Shown piece after piece: positions 1 through 62,811 of a stretch of 62,811 nucleotides of DNA (within the stretch, counting starts at the first letter, position 1; each line of letters opens with the position of its first letter). The stretch is from Parcubacteria group bacterium GW2011_GWD2_42_14 (GTDB taxonomy: Bacteria; Patescibacteriota; Minisyncoccia; Phycocordibacterales; UBA12088): assembly GCA_000998045.1 (NCBI GenBank), contig LCCS01000002.1, positions 1-62,811 of the forward strand, written 5' to 3'. Both the position numbers and the translations under genes were made by a program. The notes beneath the pieces are model-generated. The model ran no database searches and had not been told where the DNA came from. It saw nothing but the letters and a program-made list of their open reading frames with translations.

Positions 1-2
1 TT

Positions 3-1544
3 TTAACTTTTAATGAAAATGTTCAAGTTGGAACTGCTGGAAATATTGTTATTTACAATTCTGGAGGAACTGTTTTTGAAACAATTCCTTACAACGATAG
101 TAGAATTACATTTTCAACAAATACTGTAACAATTAACCCAACTGCAAGTTTTGTTGTTGATGCAAGTTATTATGTTCAAATTTCAAATACTGCAATAAGA
201 GATTTGGCTGGAAATGCTTATGCTGGAATTAGCAATACAACAACTTGGAATTTTACCGCAGCTTCTGTAACATATTGCACATCAAATGGAAATGGAACCG
301 ATACTTATTTGGCTGTAATCAGAAATGTAACTTTCGGAACAATAAATAATAGCACCGCATTAGAAGACAATGCTTATAGCGATTTTACCGCACAAACTAC
401 AAATTTAACTCAAGGAAGTTCGGTGAATTTATCCGTAAGCCTTGCAACCGATGGTAATTACACTTACAATTGTGCTGTTTGGATTGATTGGAACAAAGAT
501 GGTGATTTTGCAGATGCAAGCGAAAGTTACAGTTTAGGAACAGTAACAAATAGCGATTTGGGAACAACATCACTTTCTCCACTTTCAATTACAGTTCCAA
601 CAATTGCAACAGGAACAACAAGAATGAGAGTTTCATCAAAATACAATGCTGCTCCAACTTCTTGCGAAACATCTTTTGATGGTGAAGTTGAAGATTATAC
701 TGTAAATGTACAATCTGCGGTTGCAACTCCTATTTTAACAGTGAGTGCATCAACATTAACAGGATTTACTTATGTTTCTGGTGCTGGGCCTTCAACGTCA
801 CAAACATATAATTTAAGCGGAGCTGATTTAACAGGATTCCCATCAAATATTACCGTTACTGCTTCAACAAATTATGAAGTTTCAACCGATAATTCTACTT
901 TTGCAGCAAGTGTAAATGTTGCTTATACAAGTGCAACTTTAAATTCAACCGCAATTTATGTTCGATTAAAAGCTGGTTTAGCAATTGCATCTTACAATTC
1001 TGAAATTGTTGCAAATGTTGGTGGTGGAGCTTCAACCGTAAATGTAACGTGTAGCGGAACAGTAACAAGTTTAGCATACTGTACAGCAGCATCATTAAAT
1101 ACCGACGAATATATTTCAAATGTAATTTTAGGTACAATTTCAAATGCTTCTGACGTTACTACATATTCTGATTTTACAGCATATTCAACAGATTTAGCAA
1201 TTTATTCAACAACATCTATTTCAGTTGAAATAGTTTCAAGTTATGCAACCGATCAAATTTTAATTTGGATTGATTGGAACTCTGATGCCGATTTTGATGA
1301 TGCTGGAGAAACTATTTTAACTTCCGATGTAAACGGAACAAATGGAAATTTATATACAACAAATGTTGTAGTTCCAGCTGATGCTGTTGTAGGAAACACT
1401 CGTATGAGAATTCGTTTGAATTTACTCCAAACGAGTACGATATTAAAAAAGGTGAACATACCCTTTATGTTCTTGTATACACAAGCGCTGGTGTCCAAGG
1501 TGGATCCTCAGTATCGTTCAGGGTACGGTAACAACGTCTTCTAA
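3..1544 (+). CDS. 5'-partial secreted repeat protein with a Big_5-like Ig domain and two GEVED-type domains; its native 3' end appears to be lost
   Basis: Frame 3 is open from nt 3, so the TTG at 204 in the track is not the true start. NENVQVGTAGNIVIYNSGG...AIRDLAGNAY looks like a Big_5-type Ig domain. TRMRVSSKY...SFDGEVEDYTVNV is a GEVED-type motif. The second copy (WIDWNSDADFDD...NTRMRIRL) stops before its GEVEDY motif near nt 1420. This stretch is visibly more AT-rich than the rest of the window. Confidence 0.6.
   Translation, partial: LTFNENVQVGTAGNIVIYNSGGTVFETIPYNDSRITFSTNTVTINPTASFVVDASYYVQISNTAIRDLAGNAYAGISNTTTWNFTAASVTYCTSNGNGTDTYLAVIRNVTFGTINNSTALEDNAYSDFTAQTTNLTQGSSVNLSVSLATDGNYTYNCAVWIDWNKDGDFADASESYSLGTVTNSDLGTTSLSPLSITVPTIATGTTRMRVSSKYNAAPTSCETSFDGEVEDYTVNVQSAVATPILTVSASTLTGFTYVSGAGPSTSQTYNLSGADLTGFPSNITVTASTNYEVSTDNSTFAASVNVAYTSATLNSTAIYVRLKAGLAIASYNSEIVANVGGGASTVNVTCSGTVTSLAYCTAASLNTDEYISNVILGTISNASDVTTYSDFTAYSTDLAIYSTTSISVEIVSSYATDQILIWIDWNSDADFDDAGETILTSDVNGTNGNLYTTNVVVPADAVVGNTRMRIRLNLLQTSTILKKVNIPFMFLYTQALVSKVDPQYRSGYGNNVF
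1421..1531 (+). pseudogene. 3' remnant of an unrelated gene in a different frame (...FTPNEYDIKKGEHTLYVLVYTSAGVQGGSSVSFRVR*)
   Basis: Frame 2 reads a plausible beta-sandwich C-terminus ending at TAA 1529-1531. Base composition shifts at about the same point as the break in the GEVED domain. Confidence 0.3.
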
Positions 1545-1579
1545 TAAATTCGTAGCTTTCAATTTCTTATACAATCTAG

Positions 1580-1843
1580 CTAGCGAATAAAAGAGATTCG
1601 TACATTATACTTCTTGTGGAGAAGTGAGATGATATGTGTTGAATTTTGTAGTAATTCGGAACGAACTGTTGGATGACATGAAAGAACAACACCTCCTTGC
1701 CGTATCGAAACATTTTTTTCTATAAGAGTAATACCACATTCATCATTTACTGTTTGAATCAATAACTTTATAGTACTTGCGTGTGGTGCTTTTAAGTTCT
1801 TATATCGAGCAAGATACGTTTTTAATTCTTCCATACATAACAA
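1580..1843 (-). CDS. small protein downstream of dnaN, tentatively DUF721/DciA-like
   Basis: An 87-aa ORF lies 3 nt downstream of dnaN on the same strand. The segment VSIRQGGVVLSCHPTVRSELLQNSTHIISLL resembles the DUF721 core. The call rests on position and motif only. Confidence 0.35.
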   Translation of the reverse strand: MLCMEELKTYLARYKNLKAPHASTIKLLIQTVNDECGITLIEKNVSIRQGGVVLSCHPTVRSELLQNSTHIISLLHKKYNVRISFIR

Positions 1844-1845
1844 CT

Positions 1846-2946
1846 CTACCTATTCATAGGCATAACTAAATAAAGGAAACCATCATTCCCTACTGGGCGA
1901 ATAAGTGCCGGTTGTGACTGCCCTCCGAATTGAATAGTAATACTATCACTTGTTATTGAATGAAGTGAATCAAGTAAATATTTTTGATTAAAACTTATCA
2001 CCAAATCTTTTCCTGTAATAGCCGCCGCAAGCGTATCTGTTGTTTCTCCCACACTGTCATTTTTTGTGTGTGCGATAAATTTTTTCTCTTTTGGGGATAT
2101 AGTGATAGTTGTTTGATTAAATTGGTCTGAGAAGGCTGTAGCCTTTCTCAGAGTGCGTTCAAAGTCAAACACCAACATAGTAGCTTCAGAAACAAATTCC
2201 TTTGGAATAATTTGTGTATAGTCTGGAAAGGTACCCGAAACCAAACGGAGAGTGATGTAAATGTTTGGTAGAGTGATTGAAAGCTGATGTTTGTTTGATT
2301 TCACTTGAACATCTCCTTCAACCTGTTCAAGGATTCTAAGAAGATTACTTGTTGATTTACTTGGTATAAGAAACGGTTCTGAATCAATGGAATGTTTAAG
2401 AGGTGTTTTCTTTTCAGCTAAACGGAATGAGTCAGTAGCAGCTGCAATAAGAGTACTTCCGTCTGGATGCACAAACACACTTGATAATTCGGGTTTAATT
2501 GTTGAGTTACTTGCACAATATACTACCGCATTAATAGTGTCTCGAAACTGTTTTGCTGGCAGTGTAATTTCTTTTCCACCTTCAACCTCAGGTAAGACAG
2601 GAAAATCCTCAGTATCATGTAAGGCTATTTTTGAAGATCCTTCACTACTTCGTACAATAAGATGTCCATTATCTGAACTTAGAACTACTTCTGTTCCACT
2701 TGGGAGTGAGGATATAACATGAGCAAGTACGCTTCCTGATACAGCAACCATTCCTTTTGTTGTTTTTTCTACAGGAACCGTAAAACGCACACCAACCTCA
2801 AGATTAGTAGAAGAGAGGAGGAGTGTATTATCGGTAACCTCAAGAAGAATACATGAAAGTACAGGTAGTGTGTGTTTCTTTATGGTCGTCTTCTCAGTTT
2901 GTATAACTGGTTCAAGAAGTTGTTCACGAGCTACTGTACATTGCAT
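1846..2946 (-). CDS. dnaN: DNA polymerase III beta sliding clamp
   Basis: The 366-aa product has an N-terminus LLEPVIQTEKTTIKKHTLPVLSCILLE and a C-terminus RPVGNDGFLYLVMPMNR, both typical of DnaN. It lies directly downstream of dnaA. Confidence 0.95.
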   Translation of the reverse strand: MQCTVAREQLLEPVIQTEKTTIKKHTLPVLSCILLEVTDNTLLLSSTNLEVGVRFTVPVEKTTKGMVAVSGSVLAHVISSLPSGTEVVLSSDNGHLIVRSSEGSSKIALHDTEDFPVLPEVEGGKEITLPAKQFRDTINAVVYCASNSTIKPELSSVFVHPDGSTLIAAATDSFRLAEKKTPLKHSIDSEPFLIPSKSTSNLLRILEQVEGDVQVKSNKHQLSITLPNIYITLRLVSGTFPDYTQIIPKEFVSEATMLVFDFERTLRKATAFSDQFNQTTITISPKEKKFIAHTKNDSVGETTDTLAAAITGKDLVISFNQKYLLDSLHSITSDSITIQFGGQSQPALIRPVGNDGFLYLVMPMNR

Positions 2947-3197
2947 ATTAGTTCGTTTTTTTTAAAAATGATAAAACTTGTTACTACTAGGACTGTTGAT
3001 ATGTGGATAGTTTATTTATCTTTATTTTTCAACATTTTTTCACTGCTTTGGTATAAACTCCTGTGGAAAGATGTGTATAAGTTTTGATGGTTTGAAAACA
3101 AGGAAGTAAATTCTTCACGCTAACCACATGTTTGCAGTACTTTTATACAACGTTTTCCTATACTTATCCACAATTAAAAAACAGACCTCTCCCCCAC
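2947..3197. promoter_or_regulatory. candidate oriC segment in the dnaA-dnaN intergenic region, with DnaA boxes and an AT-rich tract
   Basis: There is a perfect TTATCCACA at 3164-3172 and one-mismatch boxes TGTGGATAG at 3002-3010 and TGTGGAAAG at 3062-3070. An AT-rich run sits at 3011-3045. Confidence 0.5.
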
Positions 3198-4559
3198 CTA
3201 CTTCAACATCGCACGAATTTCTTCAACCTCTCTTTGTAGTGATGGGTTATCCAAAAGCTCTCTTTTAATTTTTTCACAAGAGTGTATCACTGTTGTGTGA
3301 TCTCTTCCGCCAAGTTTTTGTCCAATAGTTGGATAGGAGATTAAGAAATCTTGACGCATAAGATACATGATTATTTGTCGAGGTTTTACTACTTCTTTTT
3401 TTCTCGTTTTTTCATATATAACGGTATCTTCAACATCATAATAACGAGAGACGCGCTCCACCAAGTCTTTCACTGAGACGTTTTTTTGTGGTCGTAGATT
3501 ATTTTTAACGATTTGTTTGATGTCGTTTATATCAAGACTCGAACCTTTAAGTTGTGTTTGACATATAACCCTGTTTAAAATACCTTCAAGGTCGCGAATA
3601 TTACCCTCTACTTCATTAGCAATAACCTGTGAGAGTTCGTCGGTAAGTAAAAAGTTGTGGTGGGCAGCTTTTGTTTTAAGAATAGCTACTCTTGATTCAT
3701 GGTCAGGAATAGTGACATCAATAATCATTCCCTGTCCAAAACGAGATCGAAGTCTATCAGTTAAGTCTGAAATATAACTTGGGTGTCTGTCTGAGGAGAA
3801 AACGATTTGTTTATTATTCTCATACAAAGAGTTAAAGATGTGAAATAATTCCTCCTGCATCTTATCTTTTCCTGAAAGAAATTGTACATCATCCATAATA
3901 AGAACATCATACTGGCGGTATTTTTCCTTTACATTTTGGATAGTGTTCTGTTGGATAGCGCTCACAATATCAGTACCGAACCGTTCAGAGGTGGTATAGA
4001 ATATTTTTTTTGAATTATTAAGGTGTTTAAGGTGGTTACCTATTGCTTGAATAAGGTGCGTTTTTCCACAACCAGTGTTTCCATAGATAAAAAGCGGGTT
4101 GTAGGTGATTCCTGGCTCTTTAATAACCGCTTGTGATGCGGCAAACGCAAGCTCATTAAAGGGACCCACAACATAGGTGTTAAAAGTGTATCGAGGATTA
4201 AGGTTGTCTGCCCTGTTTATGTAATGCTCAGCAAGCGGTAATTCGCTTGAAGGCATGCAGGTGCGACCTGATTTTCTCTCAGTTTTGGGCTTTTTCTTTT
4301 CCTCTCGCGCAATGACATATTCAACACCTCGCGTGTTTGGTGAAATACCGCGGAGTGCGCGAAGAATAGTCTTGTGGTGCTTGTCAGCCAACCAATCTTT
4401 GTAGAATTGACTAGGAACGCCAATGTAAACGATACCATCCTCTATCTTAATAACATGCGTTCCCTTAAACCATGTGCTAAAGTTTGCTCGTGATACAGAA
4501 AGTTCAATATCTACTAATGCGTTTTCCCATACTTTCTTGGTATCAACAAGCTGAGTCAT
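3198..4559 (-). CDS. dnaA: chromosomal replication initiator DnaA
   Basis: Walker A GNTGCGKTHL, LIMDDVQFL, the sensor SNIRDLEGIL and the C-terminal DNA-binding segment KLGGRDHTTVIHSCEKI are all present. An ATG at 4559 gives MTQLVD. The track ORF instead starts at TTG 4568. Confidence 0.96.
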   Translation of the reverse strand: MTQLVDTKKVWENALVDIELSVSRANFSTWFKGTHVIKIEDGIVYIGVPSQFYKDWLADKHHKTILRALRGISPNTRGVEYVIAREEKKKPKTERKSGRTCMPSSELPLAEHYINRADNLNPRYTFNTYVVGPFNELAFAASQAVIKEPGITYNPLFIYGNTGCGKTHLIQAIGNHLKHLNNSKKIFYTTSERFGTDIVSAIQQNTIQNVKEKYRQYDVLIMDDVQFLSGKDKMQEELFHIFNSLYENNKQIVFSSDRHPSYISDLTDRLRSRFGQGMIIDVTIPDHESRVAILKTKAAHHNFLLTDELSQVIANEVEGNIRDLEGILNRVICQTQLKGSSLDINDIKQIVKNNLRPQKNVSVKDLVERVSRYYDVEDTVIYEKTRKKEVVKPRQIIMYLMRQDFLISYPTIGQKLGGRDHTTVIHSCEKIKRELLDNPSLQREVEEIRAMLK

Positions 4560-4568
4560 TGAAATCAA

Positions 4569-5000
4569 TTATAGCGACTCTGAAAAACAATACTAGTTCA
4601 CAAACATGTAGTTTGTGTGTGTTTATGGGGATAGTATGTGGATAAGTGGACAAGAGAGTTATGAGTAAAGCGAGTAGCGAGTTATCGAGTGACGAGCCTG
4701 CCCTACAGGTGCAGGTATGGTAGGCAGGTAAAACGATGTTGAAAGAGGTTTTGTGCCGAGCTCTACTCTGTACTGAAACCTAATTCTAGTACAAGGTTTT
4801 GCTTTTAGTGTGAGGTTAAAAGTAAATGACACAAGTTCAAAAGCAGTGACATGTGTGTTTTTTGTAAGTAGTTTATTTTTTTGGCTTAAAATAAGGTTTA
4901 TGTGATGCGCTAAAGCTTGCTTTTTTCTATAAATATGATATAATATTAAAAGGTAAACGATGTTTGAAATAAGTATAAAAACTCACAAGGAGGTTAAGAG
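4569..5000. promoter_or_regulatory. region upstream of dnaA with a DnaA box, an AT-rich tract and the promoter for the 5001 gene
   Basis: A perfect TGTGGATAA at 4637-4645 is followed by GTGGACAA. AT-rich sequence runs from about 4860 to 4980. A TTGCTT-N17-TATAAT promoter lies near 4917-4945, with an AAGGAGG Shine-Dalgarno site before ATG 5001. Confidence 0.4.
4663..4696 (+). repeat. GAG-stop repeat (GAGTAAAGCGAGTAGCGAGTTATCGAGTGACGAG)
   Basis: A single frame reads GAG TAA ... GAG TAG ... GAG TGA. The 19-mer at 4663-4681 matches 42911-42929 at 18 of 19 positions. CGAGTGACGAG recurs in reverse complement at 58345-58390. Confidence 0.7.
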
Positions 5001-6206
5001 ATGAAAAATAACAGAAGGTTTATAATGGTGCTGATCGTTTTCTTCACCCTTCCGGAAGTTTTGTTTGGAGTAGTTAGTATTTTTACAGGCTTTACTCCTG
5101 GGATGCAATTCCTTTTAGGGGCGATTGTATCGCTACAGTTTTTGGTTGCCTTATTCTTGATTACTGCTCCGCTTACTGCTGGACTATTTGTGAGCACGGT
5201 TAAAAAACCAAAACACATTCCATTTTTACCGCTTTTTGCTGCCGTTGAAAATGGTAGATCAAAAGCTATTGTTGACCAAGGTGGAAATGCGGTGCGTTAT
5301 GTTGTAAACAAACATGATGCCGGGTTTCATTTGAAAACGGAATTTAATGGAATTTCGTCGGAAGATAATAAATGGAATGTTGTTGAAAAAGAGTATTCCA
5401 ATGCACGAAATTTTTGGGAAAAAAGAGTTGAAGATAAAACAGGCTTGGTGTTTGTTGGTATCTTCCCTTGGAGGAGAGTGTATCACTATGAGTTACATCC
5501 TATAAAAATGTTAACAAAAAGTGGTACTAGAACTTTGGTTATATCAGAATCAGAGACATCAGACCATGTTCGTGTGAGAGAGTTTAACTGGGGAGCCCAG
5601 GTAACAGTGCTTCTAAAAGACATGTTCCAGGTTTCCATCCTTTTTTCGTTTCGTCTTATGTGTACAAATCCACACAAACTCTTGTTTGGTGTAGATAATT
5701 GGGACGAAAGCTTTGCAGATGCGATTGCTTCTCGGACCATTGAAACTCTCCAAAATATCAAATTGGAGAAACTAACCGAACCTGGTACTGGTGCTAAGGG
5801 TATGATTGCAGACAATGTTTCAAAAATTTCACTCGACGTTGAACCAAAAACAGAAGTGAATTGGGGTTTGAGAGTAATTGAAACCCAAATCTCAAAGTAT
5901 GAATTCCTCCCCTTAACTGAAGAAGAGAGAAAGGCACTTACCGTTGTGGAGGTTACGAGACGAAGAATGGATGCTCGTGCAATCGAGTACAGTACTGAAA
6001 AGCTGGGTGAGAGTGGTGTAGTGGAAGAAAGGGCTAAGGTGATTGAGGCTCATGGCGTTGCAGGTATGCAGGCCAGTCGTGATCAAATGCTCGAAACTGC
6101 TGCAAAAGATGGGCAACAAACAGTAATAACAGGACTGAGTAATACTCAACCATCAGAGGAAGGTGAGATTGTAAAACTTCTTAAGGCCTTACTTGCAAAA
6201 AAATAG
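5001..6206 (+). CDS. membrane-anchored protein with an SPFH/band-7-like domain (tentative)
   Basis: A strong Shine-Dalgarno site precedes the start. The product has N-terminal transmembrane helices followed by segments resembling an SPFH fold (GLVFVGIFPWRRVY..., DHVRVREFNWGAQVTVLL..., ADAIASRTIETLQNIKLEKL). Confidence 0.45.
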   Translation: MKNNRRFIMVLIVFFTLPEVLFGVVSIFTGFTPGMQFLLGAIVSLQFLVALFLITAPLTAGLFVSTVKKPKHIPFLPLFAAVENGRSKAIVDQGGNAVRYVVNKHDAGFHLKTEFNGISSEDNKWNVVEKEYSNARNFWEKRVEDKTGLVFVGIFPWRRVYHYELHPIKMLTKSGTRTLVISESETSDHVRVREFNWGAQVTVLLKDMFQVSILFSFRLMCTNPHKLLFGVDNWDESFADAIASRTIETLQNIKLEKLTEPGTGAKGMIADNVSKISLDVEPKTEVNWGLRVIETQISKYEFLPLTEEERKALTVVEVTRRRMDARAIEYSTEKLGESGVVEERAKVIEAHGVAGMQASRDQMLETAAKDGQQTVITGLSNTQPSEEGEIVKLLKALLAKK

Positions 6207-6223
6207 TTTAAAGGAGTGAAACT

Positions 6224-7051
6224 ATGAGCTGGTTCCTGTTTGGATTTATATCCACCTTGACGCTAATTGTGGGTGCGGGTGTTTTTGTTTATGTTCTAAA
6301 AACATCCACCACAAAAACAACTCTAAAACCAACATCTGAAGGAGATTCTAAAACAACTTCACCGGCAACTTCGCCAAATGTAAAAGTTGTTGTAACAACA
6401 ACTAAAAGTAACACTTATGTTGTTGTAGGTATGGTACTGCTTCTACTCGTCCTTTTTGGGGTAGTAGTGTTTACCTACCCAATTCTGAAGAACGTCAACT
6501 ACCATGGGTATGGTTCTGTTTTTCCTTACTCACTGGCTGTAATTGTTGGGTGCTTGGTGTACTACATGAGAACAAAAAAGGAGGAGAAGTTACGCTCGGC
6601 ACTACTTGCCACCACAGGCACCGCGATATTGATAGCGTTGTGGATGTATCACGGGCAGCTAGGCGCACTTTTAGTTGGGTCGTCGAGTAAGGTAGTAGGA
6701 CAGGTTACCCCGATATATGTAGAAAAGGAGTTCCTGGTCTTCCTAATCGCACCCTTGATGGGCCTGATGAGCTACTACTTGAGCGACCGAGGATACAAAA
6801 GATTTTCCTATGCGCTCATGATAACTATCGCAACAGCGGTTGTGATAGCGCTTTGGATTCATCCGGAAGTGCTGAAAGAGGTCGTTAGACCTTTTGGTAC
6901 AACTTCACTTGTAGAACACGCTAAGGATAGCAGTTCGAAGTTTGCTGTATATCTGGCAGTGGTATTGTTTATTCTCGCAGTTCTTTCTGGGAAGCTTATT
7001 GAAGTCATTATTGGAACGGCTTTGATGCTTATTCTCTGGAACTGCTTTTAG
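6224..7051 (+). CDS. polytopic membrane protein of unknown function
   Basis: An AAGGAG Shine-Dalgarno site precedes the start. There are multiple hydrophobic helices and a Thr/Ser/Lys-rich linker after the first helix. The gene is followed by a terminator. Confidence 0.65.
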   Translation: MSWFLFGFISTLTLIVGAGVFVYVLKTSTTKTTLKPTSEGDSKTTSPATSPNVKVVVTTTKSNTYVVVGMVLLLLVLFGVVVFTYPILKNVNYHGYGSVFPYSLAVIVGCLVYYMRTKKEEKLRSALLATTGTAILIALWMYHGQLGALLVGSSSKVVGQVTPIYVEKEFLVFLIAPLMGLMSYYLSDRGYKRFSYALMITIATAVVIALWIHPEVLKEVVRPFGTTSLVEHAKDSSSKFAVYLAVVLFILAVLSGKLIEVIIGTALMLILWNCF

Positions 7052-7060
7052 CTCTTTTAC

Positions 7061-7098
7061 CCACCCTGCACGCTTGCGTGCAGGGTGGTTTTGCTTTT
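7061..7098 (+). terminator. rho-independent terminator
   Basis: The stem CCACCCTGCACG / CGTGCAGGGTGG has a CTTG loop and is followed by TTTTGCTTTT. Confidence 0.75.
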
Positions 7099-7141
7099 AT
7101 ATAATCTGTGGTATAGTGCCACACACAAACAAAGTAATAGT

Positions 7142-7285
7142 ATGCCAAAACGAACATATCAACCTAAAAACAAGAAACGAATGACCACTCATGGCTTTCT
7201 AGTGCGCATGCGTACCCCAGGTGGTAAACGCGTTATTAAACGCCGACGTGCAAAGGGTCGTTCAAAACTTGCAGTAAAACTCTAG
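7142..7285 (+). CDS. rpmH: 50S ribosomal protein L34
   Basis: The product reads [45 protein letters not shown]. The internal ATG at 7142 is the true start. Confidence 0.95.
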
Positions 7286-7287
7286 AC

Positions 7288-7317
7288 AAACAAACCGCCC
7301 TTTTGAGCGGTTTGTTT
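7288..7317 (+). other. stem-loop between rpmH and rnpA
   Basis: AAACAAACCGC pairs with GCGGTTTGTTT across an 8-nt loop. Confidence 0.5.
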
Positions 7318-7335
7318 CATTACACCCACACCACA

Positions 7336-7656
7336 ATGCTTAAAAAGAAACAACGACTATCACGAGCTGATTTTACAAACCTCCTTAAAAAAGGAAAACG
7401 GCTCCATTCTCCGTACTTCTCCCTTCTCTATATGGGGGCACAAGAAACAAAATGCGGTCTCGTGGTAGGTAAAAAAATAGCAAAAAAGGCGACTATGAGA
7501 AATAAGGTACGTCGGCAAATATATGCCATCTTTGGTGAAAATCTAACAGTACTAAGTAAGGTACACTGCGCCCTCTTGACTCGACCTAATATAACCTCCC
7601 TTACTTATTTTGAGCTTAAAATGGAGATCGAAAAACTCATTAAAAACCTGAAATGA
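7336..7656 (+). CDS. rnpA: RNase P protein component
   Basis: The product has MLKKKQRLSRADF...KKIAKKATMRNKVRRQI and sits in the conserved position after rpmH. It ends with TGA. Confidence 0.85.
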   Translation: MLKKKQRLSRADFTNLLKKGKRLHSPYFSLLYMGAQETKCGLVVGKKIAKKATMRNKVRRQIYAIFGENLTVLSKVHCALLTRPNITSLTYFELKMEIEKLIKNLK

Positions 7657-7693
7657 ATAGCAGGACCGCTTTTTTTAGGGTAGAATAGCAGGC

Positions 7694-8443
7694 ATGGTAT
7701 CTGAAATTTTTCATACAGTGGTCTACACCCCTCTGTACAACGCTCTTATAGCACTACTTGATATAGGTCCATGGGTGGATATGGGTGTTGCGGTTATTGT
7801 ACTGACACTAATCGTCAAAACAGCTATGTTTCCGCTCTCTCTGAAAGCAGCCCGTACTCAACGGGTCATGAAAGACCTTGAAGGTCCCATGAAAGAGCTT
7901 CGAGAGAAATACAAAGATAACCGCGAAGAACAAGGACGTCGTCTCCTCGCACTCTATCGAGACAATAACGTGAACCCTTTTTCGAGTTTTCTGGTGCTGT
8001 TTATACAGCTCCCTGTTATTCTCGGTCTCTATTTTGTGTTTTTAAAAGGGGGATTGCCAACCATAGACCCTACACTGCTCTATAGTTTTGTTCCACAACC
8101 TAGCAGTGATGTATCCATGCATTTTCTTGGACTCATCGATCTTACCGCAAAAAATATACCCCTTGCCATACTTGCAGGTATCAGCCAGCACTTTCAAGCG
8201 CGACTTGCGCTTCCTGACCTTGCACCTAAGAAGGAAGACGCCACTTTCCAAGAAGATTTTGCACGATCTCTTCAAGTTCAAATGAAGTATGTATTACCGT
8301 TTGTTATTATATTTGTTGCGTACGTAGCAAGCGCTGCGGTTGCGCTTTACTGGATTACGAGTAATATTTTTGCTATTGGTCAAGAAATACACGTGAAGAA
8401 TCGTGTTGAATCAGAAAAGCAACAGGTACAGCAAAGTAACTAA
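7694..8443 (+). CDS. yidC: membrane protein insertase YidC (short form)
   Basis: The segment MFPLSLKAARTQRVMKDLEGPMKELREKYKDNREEQGRRLLALYRDNNVNPFSSFLVLFIQLPVILGLY is typical of YidC/OxaA. The rnpA-yidC-jag gene order is conserved. Confidence 0.9.
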   Translation: MVSEIFHTVVYTPLYNALIALLDIGPWVDMGVAVIVLTLIVKTAMFPLSLKAARTQRVMKDLEGPMKELREKYKDNREEQGRRLLALYRDNNVNPFSSFLVLFIQLPVILGLYFVFLKGGLPTIDPTLLYSFVPQPSSDVSMHFLGLIDLTAKNIPLAILAGISQHFQARLALPDLAPKKEDATFQEDFARSLQVQMKYVLPFVIIFVAYVASAAVALYWITSNIFAIGQEIHVKNRVESEKQQVQQSN

Positions 8444-8454
8444 TCAGTAAAAAT

Positions 8455-8913
8455 ATGGACGAAACAGAAATGAGGGCTTATATAAAAGAATTTGTGGAAA
8501 AAATGGGCATAATTGTTGAGTCTGTTGAGGTTGTTGTTGTTGCAGCGCACCAAATATATTCTATTAAAACACCAGACAGCAAACAGCTCATTGGCCCGCA
8601 AGGGGAACATTTGCGAGCCCTCAACTATATTTTTAGGCGAAGTATAGAAAAGAAAACAAACACCAAGGATAGTCGAATTGTTGTGGATGTAAATGGGTAT
8701 CAACACAAACAGCTCAGTGAACTTGAACAGAAGGCCACTTTGCTTGCTGAGAGGGTTCGTACATTCAAATCAAGTGCAGATATGACCCCAATGTCAGCGT
8801 ATGAGCGTATGATCGTTCACTCAATGTTTAGTGAGGACAAGAATATTACCACAGAGTCTGAAGGGTTTGGCGCCACTCGACATGTGGTGCTTAGATACAA
8901 AGAAAGCATATAG
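8455..8913 (+). CDS. jag: Jag/KhpB-like RNA-binding protein (KH and R3H domains)
   Basis: The C-terminal R3H-like segment is ERMIVHSMFSEDKNITTESEGFGATRHVVL. The gene follows yidC. Confidence 0.8.
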   Translation: MDETEMRAYIKEFVEKMGIIVESVEVVVVAAHQIYSIKTPDSKQLIGPQGEHLRALNYIFRRSIEKKTNTKDSRIVVDVNGYQHKQLSELEQKATLLAERVRTFKSSADMTPMSAYERMIVHSMFSEDKNITTESEGFGATRHVVLRYKESI

Positions 8914-8915
8914 GA

Positions 8916-9040
8916 TAGGACTTACGCAAGCGAACACATTTCATCGTTGTCCGTCACAAAATATCTCTCGTAGTATTATTCATACAACTCGCTCTATTTT
9001 GTTCGGACGCCTCGAACTGCGTCCACTTGCGTAAGTCCTA
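8916..9040 (+). repeat. 125-bp MITE-like palindromic element, copy A
   Basis: The terminal inverted repeats TAGGACTTACGCAAG and CTTGCGTAAGTCCTA are perfect 15-mers. The element is colinear with the equally long copy at 53223-53347. It starts 2 nt after the jag TAG stop. Confidence 0.7.
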
Positions 9041-9224
9041 TAAAAGAGAAACCAGAACCCGGGTCTACACAGACGGCGTACCACCCCTGCACAACAGCTG
9101 AGCTGTGTACGGGGCGAGCAGGAGTACTTCATTTTTCTAATTCGTTCCCCATAAGAAAAATTGGTCGCATCCGTTTTCCTAGGCTCTATAGGATCATCAA
9201 ACGTTTAGTTAAGAAAGATTCTGC

Positions 9225-9260
9225 AACAAAACACCGCACATTTCTGTGTGGTGTTTTGTT
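9225..9260. terminator. bidirectional terminator between convergent genes
   Basis: The stem AACAAAACACCGCACA / TGTGTGGTGTTTTGTT has a TTTC loop. Confidence 0.65.
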
Positions 9261-9276
9261 TGTTAAAGTGTATTAT

Positions 9277-10596
9277 TTACTCCTCTTCAGTTTCAGGTAC
9301 CTCAGCTGATGGTGTTGTGTGTTTTTCAGGAAGTTTAAGTGCCCACAGCACGTTGTTCACTCTTGTTTTAAAGAGTACATAATTTTCTTGTGGACTCACC
9401 ACAATATCCACAATATCAAACTGCTCATCTGTAGCTTCAACAGGGTCAAAAAGTTTTTTCACAACACCAGTCCCTGTGTCTAGGCGCCACAATACATCAT
9501 CAGTACTGGTAAGACCCATATACCAATCTTCTAGGAACTCACCATGTATTTCTTCTCGAGGGATAGCGCAATATACATACCTTGATACTGGTCCCCAACT
9601 GCACTTCTCAACCAAAGTAGCCAAAGGAAGGTGTGTTGTGTCACCTGTTCCTAAATCTAAAACACGAAGTGAAAAAATAGAATTACCCGTCTCCTCAAGA
9701 GAGTACAGAATTTTCGTACCAGACGTGTTTGTTTTTGCTGCGAGGGCGATATTGTTCGCAAGCATAACAGAAGTACTTTTGGTGGTAGGGTTAATAGACC
9801 ATACTGCACCCTCTGCGTATGAGGAAGGGTTCGAATACACAAGTATTCTGTTTTGTGTTTCCCACGATACACTTAAATTCCGAAGCAGTGACTTCCAAAT
9901 CTGTGTCCGTGCACCAGTTAATACGTTCTCTAAATATCCTACTGAACCTTCGTTATTGGTGACTAGATAAAACAATTCGTTACCCTGAGGAGAAAATGCC
10001 ACGTCTTGTATTGTTTCAACCATTGGTCTTCCTGTAAACTCCACAGGTGGAACCCCACCCGTTGAGGTACCGTAAACCGCATAATTTATATAGGCAAACA
10101 TTTGTGTGCCACCTTCATCAAAATATCGTGAGATAGTAGAACTTCCATTTCTTGACCATTTTGCGTTACCAATACGAAGAATTGTTTTACTTGAAACGTT
10201 TACTTCATCACCTATAGTTGCAAGTGGTGTATCAAATACATGTCCATTTATCCTAGAGGTAAATCGTATGTACTCAACAACAGTACCTCCTTGCTCTCGC
10301 TCATATACTGCTGCTCCTGCGACAGGTATTTTAGTGACTGCACGAAATTCCGGCACTGGAGACCCTACTGCCCCATCCGGGACGAAACGCTCACTTGAAG
10401 TCCCGAACAAAAAATCGCTGTCAGAACTTGTTGCCTGTTGTCTTTCAGAACCTGTGTCACCAAAAGGATCTTGTTTTTCCTCTTCAGGTCCACTATTCCT
10501 AGCCAAAATGAACACTATTATAATAGCAAGTATCATTACTACTACGAGTGCAGCTGCTCCAGCAATAAGTTTGTTACTTTTTATAAAATCTAACAT
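9277..10596 (-). CDS. membrane-anchored beta-propeller-like protein (TolB/PD40-like); last gene of the T4SS-like operon
   Basis: An N-terminal transmembrane helix (AGAAALVVVMILAIIIVFILA) is followed by repeated beta-strand-rich blocks. The start overlaps the pilin gene stop by 7 nt. Confidence 0.5.
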   Translation of the reverse strand: MLDFIKSNKLIAGAAALVVVMILAIIIVFILARNSGPEEEKQDPFGDTGSERQQATSSDSDFLFGTSSERFVPDGAVGSPVPEFRAVTKIPVAGAAVYEREQGGTVVEYIRFTSRINGHVFDTPLATIGDEVNVSSKTILRIGNAKWSRNGSSTISRYFDEGGTQMFAYINYAVYGTSTGGVPPVEFTGRPMVETIQDVAFSPQGNELFYLVTNNEGSVGYLENVLTGARTQIWKSLLRNLSVSWETQNRILVYSNPSSYAEGAVWSINPTTKSTSVMLANNIALAAKTNTSGTKILYSLEETGNSIFSLRVLDLGTGDTTHLPLATLVEKCSWGPVSRYVYCAIPREEIHGEFLEDWYMGLTSTDDVLWRLDTGTGVVKKLFDPVEATDEQFDIVDIVVSPQENYVLFKTRVNNVLWALKLPEKHTTPSAEVPETEEE

Positions 10597-10991
10597 ATGT
10601 GTAATTGAATACTGGTTGTTTTAAAAATATTAATCTCAACCAGTTTAGGATTTATGGTGTACAGTATGGTGATAGAAGCGAGGACTATCAATAGTCCAAC
10701 GATTGCTTGAGTTATTTGTTCCTTTGCACCACTTATTTTAAAGACAGACTCACTCGTCATGTACTTAAAACCTCCTATGGCAAGCATAATGACCGCAAGT
10801 ACTGCAGCTACTGCAACTGAAATAGCAAAAAGAAGATTAAGAAAACCTTCCATTCCTCCAGCAAGCCAGTTGTTTGAGTCTGCTTGGGGGAGTGATGGTG
10901 AAAGAGGAACAAACTCGGCAGCCCTCAGGGTTATCGGAAAAACATACAACAAATATGTACCTAGTATCCAAAATAGTGATTTTTGTATCAT
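10590..10991 (-). CDS. VirB2/TrbC-like T4SS pilin candidate
   Basis: The 133-aa product has a signal-like N-terminus (...ITLRAAE) and then two hydrophobic helices (FLNLLFAISVAVAAVLAVIMLAIGG and AIVGLLIVLASITILY). The gene overlaps both neighbouring genes. Confidence 0.55.
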   Translation of the reverse strand: MIQKSLFWILGTYLLYVFPITLRAAEFVPLSPSLPQADSNNWLAGGMEGFLNLLFAISVAVAAVLAVIMLAIGGFKYMTSESVFKISGAKEQITQAIVGLLIVLASITILYTINPKLVEINIFKTTSIQLHIC

Positions 10992-12040
10992 AGTGCGTCT
11001 GTGTCAGGGTTAATATCCCTCCACGTATCATTTAGTCCAAAATCAACCGTAAGGTCTGCACGTCCGTTTTGGAGCCAGTATGCAGTATTTTGAATAACCA
11101 AGTTTACTAATGCAGTACCACTACCAACCCCTTCGGAACCGAGAGAAATACTTCCAGGGCTTGTGTATTTTTTCCCTGAAATGGTCCATGTGTAGGTGAG
11201 TGCAGGATCCGTTCGTGTGGATGCGCTTATATAGTATGGTTCTGCCACTACCGTAGTCTCCCTGTCGGATATACCATGTGTGCCTGCAATAGCTCTGTCG
11301 TACCGTATACCTATAAGAGGACTGTCTTCATATAGAATCACTGAAGGTTGGTTTGCTGGGATAACAAACTTTTTACCTACACGCACTACTCCTTTTGGAT
11401 CTTTTACAAGGAGATTAATAGTGAAAACTTCAAAGGGTTTATCATTTATTAAGGTTACTGAATGTTTACCTTTCCCTGAGATTTGAGGAATGGTAGAGTA
11501 ATTTGTTGACCACGAATACGAAAGTTCTTCTGCTGTGTACGCAACTCCTTTTGCACTTAAAACAGTAGGTAGTGCAACAATCACTACCTCAGAACCAGGT
11601 GTTTGTAGTGCCCTCCCTTGATAGAAGGGTGGTGTGTACGTCCGAGCTTCCCATACAACACTTACATCTCCTACGTGTATAACATTCTCTGCTGAAACTC
11701 GAAATCCTGATGCATCTTCAGCAACTACAGTTATTTTGGAAACACTCCCCACTTCACCAATTGTATATGTTACCTCCTTTTGAGAATATGACTGCTGGAT
11801 AATTTCTCCATTTAAACGCCATGTTATAAGGGCAGTGTCGCTATCAAGACTCGATGCATGAAGTTTTGCTTTAACCGTCTGTCCTGGGGCAGGATATTTT
11901 GGAGTAATTTCTATGGTTGCTTTTGTCATACCAGGCTGTACCTGAGCGCTCAGCAGGTGTGTCGTTGTAAACACCGCACCCGTAGCCACCACGAGTGTTA
12001 TTAATAAAGCGAGATATTTTAGATTTGTTTTGCTATACAT
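10988..12040 (-). CDS. secreted protein with Ig-like beta-sandwich repeats
   Basis: It has a signal peptide (LALLITLVVATGAVFTT) followed by repeated beta-rich modules. It lies in the operon with a 4-nt overlap to the next gene. Confidence 0.55.
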   Translation of the reverse strand: MYSKTNLKYLALLITLVVATGAVFTTTHLLSAQVQPGMTKATIEITPKYPAPGQTVKAKLHASSLDSDTALITWRLNGEIIQQSYSQKEVTYTIGEVGSVSKITVVAEDASGFRVSAENVIHVGDVSVVWEARTYTPPFYQGRALQTPGSEVVIVALPTVLSAKGVAYTAEELSYSWSTNYSTIPQISGKGKHSVTLINDKPFEVFTINLLVKDPKGVVRVGKKFVIPANQPSVILYEDSPLIGIRYDRAIAGTHGISDRETTVVAEPYYISASTRTDPALTYTWTISGKKYTSPGSISLGSEGVGSGTALVNLVIQNTAYWLQNGRADLTVDFGLNDTWRDINPDTDAL

Positions 12041-12108
12041 AGGTTATTAAAAGTATACAACAGACTCCCGTATTTTTTTGACTGCATTGAGGATAACCAG
12101 AAAAGACT

Positions 12109-12732
12109 TCATACATGTATTTTGTTTAACAAGTTTATTTGTTGTGTTGTTTTGTGTAAGAGCTCAGAATCCTTGAGTGTGTCCTCTGCTCGTGAAATCA
12201 CAACATGACGCCAAACCATAAATGTGATACCAGGAAGTAAATCTAGTCCAGGAATATGTTCAACAATGATTGAGCCCATATTTACTAACACCCGTTGAGC
12301 GCTCCCGAAAGTCCATATGTTCACTCCTTTTATAAAAAACCAGATAGTAAAGAAAAGGTATGCTAGTATTGAGGCAACGAATGAACCAATCATATATAAA
12401 GGTGGGCCAAAAATTAGTGCTGAACCGCCACCAAATAATGCGATTTTTACAGTATCTTTTGCAGCACGACCTCCTATTCTTGTATAAGCGGTACCTTTAA
12501 TTCCCCAACCAGCTACAGTGTTCCAAAAACCCCCCTCCTCTATAGCCTTATCTGCTTTGGAAAGATTAGTCACGTCTTCAGAATAATTTCCCATCCCCAA
12601 ACTTGATATTACAAAAAAACCAACAACAACTAACAGGATTATGGGAAGAAGGTCAAAAAATACCCCGAAACCAAGCATAATTCTCCCTGTTGATTTTGAG
12701 ATTCGCTGTTGTGAAGGTAGTTTTGTTTGCAT
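12109..12732 (-). CDS. integral membrane protein of unknown function
   Basis: About four hydrophobic helices are visible. It lies between the VirB4-like ATPase gene and the Ig-like protein gene. Confidence 0.55.
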   Translation of the reverse strand: MQTKLPSQQRISKSTGRIMLGFGVFFDLLPIILLVVVGFFVISSLGMGNYSEDVTNLSKADKAIEEGGFWNTVAGWGIKGTAYTRIGGRAAKDTVKIALFGGGSALIFGPPLYMIGSFVASILAYLFFTIWFFIKGVNIWTFGSAQRVLVNMGSIIVEHIPGLDLLPGITFMVWRHVVISRAEDTLKDSELLHKTTQQINLLNKIHV

Positions 12733-12750
12733 ACGTTTATACGATACTCA

Positions 12751-14601
12751 TTATAGTTGAACTGTCTGTTCAGTATCACCACTCTCGAGTCCGTCACGTT
12801 CTTTTTTAATTGCGAGGAGTTGAGATGGGTCTGAGGTGATAATCTGGTCTTCTGTGTACGAAGCAATTATTTTAATAGCAACATGCTTACTTCCTGCGAA
12901 GAATATACCTTCTCCTACCTGTGACTCAAGGAGAAGGTATTTCTCTTCATCTGTTAAGTTAAATGTTGCCTGAATCCTATCAATTGCCGTTGCAGACTGC
13001 TTAAGGAGGATTTGTATAGATGAGTTCGTAATCATCGGTACACCGTAGGGAGACTTTAGGAAGTCATCGACGTCTTGGGTGATGGTAGCAAGTCCTAGGT
13101 AGTACTTCCTACCACGTTTTGCCACACTATAGAGGAATCCCGCCGTATCGTCACTCTTCATCATAAACCATGCCTCATCTACCACGAGGAGTCGTTTTTT
13201 AAGTTCACGACGAACCGCTGTCCAGATGAAGTTGGTGACAATGTACATCGCAGCTGGTTTCAAATCTTCTTCCATATCACGTACAGAGAAGACCACGAAT
13301 TTTTGGTTGATATCTACGTTTGTTGGCCTGTTGATGAAACCTGCCCATGTACCCCTTGTGTACTTCGTAAGGCGAAGGAGTAGTGAGTCACTTCCCTCCA
13401 TACCACTTAACACAAGTTCAAGGTCAGAGAGTAGTGGGGGGACAAGGTTTGAGAAGTCTGTGGTTCCTGTGATGTCTTTGAGTGCGTATGTTTCAGTTAT
13501 TGCACGGTCAATCATTGCATCTTCCTCGGGAGACAATCCTCCCAACATGATGCGAAACAGTCCAACCAAAGTGATAATGTTTTGTCGCAAAATATCGGAG
13601 GGGTTTTCATCCTCATGCACGACAGGTAAGTCAAATGGATTGATATGGTGCTCAGAAGAGAGAGAAATATTGAAGTACCTTCCACCTGTAGCGCTTGCCA
13701 TGTACTCATACTCACGTTCAGGGTCGATCACAATAACCTCAGTTTCAAACATAAGTGAACGGAGTACCTCAAGTTTCATAGTGTAGCTTTTTCCTGCTCC
13801 CGATTTTGCAAAAAGCACCGAGTTGTAGTTTTCCATTGAATACCGGTCAAAAAGCACTAGCGAACTATTATGAAGGTTTATACCGTACAACACTCCATTT
13901 TCTGCAGTAAGGTCAAAAGAAATGAAGGGGAAAATTGAAGAAAGTGGTGAGCTATTGAGTTTACTGTGTACAAAAATCTCATCCGTGCAAAGTGGGAGGA
14001 CGCTTCGGTACCCTTGATCTTGTTGAAAGAGTGCTGGTTTTAAGTAAATGAGTTGTGATTCAAGCATTGATTTCATTTCATCCTCCACCTTATCAAGGGC
14101 TTCTTTATTATCGGCATAGACAGAAATATAGACACCTACATCAAAGAGTCGTTGTTCCGCTTGTTGAAGTGAGTCTCGAAGTGTTTCAAGGTTTTCATGG
14201 GCGGCGTCAAGCATTGGGTCTCGAACCATACCTCGTGCTTCTCGTTCATGAATTTGACTTTGCACCTCCGCAACTTTCTTCTGAAATTTCTTAAGCATCG
14301 GTGCTGTGTCGATAGGGTGTATAAAAATGGAGACATCAAATACATTTTCCAAGTTTATTATAGGAGAAAACCAGTTTTCAGTTAGGTACCTAGGATATGA
14401 AATGATAAAAAAGGTTCTCGCCACTTGCTCGCCCAGGTTTATTTCATTAGGGGTTATTTGGAGTGCAGAAGGGGCAAGTACATCTTTTAACTCGAGATTG
14501 GTCACTTCATACACATCACTTGGAACGATTGACCCAAAGTTGACTTCTTCAACACCCTCTTTCTTTTTGTTGAATGAAAATAACCCCATACTATTTTTCA
14601 T
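12751..14601 (-). CDS. virB4: VirB4/TrbE-family T4SS ATPase (C-terminal roughly 615 aa)
   Basis: Walker A is LFAKSGAGKSYTMK and Walker B is LLVVDEAWFMM. The N-proximal segment APSALQITPNEINLGEQVARTFFIISYPRYLTENWF is typical of Gram-positive VirB4 proteins. The first 95 codons of the track ORF overlap the upstream gene and look non-coding. Candidate starts are ATG 14601 and ATG 14589. Confidence 0.85.
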   Translation of the reverse strand: MKNSMGLFSFNKKKEGVEEVNFGSIVPSDVYEVTNLELKDVLAPSALQITPNEINLGEQVARTFFIISYPRYLTENWFSPIINLENVFDVSIFIHPIDTAPMLKKFQKKVAEVQSQIHEREARGMVRDPMLDAAHENLETLRDSLQQAEQRLFDVGVYISVYADNKEALDKVEDEMKSMLESQLIYLKPALFQQDQGYRSVLPLCTDEIFVHSKLNSSPLSSIFPFISFDLTAENGVLYGINLHNSSLVLFDRYSMENYNSVLFAKSGAGKSYTMKLEVLRSLMFETEVIVIDPEREYEYMASATGGRYFNISLSSEHHINPFDLPVVHEDENPSDILRQNIITLVGLFRIMLGGLSPEEDAMIDRAITETYALKDITGTTDFSNLVPPLLSDLELVLSGMEGSDSLLLRLTKYTRGTWAGFINRPTNVDINQKFVVFSVRDMEEDLKPAAMYIVTNFIWTAVRRELKKRLLVVDEAWFMMKSDDTAGFLYSVAKRGRKYYLGLATITQDVDDFLKSPYGVPMITNSSIQILLKQSATAIDRIQATFNLTDEEKYLLLESQVGEGIFFAGSKHVAIKIIASYTEDQIITSDPSQLLAIKKERDGLESGDTEQTVQL

Positions 14602-15259
14602 TTGATAATTCTGATAACGGAATTGGTCTATCGAGCTCCCCAATATTAAATAGTCGGTAGAACAGCTCAATAATTTCTTCCGTACCCAACTGTGCGGCAC
14701 GTACACCAGTTCTTGAGAGACCTTGCACCACCATAGCCACTCTTTGCTCAATCTGAGATCGGTACTCTTCAAAGAGTTGCATTGAAATGTGCACCTCACC
14801 CTTGTTCTGTGTTTTAAAGATGGAACCAAGACCTTTGGGGTTTGAAGACATTTCCAATGATGGTGGATTATATGGAACCACCACATAAAATCCTTTTGTC
14901 ATAATACTTGCTCCTCCTACAAAACCTCGAACAAAGTCCATGTACTCTCGAACCTGAATTTTCATTAGTTCTGTCTGCTGCTTGTCCAATTGTTGCTCGA
15001 GTAGAGCGAGGTAGGGTCGTATATCCAACTCTCTTGATTGAATAAAAATTTGAATAGAAAAATCAAGAGAGTTTAAAAAGTTTTCAAATTGCTTAAGTAT
15101 AGCAGTCTGTTCATCCTCACTCTTAAGCACTATGTTTATAGAGGATGCCATAAGCACAGCACGCACCGTACCATCTTTAAGTACCATAATACCATCCCGC
15201 ACTTGCTCTATCGGCACGAAATCTTGACTTGGCTTGGCTCTTGATGATGCTTGTGACAT
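14591..15259 (-). CDS. protein resembling the extreme N-terminal region of Gram-positive VirB4 ATPases, encoded separately
   Basis: The segment FVPIEQVRDGIMVLKDGTVRAVLMASSINIVLKSEDEQTAILKQFENFL matches the N-terminal pattern of VirB4/Orf16-type proteins as I recall it. The start is ATG 15259, 4 nt after the upstream stop. Confidence 0.5.
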   Translation of the reverse strand: MSQASSRAKPSQDFVPIEQVRDGIMVLKDGTVRAVLMASSINIVLKSEDEQTAILKQFENFLNSLDFSIQIFIQSRELDIRPYLALLEQQLDKQQTELMKIQVREYMDFVRGFVGGASIMTKGFYVVVPYNPPSLEMSSNPKGLGSIFKTQNKGEVHISMQLFEEYRSQIEQRVAMVVQGLSRTGVRAAQLGTEEIIELFYRLFNIGELDRPIPLSELSNEK

Positions 15260-15263
15260 GTAA

Positions 15264-15683
15264 TTAGTGTATTTTTTTATCGTTATCAAACAAATTGTTT
15301 GTGTCTAATGACCATGCGAGCTGTCTCAGCTTAGATTGTGACATGGTGACAGAAACTGGTCTTGTTGTGTGTGCTTTCTCTATATCCTCAGTAATGTGCT
15401 TTTTTTGAGTTTTTTTCCATAAATAGAGCTTACTTTTAACGGCGTAAAATGAGGCAGAGTACAGTATATTAATAAAAGGTCTTCCTTGAACTTTTACAAA
15501 GGTCAAAAGAAAAGCTAGAAATAGTATGGGGATTCCTACGAGAGCTGCTATAAAAAGACCAAATTTTATAAAAATAGCAACAGTAATACCAACACTTCCA
15601 AGAATATAAATTCCTTGTTTAAATGTAAGTGGACCAAATATTTTGTCCTCAACATCTATGAATTGTGGTACAGAAAATCTCAT
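15264..15683 (-). CDS. PrgI-family (VirB3-like) membrane protein
   Basis: MRFSVPQFIDVEDKIFGPLTFKQGIYILG is followed by two transmembrane helices. This is the characteristic N-terminus of PrgI-family proteins. Confidence 0.6.
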   Translation of the reverse strand: MRFSVPQFIDVEDKIFGPLTFKQGIYILGSVGITVAIFIKFGLFIAALVGIPILFLAFLLTFVKVQGRPFINILYSASFYAVKSKLYLWKKTQKKHITEDIEKAHTTRPVSVTMSQSKLRQLAWSLDTNNLFDNDKKIH

Positions 15684-15755
15684 ATGATACAAGTGCGCGT
15701 TTTAATAACCGCCGGATGAAGAATATATAATATGAACGACCCGCACCATCGTCCC

Positions 15756-16169
15756 CTACTCCTGCACCTGTGCTCGATACGGGTCTAAGCCCCCCTGCAC
15801 CCCCTCATTCGGTAGAGCGTTTGCGGAAGGTTTGTTAGTGTCTGCAACAGTACCTAAAGAAAGCAGAAGGGCTTCCCGAACAGGATTAAAAATATGTTGC
15901 ACTACACCTTCAAACAGTGCCGTTGCTTTTTGGGGGTCTATGGGGAGCTCTGATGTAACGAACACTTTGAAATCCTTGGTCGTCGAAAGTCCTGTTGAGG
16001 CAAGAGTAATTTGTTCAATGCACACTTTTTTGTCTTTCTCCCCAAGACCCGCAACTTCTGTAAGTGCGCGTATACTCTCTGTAGTGACATCCGAAAGAAT
16101 GATATCCTTCACTCCATCAGGAAGGCGCGCAAATCGTTCAGTTACAGTTTTTTGGTCAAATGTTTTCAT
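15756..16169 (-). CDS. hypothetical soluble protein within the T4SS-like operon
   Basis: The 137-aa product has no transmembrane segment. The start lies immediately after the upstream stop. Confidence 0.5.
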   Translation of the reverse strand: MKTFDQKTVTERFARLPDGVKDIILSDVTTESIRALTEVAGLGEKDKKVCIEQITLASTGLSTTKDFKVFVTSELPIDPQKATALFEGVVQHIFNPVREALLLSLGTVADTNKPSANALPNEGVQGGLDPYRAQVQE

Positions 16170-16170
16170 A

Positions 16171-18564
16171 TTACACGCTCATTTTGTTGGTATCATTAAA
16201 CCAGTTATGCAGTTTAACAATATTCTGTTGTTCTGGGGTTAAGTTTTCCGAAGTTTTGACAGGCTGTCCAGTTTTTGGGTCAATAATTTTGCTCGATTCT
16301 GTAGGAATTTTAATCTTTGCATACTCTTTTTCTACCGCTACCTTCATAGCTTCCCTCTTCTCTTGTGATAGTCCCACTTTGACCATTCCGGTAAGTGTTT
16401 GAGGGTCTATGTTTTGTACCACCTCACCTCGTTGAAGGAAGGATACATCGTGTTCAGCCAAATCTGCCGGCTTAGTCATTCGTATCTCATCCTTCAATGC
16501 ATCACCAGTCAAAGATTCAAAATGAGCTTTTCGAGTACCGATAAATGTACCTACGGTTGGTGCATCGAACATATCATCCTTATTTTCCTTAATTTGTTTA
16601 AAGGTTTGGTGTGACATGTGTGCAACAGCACCTGGGTTTTCTGCCAAGGCAACAGCATTTTCTTTTATATCTGAACTAGACATATCCCGAAGTGTTTTTA
16701 TGTATGCCTTCTTTGTTTCTGCGTCTTGCGTTGTGTTTACTGTACGAATTGCTTCCCGTTCTTTTTTGAAAGCTGCTTCAGTGAGCTGTCTCCTCTGCAT
16801 AGGAGTTGCACTTTCCTTAGCTGCCAATGCTGACGCATGTTTCTTACTGTACGCATTTATCATTTGAGGGGTATCGCCAGCTTTTCCAGAGTTTTCGCGA
16901 AGACGTTCAATTTCGGCCTGTGATGCGCTAGCAATTTTCCTCTTCGCGATATCATGTGCTGTTTTCTGGTTTTCAGCATAGTATTTGCTGTTAACAATGC
17001 CCGTTGCTTCTTTCAGCTCAGTATCTCTTCCTGTTTCATTAAGTTCTTTAATGCGTGCGTCAGAATTTTTCTTATTTGAAAGTTTCCTTTCCGCAAAACT
17101 ACTACCACCAAACTTCATACCTGCTCCTGCCCCAACAGCAGTACTAAGTCCACGATCAATTCTTCCTCCGGAGAGACCTCGTTTTAGTTTTGCCATTGGA
17201 GATTTATGTACATACTGACCATTTTCCATCCTGTTTGCTTCGGCCATGTCTTCAGCGTACTTTCTCTGAGCGCGTGATGAAGCCCACCCAACCGTATAAG
17301 CCCCTGCCAAACTCCCAGCTCCTATAGCCACACTCCGTGACCATTTCTCGCCGGTCTTAAGCACTGCGTCTGCTCCATGTGCCCCAAGTTTTTTCGCCAC
17401 AATAAGTCCTGCAATAAGAAAACCAATGACAGTAATAAACATTGTTGCGATTGAGATTGCAGAAGGGGAGACTGTGCCTACTGATCCTAGTGTTACGCCA
17501 GCATAACTGTTTGTATAGTCTCTTAAAATAACATAAGCTATCCACCAGCAGAGCAGTAGTGCAGGTGGAAAAATACTCTGATTGATGAGTGAATGCCACC
17601 ACGCGCGTCCTTGCCCTGAAACACCTGTTATCCAGAGCACAAGCGCAAGAGGTGAAACTATAAGTAGGAAGACAAGAATAATAAAACGAGCAATAAAAAG
17701 GAAGCCCGCCCCCCCAAACACAAATGCTAGCACTATAAACATAGCAGTTGCCATGAGATAGGTAAGGGTCATAGTCCAGTATAGACTGGTTTCATCACCA
17801 CCTTCTGGATCACCTGCTTTCAATGCCGAAAAATCAAAAATAGTAGTGATTTTGAGCTGAGTCCAAAAAGCCGAAGCAATACCATTGCTGATACACACCA
17901 CGTTGTTGTTCTCAATCGCTCCTGTGGACCTCACTCGTTCAGCACATTCTGCAGGTATAGTACCTGCCGCCTCAGACTGAAACATCAAGACTGTTTGAAT
18001 AGCTGTGAGATTAGATATATCTATTATCACTTTGGTAAACGTAACACTGAAGTTGACAAGTAGTGCTGCCAGTACCACCTTCCACAACATTTGCTTGGCC
18101 CCAAAACCCGAGATACCGAGAATAGTTGCAATACCTATGTAAACTGTTAAGAACACCAAAAACACATTAGTAATATCACGTATCGTTTTCCACGCGGTCA
18201 TGATAGCGTTCATTGACCGAACCACCTCACCCATTCCTACCACAAGCTCATTAAGTGCAAAGTTAAAAAAGAGTCCCATCCAACCCGCTATTTTGTAAGA
18301 AAGCGCCATCACATAATATGTCATAAAGGCGACACATCCAGCAAAAGAGCTAGTTGTGAGTTTTCCATCTTGGAAACAGCCCGTACTGGGTGCATAGCTT
18401 CCATCGTCTAGACCGTTTTCGGTAGCCTCTGCGAGGCTTTGACCTGTACCACTTTGAGCAAATGTAGTAAGTGGCGCAAGTGCGGGCAACACCACCGTAC
18501 TTGTTAGAAACAACACAAGTAGTGTCTGAGCAATATGTTTTTGATGTTTTTTAAAAAAGTTCAT
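16171..18564 (-). CDS. large polytopic membrane protein, VirB6/TrbL-like, with a long charged C-terminal tail
   Basis: A signal-like N-terminus is followed by at least 8 hydrophobic helices over about 450 aa and then a Lys/Ala/Glu-rich tail of about 330 aa. The VirB6 assignment rests on topology and context only. Confidence 0.45.
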   Translation of the reverse strand: MNFFKKHQKHIAQTLLVLFLTSTVVLPALAPLTTFAQSGTGQSLAEATENGLDDGSYAPSTGCFQDGKLTTSSFAGCVAFMTYYVMALSYKIAGWMGLFFNFALNELVVGMGEVVRSMNAIMTAWKTIRDITNVFLVFLTVYIGIATILGISGFGAKQMLWKVVLAALLVNFSVTFTKVIIDISNLTAIQTVLMFQSEAAGTIPAECAERVRSTGAIENNNVVCISNGIASAFWTQLKITTIFDFSALKAGDPEGGDETSLYWTMTLTYLMATAMFIVLAFVFGGAGFLFIARFIILVFLLIVSPLALVLWITGVSGQGRAWWHSLINQSIFPPALLLCWWIAYVILRDYTNSYAGVTLGSVGTVSPSAISIATMFITVIGFLIAGLIVAKKLGAHGADAVLKTGEKWSRSVAIGAGSLAGAYTVGWASSRAQRKYAEDMAEANRMENGQYVHKSPMAKLKRGLSGGRIDRGLSTAVGAGAGMKFGGSSFAERKLSNKKNSDARIKELNETGRDTELKEATGIVNSKYYAENQKTAHDIAKRKIASASQAEIERLRENSGKAGDTPQMINAYSKKHASALAAKESATPMQRRQLTEAAFKKEREAIRTVNTTQDAETKKAYIKTLRDMSSSDIKENAVALAENPGAVAHMSHQTFKQIKENKDDMFDAPTVGTFIGTRKAHFESLTGDALKDEIRMTKPADLAEHDVSFLQRGEVVQNIDPQTLTGMVKVGLSQEKREAMKVAVEKEYAKIKIPTESSKIIDPKTGQPVKTSENLTPEQQNIVKLHNWFNDTNKMSV

Positions 18565-18578
18565 ATTTTATTGCTCCC

Positions 18579-19856
18579 CTAGAAGGGGCTACCAATTGAG
18601 CCTGACATACTACCATCACTACCAATCTCACCCGACATGTTACCAATTGAGCCTGATATGCTACCATCACTACCAATTGAGCCTGATATTCCTCCGCTAC
18701 TTGAACCTCCACCAGACGTACCACTGGTTGTTCCTCCACCAGACGTACCACTGGTTGTTCCACCACCCTCACCTCCACCTGAAACCCCACCCGACGTTAC
18801 TGTACTGTTGTCCCCAGTGTCTCTACTACCCCTAAGCAGACCTTGTTCTACGTCATTAAATATATTATTTACAAGAGCAGCAAGGACTTCACCGAGTACC
18901 TCAGCTATTTCGTCTGCTACCTCGAGTTGTCCCAACCCTCCACCTAGCCAGTCATCAATCTGTTTTGAAATGATTTGTCCAGGGGTACACACCTCTCGTT
19001 GTCCATCACCATTTATGTCACATTTGTCTGAGAAGTATCCATCACCATATGAAAGCAGGGTTGCTTCCTCTGATGTAGTACGGCCTACTCTACCTGCAGC
19101 CTCAGACTGTACTTCAAAAAATGAGCCGTAGGGGTTGTTGGAATCTATAGCGAGACCCATCGCTGCTGGTATACCTCCTCCTTCAAAATTTAAATCTCCT
19201 TGCATAACCATTCTTTCATATCCCGCATCAACACCCATCCCACCGACATAATTTTCAAGACTACAGATATTCTGACCAGTCGAACCGTAGTTGGTCCGCC
19301 CACCTAGCTGTGTAACCGTCTGGCGTACATCATTTTCAAAAGGCGAACACAACCATTGACTTAAACCACTACTTTCAAGAAATGTGTTAAACGCGGTAAA
19401 TGCAATATCCCGAAAAAAACCGCTCAAATCTGTCAAAAAGACTGGACCATTATCAAAACCATCGTTTATCCAGTCCAAAATAGCCTGTGTGATAAAGTTT
19501 ATTAGGAGGCGTTTAATCACCCAAATAATAGGGTCAAGAACGCACTCCTTAAAAATAAGTTCTGCTGTTTTCTCTGCTGTTTGCTCGACATCGTTAAGTA
19601 ATTGATAATTTGTTTCATTTACAGGCACTGAGTCAACAAAGGCACCTATAACAGTGCCAAAAATTTCGTCAAAGAACCCTTCTATAAATCCCTCAAAGTA
19701 ACATGCCATGACTCCCACAACTCCTCCCATAATGATGCTTCCGGTTGATTGTTGCGCCTCCACTTTTTGAGCAGGTGCAACTCCTAGATATAGAAACGGT
19801 GTCATGACCGTCACCATAAGTACTGAAACGATAAAGTTTTTAAAATATGTAATCAT
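18579..19856 (-). CDS. secreted or membrane protein with a C-terminal Gly/Ser/Thr repeat tail
   Basis: It has an N-terminal hydrophobic segment and a Cys-containing central domain. The C-terminus reads GGGTTSGTSGGGTTSGTSGGGSSSGGISGSIGSDGSISGSIGNMSGEIGSDGSMSGSIG. Confidence 0.6.
   Translation of the reverse strand: MITYFKNFIVSVLMVTVMTPFLYLGVAPAQKVEAQQSTGSIIMGGVVGVMACYFEGFIEGFFDEIFGTVIGAFVDSVPVNETNYQLLNDVEQTAEKTAELIFKECVLDPIIWVIKRLLINFITQAILDWINDGFDNGPVFLTDLSGFFRDIAFTAFNTFLESSGLSQWLCSPFENDVRQTVTQLGGRTNYGSTGQNICSLENYVGGMGVDAGYERMVMQGDLNFEGGGIPAAMGLAIDSNNPYGSFFEVQSEAAGRVGRTTSEEATLLSYGDGYFSDKCDINGDGQREVCTPGQIISKQIDDWLGGGLGQLEVADEIAEVLGEVLAALVNNIFNDVEQGLLRGSRDTGDNSTVTSGGVSGGGEGGGTTSGTSGGGTTSGTSGGGSSSGGISGSIGSDGSISGSIGNMSGEIGSDGSMSGSIGSPF
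18591..18790 (-). repeat. in-frame tandem DNA repeats encoding the Gly/Ser tail
   Basis: A perfect 27-nt tandem duplication lies at 18706-18732 and 18733-18759. The unit ACCAATTGAGCCTGAYATRCTACCATCACT recurs at 18591, 18642 and 18672. Confidence 0.85.
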
Positions 19857-19859
19857 GTG

Positions 19860-20849
19860 CTAATTATCTGAACCAGGGTTGACGTTTTGATGCAGTTCAA
19901 AATATCTACGCAAAATGGAAATGGTGTGTATGAGGCGTCCTCGTACGGTCTGGAACACATTAACTGAAGCTGCTGTACGAAGAGGGTCTGAATTTATAAA
20001 GGAAAAGCCCTCTATGGTAAATGTATACTGCATAAGTGCTTGAACAAAACTTACATGAAGTCCTACAGCATCTTCAGGTACTTCCATCGTGCGAAGTTTG
20101 TCTGTATGTATTGTATACACATGTACCATTTCAGATAATACCCCTGCAGCCCACTCCTTGTCTCCTTGAGCAAGTGCAAGGAACGCCTCATCCTCATTAT
20201 CACTTCCTGTGGTCATTGCAAGAACAATTTCCCGTACTGTTGCAATGTATTGCATTCGACTTTCCGATGTAGCGGGAACACTTCGTACCTCACTTTGGTT
20301 GTATGTAGGTGCAGTAACTAAAGGAGTAACTTTCCCCAGCGCTTGTTGTACCATCTCTTCCTGTTGTTCTTTACTGAGATCCGTCCCGCTTTTAAGTGAA
20401 TATAGATAGGAAGCAAACAATTCTTTTGCAAGTGCATCTGTAGAGGTAGGAGGAACGTCACTATTCTTATGATTTTCAGGTTCCATTCCAACCGTATCTG
20501 CACCTACCTCGTTTTCTAAACCGGATGCAATACTCAATGATTCACTTGCAACGAACACTTGATCTCTATCGGAGACACCATCGCCATCCGTATCAGGTTT
20601 GGTAGGATCTGTAGACCATAGCACCTCCTCCCAGTCTGCCAAACCGTCTTCATCTGAATCTTGTTCATATGCTTTTGTTATTATCTCAGGGTCTATTTCA
20701 GAATTTGTAGCAAGTTGAGTAGTAGTATTTTTCTGGTTACCGTCTTCGTAAAAAACATACGAAACTGCAATAATGAAAACTACAGCAACGACAGTTATGG
20801 TCGTTGCCACAATACGATTTGCTGAGCCAGCCACATATCGAGTCCTCAT
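19860..20849 (-). CDS. membrane-anchored protein with thrombospondin-type-3-like calcium-binding repeats; first gene of the operon
   Basis: An N-terminal transmembrane helix is followed by DSDEDGLADWEEVLWSTDPTKPDTDGDGVSDRDQ, a DxDxDG-type repeat pattern. Confidence 0.6.
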   Translation of the reverse strand: MRTRYVAGSANRIVATTITVVAVVFIIAVSYVFYEDGNQKNTTTQLATNSEIDPEIITKAYEQDSDEDGLADWEEVLWSTDPTKPDTDGDGVSDRDQVFVASESLSIASGLENEVGADTVGMEPENHKNSDVPPTSTDALAKELFASYLYSLKSGTDLSKEQQEEMVQQALGKVTPLVTAPTYNQSEVRSVPATSESRMQYIATVREIVLAMTTGSDNEDEAFLALAQGDKEWAAGVLSEMVHVYTIHTDKLRTMEVPEDAVGLHVSFVQALMQYTFTIEGFSFINSDPLRTAASVNVFQTVRGRLIHTISILRRYFELHQNVNPGSDN

Positions 20850-20974
20850 AATCTACAGTATACGACGTCCTTTACTTATGAATAAGACAAAAACTCTCTA
20901 AACTGTGGATTAAGTCAAAAATGAAGTGATAGTAATGTTCTGTTAAAGACAAACTATCTGCTTTGCGTGTGTGT

Positions 20975-21009
20975 ATAGTTTATGTTGTGTGTCGCATAGC
21001 TTATGTTGT
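20975..21009. promoter_or_regulatory. two 14-nt direct repeats (ATAGYTTATGTTGT) in the divergent control region
   Basis: The copies lie at 20975-20988 and 20996-21009, 21 nt apart centre to centre. They sit between the T4SS-like operon and the divergent secreted-protein gene. Confidence 0.3.
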
Positions 21010-21091
21010 ATATGTTATTGTATAGATTAAATATTTAACTTTGCATATATTCGCACATCACGAGTGGCGACACGTGCTATACTTTTTACAT

Positions 21092-22210
21092 ATGACACCT
21101 ACTATTAAAAAAACACTACAACCAAAACATTTTTACTCCCTGGTCATTTTCGTGTTTCTCTTTTCCGCTGTTTCTTTTTTGGTGAATGTGGTAGCTTCTG
21201 TAGGAACTCCATGCCATACCGTTACGACACCTGATGCGACTCCTTCTACTTTTGGTTCCCCACTCAATTTTTTTAGTGGGGCAAATGAACTACTTATTTC
21301 CGTAAATTGTGATGGCAGTAACGCCACACATATAGAAGTTGGAAGTGGTGCTCCTACACAATATATATACATGTATGGCTACCGAAAAGTGAATGGAAAA
21401 TGGACAAGGACTACGTTTACAGGAAGTACGGTAACGGGAGTTTGGATAATCGGGAAAGGTGGAGTAACGATTGAGGGTGTACAGAGTGGTGAAACGGGCC
21501 AAGTTCTTGCGTATATTTGCCAAAATATCCAAAATACATGGAAATGTGGTTGTTCTGATACTGCTTGTTTAACTCCAAAGTGGCAACTTCAAGAATACCA
21601 ACTTCCGGCCAGCTCAGCTGGGAGTACAAATTCAAATGGAGACGGTATTTTAGACGTCCACTATCCTTCTAAATACCTAGGTCTTCCAGGTGATACAGTT
21701 ACCCTCGTTGGTTCAGGTTTTGAAAAAGGTCCGGTAAGTAAAATATTGTGGAACGGTGAGGTACAAGAAACAGGTGTATCTTCAGAAACCGGCACAGCAC
21801 TCACTATCACCATTCCTAATCTTCCTCCTGGAAAATATGAGGTAAAGGTAAAAGAAGGTAATGTTGTGTCAGAATACGGAATGGGTATATGGATAGGAAC
21901 AGGAGACAATAGTCCGGCACCTACAATCACTTCTATTTCTCCTGAATCAGGGCTTCAAGGAGGTACGTTTACGGTGCATGGAACCGGTTTTACTAAGGAA
22001 AATAATGATGCCATTACAACATATGGCATAGTACGAGGACTGCCGTCAGAAGACGGGAAAAGTATTACTTTCACCTACGACCCATTTGATGAAAAGTTAG
22101 TAAGTTATAACGAAAATGCCGAACGGACTGAGTATGCATTGCCAGTAAATGTTACGATAATGAACACTTCTGGCCAAAGTAATATGAAGATATTTAACTT
22201 AAACATATAA
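21092..22210 (+). CDS. secreted protein with IPT/TIG-like Ig domains
   Basis: ATG 21092 gives a signal or transmembrane segment (FYSLVIFVFLFSAVSFLVNVVAS). Two IPT-like modules are visible (GDTVTLVGSGFEKG... and PTITSISPESGLQGGTFTVHGTGFT). Confidence 0.6.
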   Translation: MTPTIKKTLQPKHFYSLVIFVFLFSAVSFLVNVVASVGTPCHTVTTPDATPSTFGSPLNFFSGANELLISVNCDGSNATHIEVGSGAPTQYIYMYGYRKVNGKWTRTTFTGSTVTGVWIIGKGGVTIEGVQSGETGQVLAYICQNIQNTWKCGCSDTACLTPKWQLQEYQLPASSAGSTNSNGDGILDVHYPSKYLGLPGDTVTLVGSGFEKGPVSKILWNGEVQETGVSSETGTALTITIPNLPPGKYEVKVKEGNVVSEYGMGIWIGTGDNSPAPTITSISPESGLQGGTFTVHGTGFTKENNDAITTYGIVRGLPSEDGKSITFTYDPFDEKLVSYNENAERTEYALPVNVTIMNTSGQSNMKIFNLNI

Positions 22211-22212
22211 GT

Positions 22213-22584
22213 ATGAAAAAAATAACTGCACTCAGACATCTTCTCATTACAGCGCTCTTTGTAAGCTGTGTTGTGCTTGGTAGTTTTGTTGTGCCGAAGA
22301 CAACGTTGGCACTTTTCCTTGAAGGAGGCAGAAGTCAGGAAGCAAGTTTTTGCTCGTGTAGTGTTTGTTTTAAAATTGAAGTTGGCTCTCCAAAAAGTGG
22401 GACGTTTATGTATTGCCCTTGGTTTACAAGACTGTATGCGCACTACAACATTTTCCCTAACGCATGGCAACTTGGAAAAGCATACACGTATATGACTTGT
22501 CTTCAGATTTCATACCCCTACTGCAGAACTGACGGAGGAGGATATCTTCTAACAATGACGGGGACTTCGCATGGAGGATTCTAG
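22213..22584 (+). CDS. small secreted Cys-rich protein
   Basis: It has a signal peptide (MKKITALRHLLITALFVSCVVLG) and about 8 Cys residues. It starts 2 nt after the upstream stop. Confidence 0.5.
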   Translation: MKKITALRHLLITALFVSCVVLGSFVVPKTTLALFLEGGRSQEASFCSCSVCFKIEVGSPKSGTFMYCPWFTRLYAHYNIFPNAWQLGKAYTYMTCLQISYPYCRTDGGGYLLTMTGTSHGGF

Positions 22585-23345
22585 TTAACTAAACAAAGCC
22601 ACTGCTCAAGAGACACGTCCTCAGGGCGTGTTTTCTTTTCCACGGCACATCGAATAAAATCTTTTGGTTCTATGGTTTTTTTAAGTGTTGCTCCAAGCGT
22701 TTTCCTCTTTTGTGAAAATGCTGTTCGTGCAGTTTCGAAAAAACGTTCTTCCTGTGCTGTGCTTTTAAATCTATTTCGCGAAATACCTTCAATAGAGAGT
22801 ATGGCGGAGTCAACTTTTGGTGGAGGAGAAAAGGCCCCCGCTTTTACAACCTTGCAGAGCTTTGGCGTGCCGTATGCATATACAGAAAGAGAAAGGAGAC
22901 TGTGCTTATTGTTCTTTGCAACAATGCGCAGAGCTACCTCCTTTTGTACCAATATCGCAATAGCGTCTGGTTGTTTTTTGGAAGTGAGAAACTGCCGAAT
23001 TATAAAGCCTGTAATATAGTACGGAATGTTTGCCACCAGAGTGTACGTGGGATCTAGATGCGAACAGACAGAAGGATCGAAATCTCGCACATCTTCTTCA
23101 AGTAGTAACAACTTTCCCGAGGCTATTTCTGCAGAAAAAGTTTTTTTAAGTTCTGTAACAAGTTCTGCATCTTTTTCTACTGCAACGACCTTTTTTGCAA
23201 CTTTTAGGAGTTCTTGAGTAAGGATACCGTGCCCTGGGCCAATCTCAAGAACGGTAGTTTTGTCTGAAAGCGTTATAGATTGTGCCACCCAAGTTGCTAT
23301 TTCAGGTCGTGTGAGAAAATGTTGTCCGAGTTTTGGTTTTTTCAT
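22581..23345 (-). CDS. rsmA: 16S rRNA (adenine1518/1519-N6)-dimethyltransferase
   Basis: The product has KPKLGQHFL... and VLEIGPGHGILTQEL, the SAM-binding motif. Confidence 0.9.
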   Translation of the reverse strand: MKKPKLGQHFLTRPEIATWVAQSITLSDKTTVLEIGPGHGILTQELLKVAKKVVAVEKDAELVTELKKTFSAEIASGKLLLLEEDVRDFDPSVCSHLDPTYTLVANIPYYITGFIIRQFLTSKKQPDAIAILVQKEVALRIVAKNNKHSLLSLSVYAYGTPKLCKVVKAGAFSPPPKVDSAILSIEGISRNRFKSTAQEERFFETARTAFSQKRKTLGATLKKTIEPKDFIRCAVEKKTRPEDVSLEQWLCLVN

Positions 23346-23458
23346 GGTTTTTGTCTGTACTTAAAGAATTTTCACCCTTCGACCTTCGACAATCTCAGGG
23401 AAAACTCAGGGTAGGATTCTACATCAAGGTTAGGCATCTCTCTCGTAATTCTTTTTTA

Positions 23459-23487
23459 CTTTTAACTTTCAACATTTAACTTTAAAC
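23459..23487 (-). repeat. AAAGTT-type post-stop repeat
   Basis: The mRNA sense reads GTTTAAAGTTAAATGTTGAAAGTTAAAAG and starts 3 nt after the pcrA stop. A 24-nt stretch is identical to 34854-34877. Confidence 0.8.
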
Positions 23488-23490
23488 TCT

Positions 23491-25449
23491 TTAGTCAAGA
23501 TATATCACCTTCCCCGTACTCTCGGGCTTTCTATAGTACGTATCCTGAGGCTCAAGGTATGATTCGTCAATATCAAGTAAAAATTCACTCGGTAATGACT
23601 GGAGTCTCTGGCCAAAAATGGTTCGCGATTGTGCATAAGAAAGGTATACTTTTTCTTTCGCTCGTGTAAGCGCAACATAAAAGAGCCTTCGCTCCTCTTC
23701 ATCATCAACGGCACTTCCAAACATTGATTCCTTGCGTTCATGGGGAAATAGCCCATCTTCTAGCCCTGTAATGAATACATGACCGTATTCTAGCCCCTTT
23801 GCTGCGTGAATAGTCATAAGCGTAACCCCTTCCCCAGTATTACGGGTTGTCTTTTGATCAAGCTCGTCCTGATCAGTTGCCAAAGCCGCATCCTCTAATA
23901 GACGCAGTGTGCCGTCAGGTGAAGGAAGTTGATCGTATCTGGTTACAGCAAGAGAAACTAGTTCCCTAATGTTTTGCAGGCGCTCTTCCTCTTCCTCTCC
24001 TTTCCCTTGTAAACTCGCGTTAAGTCCAGAGTGTTCCAAGGTGTATACCAGCACCTCGGAAGCCTTTTTTGTCATTACTTCGTTTTTAATATTTGAGAGT
24101 AGTTTGAAGTATGTATCTATTTTTTCCCGAGTGCGACCTTCGAATGCTTCACAGCCCTGCTGTAAAAGTTTTGAGACGGTAATTTTACCAATCCCGCGAA
24201 TGGGTGTATTGATGGTTCGAACTATATCGCTTTCGCTTTCAGGATTCAGAGCGACTTTGATATATGCAAGTGTGTCCTTAACCTCTTTCCTGTCAAAGAA
24301 ACGAGTGCCAAGCACTTTATATGGTATTCCTGCACCTAAACATGCTTCTTCAAGTACTCGTGATTGAAAATTTGCGCGGTATAATACCGCGATATCTTTT
24401 GCAGGAATCTGGAGCTCCATACGTTCTTTAATAGTTGACACAATGCGCTCTGCCTCATCATGCTCGTTGAAGCCCATAATGAGTGTTATTTTTTCACCTA
24501 GAGTATTATTAGTGAAAAGTGTTTTTTCTTTCCTGCGTTTGTTTTTTTTAATTATTTCATTCGATACCTCAATAATAGTCCCTGTTGAACGATAGTTTTC
24601 TTCCAGTCGTATAACCGTCGCTTCAGGAAATGTTTTCTCAAACTCAAGAATATTTTCAATAGTTGAGCCACGCCACGAGTAGATGTTTTGATCCAAATCT
24701 CCCACACAGAACAAGTTTTTGTGTTCGTCGGCAAGCATGCGTACTATTTCGTACTGTACTTTGTTGGTGTCTTGGTATTCGTCGACATGTATGTACCTAT
24801 AGGTTTCTACCAGTGCGGTGCGAATTTCTCTGTTGTTGGTAAGCATCTTCCACACCTCAAGAAGTAAATCATCAAAGTCTAAAGCGTTATCTTTATGTAG
24901 GATTCGTTCATATTGTTCCCATACCTTGCTTACGACGAGAGGAAAGTATGAGTTTCCGGTTTCTTCGCGATACGTACTGAGTGTTTTAGTGTCTCCTTTT
25001 GCGCGTGATATAGCACTCAAAACGACTCGTGGTTCGATTTGTTTCTCGTTCTCATCTACCGCTTTCATTGCTCGTTTGATAGCCCGAAGAGAATCTGATC
25101 TATCGTAAATAGTGAAATGTTTTTTAAACCCGAGTGTTTCAGCATATTGACGCAGAAGTATGACGCAGAGTGCATGAAAAGTTGAAACTGTCACTCTTTG
25201 GGAAGAAGCTGATTCACCGTACTCTGCTAAAAGTGCCTCTACTCGCTCACGCATCTCACGGGCAGCTTTGTTGGTGAAGGTAAGTGCAAGTATGTTATGG
25301 GAGGGCACGCCACTCTTGACTAAGTGTACTATGCGATGTGCAATGGTTCTTGTTTTCCCCGCTCCGGCACCCGCGAGTACTAAAACAGGCCCTTCAGTCT
25401 CTAAAACCGCTGTTTTTTGGGCCTCATTTAGCATTTCGAGGTACTTCAT
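23491..25449 (-). CDS. pcrA: ATP-dependent DNA helicase of the UvrD/PcrA family
   Basis: The product has LNEAQKTAV...VLAGAGAGKTRTIAHRI, VDEYQDTN, and TIHAAKGLEY...ALTRAK. Confidence 0.92.
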   Translation of the reverse strand: MKYLEMLNEAQKTAVLETEGPVLVLAGAGAGKTRTIAHRIVHLVKSGVPSHNILALTFTNKAAREMRERVEALLAEYGESASSQRVTVSTFHALCVILLRQYAETLGFKKHFTIYDRSDSLRAIKRAMKAVDENEKQIEPRVVLSAISRAKGDTKTLSTYREETGNSYFPLVVSKVWEQYERILHKDNALDFDDLLLEVWKMLTNNREIRTALVETYRYIHVDEYQDTNKVQYEIVRMLADEHKNLFCVGDLDQNIYSWRGSTIENILEFEKTFPEATVIRLEENYRSTGTIIEVSNEIIKKNKRRKEKTLFTNNTLGEKITLIMGFNEHDEAERIVSTIKERMELQIPAKDIAVLYRANFQSRVLEEACLGAGIPYKVLGTRFFDRKEVKDTLAYIKVALNPESESDIVRTINTPIRGIGKITVSKLLQQGCEAFEGRTREKIDTYFKLLSNIKNEVMTKKASEVLVYTLEHSGLNASLQGKGEEEEERLQNIRELVSLAVTRYDQLPSPDGTLRLLEDAALATDQDELDQKTTRNTGEGVTLMTIHAAKGLEYGHVFITGLEDGLFPHERKESMFGSAVDDEEERRLFYVALTRAKEKVYLSYAQSRTIFGQRLQSLPSEFLLDIDESYLEPQDTYYRKPESTGKVIYLD

Positions 25450-25557
25450 AAGCTTGTATCATACCATAGTGTGAGGTGCTATTATAGCGCTTCATAGAGC
25501 CAATTTTTTACTTTTTTGATTTCTGTTGCTTAATCAACAGGTTGTTTAAGAAAGTGC

Positions 25558-25585
25558 TTGACGCAAGTTTCTCGGCGTCTATAGT
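25558..25585 (+). promoter_or_regulatory. sigma70-like promoter (TTGACG-N16-TATAGT) about 215 nt upstream of the LysM/M23 gene
   Basis: TTGACG lies at 25558-25563 and TATAGT at 25580-25585. Confidence 0.45.
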
Positions 25586-25806
25586 GTCATGTATCGTCAG
25601 ACAAACAGGAATTACATAATTCGAAATCTATTTTCATGGTACTTTCATAAATAGTTTTCGATTGGGGAGCCAGACCGCGTGACCAACATACTCTTATAAA
25701 ACACACAACCTACAAAAGTTCTGAGCGTGAGACTCAACCTTCGTGTCCCGTTCAGACCACAAACAGAAATAGTAAAAAGCAAACTTTTACAAAAGTCGCT
25801 TTTTTC

Positions 25807-26826
25807 ATGACCACTGCTCTCTTTGTTGGAAGTTTTGTAACTCCAACGGTGCGTGCTTCCTTCTTTGACTTTTTTGGAAATGATATTTCGATTCAAGAAA
25901 CAAGTCAGGCTGAAGTTTTAAATTCACAAACAGTAATCTTACTTCAAGGAGCTAGAAATATAGACCCGAACCCTTCTCGGGGTGGTGGAGAAGTGTTTGT
26001 TGCAGATGACTCAGCTCTTGTCCCTGAAACCGCTCCATTTAACCTCACATCAGAAGATCTTGTTGCTCCTATAAATTCCGATCAAATTTCACTCCATTTA
26101 GTAGACGTGGGGGATAGTATTTCAAAAATAGCAGAAATGTATGGAGTCTCGGTAAATACTATTGTGTGGGCAAATGAGCTCTCCTCTGATAAAGACATAC
26201 AACCAGGGCAAACACTCCTTATTCTCCCCGTCTCTGGTGTACAGCATATCGTAAAGAAAGGAGATTCTATTAGGAGTTTGGCAAAAAAGTATTCCGACGA
26301 GGATGATGAAAATCTTGATGATTTTATTGAAGAAATAATCTCTTACAACAACCTTTCCGAAGACGGTGTGCTGACAGTTGGTGAATCGGTCACTATACCA
26401 GGTGGTGTTATCGAAGAAGAAAAACCTGTTAAAAAAAGCACGGGTACATATACCAAAGTGGTATCTGGTGGAGCGACTGTCTCTGGGTATTTCATACACC
26501 CACTCCCTGGAAGTGTAAAAACACAAGGTATCCATGGGTCTAATGCAATAGACTTCGGAGCAGATACAGGAACCCCGATTCGTGCAGCGGCGGGTGGACG
26601 TGTGATTGTCTCACGTGTGGGGGGATGGAATGGTGGGTATGGAAACTATATCGTGATTGACCACCCAAATGGTACTCAAACGCTCTACGCGCACAACTCG
26701 AAGAATGCCGTAGGGCAAGGTCAGACAGTAACACAAGGTCAAGTCATTGGACATGTTGGTTCAACAGGTCGCTCTACAGGTAATCACCTTCATTTTGAGG
26801 TACGGGGCGCAAAAAACCCGTTCTAA
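25807..26826 (+). CDS. LysM-domain M23 family peptidoglycan endopeptidase
   Basis: Two LysM-like segments are present (VGDSISKIAEMYGVSVNTIVWANEL and VKKGDSIRSLAKKY). M23 motifs are GIHGSNAIDFGA, IDHPNGTQTLYAH and GSTGRSTGNHLHFEV. Confidence 0.9.
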   Translation: MTTALFVGSFVTPTVRASFFDFFGNDISIQETSQAEVLNSQTVILLQGARNIDPNPSRGGGEVFVADDSALVPETAPFNLTSEDLVAPINSDQISLHLVDVGDSISKIAEMYGVSVNTIVWANELSSDKDIQPGQTLLILPVSGVQHIVKKGDSIRSLAKKYSDEDDENLDDFIEEIISYNNLSEDGVLTVGESVTIPGGVIEEEKPVKKSTGTYTKVVSGGATVSGYFIHPLPGSVKTQGIHGSNAIDFGADTGTPIRAAAGGRVIVSRVGGWNGGYGNYIVIDHPNGTQTLYAHNSKNAVGQGQTVTQGQVIGHVGSTGRSTGNHLHFEVRGAKNPF

Positions 26827-26861
26827 GTTGAAAGTTATAAAGTTCATAAAGTTAAAAGTTC
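26827..26861 (+). repeat. AAAGTT-type post-stop repeat
   Basis: GTTGAAAGTTATAAAGTTCATAAAGTTAAAAGTTC starts at the first nucleotide after the stop codon. It shares AGTTATAAAGTTCATAA with the copy at 42948-42994. Confidence 0.8.
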
Positions 26862-26864
26862 AAA

Positions 26865-26888
26865 AAAACCGCACATGCGGTTTTTTTG
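26865..26888 (+). terminator. rho-independent terminator
   Basis: The sequence is AAAAAAACCGCACATGCGGTTTTTTT. Confidence 0.8.
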
Positions 26889-26956
26889 GTTGTGATAACC
26901 TTCAACAAATTTGTTTTTTACTCAATTGTCTAGAGAAAAAGCGCGGTATGGGGCTA

Positions 26957-26987
26957 CTTTAAACTTTCAACTTTATAAACATTCAAC
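26957..26987 (-). repeat. AAAGTT-type post-stop repeat
   Basis: The mRNA sense reads GTTGAATGTTTATAAAGTTGAAAGTTTAAAG, directly after the add stop codon. Confidence 0.8.
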
Positions 26988-27989
26988 TTACTTGATAAAC
27001 GTAGCAGAAAACGCTGTTTCTGTACAAGTAGCTACCTGCTCTTCAGTAAGCATACCGTGTTCTATCGCGAATAGTTGTTCTTTATGGATGTTCGTTTTGT
27101 ACATCTCTGGGCCATCGGTATTGAGCGTAAATGGTATATTTTCTCTAAGATAGGTATGAATAATCTGTTTCATTTCCTCGACATTCGTTACCTTTCGGTT
27201 TCGAAGGTTTGAGGTGATGCACGTTTCCAAAACAATATTTTGCTCTCTGATTGCTTTCATTATTTCTGTATCCTTTACACTAAGTAGCCCGTGCCCAATA
27301 CGGTCTGGCTTGATATGCTCCACCACATAGCGCAACTCATCAAGATTCCCCTCCTCACCGGTGTGTAAGGTGATACCAAGTCCCGCCTTACGCACTTCCT
27401 CGAAAATAGGCAAATGTGCTTCTATAGAAAACGACTCTCGCTGAGGTCCTGCGAGGTCTATACCAACAATACCCCTGTTTTTGTAAGCGATAGCCTTTTT
27501 TGCAATAATATAATTTTGTTCTGTGGTGAGGGTGCGGTCCATCATGAGAATAATCCCAGCCTTGACCATAGGGTACTCTAGCATTGCTTTATCCATACCA
27601 CGAAGTACTGCCATGATGATGTGGTCGAGGTCCTGTTCCCCACCCCTGTTTCGAAACATGGGATTGAGGCGAAGCTCTTGTAACACGAGGTTGCACTTTC
27701 TGTATCCTCCACCAATAACACTCTTCACTGATTCCTCAACCGCCAAAGGCGAGGACTGTATAAGCTCGGTCCAGTAGTAAAACTTTCGATGCATCTCATC
27801 AAGGCTCGTGTTGTACTCAGTGCCAGTCATAGTAATCATGTCCTCGAATTCCCAGTAATCCTTACTAGGAAGTCGTATGCCTTGGAGATGTGCAAGTGAC
27901 CAGAGAATGGGTGGATCAACCGCTGCACCAAGGTGTGTATGAAGCTCCGCTCGAAGTGCTTTTCTCATGTGTGGTAGTAAACTTACCAA
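26988..27989 (-). CDS. add: adenosine deaminase
   Basis: The product has ELHTHLGAAV, GIDLAGPQ, LHTGEEG, DRIGHG and FTLNTDGP, the metal and catalytic motifs of the adenosine deaminase family. Confidence 0.85.
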   Translation of the reverse strand: MVSLLPHMRKALRAELHTHLGAAVDPPILWSLAHLQGIRLPSKDYWEFEDMITMTGTEYNTSLDEMHRKFYYWTELIQSSPLAVEESVKSVIGGGYRKCNLVLQELRLNPMFRNRGGEQDLDHIIMAVLRGMDKAMLEYPMVKAGIILMMDRTLTTEQNYIIAKKAIAYKNRGIVGIDLAGPQRESFSIEAHLPIFEEVRKAGLGITLHTGEEGNLDELRYVVEHIKPDRIGHGLLSVKDTEIMKAIREQNIVLETCITSNLRNRKVTNVEEMKQIIHTYLRENIPFTLNTDGPEMYKTNIHKEQLFAIEHGMLTEEQVATCTETAFSATFIK

Positions 27990-28070
27990 GTTTGTTGGTG
28001 AATGTAAATGAGAATGTGGGTTACACCTTTCCTTCCCCTCTCCCGTATGAATTGTAGTGTGTGGGGCGTA

Positions 28071-28099
28071 CTTATAACTTTAAACATTTAACTTTCAAC
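28071..28099 (-). repeat. AAAGTT-type post-stop repeat
   Basis: The mRNA sense reads GTTGAAAGTTAAATGTTTAAAGTTATAAG, 4 nt after the comM stop. Confidence 0.8.
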
Positions 28100-28103
28100 T
28101 CTT

Positions 28104-29630
28104 CTAGTCAAACAGTCCTTTTGGTCGGTATGTTAGCGCCTCAAGAATGTGTGCATCGTGAATCTTTTCTGAGGCTTCAATGTCAGCGATAGTTCGTGCT
28201 AACTTGATAGTTCTGTGGTAGCTACGTGGAGAAAGTTTGAGGGTTTTTGCCGCTTGTTCAAGAATATTCTCAGCGGTATCTTCAAGTTGTGCCTGTGTAT
28301 CAATGTCACGTACGGACATGTCTGCATTAGTGGTCGTTGTTGTACTAAATCGCTTTTGCTGACGCGCACGCGCCTCAGCAACTTTTTGTCGTACTGATGC
28401 CGACTCGCGTATTTGTTTTCCCTTTCGTGAGCGGAGTTCCTCATGGTCGAGATGTGCTACCTCTATCCACATATCAATACGGTCAATGACTGGACCAGAG
28501 ATTTTTTTCTTGAGTCGTTCTTTATCGAGCTCATTGATACGTACTTCTCCACGTTCTCGCGTTGGATTCAGAGCTGCAATCAAAATAAAATTTGCTGGGA
28601 AGGCTACTGAACCTTTAGCTCTCGATACTGAAACCATTTTGTCTTCCAGGGGTTCGCGGAGTGCATCCACCACGCGACGCTCAAACTCAGGGAACTCATC
28701 GAGGAACAGTACGCCACGATGGGCAAGGGTGACCTCTCCTGGACGAGGAATAGAACCACCTCCAACAATTGCAACATGGGAGGATGTGTGATGCGGAGAG
28801 CGAAATGGTGGCGTGGTGATGACGGCACCATCTTTCAAGGTACCACTTACGGAATGAATAGCGGTTGTTTCAAGTGATTCTTCAAAGGAAAGAGGCGGGA
28901 GAATGCCACGGAGTGCTCTTGCGAGCATAGTCTTGCCGGTACCTGGTGGCCCATAGAGGACGATGTTATGTCTACCTGCTGCTGCGATGAGCAGTCCTCG
29001 TTTTGCTGTTTCTTGACCTCGAATATCACCAAAGTCTGTAAAATTTTCATCAACCACCTCCTCTGGAGTAGTCTGTTGTTGCGGGGTAAGGCGCTTTCTT
29101 TCTCCTTGCGATACTTCATTGAAATGACGAGTCACTTGTATAAGCGAGGATGCGGGTAGCACGGTGACACCTTCAACAAGTGCAGCTTCCGCAGCATTTT
29201 CTCGCGGGACCACAACAGTATGAAAACCGTTTTTTTTAGCATAAAGAACAAGCGAAAGGGTGCCGTGTATAGGACGAAGATCACCCTGAAGAGATAATTC
29301 ACCAAGAAACAAAATATGTTTTGTATCAAAAGCAATGTCACCGGACGCCAAAAGGTATGCGAGTGCTATTGCAAGGTCAAAACGTGTACCCTCTTTTTTC
29401 AGGTCAGCAGGGGCCAAGGAAACAAGAACTCGTTTATTGCTGTGCTTGGGAGAGTCAAAACCTGAATTTTTTATAGAAATTGCAACACGTTCCCTCGACT
29501 CATCAACGGCCTTATCGGGTAATCCGACGATAGAAAAAGAATGCAGACCTTTTGAGAGGTCTGCTTCTACTGTTACAAGTGAGGCATCGAGATAAACTGG
29601 TTGGGCGCTATATACTCGAGCAAAACTCAT
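28104..29630 (-). CDS. comM: Mg-chelatase-like AAA+ protein of the YifB/ComM family
   Basis: An N-terminal Lon-like domain is followed by LYGPPGTGKTMLARAL, LFLDEFPEF and a C-terminal RSYHRTIKLARTIADIE segment. Confidence 0.9.
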   Translation of the reverse strand: MSFARVYSAQPVYLDASLVTVEADLSKGLHSFSIVGLPDKAVDESRERVAISIKNSGFDSPKHSNKRVLVSLAPADLKKEGTRFDLAIALAYLLASGDIAFDTKHILFLGELSLQGDLRPIHGTLSLVLYAKKNGFHTVVVPRENAAEAALVEGVTVLPASSLIQVTRHFNEVSQGERKRLTPQQQTTPEEVVDENFTDFGDIRGQETAKRGLLIAAAGRHNIVLYGPPGTGKTMLARALRGILPPLSFEESLETTAIHSVSGTLKDGAVITTPPFRSPHHTSSHVAIVGGGSIPRPGEVTLAHRGVLFLDEFPEFERRVVDALREPLEDKMVSVSRAKGSVAFPANFILIAALNPTRERGEVRINELDKERLKKKISGPVIDRIDMWIEVAHLDHEELRSRKGKQIRESASVRQKVAEARARQQKRFSTTTTTNADMSVRDIDTQAQLEDTAENILEQAAKTLKLSPRSYHRTIKLARTIADIEASEKIHDAHILEALTYRPKGLFD

Positions 29631-29642
29631 GCATAGATTTGG

Positions 29643-30011
29643 TTATACTTGTTCTTGTTCAACATGCTCCATGCATGTCCGTGCAGAAGGGTTAGCCTGA
29701 AGGCGATCTTCTTCAATAGGTTTACCATCGATCTCACACATGCCATAGGTACCATCTTTTAATTTTCTTAAAGCACGCACAACATTGTTGTATCGTACCG
29801 TAAGTTCATTGAGAATTATTGAATCAATCTGAATCTCTTCGCTACGGTCAGCGACTTCATTTTCATCAGCACCCATTATGTCCATTTCCGGATTTTTAAC
29901 ATCCCAACTTGAGGGGTCCTCTATATTTTGGATGCCTAGTTTTGACAATTCTTTTCCTAAATTTTCAAACTCTGTATCAAGAGCCTTTTTATATTTTGTA
30001 TAATCATTCAT
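29643..30011 (-). CDS. DksA/TraR-family protein with a degenerate zinc finger
   Basis: A coiled-coil N-terminus is followed by LRKLKDGTYGMCEIDGKPIEEDRLQANPSARTCMEH. Only two of the usual four Cys residues are present. Confidence 0.55.
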   Translation of the reverse strand: MNDYTKYKKALDTEFENLGKELSKLGIQNIEDPSSWDVKNPEMDIMGADENEVADRSEEIQIDSIILNELTVRYNNVVRALRKLKDGTYGMCEIDGKPIEEDRLQANPSARTCMEHVEQEQV

Positions 30012-30071
30012 GTTCTAAAGTGTACTAGTCTCCATGTGTGTGGGCAAGCCCCTCCAAACAGTAAAGCCGTA

Positions 30072-32480
30072 CTAGAAAGGACGCGCATCCATACGTTCTA
30101 AGAGTGTGCGCATGGTAGTTTCATTATTGGTAATGATAAGAGTCGTCTCATCAGGTATAGCCCATATGAGTACTACATCCCCTGAGGTGTTTCTAATACC
30201 ACGTGTTTGCGTGTTGGCAATAACAATATCCTCAAAGAGTTCAGGTGGTAATCTAGTCGGCACTACTGAAGCTGTGCCAGTGGCGTTTGAGGTGGTAGCA
30301 ACACTTTGCCTAATTTTTACGGGAGTTCCAAACAAAGGAGCAAGGTCATCTTGTATTGTACTTTCCCATTCAAACATACTTTTAAACGTAATGTCGTAGT
30401 GTGTCGCTGTAAAAATAAAGAAAGGTTCATTTTTAGTAAGTTCGTGAATACCAAACATCATGGTGTCAGCTAGGTTGCGCACTAGACTTCCTGGAGCATG
30501 CGACTCTATTTTTAGCAAAAAGAGTGATGTGGAGACAAATGATTTTTTCTCAGTTGTATCGTCCACATTTTTACGTTCAGTTAGTTGTATTTGTGTAATT
30601 GAACCGAGGCTTGTGTGCAATGAATCACGCAACTTTACCAGTCCAGTCAGTATCTGGTCTCTTGACTGGGAGGTTAAGTCATATGAAATTGTTTCATTAA
30701 TAGGAATTCTTTCAAGATCAGTGCCAGTATCAGAGTTGGTCATGAGACGGAAAAAGAGAAATGCACCAATAGCGATCGCCGCTATCACAAGTATCATACT
30801 GGCACCAATAAAGACATATGACCATGAGGATTCAGCTGGATGTGGTGCTCGCCGAATTGTTTCACTGTTACTGCGGCGCTTCTCTTCGGCGGAAATCATG
30901 TCTACAACAGAGGTGCGATTTCGAGTCACGGCTTGCTCAACATCTTGACGAAAAGTACGTATCATAGGGATGGATGACTCAACCGGTTTAAATGTAGGTT
31001 TTGGGGTATCTTTCTCCAGCGCGCCAGGGATTACTTTCTGCGTTGCTTCAGGTACAGGAGGTGTTTCAATAGGTACTGCCTTTTTTTCCTCCATTATTGG
31101 TGCTTCAGTTTTTGGATTGCCAATGTCATGGAGACGTTCAGCAACTTCAGCAAGTACCTGCGCGTGTTTTGATGAAGGACGAGGGCGATTTTGGGTGTTA
31201 GGAGCACTAGAAGAATCAAGTACATTTTTGCTACTTAACTCCTGAGGGTGTGGGTTGTTTGTTGCTTGAGATACCTCTTCTTTTTGAGCACGTTCGCGTA
31301 GTGCAGACAGATTAGAAAGACCGTCTGACTTCTTTGGTCCCTCAAGAGGAGATGTTTCTATTGATTGTAATTTCGATAGAGGATTTGTTTCCGATTGTTG
31401 TAGTTTTGTATTTTGCGAACCAGATTCATTTTTTATCTTTGCACTCGGTTCTTCTTTCATTGCGTCATTATTTTCTGTATTTTTTACACTTTCAGGTGCG
31501 TCCGAAACCAGTTGCTTTTGAGGGAGTGTTGATTGAGAAGTTTTATTTTGTGCTATAAATTCCTTTTTTGTTTCAACTTCCCTTATTTCAACTACCGGTG
31601 GTTTGGGAATGATTGGTTTAGGTTTGTATGGCACTCTTGGCTTTGCAGCATCGAGTTCCCAAATGTCGAGTGGTTCAGGAACTGGAATTCTCGGTATTAT
31701 TTCTTGATGTATAGGTTCCTCCTCTACAATTCCCGCTTTCTCAGTAGGCTGTGTGTTTTCTTGTTGCTCGGCCTGTGTTTCTTCTGAAGCAAGATTTTCC
31801 TCTACTAAGGAGTAGAGGTTCGCCAAATCATCCACCTCTTCAACTAATGCCTCCTCCTCTAAATCTACAGTAGGTGTTTCCATTGGAACTGAACTTTGTT
31901 CAGGGTTTGGAAATTCTTTTTTTAAAATACCTTCATCAATTGCATGCACGTTTGCGTCCAATATTTTGATTACTTCTGACTCCTGAGGACTCTCAAGTGT
32001 AGGTGCTTGTACTTTTATTGTTTCAGTTGTTATTTTTTTTTCTTGAGTTTTTGGTAGCTCTGGTGAAACTGCAATCTTTTTCACCATAACCGTATCAGGT
32101 TTTGGTATTTCTGTTGCAACAACAGATTTTTTCTGAGTTGTATCAAGAGTTTTTGATACGGGAGGTGAAGTCTTTGCGATCGCTATTGTTTCTTGTGAGG
32201 CTACAGGGGGTTGAATCTCCTTTTCTTTTTTTTGATTTGGAGCCGAAAGAGCATCTTTTTTTTCAGAAGCTTCTAATACAATGGGTTGCTGGCCTTTGGG
32301 GATAATTACGGCAGCAAGAATGTCTTCTTCTGTAACTGAGGTTGGTACAGAAGGATTTGGTTTTTGTGTTGTAGGAGTTGTGTCAGAAACATCCTTTCCT
32401 TCCTCTTGTCCTTCAGAATCGCTTAAAACATCTTTGAGACGCAAGATAGGTACTCTGTACGATTTTGGATCGTTATCCAT
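30072..32480 (-). CDS. large membrane protein: a roughly 540-aa Pro/Glu/Lys/Thr-rich low-complexity region, one transmembrane helix and a roughly 240-aa C-terminal domain
   Basis: The 802-aa ORF has a transmembrane helix WSYVFIGASMILVIAAIAIGAFLFF. I recognise no domain. Confidence 0.55.
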   Translation of the reverse strand: MDNDPKSYRVPILRLKDVLSDSEGQEEGKDVSDTTPTTQKPNPSVPTSVTEEDILAAVIIPKGQQPIVLEASEKKDALSAPNQKKEKEIQPPVASQETIAIAKTSPPVSKTLDTTQKKSVVATEIPKPDTVMVKKIAVSPELPKTQEKKITTETIKVQAPTLESPQESEVIKILDANVHAIDEGILKKEFPNPEQSSVPMETPTVDLEEEALVEEVDDLANLYSLVEENLASEETQAEQQENTQPTEKAGIVEEEPIHQEIIPRIPVPEPLDIWELDAAKPRVPYKPKPIIPKPPVVEIREVETKKEFIAQNKTSQSTLPQKQLVSDAPESVKNTENNDAMKEEPSAKIKNESGSQNTKLQQSETNPLSKLQSIETSPLEGPKKSDGLSNLSALRERAQKEEVSQATNNPHPQELSSKNVLDSSSAPNTQNRPRPSSKHAQVLAEVAERLHDIGNPKTEAPIMEEKKAVPIETPPVPEATQKVIPGALEKDTPKPTFKPVESSIPMIRTFRQDVEQAVTRNRTSVVDMISAEEKRRSNSETIRRAPHPAESSWSYVFIGASMILVIAAIAIGAFLFFRLMTNSDTGTDLERIPINETISYDLTSQSRDQILTGLVKLRDSLHTSLGSITQIQLTERKNVDDTTEKKSFVSTSLFLLKIESHAPGSLVRNLADTMMFGIHELTKNEPFFIFTATHYDITFKSMFEWESTIQDDLAPLFGTPVKIRQSVATTSNATGTASVVPTRLPPELFEDIVIANTQTRGIRNTSGDVVLIWAIPDETTLIITNNETTMRTLLERMDARPF

Positions 32481-32564
32481 ATAGTAGATATTGTACTATG
32501 TTCTGACCCTATAAAACCAATTCTAAAAAATAACCTACTTTGGGTGGAGCAGGTTATTCATAAT

Positions 32565-34712
32565 TTATGGACGCGGGTTGTTGTTCCTACTTTGTGTTGT
32601 TGGCTGTATTCCTTTTCGTTCTGCAAATTGTGGGTCAGCAGCTTTGATAGAAAGATTGATTCTTCCCTTTTCATCTACTTCTTTCACCGCTACTTTTACA
32701 ATGTCACCTTCTTTGAGAACATCGCGAATTTTTTCAATACGGAACGGAGCAATTTCTGACACATGTACCATACCCTCAGCAGTTGCGCCTATTTTCACAA
32801 AAGCACCAAAGTCGAGTATGCGCGTCACTTCGCCTTCATACACTTCTCCTGGGAGGTATACATGCACAAGGGCTTCAATAAGCGCGAGTGCTTTCTCAGC
32901 ACTGCCGTTTTTTCCTGTGATAAATATAGTACCGTCGTCTTCTATGGTGATATCCTCAACACCCGAAGCATCTCTGATACTGTTTATGGTCTTTCCTCCA
33001 CCACCAATAACAAGACCGATTTGATCTACTTTTACTTTGAAGGTCAAAATTTTTGGTGCTCGAGGTGAAATATCACTTCGTGGTTCCTTAATTTCCGCCT
33101 CAAGTACATCAAGTATTTGCATGCGAGCCTTCCGTGCTCCCTCAAGAGCTTCAACAAGTATAGGAACTGGTATACCTCCCGCCTTGATATCCATTTGTAT
33201 GGCGGTAACTCCTTCCCTTGTACCTGCGACCTTGAAATCCATGTGTCCATGATGATCCTCAGGTCCTTGGATGTCTGTGAGCACCTTGTGCTTACCTTCG
33301 TAGAGCATGAGCCCCATAGCAATACCTGCGACTGGCCGTTTGATAGGAACTCCCCCATCCATAAGTGCAAGTGTAGAAGCACAAATAGCACCTTGGGATG
33401 TAGAACCATTGCTTGCCATACACTCACTCACGAGTCGTATGGTGTACGGAAAGACATCCTTGCTTGGAAGGACCGCCTCAAGTGCCTTTTCTGCAAGTGC
33501 ACCATGCCCGATAGCCCTCCTATTGAATCCCCCTATTCGCCCTGCTTCACCCACTGAGTATGGTGGGAAGTTGTAGTGGTGCATAAAGCGCTTTTGAGAG
33601 TCTGGCTTTTCTATTGAATCAACTATCAAGCTGTCTCCTGGTCCACCCAAGGTAAGTGCAGTAAGTACGTGGGTGCCACCTCGATAAAAAATACCCGTAC
33701 CGTGTATAAGTTCGCTTACACCACCAGCTTGCGCGTAAAGGTTGCGAAGTTCATCCATTTTTCTTCCATCACCTCGCTTATCCTCAAGCACTGCACCTTT
33801 CTGCATCACCTCATCAAGATGTTCCTCAAAGATATCTCCAGCAAGCTTCTTGTGTTCCTCAGGAAAATTTTCAACAAAGAGCGCTAACCACTCGTTCTTG
33901 AGGATGTTGATGCTCTTATACCCTGCTTCATTTGAAAATACATAAGCTGGCAATTTAGAGACTATCTCTTTTTTGAAGAGTGTTTCAATGTCTGGGTTAA
34001 CATCTTTTTTGCTTAGTTTCTGCTTTTGAACACCGATTGACGCGATAATTTCATTTTGCCACGCTTCAATTTCGTTGTTAATAGTAACAGCACGATCAAA
34101 AGCTTCAGCAAGAGCTTCTTCTTTTGCTTCGAAGGCACCTGTTTCTATCATATTTATTGTTCCCTCTTTTCCGCACGCCAGAAGGTCAAAGTGATAGTCG
34201 GCATGAGCGCGTTCTGTATAGGTAGGATTGATAATCAATTCACCGTTGCACTTGCCAATACGGGTCGCGCTTACGGGCCCATTCCATGGTATGTCAGAAA
34301 CAGAGAGTGCAAGGGATGTAGCAATGACACCCATTACGTCAGGGTCTTCCTCGTCGATTGCAAGAACTGTCGCAACTATCTGCACAGCGTTTCTTGATGA
34401 TTGATCAAAGAGTGGTCGAATGGTGCGGTCAATCACCCTTCCTGAAAGTACGGCTTCGTCGGTAGGTTTGCCCTCACGGCGCATGAACCGAGAGCCGAGT
34501 ATTTTTCCTGCAGCGTAATTTTTCTCTTCGTAATCTACCGTGAGCGGGAAGTAATCAATGTCGTCCCTCTCTGTACCCATAACAGCTGTTGCAAATACAA
34601 CACTTTTGCCGTAGTGCAGTAAGACTGAGCCGTTAGCTTGTTCTGCGAGATTACTAAACTCGGCGGTCATTGTTTTTCCGCCGACCATTGTCGAAAACGT
34701 CTTTTTTTCCAT
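32565..34712 (-). CDS. pnp: polyribonucleotide nucleotidyltransferase (PNPase)
   Basis: Two RNase PH domains are followed by a KH domain (GLVIGGGGKTINSIRD) and an S1 domain (GEVYEGEVTRILDFGAFVKI). ATG 34712 (MEKKTFST) is the likely start. Confidence 0.95.
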   Translation of the reverse strand: MEKKTFSTMVGGKTMTAEFSNLAEQANGSVLLHYGKSVVFATAVMGTERDDIDYFPLTVDYEEKNYAAGKILGSRFMRREGKPTDEAVLSGRVIDRTIRPLFDQSSRNAVQIVATVLAIDEEDPDVMGVIATSLALSVSDIPWNGPVSATRIGKCNGELIINPTYTERAHADYHFDLLACGKEGTINMIETGAFEAKEEALAEAFDRAVTINNEIEAWQNEIIASIGVQKQKLSKKDVNPDIETLFKKEIVSKLPAYVFSNEAGYKSINILKNEWLALFVENFPEEHKKLAGDIFEEHLDEVMQKGAVLEDKRGDGRKMDELRNLYAQAGGVSELIHGTGIFYRGGTHVLTALTLGGPGDSLIVDSIEKPDSQKRFMHHYNFPPYSVGEAGRIGGFNRRAIGHGALAEKALEAVLPSKDVFPYTIRLVSECMASNGSTSQGAICASTLALMDGGVPIKRPVAGIAMGLMLYEGKHKVLTDIQGPEDHHGHMDFKVAGTREGVTAIQMDIKAGGIPVPILVEALEGARKARMQILDVLEAEIKEPRSDISPRAPKILTFKVKVDQIGLVIGGGGKTINSIRDASGVEDITIEDDGTIFITGKNGSAEKALALIEALVHVYLPGEVYEGEVTRILDFGAFVKIGATAEGMVHVSEIAPFRIEKIRDVLKEGDIVKVAVKEVDEKGRINLSIKAADPQFAERKGIQPTTQSRNNNPRP

Positions 34713-34853
34713 AGTGTAATGTAAGTTCGGAATCGAATTGAAGACCTGAAACGGCAATATTCGCCATACTCCAGCTCTTTATTCGCTCCCGAACAGTTAA
34801 TGAATATGCTTGGACTATACCAAACACTGCGGTTTTTAGCAAAAAACCGGCAA

Positions 34854-34885
34854 GTTTAAAGTTAAATGTTGAAAGTTTAAAGTTC
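34854..34885 (+). repeat. AAAGTT-type repeat lying antisense to the local mRNAs
   Basis: GTTTAAAGTTAAATGTTGAAAGTTTAAAGTTC forms an inverted pair with 34928-34949 around the palindrome at 34885-34908. Confidence 0.8.
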
Positions 34886-34908
34886 ACAAGTCGCGTACGC
34901 GACTTGTG
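34885..34908. terminator. perfect 24-nt palindrome or terminator hairpin
   Basis: The sequence is CACAAGTCGCGTACGCGACTTGTG. The terminator at 61785-61819 has the same CACAAG...CTTGTG outer stem. Confidence 0.6.
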
Positions 34909-34927
34909 GGTTCGTCAAAGGCGAGTG

Positions 34928-34949
34928 CTTTTAACTTTTGACTTTCAAC
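34928..34949 (-). repeat. AAAGTT-type post-stop repeat
   Basis: The mRNA sense reads GTTGAAAGTCAAAAGTTAAAAG, 4 nt after the stop of the NYN gene. Confidence 0.8.
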
Positions 34950-34953
34950 TCCT

Positions 34954-35529
34954 CTAGGCTAACCGTTTGGCACTTCCCCAATTTCCTTTCGATTCACCAT
35001 TTGATTTTCCGTGTGAGCCACCACTTTTTATAGTGTAGCGCTTGATGTTGTCATCCATATCGACGAAGTCATCAACCGCTTCTTTAAGTCGACTTGAACT
35101 CGATCGCCCAAATGAAATAACTTCTACCTGGCAACCACTAGTCGTTTTCAAGTACTCAACAGCAGGGACAAAGTCACCATCCCCTGTTGCCAGTACGACT
35201 GCATCAAGCTTTGGACCCATTTTTATGGCGTCAATAGCCATTCCGACGTCCCAGTCTGCCTTTTTCGCACCACCAGCAAACACTTGAAGATCTTTCGTCT
35301 TTGCTTCAATGCCTATCTTTGAAAGAGCCTCAAAAAAGCCTTGTTCCTCACCACTTTCTGTGGTTACGACGTATGCGATAGCTCGGACTAAGATTCGATC
35401 AGCAACTGCATCTTTTAAAACATTAACGAAGTTTACTTTTGAATGGTACAAGTTTTTTGCACTATGGTATAGGTTTTGCGTATCAATAAATACAGCGACG
35501 CGTTGCGCTTTGTGTTTTACAACTGACAT
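34954..35529 (-). CDS. NYN/LabA-like domain protein (putative RNase)
   Basis: The product has VAVFIDTQNLYHSAKNLY, DWDVGMAIDAI and VVLATGDGDFVPAVEYLK. Confidence 0.8.
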   Translation of the reverse strand: MSVVKHKAQRVAVFIDTQNLYHSAKNLYHSKVNFVNVLKDAVADRILVRAIAYVVTTESGEEQGFFEALSKIGIEAKTKDLQVFAGGAKKADWDVGMAIDAIKMGPKLDAVVLATGDGDFVPAVEYLKTTSGCQVEVISFGRSSSSRLKEAVDDFVDMDDNIKRYTIKSGGSHGKSNGESKGNWGSAKRLA

Positions 35530-35678
35530 ATAATAGATATTAAAATTATAAACTTTTTCCTTGAGAAAATTTTCTCAAATGTATAAAAATGCCTTACCTC
35601 TTCAGTATACTTAGGTGTATACACAAATCAAAGAAAAGACATTCGAGTCTTATAGGTGCCCTACTATAAATATGGCCA

Positions 35679-35945
35679 CTATTTCTTAAGATCAAGTTTC
35701 TTAAGAAGTGCGTTATAAGAACGCTTGTTTTTTTTCTCCAAATATTTAAGGTGAGCGCGACGATCAGCAACCATTCCAAGTAGTCCACGACGTGAATGAA
35801 GGTCCTTAGGTTGCTTCTTTAAATGTGTAGCAAGCTCCTCAATTTTTCGAGTCAGTAGACTTACCTGTACTTCAGGTGAACCAGTGTCCGTATCATGTCG
35901 GGCTGTATTCTTTATAGCGTTCTGCTTCTTTCGGTGTGTTAACAT
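35679..35945 (-). CDS. rpsO: 30S ribosomal protein S15
   Basis: The product reads MLTHRKK...TGSPEVQVSLLTRKIEELATHLKKQPKDLHSRRGLLGMVADRRAHLKYL. Confidence 0.92.
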   Translation of the reverse strand: MLTHRKKQNAIKNTARHDTDTGSPEVQVSLLTRKIEELATHLKKQPKDLHSRRGLLGMVADRRAHLKYLEKKNKRSYNALLKKLDLKK

Positions 35946-36051
35946 ATATATATACTCTAGCACATGTTAAGAGATATTGCAAGTTTTTTCGTAGTGATTT
36001 CTCAATGTATTAATTGATACTTCCACAACTTAACTTGGTGAATGAGTTGAT

Positions 36052-36109
36052 AAAAAAAGCGACTTCCAGGGAAGTCGCTTGAAGGTACTGTGTCGAATAA
36101 ATCGACTAC
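36052..36109 (-). ncRNA. candidate small RNA of about 58 nt with its own promoter and terminator, upstream of rpsO
   Basis: On the minus strand, TTGACT (36143-36138) is separated by 16 nt from TATACT (36121-36116). Downstream lie the hairpin GTCGATTTATTCGAC and the stem GCGACTTCC/GGAAGTCGC, followed by a run of 7 U. Confidence 0.35.
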
Positions 36110-36262
36110 ACTAGTAGTATACCTGAAAGGAAAAATGAGTCAACAAAAAAGCTATTGACTCACTGTTTCGTATAGTTTGTTTCAGGAAAGTTATATAAAA
36201 GCCCATTTTTTTCTTAATCTGTGGCTATTTTCCGTTCGTACAAATTGTGCGACACTATTGGT

Positions 36263-37102
36263 ATGCCAAAAACAGAACTTGAGTCCCTGAAAGATGCGTA
36301 TCTATCATCTATTGCGACTGAGCAAGGAAAAAGCAAAAAAACAGTAGAAAACTATACTCGTTATTTAGATAGATTCTTCTCGAATACTCAAGTAATACAC
36401 CCTAAAGACATCACGATTCCAATTGTGGAGAAATATCGTACTGGACTTACGGTGTTGAAAACCAATACTCAAAACTATCATCTCACAGCGCTTAGGAGAT
36501 TACTTGATTATTTGAAGAAACATCAGGTTTCGTCCCTTGAACCTGAAATGATAAAGCTTACCCCGAGTACCACTTTCTCAGTACAGAGCATGTCTCCACA
36601 CGACGTGAGGAGTTTGTTGCAAGCATCTCAAGGTAAGGATGTAAAGAGCCTACGAGATCGTGCAATCCTACTTTTGTTTTTCAGAACAGGTATGCGAGTA
36701 TCCGAACTGTGCGCGTTAGATGTTGATAGTTTTTCTGATAATAGACTTGTGAAGTATGGAACAGGAGTACGTGCGCGCAGTGTTTTGCTACCGACAGAAG
36801 CAAGAGATGCTTTATGTGCGTACCTTGATGTGAGGAGTGACCCCCATAAAGCATTGTTTGTAAACAATGGGAAGCGGTTTTCATCGGAGGGCGACACTCG
36901 GTTGAGTGTTCGTCAGGTAGAGAGGATTATCAAACAATGCGCTCTACAAGTGGGAATTGTGTCAGTAGTGACACCACAGAGATTGCGTTCTTTATATGCA
37001 CAGGATTTGCTCAAAAACGGCGCAGATGTTGGGTCTGTACAAGAATTACTTGGTCACCAGCATGTTGCATCTACAAAAGTGTACTACAAAAATAATAAAT
37101 AG
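36263..37102 (+). CDS. tyrosine recombinase of the XerC/XerD family
   Basis: The product has RDRAILLLFFRTGMRVSELCALDV and LRSLYAQDLLKNGADVGSVQELLGHQHVASTKVY, matching the R..H-R-Y catalytic pattern. Confidence 0.8.
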   Translation: MPKTELESLKDAYLSSIATEQGKSKKTVENYTRYLDRFFSNTQVIHPKDITIPIVEKYRTGLTVLKTNTQNYHLTALRRLLDYLKKHQVSSLEPEMIKLTPSTTFSVQSMSPHDVRSLLQASQGKDVKSLRDRAILLLFFRTGMRVSELCALDVDSFSDNRLVKYGTGVRARSVLLPTEARDALCAYLDVRSDPHKALFVNNGKRFSSEGDTRLSVRQVERIIKQCALQVGIVSVVTPQRLRSLYAQDLLKNGADVGSVQELLGHQHVASTKVYYKNNK

Positions 37103-37142
37103 GTCCGCCATGCAATATGACATGACGGACCTATACAGTTGC

Positions 37143-37499
37143 CTACTTACGAGCAAGATGAGTACAATCTCTAACTTTGTGTGTGGGGGCGCTCCACCGC
37201 AGTTCCGCTTCACGCTCTGCTAAGCACTCTTTGTACACTGCTTCAGCTTTGGGATTAGAAAACTCCCCCTTGATATCCGAACCGTGGTCTACAGGCTTTT
37301 GTTGCTTAGATACTGTGGATCCAAATGTCAGAGCACCAATAGCAAGTACTCCAAGACCGACCATCATTTTTCCAGTTGTACTGTGGGTTTCATGATGGTG
37401 ACCGTACAAGTGAGTATCAGCAAAGGAAACCTGATTGAAGCCTAAGCTAGCAACAAAGAAAATTGCCAACGTTAGACTTACAATTGTTGTTCGTATCAT
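37143..37499 (-). CDS. small secreted or membrane His-rich protein, paralog 1
   Basis: It has a signal peptide, a HLYGHHHETHS segment, a hydrophobic segment and a C-terminal motif YKECLAEREAELRWSAPTHKVRDCTHL. Confidence 0.55.
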   Translation of the reverse strand: MIRTTIVSLTLAIFFVASLGFNQVSFADTHLYGHHHETHSTTGKMMVGLGVLAIGALTFGSTVSKQQKPVDHGSDIKGEFSNPKAEAVYKECLAEREAELRWSAPTHKVRDCTHLARK

Positions 37500-37561
37500 G
37501 ACATTTCTACTGGTAGATTTTTGATAGGGCCGTCAAGCATGACTGCCCATAGTAAACTGAC

Positions 37562-37981
37562 CTATTTTCTTGACCAGTTCATATTCTTGGGGTCAAGACG
37601 TCGGCAGTCCTTCGCTTTCTGTGGAGGGACACCATACCGCAAGTCCGTATTCCTATCCCGCAGGCACTCTTGGTAAGCTATATTAGCTTGTTGGTGCTGA
37701 AGATCCCTCTCTGTGTACCCTCGATTCACAGGTTGTCTGTTTTGGCTCAAAGCTACTGTAGTAAGTGCTATCGCGCCAAGAGCAATCGCCACGTTCCGAT
37801 TTGAGTGATGGTGCCTGTGGTGCCTAGGTTGAGATTGGTGCCGGTACTGTTGGTGTTGGTACCGCTTCACTTGGTACTGTTGTGAGTTGTAGTAGTTACG
37901 ACTACTTGCATACGTCTGGTTGCAACCGAAACTTACGAACATAAACACAGCCAATGTCACAAAAACAAATATTCTTTTCAT
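37562..37981 (-). CDS. small secreted or membrane His/Gln-rich protein, paralog 2
   Basis: The architecture matches paralog 1, with QPRHHRHHHSNRN and a C-terminal motif YQECLRDRNTDLRYGVPPQKAKDCRRL. Confidence 0.55.
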   Translation of the reverse strand: MKRIFVFVTLAVFMFVSFGCNQTYASSRNYYNSQQYQVKRYQHQQYRHQSQPRHHRHHHSNRNVAIALGAIALTTVALSQNRQPVNRGYTERDLQHQQANIAYQECLRDRNTDLRYGVPPQKAKDCRRLDPKNMNWSRK

Positions 37982-38094
37982 GGATGACCTCCTCTGTGGT
38001 TGGTAAGATTGTATATTCTTGTAATATTATACCAACAAACTTATTACTTGTCAATATGGTGACTCCTCAAACATCCTGGCGTACTATGGTATTC

Positions 38095-38859
38095 ATGAAA
38101 GTTACGAGTTGGAATGTGAATGGTTTACGTGCTGTTATACGCAAAGACAGCTTTTTACCCGTGATTAAGGCACTTTCTCCAGATGTCTTGCTTTTACAAG
38201 AAACGAAGGCTACAGAAGAACAGATTCCTGAAGACGCTCGAAGTATTGAAGGATATACTTCATATTTTTCATCTTCGCGTGAGCGCGCAGGCTATAGTGG
38301 GGTCAGTATCTATACAAAAAGAAAACCAAATTTGGTGACCTATGGTATGGAGAAAGATGTATTCGATCAAGAAGGGCGTGTAATTACAGCGTATTACAAT
38401 AATCTTTCTATTTCAAATATCTACTTCCCTAACGGTGGGCAAGGGCCAGAACGCTTAGCTTACAAACTTGAGTTTTATGAAAAATTTCTTGAATATGTTG
38501 AAAAACTACGTAAGAAAAATCCCGTTATATGGGGTGGAGATATAAATACTGCGCACGAAGAAATAGACTTAGCTCGCCCAAAGGAAAATGAAAAGAACAC
38601 AGGATTTCTTCCAGAAGAACGTGCATGGCTGGACGAGGTGGTTGGTCTTGGTTGGATAGATACGTACCGACACTTCTACCCACACAAAACAGGTGCGTAC
38701 ACCTACTGGGATATGAAAACAGCTGCAAGAGAGAGGAATGTGGGATGGAGGCTTGACTACCTATTTGCATCACCAGACCTTATTCATATGCTTAAAAAGG
38801 TTACTATTCATAACACTATTCAAGGCTCGGATCATTGCCCTATCAGCGTAGAAATGTAA
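38095..38859 (+). CDS. xth: exodeoxyribonuclease III
   Basis: The product has MKVTSWNVNGLRAV...LLLQETK...GDINTAHEEIDL...RLDYLF...GSDHCPI. The start is ATG 38095. Confidence 0.9.
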   Translation: MKVTSWNVNGLRAVIRKDSFLPVIKALSPDVLLLQETKATEEQIPEDARSIEGYTSYFSSSRERAGYSGVSIYTKRKPNLVTYGMEKDVFDQEGRVITAYYNNLSISNIYFPNGGQGPERLAYKLEFYEKFLEYVEKLRKKNPVIWGGDINTAHEEIDLARPKENEKNTGFLPEERAWLDEVVGLGWIDTYRHFYPHKTGAYTYWDMKTAARERNVGWRLDYLFASPDLIHMLKKVTIHNTIQGSDHCPISVEM

Positions 38860-39353
38860 ACCTAATCTATAGGACACTTATCCACAGCTGCACACTAGCA
38901 TGTCCTTTACATGTCCTTGAGCACGGATATACTAGAACGTAGACCAGCGTGATGGTGATTCCAAAGAAATAGGTAGTACGTTTTTCGCACGAAGAAATCG
39001 TACTAAGAACGTACTACCTATCTCTGCGGAACAAGTTTGTTCTTTAGAAAAATGTTCTTTCGAAGTATAAAAATCGGAAAAGTATTATGGTAGTTCAAGA
39101 GTAATGTTTCCACTCAAAAACTAATAAAATATTTTAAAAAGACACTCTACCAGAGAATATAGATACCAGAGTACTATAACCGAATACTACATGCTTCATA
39201 CAACTGAATAAAGCAGCCCCAGCTCGAAAGCCACCCAGCCGCAACATAAATTGGATCTCCACCCAAAAGTTGCCCTATGACAGGTCACAAAGAGCGCTTA
39301 ATAGAGCCATATTGACTCTTATCACAATGAAAATCATTGAGCGCATCTTATGA

Positions 39354-39407
39354 CCTGCCAAAGGAAAAGCAGGTGGCTTTTTTATACACTCACTCGGAGT
39401 GTTTTTT
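39354..39407 (+). terminator. two tandem rho-independent terminators with no annotated upstream gene
   Basis: The first is the stem CCTGC...GCAGG followed by TGGCTTTTTT. The second is ACACTC/GAGTGT followed by TTTTTT. Confidence 0.5.
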
Positions 39408-39411
39408 ATGA

Positions 39412-39427
39412 TGTTACACGTGTAACA
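39412..39427. promoter_or_regulatory. perfect 16-bp palindrome TGTTACACGTGTAACA, site 1
   Basis: It is identical to the site at 39577-39592. Confidence 0.8.
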
Positions 39428-39432
39428 ATTAT

Positions 39433-39476
39433 GTTAAAAGTGGAATGTTAAAAGTCTAAAGTAAAAAATCTGAAGT
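39433..39476 (+). repeat. AAAGT-rich repeat related to the AAAGTT family
   Basis: The sequence is GTTAAAAGTGGAATGTTAAAAGTCTAAAGTAAAAAATCTGAAGT. Confidence 0.5.
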
Positions 39477-39576
39477 AGAACCGAGCATTTATCGACATGA
39501 TAACATGCAACTAAGTGAAAGTGGGGATTCGTAAAGATATGATAGAATTGTTGCGTCTTACTCGTATCAAAAGATG

Positions 39577-39592
39577 TGTTACACGTGTAACA
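39577..39592. promoter_or_regulatory. perfect 16-bp palindrome TGTTACACGTGTAACA, site 2
   Basis: It lies 66 nt downstream of the cca stop codon. Confidence 0.8.
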
Positions 39593-39595
39593 TAC

Positions 39596-39620
39596 TAAAA
39601 AGCGCTTGTTAGCGCTTTTT
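39596..39620 (-). terminator. cca terminator
   Basis: The sequence is AAAAAGCGCTAACAAGCGCTTTTT and is symmetric. Confidence 0.75.
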
Positions 39621-39621
39621 A

Positions 39622-39654
39622 GTTACTTTTCACTTTCAACAATAAACATTCAAC
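39622..39654 (-). repeat. AAAGTT-type post-stop repeat
   Basis: The mRNA sense reads GTTGAATGTTTATTGTTGAAAGTGAAAAGTAAC, 3 nt after the cca stop. Confidence 0.75.
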
Positions 39655-39657
39655 TTC

Positions 39658-41151
39658 CTATACTTTATGTTTCCTACGCAATTCCTCTAATTCTCTTTCC
39701 TCTACTTCTTCTTTTTTGTTTTTGCCTTGCTTCCCTTTTTCTGCTAATTCCTCATCAGGAAGTGTAGAAAGCTCTAGAACACGTTTTTCAAGCAGATCCT
39801 CGGTATTCATGCTTGGGTCATCCAAAACTTCTTCAAGAAGCGCATGGAGCATGTTACCTATTCTTGGACCTGGCTTTTCACGTGTAACATCCATAATTTT
39901 CAGTCCATCAATTTTAAGCATATCAACAGATACAGGGTCTCGAAGTGCTTCTTCAACCATACTTGTGTATTTCCTAAACCTAAATGGCTGTTCTTTAGGT
40001 CTTCCTGAACCGATACGATCGCACATGCGGACATTTAGTAACTCCCAAATATTCTCTACTCCAACGTTTACAATCATTCTACGAACTGCAGAAAGTGTAA
40101 TCTTGTCAGGATCGCTAAAAAACATATGCCAACGTACTAATTTGACGATTTTTTCGACAGTTTCTTTTGGAAAACGCAGGTTCTCTAAAGCTTTACGTGT
40201 TACACGTGAACCCACTACCTCGTGTCCGTAGAATGTATATTCCTTTGTCTCTGCAGAATTTCTTCTGCTTGCTGGCTTCCCGATATCATGAAAAAGTGAT
40301 GCAAGCCGTACCTCAAGTGAAAAATTCTTATCTGCAGCATGCTGAAGTGCACGCAATAAATGTTCGAAAACTGTGTATATATGAGAATGATTTTGTTCAA
40401 TACCGATACCAGATTCCAGGTCTGGAAGGATATACGTTAATAACCCGGTTTGTTTCATGTGTAACAATGCCTCCATGGGGTAGGGGGACATTATGGTTTT
40501 AATAAGCTCATCACGAATCCGTTCTTTTGATATGTTTTTAAGCAAATGTGCATTTTGTGATATAGCCTCAAATGTTTTTTGTTCTATACTGAATCCAAGC
40601 TCTGCTCCAAGTCGTATGGCACGGAGCATTCTAAGCGCATCTTCCTGAAAACGCTCATTAGGATTGCCGACTGCACGGAGCTGTTGAGCTGCAAGATCTG
40701 CTTGTCCTTTATAACAGTCAACAATATGTCCTTTATCGATATCAAGAGCAAGTGCATTGATAGTAAAGTCTCTTCTTGCAAGGTCTTCATGTAATGAGAC
40801 GCCAAATTCAACGTTGTCAGGACGCCTGCTGTCAGAATAGGTACCTTCTTTGCGATATGGGGTAACCTCAATAACCTTGAGAGTTGGGTCGGTTGCTTTT
40901 TCGTCTGCCTGTGTAGACGACATGCTTACCACCCCGACTGTTCCGAATTGGTTGTTGTAAAACGTTTCTTCAAAAAGCGCTTGTATTTGGTCTGGGTGTG
41001 CGTTTGTGGTTATATCCCAATCCTTAGGTGTTTTGTTTAAAAGTAGATCACGAACACAGCCACCAACCAAGTAGGCTTCAAAATTAGCCCTTTTGAGGGT
41101 AGATGTTACACGTGTAACCTCTTGGGGAATCGAGTAGTTTGCACTATCCAT
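39658..41151 (-). CDS. cca: CCA-adding tRNA nucleotidyltransferase with an HD domain
   Basis: The product has LVGGCVRDLLLNKTPKDWDITT, RRDFTINALA and the HD segment LFHDIGKP. Confidence 0.85.
   Translation of the reverse strand: MDSANYSIPQEVTRVTSTLKRANFEAYLVGGCVRDLLLNKTPKDWDITTNAHPDQIQALFEETFYNNQFGTVGVVSMSSTQADEKATDPTLKVIEVTPYRKEGTYSDSRRPDNVEFGVSLHEDLARRDFTINALALDIDKGHIVDCYKGQADLAAQQLRAVGNPNERFQEDALRMLRAIRLGAELGFSIEQKTFEAISQNAHLLKNISKERIRDELIKTIMSPYPMEALLHMKQTGLLTYILPDLESGIGIEQNHSHIYTVFEHLLRALQHAADKNFSLEVRLASLFHDIGKPASRRNSAETKEYTFYGHEVVGSRVTRKALENLRFPKETVEKIVKLVRWHMFFSDPDKITLSAVRRMIVNVGVENIWELLNVRMCDRIGSGRPKEQPFRFRKYTSMVEEALRDPVSVDMLKIDGLKIMDVTREKPGPRIGNMLHALLEEVLDDPSMNTEDLLEKRVLELSTLPDEELAEKGKQGKNKKEEVEERELEELRRKHKV
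41104..41118. promoter_or_regulatory. palindrome site 3 (TGTTACACGTGTAAC, 15 of 16 positions) inside the first codons of cca
   Basis: It encodes EVTRVTS, 33 nt into the cca coding sequence. Confidence 0.7.
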
Positions 41152-41202
41152 GGAGCAATACTATCGCATTTTTCTTGTTTTTCCTATACAATGCACACAT
41201 CT

Positions 41203-41277
41203 GCGCCCGTAGTGAAATGGATATCACTCCGGTCTTCGGAACCGTCATTCCAGGTTCGAGTCCTGGCGGGCGCACCA
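41203..41277 (+). tRNA. tRNA-Arg(TCG) with an encoded CCA end
   Basis: A cloverleaf folds by hand: acceptor GCGCCCG/CGGGCGC, D stem GTGA/TCAC, anticodon loop CTTCGGA and T arm CCAGG-TTCGAGT-CCTGG. Confidence 0.9.
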
Positions 41278-41323
41278 CAACACAAAAACCTCATCACCAT
41301 GAGGTTTTTGTGTTGTGGTGCGC
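41270..41323. repeat. perfect 25-bp-stem palindrome that includes the 3' acceptor strand of tRNA-Arg
   Basis: GCGCACCACAACACAAAAACCTCAT, a CACC loop, then ATGAGGTTTTTGTGTTGTGGTGCGC. Confidence 0.9.
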
Positions 41324-41389
41324 CGAGTAAGGTGCCTACGCACCTTACGCCCAGACTCGAAGACACAGAGCATGTTGCGTAGCAACAGC

Positions 41390-41484
41390 GAGTGGCCGTC
41401 CAAGAATGCGAGTATACTTTGTCCTCCACCAGTGAGCGGAGGACAAAGTATCCGCAATTCTGGGACGAGTCCTGGCGGGCGCAC
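41390..41484 (+). ncRNA. conserved tRNA-linked structured element, copy 1 (unknown class, strand uncertain)
   Basis: GAGTGGCCGTCCAAGAATGCGAG, then a 14-bp hairpin, then ATCCGCAATTCTGGGACGAGTCCTGGC. Both blocks are identical or nearly identical to 47399-47476. The tail repeats 18 nt of the tRNA-Arg 3' end. Confidence 0.5.
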
Positions 41485-41575
41485 ATAAAATACAAAGACC
41501 CCGTTTCTATGGGGTCTTGTATTTATTGAACCCCTCACCTCGAATAGATGAGGTGAGGGGTGTGTGGATGTGCCA

Positions 41576-42007
41576 CTACTCAAGGTAAACGATAGGGATA
41601 TCAAAACTTTTTACTGCTTCGTGTTCACAAATTGCATCAAAGCTCGCGGAAAAATTTTCGCAAAAGTGAACAGTTGCAAATATACCACTCATGATGAGGG
41701 GTATAGAAAAATCATGCAAATAGGGGTAAGGATACTTTGTAATCTTCTGTAAAGCGAGAATTTTTTCAATTACAGGCCGAAATGAGAGTATATCAAGCAC
41801 AGTCCAACCCTTGCTTGATAACATGTCAGAATGGCCAGCAGGTATATGAAAATTTTCTTCCATTATCACCCCGTTTTTTTGAGGCTTTTCGCCGAGGACG
41901 ACAGTTTTGTTAGCCCCCTCTGCCTTCCGCATCAAATCATAGGCATATACATACAAATCATTAAATGCCTGCATTGATCCTAATGTATCTTCTGCGCGCA
42001 GTATCAT
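41576..42007 (-). CDS. hypothetical protein
   Basis: The 143-aa ORF has an AAGGAGGTG Shine-Dalgarno site upstream and two hairpin terminators downstream. I recognise no domain. Confidence 0.55.
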   Translation of the reverse strand: MILRAEDTLGSMQAFNDLYVYAYDLMRKAEGANKTVVLGEKPQKNGVIMEENFHIPAGHSDMLSSKGWTVLDILSFRPVIEKILALQKITKYPYPYLHDFSIPLIMSGIFATVHFCENFSASFDAICEHEAVKSFDIPIVYLE

Positions 42008-42081
42008 ACGCCACCTCCTTAGTAAAGGTTAATCTAATCTTGTTGTAGTATACACCTGCGTATAAATATGTAAATTAATAT

Positions 42082-42109
42082 TTGACGAAAATATCGTCAC
42101 AAGTATACT
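42082..42109 (+). promoter_or_regulatory. promoter TTGACG-N16-TATACT, ending 11 nt before ATG 42121
   Basis: TTGACG lies at 42082-42087 and TATACT at 42104-42109. Confidence 0.5.
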
Positions 42110-42120
42110 TATAAATAACC

Positions 42121-42909
42121 ATGGACTTTGTTGTTGATCAGTTTAAATTCTTGGGGCTTAACAATCGTGAGATACGAGTTTTTACTTCTATTGGTACCTT
42201 TGGTCAAATGAATATGACGAAAATAGCTTCACGATCGCAACTACCACGCACCACGGTAGATGCTATTGTGAGACGACTTTTTAAACAAGGTCTTATTTCA
42301 AAAGAGAAAGTAAATGGACACTTCGAATATTTTGTTCAACCTAGTGAAGTGGCAGACAAGCTCGATTTGCTTGAGCAGAAACTACGTCCAAAGAAACCGA
42401 CAGAAAAGGAACAAGAACCCTCAATAACGGAGGAAAAAATAAATGACGAAAAAAACGTCATCGCCCTAAATCCTATAGACATTTTGGAAATAAGTTTCAA
42501 AACTCATCGTGCGGATAGGGTGCGACTTATGCTCTCGCATATACAGCGTGAGGGAGAGAAAAGTTGTGTGGAGAGGCTGCGGGTATATACCAAATTGGCT
42601 GTAGAGAACCAGATGAAATTTGACGTCCTGTTATCCCCACAAATTGCAGATGCAATATACGGAAAGAAGCATTTATTTGCATATTCTCAAGCCTCACTGA
42701 ATATACGTCTTAATATTATTCCTGCTTTCTACAGTATTTTGGAACATGATGTGTGTATGTTTCGGGATTCAGTTATGCTCATACATACCCATAAGAACAC
42801 CATAGAAAAAATAGATTCCTTAACACATGTTGATCTCTGTAACCACCTACTCACCATAGCTTCTGAGGTGGGGTGGAGTGTAGATTTGGTTACTTGGCTA
42901 AATAAGTAA
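42121..42909 (+). CDS. TrmB-like winged-helix transcriptional regulator with an uncharacterised C-terminal domain
   Basis: The N-terminus reads LGLNNREIRVFTSIGTFGQMNMTKIASRSQLPRTTVDAIVRRLFKQGLISKEK. Confidence 0.55.
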   Translation: MDFVVDQFKFLGLNNREIRVFTSIGTFGQMNMTKIASRSQLPRTTVDAIVRRLFKQGLISKEKVNGHFEYFVQPSEVADKLDLLEQKLRPKKPTEKEQEPSITEEKINDEKNVIALNPIDILEISFKTHRADRVRLMLSHIQREGEKSCVERLRVYTKLAVENQMKFDVLLSPQIADAIYGKKHLFAYSQASLNIRLNIIPAFYSILEHDVCMFRDSVMLIHTHKNTIEKIDSLTHVDLCNHLLTIASEVGWSVDLVTWLNK

Positions 42910-43849
42910 CGAGTAAGGCGAGTAGCGAGAAAAGCGAAAAATGGACTAAAAGTTTAAAGTTATAAAGTTCATAACGCTGAAAGTAACGAAAAGTGCACAT
43001 GTTGCGGGAAAGTGGACTTTTTGTACTATGAAAGTTATGATATATCACGATACGAGAACCGCGGGTATGATTAAGTGGTATAATACGTCCTTGCCAAGGA
43101 TGATTCGGGAGTTCGATTCTCCCTACCCGCACATTATGCAAAAACAGCAGCTCATTTTGAGTTGCTGTTTTTGCATATCGTTGGGCAATCTGTGGATTTC
43201 CGCCTGTTCCAGACAGTGCATCCATTGCTTGTTGCGTAGTATCAAACACACTTGCCAAGTAAAACGCTAGAATCTTCTTTCCGTTTTCCCAGTCAAAAAG
43301 ATTTAGAAGATATTTTTCAACAGCAGACTGATCACCTCCAACTCTGGCTACTATATTTGCTATGTCTTGCATCACTATCTGTGCTCGCGGAGCGATGTCG
43401 TCTATATCAAGTAGGCGTTGGTTGCGCCCTTGAGACATTAAATGTCCTATTTCAGCAAAAGATCCATACACAAATTGATCTGAGCGCACGAGGATGTCTT
43501 GAGGGCCAAAACTTTTTATATTGCCAGAACGTTCTGGACTTATGTATTCGTCATACTCATTCGGGTCGACCCTCACTGGAATTAGATTTTCAACAAATTG
43601 AGTAAACTCTCGTATTTTTTCTTCTTTTTGGGCAAACTCATTATCCTCAGGGTGTAAGTCTCCAAAATATCGGGTTTTTAAGTTATACAGCTGCAATTCA
43701 CTTTTTTCCCGTAAACGGTCGAAATTATTTTGTTCGATTATATCGGAATACAATGTCCGAAGGTCTGGGTTTTTTGCGATTTTTTCTCGTTCTCCTTTCA
43801 CCAAATCATCTTCAGCGAACTTACTTAGAGCGGGAAATGTTTCTTTCAT
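42890..43849 (-). CDS. hypothetical protein whose 3' end is unreliable because the ORF reads antisense through tRNA-Gly
   Basis: The first 239 or so codons look protein-like. The remainder (RVGRIELPNHPWQGRIIPLNHTRG...) is the antisense translation of a tRNA and spacer. Confidence 0.45.
   Translation of the reverse strand: MKETFPALSKFAEDDLVKGEREKIAKNPDLRTLYSDIIEQNNFDRLREKSELQLYNLKTRYFGDLHPEDNEFAQKEEKIREFTQFVENLIPVRVDPNEYDEYISPERSGNIKSFGPQDILVRSDQFVYGSFAEIGHLMSQGRNQRLLDIDDIAPRAQIVMQDIANIVARVGGDQSAVEKYLLNLFDWENGKKILAFYLASVFDTTQQAMDALSGTGGNPQIAQRYAKTATQNELLFLHNVRVGRIELPNHPWQGRIIPLNHTRGSRIVIYHNFHSTKSPLSRNMCTFRYFQRYELYNFKLLVHFSLFSLLALLVTYLAK
42911..42929 (+). repeat. GAG-stop repeat (GAGTAAGGCGAGTAGCGAG)
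   Basis: It matches 4663-4681 at 18 of 19 positions and begins 2 nt after the stop codon. Confidence 0.75.
42948..42994 (+). repeat. AAAGTT-type post-stop repeat
   Basis: The sequence is AAAAGTTTAAAGTTATAAAGTTCATAACGCTGAAAGTAACGAAAAGT. Confidence 0.75.
43061..43131 (+). tRNA. tRNA-Gly(GCC)
   Basis: Acceptor GCGGGTA/TACCCGC, anticodon loop TTGCCAA and T arm GGGAG-TTCGATT-CTCCC. It is followed by the hairpin at 43138-43174. Confidence 0.85.
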
Positions 43850-43945
43850 TACACAAGTATAACAAAATCCATATGTAATCTAAATCTCTTCCAAAGACAT
43901 AAGTGCGGGCAATCCAAAAACTTGGTTTCTTAAGGAGAGTTATTA

Positions 43946-44473
43946 ATGCCTTCTTTCTGCTATACTCATATTAAATATCAATACTTTAAGAATATAATTA
44001 ATATACTCATGTTTAATGATCGGAAAAGAGACTTGTACATGAAAGAAGAGGGGGAAAGAATTGAGAAAGAAAAAGAAAAGAAACGACTTCAAGACATTAA
44101 AAAGCTACAAGAAAAGATTGAGGTTTTAAAAAAGACCCTGAGTGACGCTGAATCGAAATCAAAGGTCATTGAAATACATTTGCATGGAAAAATGCAAATT
44201 ATTGAGACTATAAAGAAGAAAATCGAGTATATTCAAGAGCATGAAATTAATCAGGTAAAGAAATTAATTGAAAATAGACAATTGGAAATTGAAAGGCTAC
44301 AAAAAAAGATTGAAGTAAGTGAGCAAAGTATTGCGCGCGAACAGGGTGAGATTGAATATAAACAACACGAAGTTGAAATGGCTAAAAAAGAGTTTGAGGA
44401 AAAAAATGCAGAAAAGAAAAGAAACACTGAGGAGTTAAAAAAACTAGAAGAAGAATTAAGTAGGCAATCTTAA
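43946..44473 (+). CDS. coiled-coil protein rich in Lys, Glu and Ile
   Basis: An AAGGAGAG Shine-Dalgarno site lies 7 nt upstream. Heptad-like KEKEKKRLQDIKKLQEKIEVLKK... runs throughout the sequence. Confidence 0.55.
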   Translation: MPSFCYTHIKYQYFKNIINILMFNDRKRDLYMKEEGERIEKEKEKKRLQDIKKLQEKIEVLKKTLSDAESKSKVIEIHLHGKMQIIETIKKKIEYIQEHEINQVKKLIENRQLEIERLQKKIEVSEQSIAREQGEIEYKQHEVEMAKKEFEEKNAEKKRNTEELKKLEEELSRQS

Positions 44474-44546
44474 GTTTCCTGTTAAGACTGTGGATAACTC
44501 CATACCTATCCCTTGACAGCATAATCTATGAGAGTATACTACTGGT

Positions 44547-45416
44547 ATGGCTCAGATAGACAAATACTCAATACGTGATTTGAAGGCGGATTTTCCCGAC
44601 GATGATACAGCTCTTGCTTTTATATTTGATGCATTACACAGTCACCAGTGCTCTTGTGGAGGTGTATATAAAAAGGTTTCTAACCGCCGTAAGTATCAAT
44701 GTTCAAAGTGTCGTTTCCAAATAGCACCTACTGCGGGCACAATCTTTCATAAATCTGATACTCCACTAAACCTATGGTTCCACGCAATCTGGGTATTTTC
44801 AAACGCAAAGAGTGGTGTTTCAGCTAAAGAACTTGAACGACAACTCGGTGTAACGTACAAAACTGCATGGCGCATGCTAAAGCTCATAAGAGAGGCACTT
44901 GGTGTGCATGGTGGCATGCTCCGTGGTGATGTTGAAACTGACCTTGGGTACTTTGGAGGTATAAAAAGCGCTGGAGCAAATAATGTAAATTTAAGTGAGT
45001 CTATCGCACACAAATCACCAGTCATGGTTGCGATAGAGCGTGGTGGTACTATGATTGCTGAAGTAGTCACAGACGGTACGACAAAAACTCACACAAGCTT
45101 TGTAGAACGAAACATTGAAAAAGGCTCTCGCCTACTTACAGACAAGAGCAATAAATATCACAGCGTGGCAAAAGGATACGACAGATTTTCAGTAAACCAT
45201 TCAAAAGGCGAGTATGCGTGGTGCGGTATACATATTAATCACGTAGAATCGTTTTTTGCTCACGTAAAGCGTTCGATGAAGGGGACGTACAAGGTTGTTT
45301 CAAAGAAGTATCTTCAGTTGTACTTGAATCAGTTTGCGTGGCTTTACAACAATCGACACAACGACAGGGCACGGTTTGGGGCACTGCTCGGTACCGTATT
45401 GCTCGGCGTAAGATAG
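44547..45416 (+). CDS. IS1595-family transposase (zinc ribbon plus ISXO2-like DDE domain)
   Basis: The product has CSCGGVYKKVSNRRKYQCSKCRFQIAPTAGTIFHKSDTPLNLWF...AKELERQLGVTYKTAWRMLKLIR. A TTGACA-N16-TATACT promoter lies inside the left inverted repeat, with the -10 element 6 nt before the ATG. Confidence 0.85.
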   Translation: MAQIDKYSIRDLKADFPDDDTALAFIFDALHSHQCSCGGVYKKVSNRRKYQCSKCRFQIAPTAGTIFHKSDTPLNLWFHAIWVFSNAKSGVSAKELERQLGVTYKTAWRMLKLIREALGVHGGMLRGDVETDLGYFGGIKSAGANNVNLSESIAHKSPVMVAIERGGTMIAEVVTDGTTKTHTSFVERNIEKGSRLLTDKSNKYHSVAKGYDRFSVNHSKGEYAWCGIHINHVESFFAHVKRSMKGTYKVVSKKYLQLYLNQFAWLYNNRHNDRARFGALLGTVLLGVR

Positions 45417-45540
45417 ATAGAAAATGGTTTTTATTGCTTTGTTGAGCCATATATTTATCTGTGGATAAACTTGCTTTTTTTAACATTTGCTGATATACTT
45501 CCAAATAAGTATGGGAACGAGCAAACGCTCAATCCCTGAC

Positions 45541-45563
45541 AAAACCCCCCTTGAGGGGGTTTT
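45541..45563. terminator. bidirectional terminator between the transposase and DUF3800 genes
   Basis: The sequence is AAAACCCCCCTTGAGGGGGTTTT. Confidence 0.75.
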
Positions 45564-45566
45564 GCA

Positions 45567-46379
45567 TTATGCAAGTCTACGTATCCCTTTTACTTGAACA
45601 CCACCCCCATCAAGCAAGGTTATCGCTTTCTCTTCATATATCTTTGCCACTTGCTTATCGAAATCTGTTTGACCATTATACAACAACTTATCGGTCATTC
45701 TTTCTTTCACGTTAGTAAAGTGCGCACCAATATCTGCCAGTTGAGTTTCAGGATCATGGTTATTTTTTGTTACAAAAGACAAGCACGTAAGACGTTCACG
45801 CACCTCTAAACTGGTTAAACCGTCAATCCCGTTACATAAAATAGCGTTATATGCAGCCAAGATGTCACTATCCTGGTTTTTATCTGAAGCTTCAACCACA
45901 ACATGCCCACTTGCTTTTTTCTTTTTGAGCAAGTATGAAATATACATACGTAGTACCTCTTTAATCAAACGTCGAGTCAATTCTTTTTCATGTGTTGTTA
46001 CTACTTTCCATCCTTCTTCAACAGCTTTCTTTATTGGTGGATTGTTTTCAAGCCATTTTATTTTGTTTACACCAACCCATATAAACTGAAATCCAGAAGA
46101 ACTAAGGTATTGTAAAAAGTCTGCACGAAATTCATTTAAGAGTTTCTCGTTACCTTTGAAAATCTCAAAATCCCCATTCAAACGTCGTATATTGTTACCT
46201 CTGAAAACCGTCTTTGCCTTATGACCCCAGTATTTAAAACGAATTTGGTCGTCTCTTTTTTTTAAAAAATCAACATTGTTCTCATGTGTTAGTAGGGCAC
46301 CGATTGAAAAATGTGGTGCGAACGTGGCGATATTTGTCAGTGTATTTTTCCCAGACTCATCAAGATAAAGCTTAAACAT
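45567..46379 (-). CDS. DUF3800 family protein
   Basis: The N-terminus MFKLYLDESGKN fits the DUF3800 pattern as I recall it. The product is 270 aa. Confidence 0.7.
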   Translation of the reverse strand: MFKLYLDESGKNTLTNIATFAPHFSIGALLTHENNVDFLKKRDDQIRFKYWGHKAKTVFRGNNIRRLNGDFEIFKGNEKLLNEFRADFLQYLSSSGFQFIWVGVNKIKWLENNPPIKKAVEEGWKVVTTHEKELTRRLIKEVLRMYISYLLKKKKASGHVVVEASDKNQDSDILAAYNAILCNGIDGLTSLEVRERLTCLSFVTKNNHDPETQLADIGAHFTNVKERMTDKLLYNGQTDFDKQVAKIYEEKAITLLDGGGVQVKGIRRLA

Positions 46380-46487
46380 CTTGTAAATTATACGCCTAAG
46401 AACACATCACCACAACGTAATCAATTTCAATTATTATGCCATCAAGGGATAGGTGTGGATAACTCTGGGTATAAGGGGATAAAGGAC

Positions 46488-46904
46488 ATGTACCATAGAG
46501 ACGAAATGGCTCAAAATAAGCATATTGCAATCGGACAGCTTGGTGAAAAAATAGCTCAAAAATACTTGGAGAATAGAAAATTTCGCTTTATTGAGCGGAA
46601 TTTTCGGAAAAAATGGGGAGAATTAGACATTGTTATGCAGAAAGACAATGTCCTACATTTTATTGAAGTAAAAGCTGGTTCTTTTCATGATTCTGTCCCT
46701 AAGGATGGGGAAGAGTCATATAGACCAGAGGATCATATGCATTTTCATAAAAAAACTCGCATGAAGCGAATTATTCAGTCCTACCTTTTGGAAAAGAAAG
46801 TACCTCCTCATCAAGAGTGGACGATAGACCTTGTGGTTGTACATATGAACATGGAGACAAGAAAGGCGCAGGTTCGTATTTTAGAAAACATCCTTCTTGA
46901 TTAA
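46488..46904 (+). CDS. yraN: YraN/UPF0102 family endonuclease-like protein
   Basis: The product has IGQLGEKIAQKYLENRKFRFIERNFRKKWGELDIVMQKDNVLHFIEVK. The start is ATG 46488, preceded by AAAGGA. Confidence 0.75.
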   Translation: MYHRDEMAQNKHIAIGQLGEKIAQKYLENRKFRFIERNFRKKWGELDIVMQKDNVLHFIEVKAGSFHDSVPKDGEESYRPEDHMHFHKKTRMKRIIQSYLLEKKVPPHQEWTIDLVVVHMNMETRKAQVRILENILLD

Positions 46905-47150
46905 CATAAACACCTCTATACCCGTGCGACCATAGCAAAATAAAGAAAAAGGTGGTAGATTTTATCGACACATACGAAAGTGAGTAGAGGGGCACACCTC
47001 GACACTCACGAAGTAAGTGACGGGGTGTACCCTGTAGCTGAATTTCAATTCAGCTACGCTGGCACATCTTGTAATATTTGAGGTAAGATTCGTATTCAAG
47101 TTCAAGTGGTTATTTTTCGATGAAAGTATTAACCAATTGAAATTTCACTA

Positions 47151-47221
47151 CGGGGTGTAGCATAGTGGCAGTGTTCGCGGTTTGGGACCGCGCGGTCCGG
47201 GTTCGATTCCCGGCACCCCGA
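47151..47221 (+). tRNA. tRNA-Pro(TGG)
   Basis: Acceptor CGGGGTG/CACCCCG, anticodon loop TTTGGGA and T arm CCGGG-TTCGATT-CCCGG. Confidence 0.9.
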
Positions 47222-47273
47222 CAAAATAGTAAAACCGAAGGTATACCTTCGGTTTTACTATTTTGTCGGGGTG
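47214..47273. repeat. perfect 28-bp-stem palindrome that includes the 3' acceptor strand of tRNA-Pro
   Basis: CACCCCGACAAAATAGTAAAACCGAAGG, a TATA loop, then CCTTCGGTTTTACTATTTTGTCGGGGTG. Confidence 0.9.
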
Positions 47274-47398
47274 AGCAAGCAACCAATGTTGCTTGCGTCC
47301 GGAATCGCACCACAAGAGTATTTCCATTTTCATAGTCGTTGTCATTCCTTGAAAATTTGGTCAAGCCACGGAACATGTTCCGTGGCGCGAGGAACTGT

Positions 47399-47476
47399 GA
47401 GTGGCCGTCCAAGAATGCGAGAAGTTTTGAGTGCAGATCACGAAAAAACATCCGCAATTCTGGGACGATTCCTGGC
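47399..47476 (+). ncRNA. conserved tRNA-linked structured element, copy 2
   Basis: GAGTGGCCGTCCAAGAATGCGAG, then a different hairpin, then ATCCGCAATTCTGGGACGATTCCTGGC. Confidence 0.5.
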
Positions 47477-47567
47477 TCCTTTATTTTGTACAACGTAATA
47501 TTGTTGATACTATTACTAATATGAATTTGCACAATAACGAGTTAGGTGAAATTGAGTTCAAACAATT

Positions 47568-48062
47568 ATGAACAAAACATTGTTCATTCTCATAGGTCTA
47601 AAAGGTAGTGGAAAAACACACATTGGCTCACTAATTCAACGTAAACTTGGAATTCAGTTTTTTCGTGTTGAAGACGTATGGCTTGAATTGAAAGAAGAAA
47701 AATTTTCCGAAGAATATATTAGAAAAGGCTTTTCTTTAGTCGCGGAAAAAATTGACGAGAAATTCAAAGAAGCAAATAGATTAGTCATTGAATCAACGGC
47801 GGCGCATCAAGAATTCCACAATTTACTTGCACGACTGAAAGATAAATATGAAGTAAAACTTATAAAAATTATGGCGCCTCCAGATCTTTGCTTAAAACGT
47901 ACAAAAACAAGAGTTCAATCTATTCACATTCCTGTATCAGATGATCGTGTTGAGGTTATAAACCGAAAAGCCTTTTCTGTGAACTTACCATTTGATCTCG
48001 TTATCGAAAATGAAAAAGGAACTGACAAAGAAATAGTGGGAAATTTTTCTTCACTCCTTTAA
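47568..48062 (+). CDS. P-loop NTPase or kinase-like protein (AAA_33 / shikimate-kinase-like)
   Basis: The Walker A motif is LIGLKGSGKTHIG. The product is 164 aa. Confidence 0.6.
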   Translation: MNKTLFILIGLKGSGKTHIGSLIQRKLGIQFFRVEDVWLELKEEKFSEEYIRKGFSLVAEKIDEKFKEANRLVIESTAAHQEFHNLLARLKDKYEVKLIKIMAPPDLCLKRTKTRVQSIHIPVSDDRVEVINRKAFSVNLPFDLVIENEKGTDKEIVGNFSSLL

Positions 48063-48223
48063 ATGTTTGAACTCAACATCACCTAACAGCGACTAAGCGG
48101 TTTACTCACTCCACTACGCTCCGTTCCGTTCACTCTCCCGTCCAAATTTCCTCTCCGCTTCGCTTCATTGGGAAATCGATTGCATGCCAAAATAAGGTTA
48201 AATATTATGGTATCCTGTAAGCC

Positions 48224-48823
48224 ATGAAAACAGTCGTACTAATTCACGGAGGTGACTTCCATCCTTCACATGAGGCGTACGTTGATAGTTTACAGACTGC
48301 AAAAGTAGATATTGACCGACTATGCCCTTCGATAAATTGGAAGCAAACCTTACAAGAAGAACTCGGTGAGGACTACGAAGTGTTTTTACCTTACATGCCT
48401 TTGCGTGACAATGCAGAATACGAACTCTGGAAATTGTGGTTTGAGAAAGTTATGGGAGCACTTAATCGTCCTTGTGTTTTGATAGGGCACTCTCTTGGGG
48501 CAATGTTTTTGCTTAAGTATCTTTCAGAGCAGAAACCAAAGAATTTGATTAAGGCTTTATTTTTAATTGCTCCAGAGTACTTGGGTTCCAAAAAAGAACA
48601 TGAGAAGACATGTTTTGATTTAAAAGAAGATATTTCGTCTATTACTGAAGTAGTTCAACAGATAGTCTTCTTTCATAGTGAAAATGATCCTGTAGTGCTG
48701 TATGAAAATCAATCCATCTTTCAAAAGTTGCTTCCGAAGGCACAATACATAACGCTTTCTGATAAAGGTCATTTTAACGTGGAGCAGTTCCCTGAATTGC
48801 TCGAAAGAATCAAGGAGGTGTAA
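48224..48823 (+). CDS. alpha/beta hydrolase (YdeN/RBBP9-like serine hydrolase)
   Basis: The nucleophile elbow is LIGHSLGA, and a late GHFN motif is present. The product is about 200 aa. Confidence 0.65.
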   Translation: MKTVVLIHGGDFHPSHEAYVDSLQTAKVDIDRLCPSINWKQTLQEELGEDYEVFLPYMPLRDNAEYELWKLWFEKVMGALNRPCVLIGHSLGAMFLLKYLSEQKPKNLIKALFLIAPEYLGSKKEHEKTCFDLKEDISSITEVVQQIVFFHSENDPVVLYENQSIFQKLLPKAQYITLSDKGHFNVEQFPELLERIKEV

Positions 48824-48906
48824 ACCTACAATCCTGTTAAAATTACTTTTTGTAAGTTACACTTGGAGTATAGACAACCAACGTATTCGCGTAGGTGTTC
48901 CGCATA

Positions 48907-49470
48907 ATGAAACAAGAAAAAGCATATCTAGAAGCATTTGAAAAATATGCCGACGTGTTGTATCGGCATGCCTTTTTTCGTGTTTCAGATGCAGAACGTG
49001 CGAAAGATATTGTTTCAGACACCTTTATGCGTACGTGGGACTATATAGGAAAAGGGAACACAATAGATAATTTCAGACCTTTTCTTTATAGAACGCTCAA
49101 CCATCTAATTATCGACGAGTATAGAAAAAAGAAGACTGAATCCTTAGATTCGATTCTTAATGAGCGTGATGTTCCCGAAGGTGTGTTTGATGAACTTATA
49201 GAAGGTAGTTTAGAGGAAGTTGAGTTCTCACTTGATGCTAAAAGAATTCCACTTCTGCTCGAGCAGATGCCAAAAAAACATCAAGAAGTTGTTTTGATGC
49301 GCTATGTTGATGGGCTTTTACCGGCCGAAATAGCAGATATATTGGGTAAGCCTGTGAATACCATATCTGTTCGAATACATCGCGGAGTGTCCTGGTTACG
49401 TAAGAATGCCGACCTTCCTGTGTCATATACTATGACAGACGATGAGATTGGTAAGAAACGTAATAAATAA
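48907..49470 (+). CDS. ECF-type RNA polymerase sigma-70 factor
   Basis: Region 2 is YRHAFFRV...DIVSDTFMRTWDY. Region 4 is MRYVDGLLPAEIADILGKPVNTISVRIHRGVSWLRK. Confidence 0.85.
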   Translation: MKQEKAYLEAFEKYADVLYRHAFFRVSDAERAKDIVSDTFMRTWDYIGKGNTIDNFRPFLYRTLNHLIIDEYRKKKTESLDSILNERDVPEGVFDELIEGSLEEVEFSLDAKRIPLLLEQMPKKHQEVVLMRYVDGLLPAEIADILGKPVNTISVRIHRGVSWLRKNADLPVSYTMTDDEIGKKRNK

Positions 49471-49512
49471 GCCAAATATTATCTTTGGGAGAAGGGTATA
49501 TAATGTTTAAGA

Positions 49513-51372
49513 ATGGAAAATTTACACGAACAATTTAAAAAGGCAACAAAATCGATAGCCCTCACACAGGAAGAAAAGGTTGCTATGCGCGAAAAACTTG
49601 TATTGTATATGGAATATAAGCCTATTAGGGGCACCTTTTCAGCACACGAGCACAGTCTCATCGAGAGGTTTTCAATTCCATTTTTTCGAGCACATCATTT
49701 CACTGGAGCTCTTTTGATTGCTGCCATTGTTGCAAGTAGCACGTTTGGTGTTTCTTTTGCCGCAGAAGATTCACTACCTGGAGATCTGTTATATAACGTC
49801 AAGGTTAACATTAACGAAGAAATAAAGGCTGTATTTCTCTCTTCCGATGAGTCACGTATTACATGGGAACGTGAGCGTGCTGAGCGACGCCTTGTAGAAG
49901 CTAGTCAACTTGAAGCTGAAGGAAGACTTGATGATGAAAAGCAACAGAAAGTTTCTGAACTTTTTGCTGAGCATACGAGTGCTATGGTGGAAAAAGTGCG
50001 AGCAGTAGAAGAATCCGACCCTGTGTTTGCAGCAGAAATGTCGAGTATGCTTGAAGATTCACTAGATGCACACGAAGCCGTACTTGCACGACTTATTGTT
50101 GAACAAGAAAACGGCTCTGATGAAGGTGCTCGTGAATTGGTTGCACAAGTGCGAACCGTGGCAATGGAAGTAGAAAAAATACGAAATGAGGCTGAAGAAA
50201 AAATAGCTATTGATGAAGCTGAGCTAACCAATACGGTTGATGTAAAGGAAGGTCAATCAGAAGTTGCTAAGGTACCATCTGGTGAACCAAATACTGAATC
50301 GGTAAATTTGCGTGTACGAGCTGCGTACAGAGCACAAGAGCGGGCGAGCAACCTTCTTGCGGAGGTAAAAGAGTTGGAAACAACACTTGAACCTGAATCC
50401 GAACTTGCACAACAAGCACGAGGACAAATTGCATTTGGAGAAGAGCTTATAGGTTCTGGCGAAGTCTCCCTGTCAGAGAACAATTTAGGTGATGCGTACG
50501 GGAAATTTAGAAAAGCATCTGCCTCGTTGCAGAAGGTGTTACAGTTATTAGAGGTGGCAACACTTTTCTCAATCGAAATATACCCAGACAAGGAGTCTGT
50601 GATCCCAGAATCCAGTACCCAAGAAAATCAACATGTAGAAATAACGGAAGATGAGGATATGTTGCAAGAGTTGCAAAGTACCCGTATACGTATTCAAAAC
50701 GAAATTGCAATTGCTCGTAAACTTCTCTTAACACAAGAAGGGCACAACGATAATGATGTTGAAAAGGCAAATAACCGTATAAAAGATGCCCTCTCACACC
50801 TTATGCGTGGTGAAATTGCTGTGGTCTTAAATGATTACGCAGATGCGACAGAACTTTTTGAGCAAGCAGAAAAGCTTACTGCGGAGACAATCCTGATTTT
50901 AGAAGTAGCTAGACAGGAAGATGAAGTGAATGATGTACCTGTTCCTGAAGTACCACAAAACGATACCAATCCAGCTGAACCAGCTGAAAATCCTCAAGGC
51001 GAGACACGTATACTTAATCACCTGTATAAGGATGGTAAGCATACATACACTGGTTCAATAACGCTTCAATCACCATGTCACACACTAGAGCACACTGCTT
51101 TTGTAGCAGAATCTTTTCCTGAACAAATACATGTAGATCTTACAGTGAAAGATCCCGAGGCTGGCACTGTGTGTATTCAGGCACTGCAAGAAGTTGCATT
51201 TACCGTAGAGGCGCAGGCAAGCGAGCAGGCAGTACTTACAGGTGTACGACTGAATGGAGAAGATCAAAAGTGGGAGCTTAAAGAAGTACAATTACGGGAT
51301 GGTGCTAAAGACTCACAAGGGTTAATGCAGCAGGTGTATCAAATTGAATCTTTGAAAAAAGGTAACCTTTAA
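49513..51372 (+). CDS. membrane protein with a DUF5667-like domain; putative anti-sigma partner
   Basis: It immediately follows the ECF sigma gene. It has one transmembrane helix, then LPGDLLYNVKVNINEEIK, the DUF5667 hallmark as I recall it, and a long helical region. Confidence 0.55.
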   Translation: MENLHEQFKKATKSIALTQEEKVAMREKLVLYMEYKPIRGTFSAHEHSLIERFSIPFFRAHHFTGALLIAAIVASSTFGVSFAAEDSLPGDLLYNVKVNINEEIKAVFLSSDESRITWERERAERRLVEASQLEAEGRLDDEKQQKVSELFAEHTSAMVEKVRAVEESDPVFAAEMSSMLEDSLDAHEAVLARLIVEQENGSDEGARELVAQVRTVAMEVEKIRNEAEEKIAIDEAELTNTVDVKEGQSEVAKVPSGEPNTESVNLRVRAAYRAQERASNLLAEVKELETTLEPESELAQQARGQIAFGEELIGSGEVSLSENNLGDAYGKFRKASASLQKVLQLLEVATLFSIEIYPDKESVIPESSTQENQHVEITEDEDMLQELQSTRIRIQNEIAIARKLLLTQEGHNDNDVEKANNRIKDALSHLMRGEIAVVLNDYADATELFEQAEKLTAETILILEVARQEDEVNDVPVPEVPQNDTNPAEPAENPQGETRILNHLYKDGKHTYTGSITLQSPCHTLEHTAFVAESFPEQIHVDLTVKDPEAGTVCIQALQEVAFTVEAQASEQAVLTGVRLNGEDQKWELKEVQLRDGAKDSQGLMQQVYQIESLKKGNL

Positions 51373-51692
51373 AACTTTGGACTTACACCTATTTCGAGTA
51401 TGCGATTCGGTATGAAAGAGAATACAACCGAAGTATTTTATGTGAAAAACAAATGAAGTAGGCAAATACGAAAATCTTTGCTACAATGTTTTTATACGGA
51501 ACACGCGGATGAATTTTATTGAAATAATTTCAGAGAAACCGTTCCAAACTGCATGTTTTCAAAGCTTAAGAACTACATAAATCAACGGACACAAGTAAGT
51601 ATGCTGTCCAATTTTGTTTAGAGCGTTTGTTTATATGACGCTGTAATTCCTAATATTGGAGACTTGCATTGGAATGGGACTCGATTCTTATT

Positions 51693-53219
51693 ATGTCCCC
51701 TATCACAATATTTATAGTACTGGGCACCACACTTATTGGTGTAGCTTTTGGTTACTATTTGCGCTACATCATAGCTGCGGGTAAACGAGGCTCAATGGAA
51801 CTTGAGGTGAAGCAGATGATGTTGGAAGCGAAAGAGAAAGCCAAAAACATTGAAGAAGTTGCGGAGAAAAAAATAGAAGAGGCGAAAAAAGAAGCCGAAA
51901 AAGAAATAAAAGAAAAGCAGGAGTTTATCAAAAAGTCAGAGTCCCGTATTCTTGATCGTGAAGCGTTTTTGGATAAGCGCCAACAGGATTTAGACAAGGA
52001 GATAGAGCATGTAAAGGCAAAAATAGAAAATGTGCACAGCGTAAAAGCTCGTGTTGATGAACTGAAGTCAGAAGTCGACCAAGAAATAGAACGAATCGCA
52101 AAACTCACAAAAGACGAGGCAAAAGAAGAGCTCATGAGCCGTATAGAGCACGAGAGCCAAGAAGACATGGTTGTTCGCATGCAAAAGCTTGAGCGCTTTG
52201 GTGCGGAGAAACTTGAGCGAAAAGCAATGGATATATTAACCACTGCGATACATCGACTTGGCAATGCGGTTACGACAGATGTACTTACTACCTCAATAGC
52301 ATTACCAAATGAAGATATCAAAGGAAAGATTATCGGCAAAGAGGGGCGAAATATCCGTGCTTTTGAACGAGCAACTGGTGTTGATGTGCTTATTGACGAT
52401 ACCCCAGGGCTTATTACGCTTTCCTGTTTTGACCCTGTTCGTCGACAGATAGCACGTGTTGCACTTGAAAATCTTATTATTGATGGGCGTATACAGCCGG
52501 CAAAAATTGAAGAGCAAGTTCAGAAGGCTACCGATGAGATAAATCGTATCATTAAGGAAAAAGCTGAGCAGGCTGCTTATGAGGTAGGAGTAATGAACCT
52601 TGACCCACGTGTCTTGATGGTTCTCGGACGATTGCATTTCCGTACATCGTATGGACAAAATGTGTTGCAACACTCTGTCGAAATGGCTCATATTGCGGGA
52701 CTATTGGCTGAGGAGCTGGGCGCAGATGTGCAGGTAGCTCGAGCTGGAGCACTTGTACATGATATCGGTAAAGCTGTAGATCATGATGTACAAGGGACGC
52801 ATGTTGAGATTGGACGCCGTATCCTTCTTAAGTTTGGTGTTGATGAAAAAGTCATTTCTTCAATGCAAAGTCACCATGGAGAATACCCATACGAGACGCC
52901 CGAGTCCATCATTATTCAGGTTGCCGACTCAATTTCAGGAGGAAGGCCGGGAGCTCGTCGAGACTCCGTAGAAAACTACCTTAAACGTCTTACGGACCTT
53001 GAGAATATTGCGAACAGTTTTGAAGGTGTTGAAAAAAGTTATGCAATAGCAGCTGGACGGGAAGTGCGTATTTTTGTACGACCAGAAAGTGTGAGTGATC
53101 TTGAAGCACGAGACCTCGCTCGAAGTATTGCAACCAAAGTAGAGCAAGAGCTCAAATACCCTGGTGAAATCAAAATCGCTGTCATTCGAGAGAATAGGGC
53201 GATAGAGTACGCTCGATAG
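51693..53219 (+). CDS. rny: ribonuclease Y
   Basis: An N-terminal transmembrane helix and a coiled coil are followed by a KH domain (GKIIGKEGRNIRAFE) and an HD domain (ALVHDIGKA). Confidence 0.92.
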   Translation: MSPITIFIVLGTTLIGVAFGYYLRYIIAAGKRGSMELEVKQMMLEAKEKAKNIEEVAEKKIEEAKKEAEKEIKEKQEFIKKSESRILDREAFLDKRQQDLDKEIEHVKAKIENVHSVKARVDELKSEVDQEIERIAKLTKDEAKEELMSRIEHESQEDMVVRMQKLERFGAEKLERKAMDILTTAIHRLGNAVTTDVLTTSIALPNEDIKGKIIGKEGRNIRAFERATGVDVLIDDTPGLITLSCFDPVRRQIARVALENLIIDGRIQPAKIEEQVQKATDEINRIIKEKAEQAAYEVGVMNLDPRVLMVLGRLHFRTSYGQNVLQHSVEMAHIAGLLAEELGADVQVARAGALVHDIGKAVDHDVQGTHVEIGRRILLKFGVDEKVISSMQSHHGEYPYETPESIIIQVADSISGGRPGARRDSVENYLKRLTDLENIANSFEGVEKSYAIAAGREVRIFVRPESVSDLEARDLARSIATKVEQELKYPGEIKIAVIRENRAIEYAR

Positions 53220-53222
53220 AAA

Positions 53223-53347
53223 TAGGACATACGGAAACGGCGCAGTTCTTTGTTGTGCTACACAAAATACTACTCATCGTACTACCTCATACGCCTCGTA
53301 GTATTTTGTTTGCACGCCTCGAACTTCATCCGTTTGCGTAAGTCCTA
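53223..53347 (+). repeat. 125-bp MITE-like palindromic element, copy B
   Basis: The ends are TAGGACATACGGAAACGG and CCGTTTGCGTAAGTCCTA, with an inner stem ACAAAATACTAC/GTAGTATTTTGT. It is colinear with 8916-9040 and starts 3 nt after the rny TAG stop. Confidence 0.7.
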
Positions 53348-53482
53348 ATGTAACTAACAAGTCTTATTCAAAGCTTGTTTTGCTATTGTTAAATATAAAA
53401 TAGTATTGCGTAGTTTTTTTTTAAAATAGGTATATTTATCAAGGTATCCAGGGATTTTTATAATTTTTATTTTCTAACATCA

Positions 53483-53516
53483 TTATTTTGAAATATAATC
53501 CAGTATTTCAAAATAA
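53483..53516. promoter_or_regulatory. 13-bp perfect inverted repeat in the AT-rich gap
   Basis: TTATTTTGAAATA, 8 nt of spacer, then TATTTCAAAATAA. Confidence 0.4.
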
Positions 53517-53938
53517 ATAATATGAAAAGTTTCAAGCCATAGCTAAGATGTTGAATGTCTTTCAATGAGCACGTTTTGCGCATTTCGATTTGAATATTTT
53601 TATAGCAACAAACATATCAAGTATTTAAGCCATATTTTAGCAAGTACAAGAATACCGTCCGTAACTAAGCCATTTTTTTTGCATATTCGAAATGCATCCT
53701 ATAAAGATGTAGATGTTTTTACTTTTCGTAAAGTAATTCCTTTAAATACCTTCAAGTTGTGCTCGGCCTGTTTTATATATTTTAATTATTTTAAATTTTT
53801 ATTACAAAGTTCCTCTTCAATATTTGGCGCAGTGCATGGTGTGGATACCTATTGCGCACTAAATAGCGTACTGTATACTTTTTTCAGACACCACACATCA
53901 CGTGGTTATTACTAGCGATACAAATTAACATATATTCT

Positions 53939-54211
53939 ATGAATAAGGCAGATATTATTGAAAAAGTACATGGTGTACTTGGTGGTACTAAGGCAGACGC
54001 TGAACGTGCTACAGAAACATTTGTTACTTCTGTTGTAGACGCTCTACGTGCAGGTGACGAGGTCTCTATCGCAGGTCTTGGCATATTCTCAACAAAGATG
54101 CGTCCAGCTCGCACAGGACGAAATCCACGCACTGGAGAGTCAATCCAAATTCAAGCTATGCGCGTGCCAAAATTCCGCGCAGCAAAGGGTCTTAAGGATG
54201 CTGTAAAGTAA
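53939..54211 (+). CDS. hup: HU-family DNA-binding protein
   Basis: The product has MNKADIIEKV...GLGIFSTKMRPARTGRNPRTGESIQIQAMRVPKFRAAKGLKDAV. Confidence 0.92.
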   Translation: MNKADIIEKVHGVLGGTKADAERATETFVTSVVDALRAGDEVSIAGLGIFSTKMRPARTGRNPRTGESIQIQAMRVPKFRAAKGLKDAVK

Positions 54212-54225
54212 ACGTAAGAGATAGT

Positions 54226-54261
54226 AAACACAAAACCCGCTCACGAGCGGGTTTTGTGTTT
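54226..54261 (+). terminator. hup terminator
   Basis: AAACACAAAACCCGC, a TCACGA loop, then GCGGGTTTTGTGTTT. Confidence 0.8.
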
Positions 54262-54448
54262 TGTGTTTACATTTCCCACCTAAGGAGGTAAGTGGAATGA
54301 TGTGAGTAATGTCATGAGTACTTTTCCAAGGATTTGTATTGCTTACGCTTCTTGTATCAATATGTAGTTATTTGAAGCAGAGTGAATGAAATGTAAATAA
54401 AAGAATGTCAGTATCTTGAGATACTGACTTTCTTAAAACAATACTGTC

Positions 54449-54883
54449 TTACAACACAATACGTCCTGTTGGTTTTTTGTTCAGGGAGTTATGTAGACTT
54501 CTTAGATGTGTAAGAAATTTTTCTTGAGCATTTTCATCTGGAACATTGTCAAGTGCTTTGATACAAGCAAGCATTTTATTTGTGGCGAAAGTAAAGCCAG
54601 AAATGCTTACTTGACCTTTCGAAAGGCTATCACATGCTGTACTACCCAATATTTTCGACACGATGTTTTGTATCGAAATAATAGTCTGTACAAAGTTATG
54701 ACAGTTCGTAAAGTGAAATGTCTCACAACTGGCACAAGGTAACTGTTTTTCTCTTTTTTTTCTGCAGCGCACCATGCAGGACAGTGCTTTCTCCAGTGCA
54801 TTTTTTAAAATGCTAGTATTCAAGATTCCACCACCTAGGTCGATTTGTGTTACACAGTTTTCCTTCGTACAAGTGTCATACAT
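54449..54883 (-). CDS. hypothetical Cys-rich protein
   Basis: The 144-aa ORF has about 11 Cys residues and an AAAGGTGAG Shine-Dalgarno site upstream. Confidence 0.5.
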   Translation of the reverse strand: MYDTCTKENCVTQIDLGGGILNTSILKNALEKALSCMVRCRKKREKQLPCASCETFHFTNCHNFVQTIISIQNIVSKILGSTACDSLSKGQVSISGFTFATNKMLACIKALDNVPDENAQEKFLTHLRSLHNSLNKKPTGRIVL

Positions 54884-55045
54884 GGGCTCACCTTTTGGAG
54901 TTTTAGTGTTTGATTTATGTACCTGGTTATAACCTGTAGTGATTGTTCATCTTTCTAGTCCAAGATTATAGTAATTATTAAGTTTGTCAACACTGCACTG
55001 CTACTAGAGCAATCCCTTCGGGCTGTACAGTACAAGGGAGTCTGC

Positions 55046-56182
55046 TCACGGCTTCAAATATTTTTTGTTCTTGATTTTATTTGGTAGAAATGAGACTGAT
55101 TCTTCGGGGTACATTTCATATCCCGCTCCGTACCCTTCATTTTTCATGAGCTTCGTGGGAGCGTTGCGGATAATAAGAGGTATGGGAAGGTTGCCGTACT
55201 GCTCCACATCATGGAGTGCTTCACCGATGCCGTCATACACCCGTCGGTCTTTCTTAGCTTGTGCTAGGTATACAGCACCATGTGCAAGGTTTATCCGGCA
55301 TTCAGGAAGCCCGATGGTTTCACAGGCTCTAAATACTTCATTTGCCACCACGAGGGCTGTGGGTTGTGCGAGACCTACATCTTCACTCGCAAAAATAACC
55401 ATTCTGCGTGCTATGAACTTAGGATCTTCCCCAGAGGCTATCATGCGCGCAAGGTAGTAGAGTGCGGCATCAGGAGTACTTGCACGCATGCTTTTGATAA
55501 ATGCACTAATGGTGTTGTGGTGCTCTTCTGCGTGTTTGTCGTACCGGAGGCGTTTATCTTGAAGTGATGAAGCCAGTGTCTCCTCGGTCACTTTGCCGTA
55601 GAGTTGTTGAGCGTTTTCAACTATGGCGAGTGCTTGGCGAGCATCACCGTTGGCTCGGTCAACTATCCAAGTGGTGGCCTTTTTTGAAAGTTTGATATCA
55701 ATTCGTGAAAGAATTTCCACAAGGTCTTCATCGGTTAGTTCTTTCAAAGTAAACACGCGACAACGAGAAAGGAGTGCGGGTATAACCTCGAAGCTCGGGT
55801 TTTCAGTGGTCGCACCAATAAGAGTGAGTGCCCCCGATTCAACATAGGGTAGCAAGAAGTCCTGCTGTGCTTTGTTGAAGCGGTGTATTTCATCAAGAAA
55901 CAGCAGTTTTGATCGTGGGTCAGCGGAGTCATCAACAATTTTTCGGATATCTGCCTTACCCGCAGAAACCGCAGAGAGTTCAAAGAGAGAAGCTTCAAGC
56001 GCTGAAGCGTATATGCGCGCGAGGGTCGTTTTACCAACTCCAGGAGGACCCCACAGGACAAAAGAGAAGAGATGTTTCCTCGAAATAGCCTCACGAAGAG
56101 GTCCTCCTTCTCCAACTAAATGAGTTTGACCAACAAATGTTTGGAGTGAGGAGGGTCGTAGTTTGTGCGCGAGAGGTTCCAT
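55046..56182 (-). CDS. rarA: replication-associated recombination protein A (AAA+ ATPase)
   Basis: The product has [30 protein letters not shown] and [15 protein letters not shown]. Confidence 0.88.
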
Positions 56183-56385
56183 CTAGTTAATATACGCTTG
56201 TTGTGTAACCCAAGCACGTGTTGACAAGTTATAAAATATAGTAGATAATATACAAAGTACTATATTAAATATGTATCGTCTCTTTCGGCCTTTGTGCAAA
56301 TGATTTGTGCGTAGTCCAGAGGAGGTGATTTACTAGGGATCTTTAGCTCTTTTGCTAATCCGGCCTTCTCGCAACCATTCTAGAT

Positions 56386-56574
56386 ATGAGGATAAATCGT
56401 GCGATAGGACTAGGAATTGGCATCCTAGTTCTTCAAATGGTTATGTCAGAGGTATTTCGTGGTTTCGAGGAAACACTCCTCGCCACGTTTGATACTACTC
56501 AAGCAGCACTCAGTGCTGTCGAGCAAGGTATATCCACTACCTCAATACAAACCCTCGCACCTCGCGTGCGATAA
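56386..56574 (+). CDS. small hydrophobic protein (uncertain)
   Basis: The 62-aa ORF is followed at once by a strong terminator. A TTGACA-N17-GATAAT promoter lies at 56221-56249. No Shine-Dalgarno site is visible. Confidence 0.35.
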   Translation: MRINRAIGLGIGILVLQMVMSEVFRGFEETLLATFDTTQAALSAVEQGISTTSIQTLAPRVR

Positions 56575-56580
56575 CCATAC

Positions 56581-56610
56581 AAACCCCCGGGACTTTCGTC
56601 TCGGGGGTTT
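56581..56610 (+). terminator. rho-independent terminator
   Basis: The sequence is AAACCCCCGGGACTTTCGTCTCGGGGGTTT. Confidence 0.75.
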
Positions 56611-56626
56611 CTAGTATTTCGGATTT

Positions 56627-57106
56627 TTAACGTTGAAACAAAAATTCGGCGTCAGGCTTCAAGAGGGAATCACATTTTAAGGGTTCTGCACGAATCCAAA
56701 CTGTGGTTTTCGAAACAGTCAGCACAAACGTGTACGCCGTACCTTTGTGGTTTATTGTTTTCATACCGGCATACAAAAACCGATTTTCGCTCTGCTTTTT
56801 ATACCGTACACGCAGTATGAGTGGCGTATCAGAATGAATGAGACGCAGTCCGGATCTTTCAGCTGCATTAAAAAAGGTGCCCTGATAGGCATCAGATGCT
56901 TTGAGTCCGAGTCTACCCGGGGTTATGGTTTCAAGGTTTAACTTGTGTACATTTTTGCATGCAGTATAGTTCGGACTCTCGAGTATTTCTCGTACAACTG
57001 GTTCAATCTGCACACAACTTTTCTCCAGTGCATTTAAAATTTTGAGTCCTGAATTATAAGCAAATCCCCCAATTTCAAAATTCGGCCATACACTTGTGTA
57101 AGGCAT
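56627..57106 (-). CDS. hypothetical protein
   Basis: ATG 57106 (MPYTSVW) is preceded by GGGGGA. I recognise no domain. Confidence 0.5.
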   Translation of the reverse strand: MPYTSVWPNFEIGGFAYNSGLKILNALEKSCVQIEPVVREILESPNYTACKNVHKLNLETITPGRLGLKASDAYQGTFFNAAERSGLRLIHSDTPLILRVRYKKQSENRFLYAGMKTINHKGTAYTFVLTVSKTTVWIRAEPLKCDSLLKPDAEFLFQR

Positions 57107-57198
57107 ACCATCCCCCTTTCTGTAAAATAATTGCAATAGTACTTCAACCTACCTTGATGTTAGCATGAGTGGGGTATAAAGGTCACGAGAGGAGAGTA

Positions 57199-57393
57199 TT
57201 ACTTTCTAGAATGAATGGATTCTAAATCTTTTATAGCTATGATTAATGATTGTATTTCTTCTACTTTTGCAGACAATGCGGTGTTTAGTTCAATAGTGTT
57301 AAGTGGAATAGAATCATTCTCAAAGTCATCACTTTTACCAGGCAGAACAAAAATATTTCCCGACTTTGGAAACTTACCAAGTGAAATTTTCAT
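57199..57393 (-). CDS. small hypothetical protein (uncertain)
   Basis: The internal ATG 57393 gives a 64-aa product starting MKISLGKFPKSGN. The upstream part of the track ORF is antisense to tRNA-Gly. Confidence 0.3.
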   Translation of the reverse strand: MKISLGKFPKSGNIFVLPGKSDDFENDSIPLNTIELNTALSAKVEEIQSLIIAIKDLESIHSRK

Positions 57394-57425
57394 ACCTTCT
57401 TTTGTGTACAAGGTCTTTGTGTGTG

Positions 57426-57496
57426 TGCGGGTAGGGGGAATCGAACTCCCGTCTACTGCTTGGAAGGCAGTCATTCTACCACTAAACTATACCCGC
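57426..57496 (-). tRNA. tRNA-Gly(TCC)
   Basis: The reverse complement folds as GCGGGTA..., with anticodon loop CTTCCAA and T arm GGGAG-TTCGATT-CCCCC. Confidence 0.88.
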
Positions 57497-57585
57497 ATTA
57501 TTTGTATTCATCGCCTTAGAATGTGCGATGCATATTATCCTACCAGAAAACCCTGCATTTCGCACGCAGGATTTTCTGTAAAAGT

Positions 57586-58188
57586 TTAGTTCGTCTTGTA
57601 CACCTGGTCAATAATGCCGTACTTCTTTGCTTCCTGTGCGGTCATAAAGAAGTCGCGATCAACGTCTTTCTCAACTTGGTCCAAATCTTTGCCGCTATTT
57701 TCTGCAAGAATTCTGTTCAAACGGTCGCGTGTTGCGAGGATGTGTTTTGCGGTTATCTCTATGTCTGTTGCTTGACCTTGCACGCCACCCCAAGGTTGAT
57801 GAATCATGATTTCACTATTAGGTAGTGCGAAGCGCTTACCTTTTTTACCTGCAGAGAGAATCACAGAGCCCATACTGGCAGCGATACCAACGCATACCGT
57901 AGAAACGTCTGGCTTCACAAAGTTCATGGTGTCGAGTATTGCAAGTCCTGCGGTCACGGATCCTCCTGGTGAGTTTATGTAAAGTTGGATATCCTTCTTT
58001 GGGTCTTCTGAGGAGAGAAAAAGTAACTGGGCAATAACTAAATTAGCTGTGTAATCGTCAACAGGTCCGCCAATAAAGAGAATACGCTCTTTAAGGAGTC
58101 GGGAGTAAATATCATAAGCTCGTTCACCAAATTGGGTTTTTTCTATAACCATGGGAACCAAGTTTGCTTGAATGTTTTCTTCTTTCAT
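57586..58188 (-). CDS. clpP: ATP-dependent Clp protease proteolytic subunit
   Basis: The product has [22 protein letters not shown]...[11 protein letters not shown]...MIHQPWGG. Confidence 0.95.
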
Positions 58189-58344
58189 GCCGTTTGAAAT
58201 TATCTGATAAATTTAAGTTAAATGTATTGTTTTCGTTATGTATATTCTTGGACGAGTATTCGCTAGTGTACGTTATTTTGACAAAATCGCAAGGTGTGTT
58301 TTGACAACACAATGCTTACGGCGGGCAAGCTTTTACTATTAGAG

Positions 58345-58390
58345 CCCGTACTCGTCACTCGTTACTCAGAACTCAGTAACTCGCTTACTT
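58345..58390 (-). repeat. GAG-stop type post-stop repeat
   Basis: The mRNA sense reads AAGTAAGCGAGTTACTGAGTTCTGAGTAACGAGTGACGAGTACGGG, directly after the stop of the M50 gene. Confidence 0.7.
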
Positions 58391-59038
58391 TTAACTAAAA
58401 GGAGAAGGGTGTCCCGTAAAAAGTGTATATATGGATGTCAGTGCCAAAAAGAAGTAACCGCCGACCAATTGCATCATAAGCCAAAAGAATAGCAAAGTGA
58501 TAAGAATACCTCCTGACATGAGGAGTGTTTCGAAACGTTGGAATGCCAAACTTGCTCGGTAGGGAAGGATTGACTTAAGAAGTTTCGATCCATCAAGAGG
58601 TGGAATAGGGATGAGGTTGAAGAAAGCAAGCATGATGTTGATAAATACGACGACACCCGCAAGCTCTATAAAGGCGGGAGGGAGAGCACCAGTCCCAAAT
58701 CGGACCACCGTACCAAACACAAGTGCAAGGAGGATGTTGACGCCAGGGCCAGCAGCAGCAACTATCGCCTCACCCCATTTTTGATTCCTAAGGTTGTAGG
58801 GGTTGTAAGGAACTGGTTTTGCCCATCCGAAAAGAAATCCAGTGTTTGCAAATACAAGTATTGCTGGAATGAGTACAGAGCCAATGGGATCAATGTGGGG
58901 GATAGGGTTCAGGGTGAGTCTGCCTTGTAGACGTGCTGTGGGGTCACCTTGGAGCTCAGCAGCAAAGCCATGACTGACCTCGTGGACAATAATAGAGAAT
59001 ATGAGTGCGAGTAAGAAGAAAATGAGTAAAGGGTCCAT
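58391..59038 (-). CDS. M50-family (site-2 protease-like) zinc metalloprotease
   Basis: The HExxH motif is IVHEVSHGFAA. The protein is polytopic and has LIPIPPLDGSKLL. Confidence 0.75.
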   Translation of the reverse strand: MDPLLIFFLLALIFSIIVHEVSHGFAAELQGDPTARLQGRLTLNPIPHIDPIGSVLIPAILVFANTGFLFGWAKPVPYNPYNLRNQKWGEAIVAAAGPGVNILLALVFGTVVRFGTGALPPAFIELAGVVVFINIMLAFFNLIPIPPLDGSKLLKSILPYRASLAFQRFETLLMSGGILITLLFFWLMMQLVGGYFFLALTSIYTLFTGHPSPFS

Positions 59039-59114
59039 AATTGTGTTCTTGTATATTAGCAGTGGGTAGATATCTTGCAAATCGTTCGTTGTATGGTACC
59101 ATGCGAGGACTTTT

Positions 59115-59357
59115 ATGGCGAAGCAATGTCCAATAACACATAAGACCTCACAAGTTGGTGGAAGCTACAGCAACCGTATTCGTGCTACACAATTTAACCC
59201 AACTGGTAAGCGTCGCCGACAGGTAAACCTTATTACTCAACGTATTTACGTTCCTGAGCTCGCAAAGCACATCAAGGTAACAGTATCCACAAAAGCACTT
59301 AAAACCATAAACAAAAATGGTGCGTATAAAACGTTGAAAAAAGCAGGTTTGGTGTAA
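59115..59357 (+). CDS. rpmB: 50S ribosomal protein L28
   Basis: The product has MAKQCPITHKTSQVGGSYSNRIRATQFNPTGKRRRQVNL. A terminator follows at 59384-59407. Confidence 0.93.
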   Translation: MAKQCPITHKTSQVGGSYSNRIRATQFNPTGKRRRQVNLITQRIYVPELAKHIKVTVSTKALKTINKNGAYKTLKKAGLV

Positions 59358-59517
59358 AACCACGTTTTACTTAGTATCTCAAAAATCCTTTCAAGGATTA
59401 TTTTTTTACCTCATGGAGTTACTTATTACGTAAACGATTGACATGCACACTAATATACCTAGTATGAGGTGTAGAATTAATTTTTCCTGAGAATAATCTT
59501 AACGAGTGGAGGAATAC

Positions 59518-59724
59518 GTGGTAGAAATTTCTGCAGGAATTATGCTTGTGTGGAGATGGTGTGGTCTGTGCTTTTTCCTTGGAATCGTTGCATCCTATCT
59601 TTTGTGGATATGCACCGATACAGATAGAAGAAGTCACTTCGCATTAAAATTGAGCATGACGTGCGGGGTACTTCTCATTTTGTGGACTGCTTTTTGGGTA
59701 CGACGAGGACTCCTTGCTTTTTAA
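59518..59724 (+). CDS. small membrane protein (uncertain)
   Basis: A TTGACA-N16-TAGTAT promoter lies at 59438-59465, and GGAGG sits 4 nt before GTG 59518. Two hydrophobic helices are visible. Confidence 0.4.
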   Translation: MVEISAGIMLVWRWCGLCFFLGIVASYLLWICTDTDRRSHFALKLSMTCGVLLILWTAFWVRRGLLAF

Positions 59725-59842
59725 CGAAAATATTCTACTCCTTTAGTTTTTTGTAGAAATAAGCCCTCCAGACCCCCACACTGGGGGTCGTGTTGTGTCA
59801 ACATTTAGCCCTCGTCCGTGCCTCGTGATACACTACTAGGTA

Positions 59843-60610
59843 ATGTCAAACGTAATTCTTATCGCAAATTGGAAAATGAATCCGAAGACCTCTGTGGAGG
59901 CCAAAAAAATATTTTCTGGAATACAAAAAGATTTAGTAAAAATGAATGGAGTTGACGTATGTATTTGTGCGCCAACTATTTTTTTACCAGAATTATCGAA
60001 ACTCCTTAAGAGTAAAAAAGTAAGTCTTGGTGTTCAAGATGTATTTTACGAAGGTACAGGTGCGTATACTGGGCAAACTTCTCCAGAGATGGTTAAGCCA
60101 TTTAAAGTTACGCATACCATACTTGGACATAGTGAACGACGAGAGTTAGGAGAAAGCAACGAATTTGTAGCACGTAAGGTACACTATGCTGTAAGCAAAG
60201 GCATGACCGTTGTGCTGTGCGTAGGGGAGCGGGAACGAACAGACGAGGGAGGGTACTTTACCTTCATTCGTGATGAGCTTGAAGCCGTCTTGTCCGGTAT
60301 GAAACGGGCAGATTTGAAAAAAATAATGATAGCGTATGAACCTATTTGGGCTATTGGAAAGCGAGCAGAAGAGGCACTCGACGTGACGTCTCTGTATGAA
60401 ATGGTTCTTTTTATACGCAAAATTCTTACCGAGCATTTTGGTCGTGCTCCTGCACAAAAGGTGCCAATTCTCTATGGGGCGGCTGTCAAAGTAGATAATG
60501 CGCCGCAGTTTATTGCAGAAGGGGGCGTGAATGGACTGCTCGTGGGAAGTGCGTCACTTGATCCAAAACAATTTATAGGCATTAGTAAAGCAATAGTAAC
60601 AAAAAAATAA
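59843..60610 (+). CDS. tpiA: triosephosphate isomerase
   Basis: The product has LIANWKMN, ILGHSERR and AYEPIWAIG. Confidence 0.93.
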   Translation: MSNVILIANWKMNPKTSVEAKKIFSGIQKDLVKMNGVDVCICAPTIFLPELSKLLKSKKVSLGVQDVFYEGTGAYTGQTSPEMVKPFKVTHTILGHSERRELGESNEFVARKVHYAVSKGMTVVLCVGERERTDEGGYFTFIRDELEAVLSGMKRADLKKIMIAYEPIWAIGKRAEEALDVTSLYEMVLFIRKILTEHFGRAPAQKVPILYGAAVKVDNAPQFIAEGGVNGLLVGSASLDPKQFIGISKAIVTKK

Positions 60611-60611
60611 T

Positions 60612-61757
60612 ATGGCAGTGTTTCGTACATTAGAGGACATGGGAGATGTTCGGGGTAAACGGGTATTAGTTCGTAGCGAGCTTAATACACCTATAGAACA
60701 TGGTGCAGTATCTGATACGTACCGCATTGAAAAAGCTGTACCAACTTTGAAGTGGCTGAGTGGTCGCGGGGCGCGAGTTATCGTTATGGCACATCTAGGG
60801 CGTAATCCGAGTGATTCTTTAAAGCCAGTCTATGCGGTACTCTCGACACTCATACCACACGCGCAATTCGTTGCTGACGTAGTTGGTGAGGAGGCACAGA
60901 GTGCAGTTATGGGTCTTGAGGATGGTGAGGTGCTCCTTCTCGAAAACCTCAGAAGTCATCCAGGCGAAAAGGAAAATAATCCCGAATTTGCAAAAATACT
61001 TGCGTCATATGCTGATTACTATGTTGACGATGCATTTGGAAATGCACATAGGGCTGATGCAAGCATGGTTAGTGTTCCCGCACTCATACCTTCATTTGCA
61101 GGACTTTGCATGGAGCAGGAACTTACTGAGTTGAAAAAAGGTCTCACTCCAGAAAGCCCTTCGTTGTTTATTCTTGGTGGCGCTAAGTTTGAAACAAAAG
61201 AGGCGCTTCTTGAAGCGATACTTCCACGATACGACACAGTATATATAGGAGGCGCGCTTGCGAATGATTTTCTTAAAGCACAGGGTTTTGAGGTAGGACA
61301 ATCGCTCATATCAGAAAATGCAGAAAAAGCAGGAGCACTATTGGTAAGTGGTAAACTCTTGTTCCCCAAAGACGTGCTTGTGAAAAACAAAAATGGCACG
61401 GAAACGAAACATGTTGAGGAAGTCGGTGTCGAAGATACTATTGTCGATATAGGTCCAGAAAGTATCACTGAGCTCTGCGAACGAATACAGGGTGCTAAGT
61501 GTGTTCTCTGGAATGGACCCATGGGACTCTTTGAAGAAGGGTATGTTGAAAGTACGAAGCAAATAGTTGAGCATATAGCAAACGCAGATGGATACTCAAT
61601 CGTTGGAGGTGGCGATACTGTTGCTGCAATTCGTGAACTCAAGCTTGAAGATAAGATGGGCTTTCTCTCCACAGGTGGAGGTGCAATGCTCGACTACCTC
61701 GTCGATGGGAAGTTGCCAGGGGTGGAGGCGCTTGAGTCGGCGCCGACACGGAGTTAA
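60612..61757 (+). CDS. pgk: phosphoglycerate kinase
   Basis: The product has VLVRSELNTP, HLGRN, VDDAFGNAHR, WNGPMGLFE and STGGGAMLDYL. Confidence 0.95.
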   Translation: MAVFRTLEDMGDVRGKRVLVRSELNTPIEHGAVSDTYRIEKAVPTLKWLSGRGARVIVMAHLGRNPSDSLKPVYAVLSTLIPHAQFVADVVGEEAQSAVMGLEDGEVLLLENLRSHPGEKENNPEFAKILASYADYYVDDAFGNAHRADASMVSVPALIPSFAGLCMEQELTELKKGLTPESPSLFILGGAKFETKEALLEAILPRYDTVYIGGALANDFLKAQGFEVGQSLISENAEKAGALLVSGKLLFPKDVLVKNKNGTETKHVEEVGVEDTIVDIGPESITELCERIQGAKCVLWNGPMGLFEEGYVESTKQIVEHIANADGYSIVGGGDTVAAIRELKLEDKMGFLSTGGGAMLDYLVDGKLPGVEALESAPTRS

Positions 61758-61784
61758 ATGTTGAAAGTTAATAATGTTGAAAGT
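61758..61784 (+). repeat. AAAGTT-type post-stop repeat
   Basis: ATGTTGAAAGTTAATAATGTTGAAAGT starts at the first nucleotide after the pgk stop. Confidence 0.75.
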
Positions 61785-61819
61785 ACACAAGCCCGCATAC
61801 GCGGGCTTGTGTTGTTTTT
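61785..61819 (+). terminator. pgk terminator
   Basis: ACACAAGCCCGC, an ATAC loop, GCGGGCTTGTGT, then TGTTTTT. Confidence 0.8.
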
Positions 61820-61993
61820 GGCAGTGGACACCTCCACTACACACTCATGCTCTACGGAGAACGAGTTGACCCGTATGGGTGGGTAGGAAGTGGAAATGAC
61901 CCGGCAAGGCCGTTTGCGGTAAACGTACGATTGTGGAAATAATTTTGAAACTTGTTCTTTACAAAATTCTCTGCTTGAGGAGCAGGGAATTTT

Positions 61994-62668
61994 CTATTGT
62001 GGAGAGGAGGTTGCGGTGTCGAGGAAACGGAGTGTGGTGAGGATGGTTTCTAGTAACTCTCTCCATTTACTATCTCCTGTGACCTCAAAGCGTTTTGAAT
62101 CATGATAGACATTTAATGTAATTCCGTTTTCTGTCTCTGCCCACATTGCTTCATTTCCGTTCACAATATAAAATCTCACAGGAACAAGTTTTGTTTTCGT
62201 AAATGATTGTGCTAAATCACGGACGTTAGTATATTCACTATAATATGTACCAAAACTTTCTTGATTTGCGTTAATTCGTATACTTCTTCTTCCCGAGGTA
62301 GTAAAACGATCTGTGTCTGGTTTCCATTCTGCAATTACTACATTATCACCAACACACGGAGTTTCGTACGTATATTCAGTATATATTCCATCACCGTGAC
62401 TTCCTTCTCCATACACAAACCACTCCGCAGGATATTTCACCTCCCACCCATACTCCTCATTTCGACATGTCTTCCATCCTTCTGTACTCACCTTCGCTTC
62501 TGGAACAAGGGGTTCCATGTCGAATAAGTTTTCAGTTGTCGTTGCTGTATTTGTTTGAACTGGTTCTGTGGTTGGTGCCTGAACATCTTTCTCGAAAATA
62601 AACGCCCTTGCGCTAAGTAGCAGTACGAGTATAAATAGAAAAACGGGTGCGAGGTGTTGTTTTTGCAT
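61994..62668 (-). CDS. secreted hypothetical protein
   Basis: It has a signal peptide (LAPVFLFILVLLLSARA). I recognise no domain. Confidence 0.55.
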   Translation of the reverse strand: MQKQHLAPVFLFILVLLLSARAFIFEKDVQAPTTEPVQTNTATTTENLFDMEPLVPEAKVSTEGWKTCRNEEYGWEVKYPAEWFVYGEGSHGDGIYTEYTYETPCVGDNVVIAEWKPDTDRFTTSGRRSIRINANQESFGTYYSEYTNVRDLAQSFTKTKLVPVRFYIVNGNEAMWAETENGITLNVYHDSKRFEVTGDSKWRELLETILTTLRFLDTATSSPQ

Positions 62669-62732
62669 ATTCTTATGCTATCACAAGTATAAAAAGATGC
62701 TGAATAGTTTAATTCTACTTGGTCTCAACGTT

Positions 62733-62811
62733 TTAATGCAACAGTTTTGCTAATGCTTCGTATGGTGTCTTCCAGTCTAGCACTTTTCTTGGACGAGTGT
62801 TGAGGAGGAAT
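62733..62811 (-). CDS. 3' end of an IS30-family transposase gene; partial and running off the window
   Basis: The reverse-complement translation is FLLNTRPRKVLDWKTPYEALAKLLH*. This matches the conserved LNxRPRKxLxxxTPxE C-terminus of IS30 transposases. Confidence 0.6.
   Translation of the reverse strand, partial: FLLNTRPRKVLDWKTPYEALAKLLH

Follow-up and report, generated by a model that had tools for sequence, protein, structure and literature searches.

The eleven closely spaced minus-strand ORFs at positions 9277-20849 of the 62,811-nucleotide (62.8-kb) stretch analysed here (the window, apparently a whole contig, to which all gene-content searches refer) very probably encode the chromosomal type IV secretion system (T4SS) of the ultra-small Patescibacteria (CPR), published in 2023-2025. 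This level of confidence applies to the identity and architecture of the system and excludes the direction of transport. The operon consists of a split VirB4, a PrgI/VirB3 protein, a VirB6-class protein and a VirB2-type pilin together with six proteins without an annotated family, and about half of its conserved genes have no known relatives. What is new here is the place of the partner proteins in the conserved core, the size and the tails of the G2 family, the DPYR[E/A] motif of G4 and the contrast in conservation between cytoplasmic and surface parts.

The features of the published Patescibacteria systems clearly recur in the operon. Quinonero-Coronel et al. 2025 (PMC12102498) describe a dnaA-proximal T4SS that lacks a relaxase, contains TrsD, VirB3, VirB6 and VirB2 and has kinship with Gram-positive conjugation machinery, while Wang et al. 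2023 (PMC10633639) report a T4SS, cluster SEML1_0006-0019, as essential in the Saccharibacterium Southlakia epibionticum. Common to that clade and the operon are an MPF-FATA-derived VirB4 with an adjoining TrsD-like gene, PrgI/VirB3, VirB6 and a VirB2-like pilin encoded close to virB4, the lack of a relaxase and of a coupling protein (T4CP) in the cluster, and a chromosomal site by dnaA, dnaN, rnpA and ksgA. Since a system with matching features has already been published, the operon is ordinary for its lineage, and the earlier note's description of a poorly described machine does not hold for a kind of system covered in PMC12102498 (2025), PMC10633639 (2023) and PMC12857230 (2025); its suggestion of an episymbiont in contact with a host agrees with the published view. 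Differences are nevertheless present: the Paceibacteria layout seen here has one pilin gene instead of the six-pilin array of the Saccharimonadia, and no peptidase or lysozyme gene directly follows virB4, the M23/LysM gene of this stretch lying some 5 kb upstream of G1.

The eleven ORFs of the operon, which fill the span given by the earlier note, are the following:

G1, 19860-20849, minus strand, 329 aa: N-terminal TM anchor, TSP3-type Ca-binding motif, conserved C-terminal domain
G2, 18579-19856, minus strand, 425 aa: signal peptide or TM segment, Cys-containing helical core, Gly/Ser-rich tail
G3, 16171-18564, minus strand, 797 aa: extended polytopic membrane protein, probably VirB6-class
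G4, 15756-16169, minus strand, 137 aa: soluble, predicted cytoplasmic, C-terminal DPYR[E/A] motif
G5, 15264-15692, minus strand, 142 aa: PrgI/VirB3-family, two-TM hairpin
G6, 14591-15289, minus strand, 232 aa: TrsD-like, separately encoded VirB4 N-terminal domain
G7, 12751-14601, minus strand, about 612-616 aa: short-form VirB4 ATPase without N-terminal domain
G8, 12109-12732, minus strand, 207 aa: small multi-TM membrane protein, facultative
G9, 10988-12040, minus strand, 350 aa: secreted or anchored, tandem Ig-like beta-sandwich domains
G10, 10590-10991, minus strand, 133 aa: VirB2-type T4SS pilin
G11, 9277-10596, minus strand, 439 aa: N-terminal TM anchor and TolB/PD40-type beta-propeller

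The junctions from G1/G2 through G10/G11 measure +3, +14, +1, +63, -26, -11, +18, +68, -4 and -7 nt, in this order.

The split VirB4 motor and its membrane partners

A VirB4 ATPase in two pieces, the TrsD-like N-domain G6 and the ATPase proper G7, forms the motor. G7 exceeds the cutoff of the NCBIfam family conju_CD1110 of CD1110-type VirB4s (356.5 bits, cutoff 325), matches Pfam P-loop_TraG (3e-24), the VirB4 structure 4AG5 (3e-43) and TrwK (1.5e-7), shares 24% identity with residues 219-773 of PrgJ, and retains both the Walker A (AKSGAGKS) and the Walker B (LLVVDE) motif, in agreement with the initial assignment. Its start lies at 14601 or 14589, the ORF-finder start at 14886 not being accepted. 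G7 has more than 8,000 homologues, the closest of which are 600-625 aa long; identity to G7 is 74-96% for patescibacterial homologues and 28-35% for the nearest plasmid VirB4s, from Bacillota and Actinomycetota. G6, which had likewise been proposed as a separate VirB4 N-terminal-like protein, matches the NCBIfam families VirB4_plasma (positions 92-197, 2.4e-11), TrsD (7e-6) and CD1110 (positions 2-86, 3e-5), its orthologues bear a precomputed PF26593 TraC-like annotation, and it is found in 79 of the related loci. The PrgI/VirB3-like nature of G5, present in 76 loci, is borne out by a Pfam PrgI score of 30.0 bits, which exceeds the gathering cutoff of 27. The protein has two TM segments (24-42 and 48-66) and, if it acts as VirB3 does, would anchor the motor in the membrane.

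G3 is the weakest of the component assignments and is probably a polytopic VirB6-class protein. Its N-terminus is signal-like, five or more TM segments follow, and the charged C-terminal tail, about 357 aa long, is poorly conserved; the invariant residues of the family are N171, F172, S173 and R293. The window copy has no direct family match in Pfam and NCBIfam; however, the top family matches of its orthologues are VirB6-class only, namely TrbL/VirB6 (4 of 40, 1.6e-4), CD3337/EF1877 (4 of 40, 1e-4), the Mbov_0396 ICE TM family (2 of 40) and MMCAP2_0566 (1 of 40), and on these matches the earlier assignment is upheld. The G3 family also aligned with TrsL of pSK41 in hhalign with a probability of 57% (E 1e-4). 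VirB6 membership is thus seen through weak matches in a minority of the orthologues and this alignment.

In G10, a signal peptide is followed by two hydrophobic helices with a short charged loop between them. The window copy itself remains below the cutoff of Pfam T4SS_pilin (23.5 bits, cutoff 26.6), with 17 bits for TrbC and 1.5e-5 for the NCBIfam Mbov_0395 pilin-like family, but T4SS_pilin is matched by 30 of 32 orthologues (best 2e-11, some above the cutoff), which supports the two-helix pilin of the earlier note and points to a VirB2-type pilin. Many of the orthologues have long C-terminal extensions of up to about 480 additional residues, an awkward fit with pilus packing and a point against the explanation preferred here.

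The partner proteins as fixed parts of the operon

The six further families are fixed parts of the operon, mostly predicted to be extracytoplasmic, and only G8 is facultative. The earlier note had regarded such proteins as not normally part of T4SSs, but among the 80 related loci, which come from different Paceibacteria genomes, G1, G2, G4, G9 and G11 occur in fixed order in nearly every one that extends far enough, and the unusual partners are therefore conserved core parts and not additions. In the available portions of PMC12102498 and PMC10633639 these families and that of G8 are undescribed, the unassigned neighbours being drawn grey. The initial descriptions of G1 (TSP3 repeat), G2 (Gly/Ser tail), G9 (Ig-like), G8 (multi-TM) and G11 (beta-propeller) agree with the present results.

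G1 has a single TM segment (residues 13-31), and a Ca-binding motif DxDxDGxxDWEE matching Pfam TSP3_bac (1e-4), while its C-terminal domain, about 200 aa long, is conserved but has no known relatives; the family profile matches a biofilm-associated surface protein at 2e-4, over the Ca-binding motif only. The family is found in 51 loci and is duplicated in one subclade. G9, found in 73 loci, has a hydrophobic segment at the N-terminus, its family profile matches the Hoc Ig-like protein (2.4e-4), and its orthologues carry BiPBP_C (13 of 43), Ig_3 (11 of 43) and PKD-like domains. G11, found in 65 loci, has a TM segment at 14-32 and a propeller with conserved Cys and Trp residues; the family profile matches TolB propellers at E 0.008-0.1, and PD40 (4 of 41), DPPIV_N and DUF5050 are found in orthologues. 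G8, without a family match in Pfam and NCBIfam, occurs in 47 loci, and in about 20 loci G7 directly abuts G9.

G2 represents a large unannotated family of more than 5,500 clusters, with adhesin-type tail domains in some relatives. An exhaustive profile search found 5,526 cluster representatives at E<=1e-3. No match to plasmids was obtained, and G2 itself has no match in Pfam, NCBIfam or the PDB sequences. The conserved Cys-containing helical core (residues ~72-342) has no known fold and is followed by the Gly/Ser-rich tail, seen directly in the sequence; in some orthologues adhesin-type domains take the place of this tail, with F5/8 type C domains in 7 of 41 cases and also bacterial surface Ig-like, fn3, PKD or Big domains. 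The AF2 model consists mainly of long helices (pLDDT 66) and has no Foldseek match in PDB and BFVD. Because this model is of medium confidence and unmatched, a possible adhesin or tip role derives solely from the domains in the orthologue tails.

In the alignment of 41 positional orthologues, G4 shows a helical N-terminal domain (about 100 aa) joined by a Pro-rich linker, whose length varies, to a near-invariant C-terminal DPYR[E/A] motif; it has no predicted TM segment and no Pfam or PDB match. The slot between G3 and G5 is occupied in every related locus, and 60 of the 61 ORFs that end in DPY[RH]E across all these loci belong to the G4 family. The window copy ends in DPYRAQVQE and is the sole such ORF in the window.

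Relation to known systems and possible transport function

The pSK41/pGO1 Trs system of Staphylococcus (MPF-FATA, pGO1 subclass) has the same local order of the VirB3-like TrsC, TrsD and the short VirB4 TrsE, a small VirB2/CagC-like protein (TrsB) and a TrbL-family VirB6 (TrsL), the one weakly aligned to G3; pSK41, however, is a plasmid with relaxases, VirD4-like TrsK, a CHAP hydrolase, TopB and SSB, all of which the operon lacks. The Prg/Pcf system of Enterococcus pCF10 shares the VirB6-VirB3-VirB4 gene order (PrgH-PrgI-PrgJ), and a VirB2-like pilin (PrgF) is now recognised there too (bioRxiv 10.64898/2025.12.18.695078). In contrast to the split G6/G7, PrgJ is a single full-length VirB4, and pCF10 has the PrgK hydrolase, VirB8-like PrgL, the PcfC T4CP and a relaxase, while none of the partner families aligns to any Prg protein. 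The Mycoplasma T4SS is a mobile ICE, and its adjacent families Mbov_0395 (pilin-like), Mbov_0396 (TM protein) and Mbov_0397 (VirB4) weakly match G10, G3 orthologues and G6/G7, respectively, with every score far under the family cutoff.

The DNA-uptake T4SS ComB of Helicobacter pylori and the archaeal Ced system resemble the operon in having VirB2/3/4/6-type parts and no T4CP, VirB11 or relaxase, which for ComB is the parts list of an importing T4SS, and by this analogy the operon (B2, B3, B4 and B6, without D4, B11 and relaxase) resembles importing ComB-type systems more than exporting ones. ComB, however, has VirB7-10 outer-membrane parts, none of which occur here, and the CedB match in NCBIfam is weak (4e-8; 32 bits, cutoff 700). 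A further difference is that the essentiality of the S. epibionticum T4SS is independent of ComEC (PMC10633639, PMC12857230).

By analogy, the favoured reading is a pilus that serves as a conduit to the host, with uptake as its most likely role, and the tentative function would be that of a contact-dependent conduit taking up host-derived macromolecules. In a cultivated relative, tubular structures where it meets the host and uptake of host RNA have been reported (bioRxiv 10.64898/2026.06.21.733656), and a model of a VirB2-on-VirB6 pilus has been put forward for Gram-positive systems (bioRxiv 10.64898/2025.12.18.695078). By analogy with R388 and pCF10, VirB4 hexamers would dock on a VirB3/VirB6 platform, draw pilin from the membrane and build it up in a stack on a pentamer of VirB6, which could yield a tube traversing the cell wall. 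A wall-spanning or scaffold module may consist of G1, G9 and G11, while G2, whose tail varies between genomes and in some carries adhesin-type domains, could be the host-recognising part, and the C-terminal DPYR[E/A] peptide of G4 might dock on a cytoplasmic partner.

Export of proteins, with effectors or toxins injected into or released onto the host and a T4CP encoded elsewhere or unneeded as in Ptl and Brucella, is rather unlikely, even though it is the commonest non-conjugative T4SS role and has been proposed for Saccharibacteria (PMC10633639, PMC11665869). The T4CP homologues that most Patescibacteria carry elsewhere in their genomes (PMC12102498) would suit such a role, and G4, whose C-terminal motif is conserved, could act as a substrate or chaperone, but no T4CP is found in the cluster, here or in related loci, and in S. 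epibionticum the T4CP homologue is non-essential whereas the T4SS is essential (PMC12102498). Moreover, no conserved candidate effector genes adjoin the operon, and Sec already puts proteins outside a single-membrane cell. Given the homologues in other Patescibacteria (PMC12102498), the genome studied here may carry a T4CP beyond the contig, a point against the explanation preferred here.

A purely adhesive organelle, a pilus with adhesins through which nothing is transported, appears improbable. The pilin, the surface proteins with Ig-like domains and a TSP3 repeat, the discoidin, fn3 or PKD domains in the G2 orthologue tails and the fast evolution of the surface parts are all consistent with it, but type IV pili already give these bacteria adhesion and motility (PMC12857230), and the large cytoplasmic tail of the VirB6-class protein, together with a cytoplasmic G4, points to movement of material across the membrane. 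That the ATPase is so extremely conserved is as compatible with assembly alone as with transport and therefore does not discriminate between these readings.

Chromosomal site and inheritance

The order ksgA-G1-G2-G3-G4-G5-G6-G7-(G8)-G9-G10-G11-jag-yidC-rnpA-dnaA-dnaN is essentially invariant in the 80 related Paceibacteria-type loci with enough flank, which answers the earlier question of synteny with G8 as the only facultative member, and more remote G2 homologues (20-22% identity) have an identical genomic context. The operon thus appears to be chromosomal and vertically inherited; it very likely descends from an MPF-FATA-class conjugation apparatus of single-membrane bacteria and has since ceased to belong to a mobile element. 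Because the synteny is conserved across loci from different genomes, a mobile element is ruled out.

It is highly improbable that an ICE or integrated plasmid left the operon behind as a fragment or remnant, with relaxase and coupling protein elsewhere or lost: the VirB4, PrgI and TrsD families do stem from Gram-positive conjugative elements, and the window also contains a tyrosine recombinase (36221-37102) and an IS1595 transposase (44547-45416), but the latter two lie more than 15 kb from the operon, beyond PNPase and other core genes, placement between ksgA and jag-yidC-rnpA-dnaA and internal order are fixed in essentially all 80 loci, divergence of the operon genes parallels that of the adjoining housekeeping genes, GC content is unremarkable, and no relaxase, T4CP, integrase or repeats flank the operon. 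An ICE or conjugative-element identity is effectively refuted by the invariant chromosomal site and the lack of flanking mobility genes. In agreement with the earlier note, the scanned ORFs of the contig include no relaxase, no VirD4-type coupling protein and none of VirB8-11, and the adjoining relaxase and VirD4 by which the note would have recognised an ICE fragment were looked for there with a negative result.

Conservation is far higher in the cytoplasmic parts than in those at the surface. Measured against the window copies, median identity is 72% for G7, 56% for DnaA and 55% for G6, and 25-29% for G1, G2, G3, G9 and G11, which suggests that the motor is under strong constraint while the surface parts are fast-evolving. 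In the window as well as in all related loci, transcription of the operon runs toward the DnaA-box region; the head-on orientation noted earlier is plausible in that the operon points at the DnaA boxes clustered at 3002-3255, the origin itself being putative.

The operon and its secretion core

The eleven-gene minus-strand operon that an earlier note had proposed from the sequence alone is borne out by the ORF listing and by profile searches. Eleven consecutive minus-strand ORFs, here termed G1 to G11, lie within 9277-20849, and the junctions from G1 to G11 measure +3, +14, +1, +63, -26, -11, +18, +68, -4 and -7 nt. A scan for promoter and terminator signals gave none exceeding shuffled controls.

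19860-20849, minus strand: G1, at one end of the operon
18579-19856, minus strand: G2
15756-16169, minus strand: G4
12751-14601, minus strand: G7
9277-10596, minus strand: G11, at the other end

The VirB4 ATPase, the separate VirB4 N-terminal protein, the PrgI/VirB3 protein and the VirB2-like pilin named in that note correspond to G7, G6, G5 and G10, respectively, all of which have profile matches to type IV secretion system (T4SS) families.

Table. Profile matches and motifs of the recognisable T4SS components
G7: NCBIfam conju_CD1110 (CD1110-type VirB4), 356.5 bits against a cutoff of 325
G7: Pfam P-loop_TraG, 3e-24
G7: PDB 4AG5, a solved VirB4 domain, 3e-43; TrwK, 1.5e-7
G7: P-loop AKSGAGKS; Walker B LLVVDE
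G6: about 100 N-terminal residues of VirB4 models (VirB4_plasma), 2.4e-11; TrsD, 7e-6
G5: PrgI, 30 bits against a cutoff of 27
G10: T4SS_pilin, 23.5 bits against a cutoff of 26.6; TrbC; Mycoplasma Mbov_0395 pilin-like family
G3 orthologues: Pfam TrbL/VirB6, 4 of 40, best 1.6e-4
G3 orthologues: NCBIfam CD3337/EF1877 mobilome membrane protein, 4 of 40, 1e-4
G3 orthologues: Mbov_0396 ICE transmembrane protein, 2 of 40
G3 orthologues: MMCAP2_0566, a T4SS family, 1 of 40

G7 is a VirB4 of the MPF-FATA/CD1110 type. Its 711-aa ORF-finder version begins too far upstream; because the nearest homologues are 600-625 aa long, the real start is placed at 14601 or 14589, where it abuts the stop codon of the preceding 232-aa G6. 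The latter is a TrsD-like gene, equivalent to the VirB4 N-domain, directly upstream of virB4, and its orthologues are annotated as PF26593 TraC-like. Since the alignment of G7 to full-length PrgJ is confined to PrgJ residues 219-773, G6 and G7 together correspond to one VirB4. A frameshift artefact was rejected as the source of the split, as the relatives throughout carry a short VirB4 and, apart from it, a TrsD-like gene, an arrangement likewise found in pSK41. As to a place in the monophyletic VirB4 clade of Patescibacteria, for which identity was taken as a proxy for a tree, the closest homologues of G7 among the matches listed are 73-96% identical and those that are named belong to Patescibacteria, whereas plasmid VirB4 proteins reach at most 35%. 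The PrgI match places a VirB3/PrgI protein, G5, near virB4.

The assignment of G10 as a VirB2-like pilin near virB4 stands on the strength of its orthologues, of which 30 out of 32 match T4SS_pilin (best 2e-11) and several exceed the gathering score, the window copy lying below it. The family varies in length from 106 to 615 aa, against 133 aa in the window, and many orthologues are much longer (for example, at the related loci, L077:13236-14171, L061:13184-14017 and L079:12853-14598). Their C-terminal extensions are Cys-rich, with GGTE...HG and HWH-like motifs common to a few, and the extended forms are an awkward fit for packing into a pilus. Pfam matches nothing in these extensions, and a metallopeptidase motif suspected in some of them found no Pfam support.

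G3 is tentatively regarded as VirB6-class, the weakest call of the set. It is polytopic, with a hydrophobic N-terminus, at least five TM segments and a charged, weakly conserved C-terminal tail of about 357 aa. Support for the VirB6-like label given to it in the earlier note comes from the orthologues, as the window copy matches no Pfam or NCBIfam family: the families matched by the largest numbers of the 40 orthologues are all T4SS polytopic proteins, and the family alignment matches pSK41 TrsL, of the TrbL family, with an hhalign probability of 57% and an E-value of 1e-4. The gene also lies just upstream of those for VirB3 and VirB4 with only G4 in between, which matches the PrgH-PrgI-PrgJ order. 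A search of PDB with the G3 family profile did not find VirB6, and PDB profile searches were likewise uninformative for G2, G4 and G10.

Gene order and the partner proteins

Species-representative genomes were scanned with G7, which gave 80 loci in MAGs of the Paceibacteria type, including Campbell-, Nomura-, Kaiser-, Taylor- and Zambryskiibacteria. Gene order was traced by plain tblastn and by iterated family HMMs, and both agree; G4 and G8 were missed by tblastn because both diverge fast. Synteny, which the earlier note had proposed to check across CPR genomes, is found here in essentially all loci with sufficient flank, which share the order uvrD-ksgA-(small secreted protein, TIG protein)-G1-G2-G3-G4-G5-G6-G7-(G8)-G9-G10-G11-(jag)-yidC-rnpA-dnaA-dnaN. 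The G4 slot is occupied in every case, whereas 47 loci have G8 and about 20 lack it cleanly, and the genomic context is unchanged for G2 homologues at just 20-22% identity. In one subclade (L029, L041, L047, L053-L056, L059, L064, L065, L067 and L080) the order of G10 and G11 is swapped, with two tandem G1 paralogues wherever the upstream flank is covered.

The flanks of the operon in the window are housekeeping genes, and its position near the following genes is repeated in the 80 related loci.

1846-2946: dnaN
3198-4568: dnaA
7303-7656: rnpA
22581-23345: ksgA

These surroundings bear directly on whether the operon is a fragment of an integrative conjugative element (ICE), which the earlier note had made dependent on an adjacent relaxase and VirD4. 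Pfam searches covering operon and flanks together with nearly all contig ORFs of at least 250 aa found no relaxase, VirD4-type coupling protein (T4CP), VirB8-11 or adjacent integrase, in agreement with the absences noted earlier; the cluster is accordingly free of relaxase and T4CP within the 62.8-kb contig. There were no family matches in the window for a relaxase (MOB) or a VirD4/TcpA coupling protein, and in place of an integrase, flanking repeats and patchy distribution, position and order are fixed in the 80 loci. A recombinase and an IS1595 transposase are more than 15 kb from the operon and separated from it by core genes. The reading as an ICE or other mobile element was therefore rejected, given the fixed housekeeping context and the lack of relaxase, T4CP and adjacent integrase.

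Table. Median identity to the window copy across loci (loci were picked by G7 similarity, so the G7 value is somewhat inflated)
G7: 72%
DnaA: 56%
G6: 55%
YidC: 46%
G5: 43%
G10: 39%
G1, G2, G3, G9 and G11: 25-29%

In these alignments the value for G7 against that for DnaA, read with the choice of loci by VirB4 similarity in mind, points to a VirB4 motor under very strong purifying selection.

Of the six families without annotation, the five that the earlier note listed as unusual partners were correctly described there, as searches and sequence uphold the TSP3 repeats of G1, the Gly/Ser tail of G2, the Ig-like character of G9, the multiple TM segments of G8 and the beta-propeller of G11; their unusual status is another matter, as five of the six families are fixed core genes of the Paceibacteria form and only G8 is optional. 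In G1 a single TM anchor and a calcium-binding motif of the TSP3 type precede a conserved domain that has no relatives. G9 consists of tandem Ig-like domains; its family profile matches Hoc at 2.4e-4, and the orthologues match BiPBP_C (13/43) and Ig_3 (11/43). G11 is a TM-anchored beta-propeller whose profile matches TolB at 0.008-0.1, with PD40, DPPIV_N or DUF5050 matches in some orthologues, and G8 is a small protein with multiple TM segments. Comparison by hhalign of all partner families with every pCF10 Prg and pSK41 Trs protein gave only the G3-TrsL match and supported no VirB8-, VirB1-, PrgL-, PrgK-, TrsF- or TrsH-like assignment, and all-against-all hhalign found no hidden paralogy among the operon families.

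G2 has a conserved Cys-containing core, followed in the window copy by a Gly/Ser-rich tail. The core has no relative in Pfam, NCBIfam or PDB and the protein no match on plasmids, while an exhaustive profile search at E<=1e-3 gave 5,526 cluster representatives (clusters at 50% identity), of which 2,059 reach 1e-30; word-indexed homologue searches gave only 15 and 19 proteins despite this family size. The tail varies among genomes, with F5/8 type C domains in 7 of 41 orthologues and surface Ig-like, fn3, PKD or Big domains in some others, a pattern which is the sequence signature of a surface recognition protein and suggests that the tail may be a host-recognition module. Examples of the variable tail are found in L015, L035, L049 and P0121-P0130, and one subgroup carries an N-terminal fn3 domain. 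An initial AF2 model of residues 1-345 from 15 sequences reached pLDDT 41 and was discarded; a second (core 72-342, 25 sequences) gave a medium-confidence model at pLDDT 66 with long helices and a hairpin. Foldseek searches of PDB and BFVD with the core model found no match (best E about 2, TM at most 0.25), leaving a VirB5-like or other fold without support.

G4 is soluble, with an N-terminal helical domain followed by a proline-rich linker of widely varying length, and it has no known relatives. Its C-terminus is a near-invariant DPYRE (DPYRA in the window, DMYRE in the related locus L084). In about 1.3 Mb of loci, 60 of the 61 ORFs ending in DPY[RH]E belong to the G4 family, the remaining one, which is unassigned, lying at a contig end in L036. 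The motif looks like a docking peptide.

Relation to known systems and direction of transport

The operon is an already-known system, ordinary for its lineage, and the earlier view of a poorly described machine does not stand. According to Quinonero-Coronel et al. 2025 (PMC12102498), 2,417 of 3,035 Patescibacteria genomes (~80%) encode a VirB4, and these proteins make up one monophyletic clade within MPF-FATA. Among the associated components TrsD is the commonest, and PrgI/VirB3, VirB6 and VirB2-like pilins are found in the vicinity of virB4; hardly any relaxases are present, the T4CP homologues have their genes elsewhere, and the Paceibacteria locus adjoins dnaA, dnaN, rnpA and ksgA. Wang et al. 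2023 (PMC10633639) describe the saccharibacterial cluster SEML1_0006-0019 as essential, with pilins and no recognisable relaxase or coupling protein. A December 2025 preprint (bioRxiv 10.64898/2025.12.18.695078) shows that conjugation machines of Gram-positive bacteria, too, possess pilins of the VirB2 type (PrgF), which are placed on pentamers of VirB6 in the models, so the G10 pilin need not be a foreign addition. ComB-type DNA-uptake T4SSs have an envelope-spanning VirB7-VirB10 core, whereas none of the eleven proteins matches a VirB8/9/10 family, and the archaeal Ced system needs CedA and a CedB ATPase passing threshold, whereas CedB reaches 32.3 bits here against a cutoff of 700. The window holds no new kind of system; the gain is a defined inventory of components for the Paceibacteria form, with ten fixed genes and the optional G8, which singles out G2, a very large unannotated family with adhesin-type tail domains in some relatives, and the cytoplasmic G4 with its near-invariant docking-like C-terminal motif.

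By analogy with R388 and pCF10 models, the VirB4 formed by G6 and G7 would dock on VirB3 (G5) and VirB6 (G3) and power the extraction of G10 pilin from the membrane into a polymerised tube across the wall. G1, G9 and G11 would be extracytoplasmic scaffold components, G2 the host-contacting part, and the C-terminal peptide of G4 would dock on a cytoplasmic partner.

Reviews treat the function as unsettled and discuss both uptake and effector delivery (PMC12857230, PMC11665869). Uptake is tentatively favoured here, since VirB2, VirB3, VirB4 and VirB6 without VirD4, VirB11 and relaxase fit importers better than exporters, since in S. epibionticum the T4CP homologue is dispensable and the T4SS is not, and since a cultivated relative is reported to take up host RNA (2026 preprint, bioRxiv 10.64898/2026.06.21.733656). 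Tubular structures at the host interface are reported in the same preprint. Export of effectors, the other direction considered in the reviews, is somewhat unlikely. That the machine is purely an adhesion organelle appears improbable.

A more specific form of uptake, which we consider improbable as a whole, would make the six unannotated families a lineage-specific module that turns a former conjugation motor into a feeding tube importing host nucleic acid. G2 would then be the pilus-tip or host-receptor protein, its genome-specific C-terminal binding domains setting host range; G1, G9 and G11 would make a wall-spanning sheath; G4 would substitute for the coupling protein, with the DPYR[E/A] peptide docking on the VirB4/TrsD motor; and host nucleic acid, for example RNA, would be imported into a cell unable to make nucleotides. 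The T4SS is essential in the sole species tested, and knowledge of its cargo would explain how a large part of bacterial diversity makes its living from other cells.

Other features around the operon

Several further features of the window, some of them beside the operon or the presumed origin, are listed below.

3002-3255: cluster of four DnaA-box-like sites (at most one mismatch), between dnaA and dnaN and just within the dnaA 3′ end
4637-4645: one perfect DnaA box, upstream of dnaA
5001-7051, plus strand: two ORFs of 401 and 275 aa, between dnaA and rnpA
21041-22210, plus strand: TM-anchored protein with two IPT/TIG domains
22213-22584, plus strand: 123-aa Cys-rich secreted protein
23491-29630: UvrD/PcrA helicase, M23/LysM peptidase (25807-26826) and ComM (28104-29630), upstream of the operon
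30072-32480, minus strand: 802-aa ORF with PNPase on one side and a DksA-type zinc-finger gene on the other
36221-37102: tyrosine recombinase
42000-50000: stretch of lower GC (about 38%) that contains genes for tRNA-Gly, tRNA-Pro, a DUF3800 protein and a transposase of the IS1595 family (44547-45416), tRNA-Arg lying just upstream

If the origin lies at the DnaA-box cluster, the operon runs toward it and head-on to the fork, the orientation recognised in the earlier note and shared by all related loci. The two ORFs at 5001-7051 have no significant Pfam match and no counterpart in related loci, and the stretch looks like a lineage-specific insertion beside the presumed origin. Pfam matches none of the 802-aa ORF. 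The recombinase and the IS1595 stretch may constitute a small mobile or variable region separate from the operon. The TIG protein and the 123-aa protein are both divergent from the operon; a TIG protein occurs in 13 related loci and the Cys-rich protein between ksgA and G1 in 31, and the two may be linked to the T4SS. Of the genes at 23491-29630, uvrD and that for the M23/LysM peptidase recur upstream at the distant loci L082 and L084, and ComM at L084; the M23/LysM enzyme could substitute for the missing VirB1-type wall hydrolase.

What the first reader, a model, noticed from the sequence alone, without database searches (positions are those of the whole stretch)
41203..41484. tRNA-Arg followed by a giant palindrome and a conserved structured element ending in a degenerate tRNA 3' half
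**Palindrome.** Directly after an intact tRNA-Arg(TCG) there is a perfect 25-bp-stem palindrome (41270-41323). Its outer arm is the tRNA 3' acceptor strand plus CCA.

**Downstream structure.** This is followed by a 9-bp hairpin (41327-41348). Then comes a block GAGTGGCCGTCCAAGAATGCGAG, a 14-bp hairpin, and ATCCGCAATTCTGGGACGAGTCCTGGC.

**Folding and tRNA similarity.** The two conserved arms can pair as CGUCC/GGACG, AGAAU/AUUCU and GCG/CGC. The tail mimics tRNA positions from about 39 to 73 but has a mutated T-loop (GACGAGT instead of TTCGAGT). It repeats 18 nt of the tRNA-Arg 3' end exactly (41258-41275 equals 41467-41484).

**Second copy.** The same architecture recurs after tRNA-Pro, 6 kb away.

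**Class.** I cannot match it to tmRNA, RNase P RNA, SRP RNA, group I/II introns or common ribozymes by eye.
Basis: seen in the sequence. Interest (0 to 1): 0.8.

Follow-up and report, generated by a model that had tools for sequence, protein, structure and literature searches.

The report
Tiny hairpin mobile element in tRNA genes
The sequence after tRNA-Arg is a 209-base, gene-less, hairpin-rich DNA insertion that copies the end of the tRNA gene; it belongs to a previously undescribed family that sits behind many tRNA genes in Saccharibacteria-like bacteria and is still present or absent between near-identical strains.

Summary
**Observation.** It is confirmed, including the second copy after tRNA-Pro.

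**What it is.**
- It matches no known RNA family in Rfam.
- It is a discrete 209-bp insertion (41276-41484). A near-identical strain (contig L042) lacks exactly these bases.
- It has three copies of the tRNA 3' part:
  - A, the working tRNA end.
  - B, an inverted copy that starts exactly at T54 of the T-loop.
  - C, a displaced direct copy followed by the tRNA's original terminator.
- Between B and C lies a conserved core of about 110 nt, made of two nested hairpin arms.

**Distribution.** Related elements follow Arg, Pro, Ser, Gly, Trp and Tyr tRNA genes in related genomes. There are at least four core families, and some occur in tandem. Orthologous tRNAs in other relatives are empty.

**Structure.**
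- The helices covary strongly (16 pairs with compensatory changes; 0 of 500 shuffles reach this).
- Pairing is almost purely Watson-Crick (1 G-U in 200 cells).
- There is no promoter, and terminators flank the element. This favours DNA hairpins over an RNA gene.

**Best reading.** It is a miniature, non-autonomous element that integrates site-specifically at the tRNA T-loop. It may integrate as a folded single strand, because the A/B/C triad is what CTXφ-type integration leaves. The enzyme and the single-stranded form are inferred, not shown.

The parts
41203..41277 (+). tRNA-Arg(TCG), intact, with genomically encoded CCA. Positions about 59-76 plus the CCA are supplied by the inserted element (copy A).
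   Evidence: ARAGORN and Rfam. The empty allele L042 ends GCGCAC|ATAAAAT with no CCA.
41276..41484 (+). The 209-bp insertion. Because of the 19-nt repeat, it can equally be placed at 41257-41465. It is absent from the empty-site allele.
   Evidence: L042 is identical to window 40960-41275 and then continues at 41485, so exactly 209 bp are missing.
41257..41275 (+). Direct repeat, copy 1 (in the tRNA: CGAGTCCTGGCGGGCGCAC).
41269..41324 (.). Perfect palindrome (26-bp arms, 4-nt loop). The inner part resembles a two-way intrinsic terminator. The outer part pairs the tRNA acceptor 3' strand plus CCA with its inverted copy.
   Evidence: repeat I1.
41316..41361 (-). Copy B: an inverted copy of tRNA positions 54-76. 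On the minus strand it reads TTCGAGT-CTGGG-CG[hairpin]GGCGC-ACCA. It starts exactly at T54.
   Evidence: repeat I3; reverse complement of B aligned to the tRNA.
41327..41348 (.). 9-bp side hairpin interrupting copy B inside the acceptor-complement segment (between GCGCC and CG; in the Pro and Ser copies it lies at the acceptor/T-stem boundary). Its sequence differs in every copy while pairing is kept.
   Evidence: helix 1: 8 of 9 pairs show compensatory changes and 100% of cells are paired.
41357..41468 (+). Conserved core (family RM1). P1 (41364-41366/41392-41394) encloses P2 (41373-41378/41382-41387). P3 (41397-41410/41452-41467) encloses P4 (41414-41427/41438-41451). The right terminus is GGGACGA.
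   Evidence: Covariance-model hit of 97.2 bits. Folds. Covariation.
41466..41484 (+). Copy C: direct repeat copy 2, the displaced ancestral tRNA 3' end. Weaker similarity extends back to 41455.
   Evidence: It is contiguous with the original trailer, as in L042.
41487..41525 (+). Ancestral intrinsic terminator of tRNA-Arg, now 209 bp away from the tRNA.
   Evidence: Terminator scan gives 41495-41518. In L042 it directly follows the tRNA.
47151..47222 (+). tRNA-Pro(TGG), host of the second RM1 element.
47214..47273 (.). 30-bp perfect palindrome that includes the tRNA-Pro acceptor 3' strand.
47274..47311 (-). Side hairpin (47275-47296) followed by the inverted copy of the tRNA-Pro T-arm (TCCGGAATCG).
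47306..47365 (+). Nested mini-insert of about 60 nt that interrupts the Pro element. It is not part of the RM1 core.
   Evidence: It forms a gap in the alignments. Copies occur in other elements.
47361..47468 (+). RM1 core, second copy.
   Evidence: Covariance-model hit of 101.5 bits.
47453..47483 (+). Decayed copy C of the tRNA-Pro 3' end (GATTCCTGGCTCCTTTA). This element is fixed in all 10 contigs examined.

Best explanation
**What it is.** Window 41276-41484 is a miniature (209 bp), gene-less, non-autonomous integrative DNA element that has inserted at the T-loop of the tRNA-Arg gene. The tRNA-Pro copy is an older, fixed insertion of the same family.

**What the element carries.**
- Its own replacement for tRNA positions about 59-76, plus a terminator hairpin. 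The tRNA therefore stays intact (copy A).
- An inverted copy of the same tRNA part (copy B).
- A conserved core made of two hairpin arms.

The original tRNA 3' end (copy C) and its terminator are displaced downstream.

**Inferred mechanism.**
- A tyrosine-type site-specific recombinase, supplied in trans, recombines the element with the T-arm of the tRNA gene. Candidates are the host's single Xer-like enzyme or a helper element's enzyme.
- The 7-nt T-loop would be the crossover region.
- The substrate is most likely the element folded as a single strand. In that fold the stem (copy A/C paired with B) imitates the double-stranded tRNA 3' part. P3 stacks on this stem as the left arm.
- One strand is exchanged and replication completes the insertion, as for phage CTXφ at dif.

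**What this accounts for.** It leaves one functional site and two non-functional sites (A, B inverted, C). It lets new copies stack next to the tRNA.

**Shown versus inferred.**
- Shown: the insertion and its boundaries, the triad, the family, the structural constraint, and the polymorphism.
- Inferred: the recombinase, the single-stranded form, and the single-strand exchange.
For: **Precise presence/absence.**
- Contig L042 joins window 41275 directly to 41485. There are 0 mismatches in 316 nt on the left and 5 in 1020 nt on the right.
- Other contigs from the same population break inside 41246-41319.

**Empty orthologous sites.** L022 and L023 tRNA-Arg, L023 and L017 tRNA-Pro, and all tRNAs of L028, L029 and L031 carry no element.

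**The same A-loop-B-core-C layout at six tRNA species.**
- It follows Arg, Pro, Ser, Gly, Trp and Tyr tRNA genes.
- B and C always match the local tRNA.
- B starts at T54 in all four core families.
- 11 of 32 unique tRNA loci have a direct repeat of at least 10 nt, and 12 have an inverted repeat of at least 10 nt.

**Trailers.** The trailer after A differs from the trailer after C, and the latter is the ancestral one. It matches the empty-site allele L042 exactly and resembles the tRNA-Arg trailer of L021. A and its terminator therefore arrived with the element.

**Arrays.**
- L025 has a 159-nt unit repeated 2.1 times at 100% identity.
- L017 tRNA-Arg and L026 tRNA-Pro carry two successive elements.

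**Structural constraint.**
- 96.5% of cells are paired, and 16 pairs show compensatory changes.
- 0 of 500 shuffles reach this, and the slid controls give 30-44% paired.
- Each core folds on its own into P1(P2)+P3(P4).
- P1 pairs the left and right parts of the core and covaries. The unit is therefore not a random deletion remnant.

**DNA rather than RNA.**
- Only 1 G-U cell in 200.
- The palindromes of 26 and 30 bp are perfect.
- G:T mismatches number 13 and A:C mismatches 11.
- No promoter was found, and terminators lie on both sides.
- There is no Rfam hit.
- The 209-nt strand folds as DNA at -77.7 kcal/mol, z = -14.

**Literature.**
- The T-loop is a known integrase crossover site (PMC1762012, PMC4383910).
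- CTXφ integration of a folded single strand leaves one functional dif site plus two non-functional dif-like sites (PMC3089051).
Against: - No recombinase is encoded in or next to the element.
- The only tyrosine recombinase in the window (36221-37102) is syntenic in all relatives, including those without elements. It scores below the XerC, XerD and integron-integrase cut-offs.
- No free, circular or single-stranded form was seen.
- No copy was found in phage, plasmid or viral collections.
- The empty allele could also arise by homologous deletion between the 19-nt repeats.
- In the fold, the stem covers only the T-loop and the right arm. The left arm must be supplied by P3 stacking, which is conjecture.
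- How one core family acquires the 3' part of a different tRNA is unexplained.
- Some repeats are very long (over 60 nt in L026 tRNA-Gly, including the terminator). That is atypical of a simple core identity.
- The sample is small: about 15 elements, from one clade.
Confidence: 0.5

Rival explanations
1. Scar of a classical integrase-borne island. A double-stranded element with its own tyrosine integrase once integrated at the tRNA T-loop. Internal deletion then left only attL, attR and the adjoining arm sequences. The result would be a CIME-like cis-mobilisable remnant that a related integrase can still excise.
For: - An intact tRNA plus a displaced 3' fragment in direct orientation is the hallmark of tDNA islands (PMC4383910).
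- The identity begins in the T-loop.
- An empty allele exists.
- Tandem accretion is seen.
Against: - Sizes are uniformly 150-400 bp, and no gene-bearing version was seen in about 15 cases.
- Helix P1 spans the supposed deletion junction and covaries.
- The conserved hairpins have freely varying sequence, so they are not protein-binding arm sites.
- The inverted copy B, with a fixed T54 boundary in four unrelated core families, is not a feature of classical attP arms.
Confidence: 0.2
2. An expressed structured non-coding RNA, on either strand, that is linked to tRNA genes. Its ends pair through the tRNA-derived segments. Possible roles include a processing signal, a decoy, or an antisense regulator of the tRNA 3' half.
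For: - Strong covariation and a conserved architecture.
- Very low folding energy on both strands: z = -7.6 and -8.7.
- Conserved unpaired junction sequences (ACGGAAC, CAGTGAG).
- A conserved GA/GA-flanked stem in P4 of the Pro-type copies.
Against: - No promoter; the element is flanked by terminators on both sides.
- Only 1 G-U in 200 paired cells, and no strand asymmetry.
- Perfect 26-30 bp palindromes.
- Dispensable: absent in a 99.5%-identical strain and in orthologous loci.
- Four unrelated cores occupy the same context.
- No Rfam family matches.
Confidence: 0.15
3. A local rearrangement with no mobile element. Replication template switching at the terminator's inverted repeat and at the palindromic TTCGAA of the T-loop would produce an inverted triplication (direct-inverted-direct) of the tRNA 3' part.
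For: - The A/B/C zig-zag is the known product of two template switches.
- The palindrome centre lies in the terminator loop, and B ends at the T-loop, whose TTCGA core is part of the palindromic hexamer TTCGAA that many tRNAs carry.
Against: - It does not explain a 110-nt core with identical blocks at Arg, Pro and Ser tRNAs in different genomes.
- It does not explain why the trailer after A is foreign.
- It does not explain the covarying core helices.
Confidence: 0.05
4. A gene-less derivative of an IS200/IS605-type single-strand transposon (a palindrome-associated element) that inserts 3' of TTCGA. The tail would serve as a TnpB-type guide.
For: - Hairpins lie near both ends, and the element inserts next to a fixed pentanucleotide.
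- A conserved scaffold is followed by a variable 3' segment that matches the target.
Against: - These transposons make no target duplication. Here the repeats are 11 to over 60 nt and are tRNA-specific.
- TTCGA occurs about once per kb, yet copies are found only behind tRNAs.
- No TnpA or TnpB is encoded in the window.
Confidence: 0.03

Closest known systems
Genomic islands and phages that integrate at the T-loop of tRNA genes via tyrosine integrases (e.g. mycobacteriophage Ms6; Islander-type tDNA islands)
   Same: - The target is the tRNA T-loop.
- The element restores the tRNA 3' end.
- The displaced 3' fragment remains as a direct repeat.
- Empty and filled alleles both exist.
- Elements can accumulate in tandem.
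   Different: - It is only about 150-400 bp, with no integrase and no cargo.
- It carries an additional inverted copy of the tRNA 3' part.
- It carries a covarying hairpin core.
CTXφ-type IMEX elements (folded single-stranded attP recombined by XerCD at dif)
   Same: - It has two att-like sites in inverted orientation, separated by a short spacer that can fold into a forked hairpin.
- After integration there is one functional target site plus two non-functional copies (one of them inverted).
- It encodes no integrase.
- Tandem arrays occur.
   Different: - The target is a tRNA gene, not dif.
- It has no phage genes and no replication protein.
- The hairpin stem covers only the crossover region and one arm.
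- Xer involvement and a single-stranded form are untested.
Integron gene cassettes (attC hairpins)
   Same: - These are small, promoter-less units.
- Structure rather than sequence is conserved in the hairpins.
- Extra-helical features (the side hairpin here) sit in the recombination stem.
- Units stack in arrays at a fixed platform.
   Different: - There are no R''/R' core sites: GTTCGAG does not fit GTTRRRY.
- There is no IntI or attI.
- The units carry no ORF.
- The platform is a tRNA gene.
Miniature palindromic repeat elements with no known transposase (Rickettsia palindromic elements, Correia elements, and CIMEs)
   Same: Short, non-coding, highly structured, patchily distributed and non-autonomous.
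   Different: - The target is strictly one position of tRNA genes.
- They copy the target's 3' part in both orientations.
- They have no terminal inverted repeats of the usual kind and no fixed-length target duplication.

Membership tests
tDNA-integrating elements (tyrosine integrase, T-loop sublocation) | An intact tRNA and a displaced 3' fragment, in direct orientation, bracket the element. | tested here: met
   The 19-nt repeat 41257-41275 = 41466-41484. The same holds at Pro, Ser and Gly loci.
tDNA-integrating elements (tyrosine integrase, T-loop sublocation) | The identity block begins in the T-loop and runs to or past the tRNA 3' end. | tested here: met
   The identity starts at position 56-60 of the tRNA in every copy.
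tDNA-integrating elements (tyrosine integrase, T-loop sublocation) | The element encodes its own integrase next to an att site. | tested here: not met
   The element is 209 bp with no conserved ORF. Neighbours have no integrase hits.
tDNA-integrating elements (tyrosine integrase, T-loop sublocation) | An unoccupied site exists in related genomes. | tested here: met
   L042; L022 and L023.
IMEX / CTXφ-type folded-attP elements | Two inverted att-like sites that can pair into a hairpin. | tested here: met
   Copy A/C pairs with B, with a 0-10 nt loop or a terminator hairpin between them.
IMEX / CTXφ-type folded-attP elements | Integration leaves one functional target site and two non-functional copies. 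| tested here: met
   A is functional, while B (inverted) and C (direct) are non-functional. The CTXφ description is in PMC3089051.
IMEX / CTXφ-type folded-attP elements | The target is the chromosome dimer resolution site dif, recombined by XerC/XerD. | tested here: not met
   The target is the tRNA T-loop. The role of the Xer-like protein cannot be tested here.
IMEX / CTXφ-type folded-attP elements | A single-stranded replicative or phage form exists. | not testable with these tools
   No hits in viral, phage or plasmid collections. Read-level data are needed.
Integron cassettes | An attC site with R''/R' core sites (RYYYAAC / GTTRRRY). | tested here: not met
   The junction sequence GTTCGAG has C where a purine is required (read from the sequence).
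Integron cassettes | An adjacent IntI integrase. | tested here: not met
   The only recombinase scores 84.5 bits against a cut-off of 265 for integron integrase, and it lies 4 kb away.
IS200/IS605 derivatives | No target-site duplication, with TnpA or TnpB in the genome. | tested here: not met
   Direct repeats are 11 to over 60 nt. No Y1_Tnp or TnpB is found in the window.
Known RNA families (Rfam 15), tRNA/tmRNA | A covariance-model match at or near the gathering score. | tested here: not met
   Only the four tRNAs reach gathering score. The best other hit over the core has E > 0.1. ARAGORN finds no tmRNA or extra tRNA.
Structured RNA in general | Own promoter and terminator, G-U pairs, and strand asymmetry. 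| tested here: not met
   No promoter; 1 G-U in 200 cells; 13 G:T against 11 A:C mismatches.

The most novel reading that the evidence does not exclude
**The reading.** tRNA genes of these Saccharibacteria serve as integration platforms for a new class of gene-less 'cassettes'. These move as folded single-stranded DNA. The hairpin imitates the double-stranded T-arm and acceptor end of a specific tRNA gene. A host Xer-like recombinase performs a single-strand exchange at the T-loop.

**Possible source of the single strand.** It could arise during natural transformation or rolling-circle replication. The cores might be minimal origins or packaging signals of an unknown single-stranded helper.

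**Why it would be novel.** This would be the first CTXφ/integron-like single-strand integration system aimed at tRNA genes, and the first described for the CPR.
Probability: 0.25. Interest if true: 0.85.

Novelty: new variant of a known kind. Interest (0 to 1): 0.62.

Why it matters
**For CPR genome biology.** The tiny, streamlined genomes of CPR bacteria would carry an active family of minimal mobile DNA that has gone unnoticed. It would explain frequent assembly breaks and strain variation next to tRNA genes.

**For recombination mechanisms.** It would give a compact natural example, about 200 nt with no genes, of how a folded DNA can mimic a tRNA-gene target for site-specific recombination.

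**Practical use.**
- It would offer a handle for finding the recombinase.
- It could help build integration tools for organisms that are very hard to engineer.
- It warns annotators that tRNA-like 3' fragments and 'structured RNA' candidates behind CPR tRNAs may be DNA elements.

Tried and rejected
**Known-family searches.**
- Rfam at gathering and relaxed thresholds on the window and on six loci found only tRNAs, plus unrelated Twister-P5 ribozymes in L003 and L004.

**Collection scans.**
- Viral contigs with two patterns: 0 hits.
- blastn of the element against phage and plasmid collections: no match.
They gave only 3 true loci.

**Alternative mechanisms considered.**
- Primer-binding-site idea (B complementary to the mature tRNA 3' end, as in retroelements): rejected. 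B matches the genomic trailer, not the CCA-tailed tRNA, at the Pro and Ser loci.
- tRNA-like or tmRNA-like fold of the tail: rejected. The constant TCTGG cannot pair with the Pro or Ser T-stem 3' strands.

**Looking for an autonomous partner.**
- Pfam and PHROGs searches on the 7-kb insert behind L021 tRNA-Arg, and on window neighbours, found no integrase, Rep or phage hits.

**Strand and copy tests.**
- The strand test by G:T versus A:C mismatches was uninformative: 13 against 11.
- Covariance-model R1 found no extra copies away from tRNAs in 264 kb.

**Literature.** Five full-text searches found no description of such elements.

**Pro element.** A polymorphism search found it fixed in all 10 contigs.

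Full report
**1. Observation**

- tRNA-Arg(TCG) is at 41203-41277.
- It runs into a perfect palindrome with 26-bp arms (41269-41294/41299-41324). The outer arm is the tRNA acceptor 3' strand plus CCA.
- A 9-bp hairpin (41327-41348), two conserved blocks, a 14-bp hairpin and a tail follow. The tail repeats 19 nt of the tRNA 3' end exactly.
- The blocks occur exactly twice in the window, the second time behind tRNA-Pro with the same layout. About 0 matches are expected by chance.

The segment after the 9-bp hairpin (41348-41361) is complementary to the tRNA T-loop and T-stem. The distal palindrome arm plus this segment is therefore an inverted copy of the whole tRNA 3' part, interrupted by the hairpin.

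**2. Not a known RNA**

Rfam finds only the four tRNAs at gathering score. It finds nothing credible over the element at E up to 10. ARAGORN finds no tmRNA or extra tRNA.

**3. Source and relatives**

*Source.*
- The window is a chromosomal origin-proximal region. It carries dnaA, dnaN, a type IV secretion-like cluster, and RNases.
- The organism is a groundwater Saccharibacteria-like CPR bacterium. Identical genes occur in Rifle-site assemblies, and the only matching reference genome is a Saccharibacteria MAG.

*Pattern scans.* They recovered the same core behind tRNA-Pro (L002), behind tRNA-Ser (L006), and in a gapped scaffold (L001).

*Syntenic loci.* I fetched loci through homologues of the neighbouring CCA-adding enzyme and scanned all tRNAs in them.
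- About 14 of 32 distinct tRNA loci (Arg, Pro, Gly, Ser, Trp, Tyr) carry a non-coding insert of 150-400 nt.
- All inserts share one layout: A (tRNA 3' part), then a loop or terminator, then B, then a structured core, then C.
  - B is an inverted copy of the tRNA from T54 to the acceptor end, often with trailer.
  - C is a direct copy from about position 56-60 to the 3' end, 11 to over 60 nt long.
- At least four core families share this context.
  - RM1 is the window's family.
  - RM2 is clearly related to RM1.
  - RM3 and RM4 are unrelated in sequence.
- B and C always match the local tRNA.

**4. It is an insertion, and a recent one**

- Contig L042, from another sample of the same site, is identical to window 40960-41275. 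It then continues at 41485, with 5 mismatches in 1020 nt. Exactly 209 bp are absent, and tRNA-Arg is joined directly to the terminator at 41487-41525.
- Several short contigs of the same population end inside 41246-41319. This is expected of a bubble or palindrome in the assembly graph.
- More distant relatives have an empty tRNA-Arg site (L022, L023). Others have a different element at the same tRNA (L017 has RM3 plus RM2; L025 has two perfect 159-nt tandem copies).
- The trailer after C is the ancestral one, and the trailer after A is foreign. A, its terminator (and here the encoded CCA), B and the core therefore arrived together.
- The Pro element has a decayed C. It is fixed in all ten contigs examined, so it is older.

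**5. Structure**

*Core architecture.* Each RM1/RM2 core folds on its own into the same shape: P1 enclosing P2, then P3 enclosing P4.

*Covariation on a six-sequence alignment.*
- 96.5% of cells are paired.
- 16 of 34 pairs show changes on both sides.
- No shuffle out of 500 reaches this, and the slid controls give 30-44% paired.
- The side hairpin in B changes sequence completely between copies while staying fully paired. Its position is kept: at the acceptor/T-stem boundary of B in the Pro and Ser copies, and two bases inside the acceptor-complement segment in the window's Arg copy.
- P1 pairs the left and right parts of the core and covaries. This argues against a random deletion remnant.

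*Signs that the structure acts at the DNA level.*
- Only one G-U cell in 200.
- Perfect 26- and 30-bp palindromes.
- No excess of G:T over A:C mismatches, 13 against 11.
- No promoter.
- Terminators on both flanks.

*Single-strand fold.* The 209-nt strand, permuted as an excised circle, folds as DNA at -77.7 kcal/mol with z = -14. It forms three arms: the A/C:B stem with its side hairpin, P1/P2, and P3/P4.

**6. Mechanism**

*Shown.*
- A discrete insertion at the tRNA T-loop that regenerates the tRNA.
- The A/B/C triad.
- A fixed B boundary at position 53|54 in four core families.
- C boundaries within the T-loop.
- Tandem stacking.
- Structural constraint.
- Presence/absence polymorphism.

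*Inferred.*
- The 7-nt T-loop flanked by the T-stem is a known crossover region for tyrosine integrases.
- The triad is what integration of a folded single strand produces. Exchange of one strand on the 5' arm of a hairpin att site, followed by replication, gives target-left/arm-right, then loop, then the inverted arm, then the rest of the element, then arm-left/target-right.
- This is one functional and two non-functional sites, as described for CTXφ at dif.
- I therefore propose a non-autonomous element recombined at the T-loop by a recombinase acting in trans, probably as a folded strand.

*Weak points.*
- No enzyme is identified. The window's Xer-like gene is syntenic even in element-free relatives.
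- No free form was seen.
- The left arm of the mimic site has to come from P3 stacking.
- It is unexplained how a core family switches to a different tRNA.

**7. Rivals**

- *Scar of a classical integrase island.* It fits the direct repeats. It does not fit the uniform small size, P1 covariation across the supposed deletion junction, or copy B.
- *Structured RNA.* It fits the covariation. It does not fit the Watson-Crick-only pairing, the lack of a promoter, or the dispensability.
- *Template-switch triplication.* It explains A/B/C. It does not explain an identical core at different tRNAs or the foreign trailer.
- *IS200/IS605 derivative.* It fails on the long tRNA-specific repeats, and no transposase is present.

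**8. Novelty**

Five full-text literature searches found no description of such elements. They are closest to T-loop-integrating tDNA islands in target and outcome. They are closest to CTXφ-type elements and integron cassettes in architecture. They fail defining features of each: no integrase, no dif, no attC core sites.

I rate the finding a new variant of a known kind. The stronger reading, a single-strand cassette system built on tRNA genes, is not excluded.

Noticed in passing
window 47306-47365: A mini-insert of about 60 nt (CACCACAAGAGTATTTCCATTTTC...GAAAATTTGGTCAAG) is nested inside the tRNA-Pro element. Similar copies sit inside other tRNA-linked elements (L017 and L036 tRNA-Gly, L001 tRNA-Trp). 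Two contigs start exactly there. It looks like a second, even smaller mobile sequence.
   Followed up: partly
L017:884-955 versus window 47147-47230: In a close relative (CCA-adding enzyme 87% identical at the protein level), the tRNA-Pro gene with its first 8 trailer bases is inverted relative to the window and carries no element (blastn 98.8% identity, reversed).
   Followed up: partly
window 43177/43178; L036: A 61.8-kb contig is 100% identical to window 40076-43177. It diverges exactly after the tRNA-Gly(GCC) terminator. There it carries an RM4-type element and a different downstream gene variant, while the window has none. The tRNA-Gly flank is a strain-variable recombination boundary.
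   Followed up: partly
L003:2978-3024, L004:3568-3614, L005:576-622: GC-rich marine or other metagenome contigs share AGTG-CCGTCCAAGAAT...ATTCTGGGACG, the same helix with the same A·G mismatch as P3. It lies just upstream of a small minus-strand gene, and Twister-P5 ribozymes lie about 2 kb away. Whether this is chance or a distant relative was not resolved.
   Followed up: partly
window 41275-41277 versus L042: The inserted element gives tRNA-Arg a genomically encoded CCA. The empty allele has no CCA (GCGCAC|ATAAAAT). The CCA-adding enzyme gene is the immediate upstream neighbour.
   Followed up: no
L021:8900-9100 (minus strand), L017:4300-4450 (minus strand): RM2-like modules (...TTCGTRCTCATGTGCGAG...AGTGCTTAG[hairpin]TTAGYAACTCGTGACCAC) lie downstream of tRNA-Arg without their own inverted or direct tRNA copies. 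They may be older elements pushed away from the tRNA.
   Followed up: no
window 47426-47448; L002, L001, L022 equivalents: P4 of the Pro-type cores keeps a GA-[4-bp stem, 3-nt loop]-GA motif. The 4-bp stem is swapped (GTGC/GCAC to GCAC/GTGC) between copies. This is a conserved tandem G·A feature of unknown meaning.
   Followed up: no
window 44547-45416: An IS1595-family transposase gene lies between tRNA-Gly and tRNA-Pro, next to a DUF3800 gene. Both are absent from the syntenic region of L017 and L022, so this inter-tRNA stretch is a variable island.
   Followed up: no
window 1846-4568 and 12751-20849: dnaN and dnaA mark the replication origin region. A TraG/VirB4-like ATPase with several large proteins that have no family hits suggests a type IV secretion-like cluster.
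   Followed up: no
L048 versus window 47133: One strain has a 10-nt tandem duplication (CAATTGAAAT) just upstream of tRNA-Pro.
   Followed up: no

What the first reader, a model, noticed from the sequence alone, without database searches (positions are those of the whole stretch)
47151..47476. Second copy of the tRNA-linked palindrome plus conserved element, after tRNA-Pro
tRNA-Pro(TGG) is followed by a perfect 28-bp-stem palindrome (47214-47273) that again includes the tRNA 3' acceptor strand. A 9-bp/4-nt-loop hairpin with a different sequence follows (47275-47296), then another hairpin (47366-47385).

The same conserved arms then appear: a 23-nt block identical to copy 1, and a 27-nt block differing at one position. 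They enclose a different inner hairpin.

Here the pseudo-tRNA tail does not match the local tRNA-Pro. The element is therefore homologous to copy 1 rather than a local duplication. Conserved arms combined with variable but still hairpin-forming inserts look like a functional RNA or a small mobile element that targets tRNA 3' ends.
Basis: seen in the sequence. Interest (0 to 1): 0.75.

Follow-up and report, generated by a model that had tools for sequence, protein, structure and literature searches.

The report
Small insertion elements behind tRNA genes
The sequence after tRNA-Pro is an old, partly decayed copy of an apparently undescribed family of small, gene-less, tightly folded insertions that sit behind most tRNA genes in a group of Patescibacteria and carry a spare copy of the tRNA's 3' end.

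Summary
One point is wrong: the tail after the arms is a decayed copy of the local tRNA-Pro 3' end (13/18 nt). It is intact in an orthologous locus.

Related loci share one architecture, always on the tRNA strand:
- the tRNA, then a terminator-like palindrome;
- an antisense copy of the tRNA 3' segment, usually split by a covarying hairpin at the acceptor/T-stem boundary;
- a conserved folded core, of at least four or five interchangeable families;
- a direct copy of the tRNA 3' segment, starting at T-loop C56.

Units follow at least 12 tRNA identities. Close relatives carry different units, 5'-truncated units or none at the same tRNA. Tandem arrays decay away from the tRNA. Direct repeats run from 19 to about 72 nt but always start in the T-loop.

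No ORF, linked gene, Rfam family, phage or plasmid match, or paper was found. Best reading: protein-less mobile elements that ride on tRNA transcription units and insert by annealing their 3' tail to the tRNA gene. The enzyme, and whether the intermediate is RNA or DNA, are unknown.

The parts
47151..47222 (+). tRNA-Pro(TGG). CCA is not encoded and the discriminator is at 47221.
   Evidence: ARAGORN; Rfam RF00005, 61.5 bits.
47204..47221 (+). X: the tRNA 3' segment from T-loop C56 to the discriminator (CGATTCCCGGCACCCCGA). This is the stretch copied in antisense and in sense further downstream.
47214..47273 (.). Perfect 30+30-nt palindrome. It comprises the acceptor 3' strand, a terminator-like hairpin (CCGAAGG/CCTTCGG followed by TTTT) and the antisense acceptor strand.
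   Evidence: I1. In L003 both an acceptor-stem substitution and an A/T indel are mirrored on the other arm.
47266..47273 (+). X'a: antisense copy of the acceptor 3' strand plus discriminator (TCGGGGTG), 8/8 complementary to the local tRNA.
47274..47297 (+). AG, hairpin 2 (CAAGCAAC-CAAT-GTTGCTTG), CG. The hairpin sits exactly at the acceptor/T-stem boundary of the antisense copy.
   Evidence: All 8 pairs covary across units, 98-100% paired.
47298..47307 (+). X't: antisense copy of the T-stem 3' strand and T-loop (TCCGGAATCG). Local-alignment score against the complement of the tRNA is 7/10.
   Evidence: (I4).
47308..47362 (+). Module M: a nested 55-nt insertion (CACCACAAGAGTATTTCCATTTTCATAG...TTGAAAATTTGGTC). 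It is absent from copy 1 and from ortholog L003.
   Evidence: The same module occurs in L016, L018, L002, L001 and L048, and inverted inside the hairpin-2 loop in L013.
47363..47406 (+). Core type 1, first half. Helix P4 (GCCAC/GTGGC) has a tandem G.A internal loop and an inner hairpin. In this copy the hairpin is replaced by the perfect palindrome 47365-47386.
   Evidence: P4 and the 55-94/56-93 pairs covary; (I3).
47407..47466 (+). Core type 1, second half. Helix P5 is formed by the two conserved arms (GTCCAAGAATGCGAG ... ATCCGCAATTCTGGGAC) around a variable hairpin.
   Evidence: Pair 112-162 occurs as C-G, U-A and A-U.
47466..47483 (+). Tail: decayed direct copy of X (CGATTCCTGGCTCCTTTA, 13/18 identical). 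It joins the core at T-loop position C56.
   Evidence: (D1). It is intact in L003.
41203..41277 (+). tRNA-Arg(TCG), host of copy 1.
41278..41465 (+). Copy 1 unit: palindrome, antisense acceptor strand, hairpin 2, antisense T-stem/loop, and type-1 core without module M.
   Evidence: model R1 scores 134 bits.
41466..41484 (+). Copy 1 tail: a 19-nt exact direct copy of the tRNA-Arg 3' end (CGAGTCCTGGCGGGCGCAC, identical to 41257-41275).
41485..41527 (+). The native flank of the tRNA-Arg locus starts here with a terminator. The flank start (ATAAAATACAAA) recurs in relative L048 after that locus's own, different units.
   Evidence: Terminator scan; flank comparison.

Best explanation
Copy 2 is an old member of a family of small (about 170-260 nt), protein-less, highly structured insertion elements. 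They occupy the 3' side of tRNA genes in a clade of Patescibacteria.

Each full unit lies on the tRNA strand and has four parts:
1. a terminator-like palindrome;
2. an antisense copy of the tRNA 3' segment, usually split by a conserved hairpin at the acceptor/T-stem boundary;
3. one of several conserved folded cores;
4. a direct copy of the tRNA 3' segment, joined to the core exactly at T-loop C56.

Proposed mechanism (inferred):
- The unit is co-transcribed with its tRNA.
- Its 3' tail, which has the tRNA's own sequence, anneals to the complementary strand of a tRNA gene opened at the T-loop.
- The target 3' end primes copying of the element. This could use an RNA intermediate, as in target-primed reverse transcription, or single-stranded DNA.
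- The hybridised stretch ends up on both sides of the insert, so the tRNA stays intact.
- The length of that hybrid sets the length of the direct repeat. Incomplete copying gives 5'-truncated inserts.

In copy 2 the displaced tail has decayed and a second small element (module M) has landed inside.
For: SHOWN
1. Family and architecture. A two-arm pattern scan gave 32 metagenome stretches, about 21 of them true members, plus 3 genome loci, all with the same layout.
2. tRNA linkage. All listed hits of model R1 with an identifiable upstream tRNA lie downstream of a same-strand tRNA, and the first unit starts 18-58 nt after it. Identities covered: Arg, Pro, Tyr, Trp, Met, Ser (3 anticodons), Ala, Lys, Leu (2), Cys, Gly.
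3. Copies of the tRNA 3' end. A scan of the 41 tRNAs in the retained loci separated unit-bearing tRNAs from the rest. Most unit-bearing tRNAs show an inverted copy (9-11/11) at +50 to +80 and a direct copy (10-14/14) at +150 to +300; a few units found by model R1 or by eye fall outside these ranges. Upstream controls reach at most 9/11 and 11/14.
4. The antisense segment is a true complement of the 3' strand. In four tRNA-Ala units it has A opposite U70, not the G3 of the tRNA's own 5' strand.
5. Structure. Hairpin 2, P4 and P5 are 99% paired. 14 of 26 pairs (13 units) and 17 of 26 (23 units) show changes on both sides, against 32-46% pairing when partners are slid. RNAalifold finds the same helices independently.
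6. Mobility.
   - At tRNA-Arg, the window and L048 share an identical tRNA and identical 60 nt upstream, yet carry entirely different units (different palindrome, hairpin 2 and core type). Homology resumes at the native flank.
   - tRNA-Gly(gcc) has no unit in the window. L048 has a 5'-truncated unit after the same terminator.
   - L050 has an insert that begins inside hairpin 2 and is flanked by a perfect direct repeat of about 62 nt (tRNA 3' segment plus the whole terminator).
   - L051 has no unit at any of its 4 tRNAs.
   - Direct repeats always start in the T-loop but end after 19-20, 34, about 55, about 62 or about 72 nt.
   - Arrays mix core types, and distal units are more decayed.
7. 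The proximal palindrome travels with the unit. It is similar among tRNA-Ser units of three genomes, whereas the sequences after the tail are unrelated.
8. There is no conserved neighbouring gene. Rfam gave nothing for the unit; only chance-level matches to the terminator-like hairpin appeared. No phage, plasmid or viral-contig copies were found.

INFERRED: co-transcription (strict co-orientation; a scan-detected terminator after the copy 1 tail, and terminator-like hairpins after several other tails by eye), annealing of the tail, priming at a T-loop nick, and the nature of the intermediate.
Against: - No reverse transcriptase, nuclease or transposase was found in or near any unit. A YxDD motif scan of the loci and Pfam on selected ORFs (the neighbours of both copies and several large ORFs in L049) gave nothing relevant.
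- The only recombinase nearby is a syntenic XerC/D-like gene, which is also present in L051, the relative with no units.
- The model does not explain how the antisense segment comes to match each of 12 or more different tRNAs, nor why hairpin 2 sits exactly at the acceptor/T-stem boundary.
- Window and L003 keep their palindromes perfect through mirrored changes. That looks like constraint on the hairpin itself rather than neutral relic DNA.
- These genomes are small, and units follow most tRNAs. That is also what a host function would look like.
- No transcript data are available.
Confidence: 0.55

Rival explanations
1. Host-serving non-coding RNA. The unit is a cis-acting 3' extension of the tRNA transcript. 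It could be a tRNA-shaped RNA whose closing helix mimics the acceptor/T-arm stack, with hairpin 2 in the position of the D and anticodon arms. It might serve 3'-end formation, processing by RNase P or RNase Z, or control of tRNA folding by sequestering the tRNA's 3' half. On this view it is inherited vertically.
For: - The helices covary strongly and the unpaired core nucleotides are conserved.
- Orientation is always that of the tRNA, and units are present at most tRNAs of the genomes that have them.
- The orthologous tRNA-Pro units of window and L003 are retained with a nearly identical core, while hairpin 2 changes by compensatory substitutions.
- The palindrome covaries with the tRNA acceptor stem.
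- No mobility gene was found.
Against: - Relative L051 has no units at all, and tRNA-Gly in the window has none.
- At least four or five unrelated cores occupy the same frame.
- Tandem arrays, 5'-truncated copies with perfect long direct repeats, and nested insertions are signatures of insertion events.
- Close relatives have completely different units at the same tRNA.
- The tail, which would be needed for the tRNA-like closing helix, is decayed in 5 of 13 units.
Confidence: 0.2
2. Miniature integrative elements moved by a tyrosine recombinase acting in trans. A small circle of about 200 nt carries its own copy of the tRNA 3' segment as attP. It recombines within the T-loop, as tRNA-targeting islands and prophages do. 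The displaced original 3' end then becomes the tail.
For: - The direct repeat starts in the T-loop and runs through the tRNA 3' end, with a variable extension beyond it. From my own knowledge (Williams 2002, Nucleic Acids Res), this is the classic pattern of T-loop-type integrase sites.
- Arrays show older copies lying distal to the tRNA.
- The antisense segment matches the proximal tRNA copy slightly better than the tail matches it (mean about 16/18 versus about 14.5/18).
- A tyrosine recombinase gene is present in the window at 36221-37102.
Against: - No integrase lies within or next to any unit.
- The nearby recombinase is Xer-like and syntenic in unit-free L051.
- The same cores occur at 12 or more tRNA identities. 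Each would need its own attP together with a matching antisense copy.
- 5'-truncated inserts and repeats that include the recipient's own terminator (L050, L022) do not fit two precise recombination junctions.
- DNA circles of about 200 bp are poor recombinase substrates (own knowledge).
Confidence: 0.1
3. No dedicated machinery. The repeats arise from template switching during DNA replication or repair, of the quasi-palindrome or microhomology-mediated kind. The nearly palindromic T-arm and the terminator hairpins would drive the switches, copying pre-existing units between loci.
For: - The symmetry centre of the inverted and direct copies is the CG of the T-loop TTCGAA.
- Palindromes are kept perfect by mirrored changes.
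- The left junctions and repeat lengths are variable.
- No enzyme was found.
Against: - The right junction is precise to the nucleotide across several core families.
- The cores show strong sequence and structure conservation.
- These features argue for selection on the element's own propagation or function, not for accidents.
Confidence: 0.1

Closest known systems
tRNA-gene-targeting genomic islands and prophages with a T-loop crossover (tyrosine integrases; Williams 2002, cited from memory)
   Same: The direct repeat begins in the T-loop and extends through the tRNA 3' end, so the tRNA stays intact. Successive insertions form tandem arrays.
   Different: The units are about 200 nt rather than kilobases and carry no integrase or any ORF. 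The same cores serve 12 or more tRNA identities. There is an additional antisense copy of the target, and there are 5'-truncated copies.
Site-specific non-LTR retrotransposons and SINEs (R2-type target-primed reverse transcription; own knowledge)
   Same: Co-orientation with a host RNA gene, and probably co-transcription with it. The 3' junction is precise, the 5' junction varies, copies can be 5'-truncated, and target duplications vary in length. A non-coding, structured RNA would depend on an enzyme supplied in trans.
   Different: The hosts are bacterial. No reverse transcriptase or endonuclease partner was found, and there is no A-rich or partner-derived 3' tail. Here the tail is the target sequence itself.
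Bacterial small structured repeats (MITEs, REP/BIME, Correia and RPE elements; own knowledge)
   Same: Short, hairpin-rich, non-coding, modular or mosaic, nested and intergenic.
   Different: There are no terminal inverted repeats of the element's own and no fixed-length target duplication. The association with one gene class and one nucleotide position is strict.
Class C group II introns (own knowledge)
   Same: They insert just after terminator hairpins and move through an RNA intermediate.
   Different: No group II domains were detected. Rfam in E-value mode found none.
tRNA-like 3' ends used to start copying (Neurospora Mauriceville retroplasmid, plant viral tRNA-like structures; own knowledge)
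   Same: The ends of the unit can pair into an acceptor/T-like helix with a side arm, ending at a discriminator base.
   Different: There is no T-loop, because the core replaces it. No evidence exists for CCA addition or for a polymerase.
Homing guides of type V-K CRISPR-associated transposons (own knowledge)
   Same: An element end next to a tRNA gene carries a short stretch identical to that tRNA.
   Different: There are no cas or tns genes and no CRISPR repeat, and the units are only about 200 nt.

Membership tests
Any Rfam 15 family | Covariance-model match at the gathering score, or a credible E-value. | tested here: not met
   Only tRNAs reach the gathering score in the window. In E-value mode, copy 1 and L024 give only chance-level hits to the terminator hairpin.
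tRNA or tmRNA gene (for the downstream unit) | Cloverleaf, or a tmRNA tRNA-like domain, detected by ARAGORN or Rfam. | tested here: not met
   ARAGORN finds only the upstream tRNAs and no tmRNA. The unit has no T-loop or anticodon arm.
Intrinsic terminator (for the palindrome) | A G+C-rich stem followed directly by a T run. | tested here: inconclusive
   The inner part, CCGAAGG-TATA-CCTTCGG followed by TTTT, fits by eye. The scan does not call it, because the T run lies inside the longer stem. The terminator after the copy 1 tail is called.
Integrase-mobilised tRNA-targeting island | Direct repeats of the tRNA 3' part, starting in the anticodon loop or T-loop. | tested here: met
   The repeat starts at T-loop C56 in all units examined.
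Integrase-mobilised tRNA-targeting island | An integrase gene and cargo lie between the repeats, and both junctions are precise. | tested here: not met
   There are about 190-260 nt between the repeats and no ORF. No conserved neighbouring gene exists. Truncated left junctions occur.
MITE | Terminal inverted repeats of the element, plus a fixed-length target-site duplication. | tested here: not met
   The two ends of the unit are unrelated in sequence. Direct repeats range from 19 to about 72 nt.
Non-LTR retroelement or SINE (target-primed reverse transcription) | Precise 3' junction, variable 5' junction with truncation, and target duplication of variable length. | tested here: met
   L050 tRNA-Gly: the insert starts inside hairpin 2 and is flanked by a perfect repeat of about 62 nt. 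The L048 tRNA-Gly unit is truncated. L013 and L016 have 34-nt and about 72-nt repeats.
Non-LTR retroelement or SINE (target-primed reverse transcription) | A reverse transcriptase/endonuclease partner and an RNA intermediate. | tested here: inconclusive
   The roughly 240 kb of loci contain no reverse transcriptase by motif scan or by Pfam on selected ORFs. Whole genomes and transcripts could not be examined.
Group II intron (class C) | Domains V and VI and the D1-D4 structure. | tested here: not met
   No intron family appears among the Rfam hits, even at E-values up to 10.
IS200/IS605-type palindrome-associated elements | Subterminal hairpins, no target duplication, and a TnpA (Y1) or TnpB gene in the genome. 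| tested here: inconclusive
   Hairpins lie near both ends of the unit. However, the target is duplicated, and no TnpA or TnpB was seen in the loci. Whole genomes were not searched.
TIGR-Tas guide arrays | Tandem 36-nt dual-spacer repeat units next to a Nop-domain Tas gene (PMC12045711). | tested here: not met
   No such array or gene is present. The feature definition comes; the sequences are.

The most novel reading that the evidence does not exclude
These units are a bacterial counterpart of SINEs: protein-less, tRNA-shaped RNAs that ride on tRNA transcripts. Their own ends would be trimmed by tRNA-processing enzymes. They would re-insert at the T-loop of tRNA genes by nucleic-acid-guided, target-primed copying, with the tRNA-identical 3' tail acting as a programmable homing guide. 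Alternatively, they are a new class of tRNA-coupled structured RNA with a host function. Either reading would be a new kind of system.
Probability: 0.3. Interest if true: 0.9.

Novelty: new variant of a known kind. Interest (0 to 1): 0.72.

Why it matters
If the mobile reading is right, this is a site-specific, non-coding element that targets one nucleotide position shared by all tRNA genes without damaging them. Its target-matching tail would work like a built-in guide. That bears on three questions:
- how very small symbiont genomes tolerate selfish DNA;
- how tRNA genes became preferred landing sites;
- whether guide-directed insertion exists outside the known RNA-guided systems.

There are practical consequences too. 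The units cause assembly errors (the L001 scaffold join). They are translated into spurious ORFs: the 140-aa ORF 47110-47532 on the minus strand is called as a gene in public records. They also account for much of the structured intergenic DNA next to tRNAs in these genomes.

If instead the units serve the host, they would be an unknown layer of tRNA biogenesis in Patescibacteria.

Tried and rejected
- Rfam at gathering and E-value thresholds found nothing for the unit.
- Viral contigs: the two-arm pattern and one arm gave 0 hits. An 18-mer from the core gave 13 hits, none of which matched model R1, so they are chance.
- Phage and plasmid collections gave no BLAST match.
- Clustering of neighbouring ORFs across loci recovered only local synteny.
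- A reverse-transcriptase motif scan found nothing credible.
- Pfam on neighbours and on large unannotated ORFs in L049 gave no mobility enzyme.
- Strain-level contigs of the window genome are identical in both units, so they show no polymorphism.
- Counting G-U against A-C mismatches to decide which strand folds was inconclusive.
- Five literature searches found no description. The TIGR-Tas paper was read and is unrelated.
- I rejected the mini-tRNA reading, in which the antisense segment would be a copy of the tRNA's own 5' strands. The segment is the Watson-Crick complement of the 3' strand and of the T-loop: A lies opposite U70 in tRNA-Ala units, and ACTCGAA lies opposite TTCGAGT.
- I withdrew an early idea that the antisense segment in L013 came from a different tRNA-Pro. 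That stretch lies inside an insertion in the hairpin-2 loop.

Full report
**1. The observation**

tRNA-Pro(TGG) lies at 47151-47222.
- a 30+30-nt perfect palindrome at 47214-47273 that begins inside the acceptor 3' strand;
- a 9-bp/4-nt-loop hairpin at 47275-47296;
- a perfect 11+11-nt palindrome at 47365-47386 (all three).

The 23-nt arm occurs exactly twice in the window, at 41390 and 47399. The start of the second arm also occurs exactly twice, at 41450 and 47450. Shuffles give no matches for the first arm, and none gives two for the second. The two regions also align outside the arms. Both fold far better than shuffled sequence, with z-scores of -14.7 and -9.3.

One statement is wrong. The tail after the arms is not unrelated to tRNA-Pro.
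- It matches the local tRNA 3' segment at 13/18 positions.
- It is reported as a direct repeat of the T-arm region (D1).
- The only base that differs between the two 27-nt arms follows the local T-loop, CGAGT in Arg and CGATT in Pro.

**2. A family, not two copies**

One genome-collection scan with one arm gave three loci. One metagenome scan with both arm cores gave 32 stretches, about 21 of them true members. In the orthologous tRNA-Pro locus L003 the tail equals the local tRNA 3' end.

All members share one layout, on the tRNA strand:
1. the tRNA;
2. a terminator-like palindrome;
3. X'a, the complement of the acceptor 3' strand;
4. AG, hairpin 2, CG;
5. X't, the complement of the T-stem 3' strand and T-loop;
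6. a conserved core;
7. X, a direct copy of the tRNA from T-loop C56 to the discriminator or beyond.

The 'palindrome that includes the tRNA end' follows from this layout. X'a abuts a hairpin that directly follows the tRNA.

X' is a true complement of the 3' strand, not a copy of the tRNA's own 5' strands. Two observations show this:
- tRNA-Ala units have A opposite U70;
- loops such as TTCGAGT appear as ACTCGAA.

**3. Structure**

On 13 aligned units, hairpin 2, P4 (GCCAC/GTGGC) and P5 (the two arms) are 99.4% paired. 14 of 26 pairs change on both sides, against 32-46% pairing when partners are slid. On 23 units aligned with model R1 the figures are 99.1% paired and 17 of 26 pairs.

RNAalifold recovers the same helices independently. 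It adds two covarying pairs that flank a tandem G.A loop in P4.

One caveat applies. The lower P5 stem was fixed by the search pattern, so its invariance carries no information. The pair-type counts did not tell which strand folds. Rfam has no matching family.

**4. Link to tRNAs**

Model R1 found 36 plus-orientation hits in 25 sources. Wherever an upstream tRNA is identifiable, the first unit starts 18-58 nt after a same-strand tRNA, and further units follow in arrays. The identities covered are Arg, Pro, Tyr, Trp, Met, Ser (three anticodons), Ala, Lys, Leu (two), Cys and, in relatives, Gly.

A model-free test over 41 tRNAs separates unit-bearing tRNAs from the rest:

| Group | Inverted copy of X | Direct copy of X |
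|---|---|---|
| Most unit-bearing tRNAs | 9-11/11, at +50 to +80 | 10-14/14, at +150 to +300 |
| Upstream controls | at most 9/11 | at most 11/14 |

A few units that model R1 or inspection found fall outside these ranges. This is. Among tRNAs that were not used to find a locus, roughly 13 of 21 carry a unit. All four in L018 do. The four in L051 and the two tRNA-Gly genes of the window do not.

**5. Modularity**

At least four or five unrelated core families sit in the same frame, between X't and X. All join X in the T-loop, most exactly at C56. Hairpin 2 is sometimes absent. A 55-75-nt module M is nested in some units. In copy 2 it occupies 47308-47362. In L013 it lies inverted inside the hairpin-2 loop.

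**6. Evidence for insertion events**

Relatives were reached through homologues of the CCA-adding enzyme gene next to tRNA-Arg.

- *tRNA-Arg.* L048 has the same tRNA-Arg and the same 60 nt upstream as the window. Its palindrome, hairpin 2 and core type are all different. Homology resumes only at the native flank that follows the tail.
- *tRNA-Gly(gcc).* The window has none. L048 has the same terminator followed by a 5'-truncated unit. L050 has an insert that starts inside the 3' arm of hairpin 2 and is flanked by a perfect direct repeat of about 62 nt, made of X plus the entire terminator. L049 has a full unit. L051 has no unit at any of its four tRNAs.
- *Direct repeats.* They always start in the T-loop. 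They end at discriminator+1 (19-20 nt), or after 34, about 55, about 62 or about 72 nt.
- *Arrays.* They combine different cores, and distal units are more decayed.
- *Palindromes.* Proximal palindromes are similar among tRNA-Ser units of three genomes, whereas the sequences after the tails are unrelated. The palindrome therefore belongs to the unit.

**7. What was not found**

- No ORF lies inside the units and no gene recurs next to them.
- No reverse transcriptase, integrase or transposase is tied to them.
- The XerC/D-like gene at 36221-37102 is syntenic even in unit-free L051.
- No copies exist in viral contigs, phage or plasmid collections.
- No publication was found.

**8. Interpretation**

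The fixed T-loop junction, the variable opposite junction, the 5'-truncated copies, the variable repeat length, the replacement of units between close relatives and the decaying arrays all point to small mobile elements specific for the 3' side of tRNA genes.

The simplest mechanism that yields these products runs as follows:
- The unit's 3' tail, which is the tRNA sequence itself, anneals to the complementary strand of a tRNA gene nicked at T55/C56.
- The target 3' end primes copying of the element.
- The annealed stretch becomes the direct repeat.

A tail trimmed at the discriminator would give the 19-20-nt repeats. A tail that runs on to the native terminator would give the 34-72-nt repeats that include the recipient's own trailer.

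Strict co-orientation points to co-transcription with the tRNA. So do the scan-detected terminator after the copy 1 tail and the terminator-like hairpins I saw after several other tails. This step, like the rest of the mechanism, is inferred. An RNA and a single-stranded-DNA intermediate cannot be told apart here.

Three things remain unexplained:
- how X' comes to match each tRNA;
- why hairpin 2 sits at the acceptor/T-stem boundary, a tRNA-shape mimic that hints at recognition by a tRNA-binding enzyme;
- why palindromes stay perfect through mirrored changes.

These points keep a host-function reading alive.

**9. Copy 2 specifically**

Copy 2 is a type-1 unit orthologous to that of L003. Their cores are nearly identical, while hairpin 2 differs by compensatory changes. 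Two features mark it as old: the tail has decayed to 13/18, and module M has inserted. The tail keeps the L003-type T at acceptor position 67. The functional tRNA and X'a have both changed at that position, so the palindrome stays perfect.

Noticed in passing
window 47020-47160: Compared with ortholog L003, the window has an insertion of about 121 nt just 5' of tRNA-Pro. It is flanked by a 10-nt direct repeat, ACGGGGTGTA, the second copy of which includes the first 9 nt of the tRNA. The insertion contains the hairpin GTAGCTGAATT-TCA-AATTCAGCTAC. This may be a second kind of insertion, aimed at the tRNA 5' end.
   Followed up: partly
window 47308-47362; also L016, L018, L002, L001, L048, L013: Module M (..GAGTATTTCCATTTTC..TTGAAAA.TTGGTC) is a separate nested mini-insertion of 55-75 nt. 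It occurs at the X't/core junction of several units. In L013 it lies in reverse orientation inside the hairpin-2 loop.
   Followed up: partly
window 43061-43132 and 42890-43849: tRNA-Gly(gcc) has no unit here. A 319-aa ORF on the opposite strand runs across the tRNA and its terminator, and it is called as a gene in public records. The part that overlaps the tRNA is probably not coding.
   Followed up: no
window 47110-47532 (- strand): A 140-aa ORF spans tRNA-Pro and the whole unit in antisense. It is called as a gene in public assemblies (L042, L045, L046). It is almost certainly spurious.
   Followed up: no
L001 (CAYWWH010000020.1), oriented about 6190-6260: A run of N joins a unit after tRNA-Tyr to a unit with tRNA-Pro-type flanks. 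This is probably a scaffolding error caused by these repeats.
   Followed up: no
L002, L006, L011, L016, L018, L001, L048, L050: Other core families use the same frame. Type 2: GGCGCAG..GACGAAAC-GCACTTAG..CTTAGTGAC. Type 3: AAGGTTGAGCATG..GAAAGA. Type 4: CATGGAAAGG..GTTCGATAGCGAAGCG. A fifth occurs in L050 after tRNA-Arg. Types 1 and 2b share the basal stem GTCCAAG/CTTGGAC.
   Followed up: partly
window 41528-41565: After the copy 1 terminator lies a further strong hairpin, GAACCCCTCACCTCGAATAGATGAGGTGAGGGGTG. It is conserved in style in L048.
   Followed up: no
window 44547-46904: An IS1595-family transposase gene, a DUF3800 gene and a UPF0102 (YraN-like) gene lie between the two copies. No link to the units was seen.
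   Followed up: partly
L045 compared with window, about 47133: One strain-level contig carries a 10-nt duplication (CAATTGAAAT) upstream of tRNA-Pro. Otherwise the strain-level contigs are identical across both units, apart from an assembly gap at the palindrome apex in L043.
   Followed up: no
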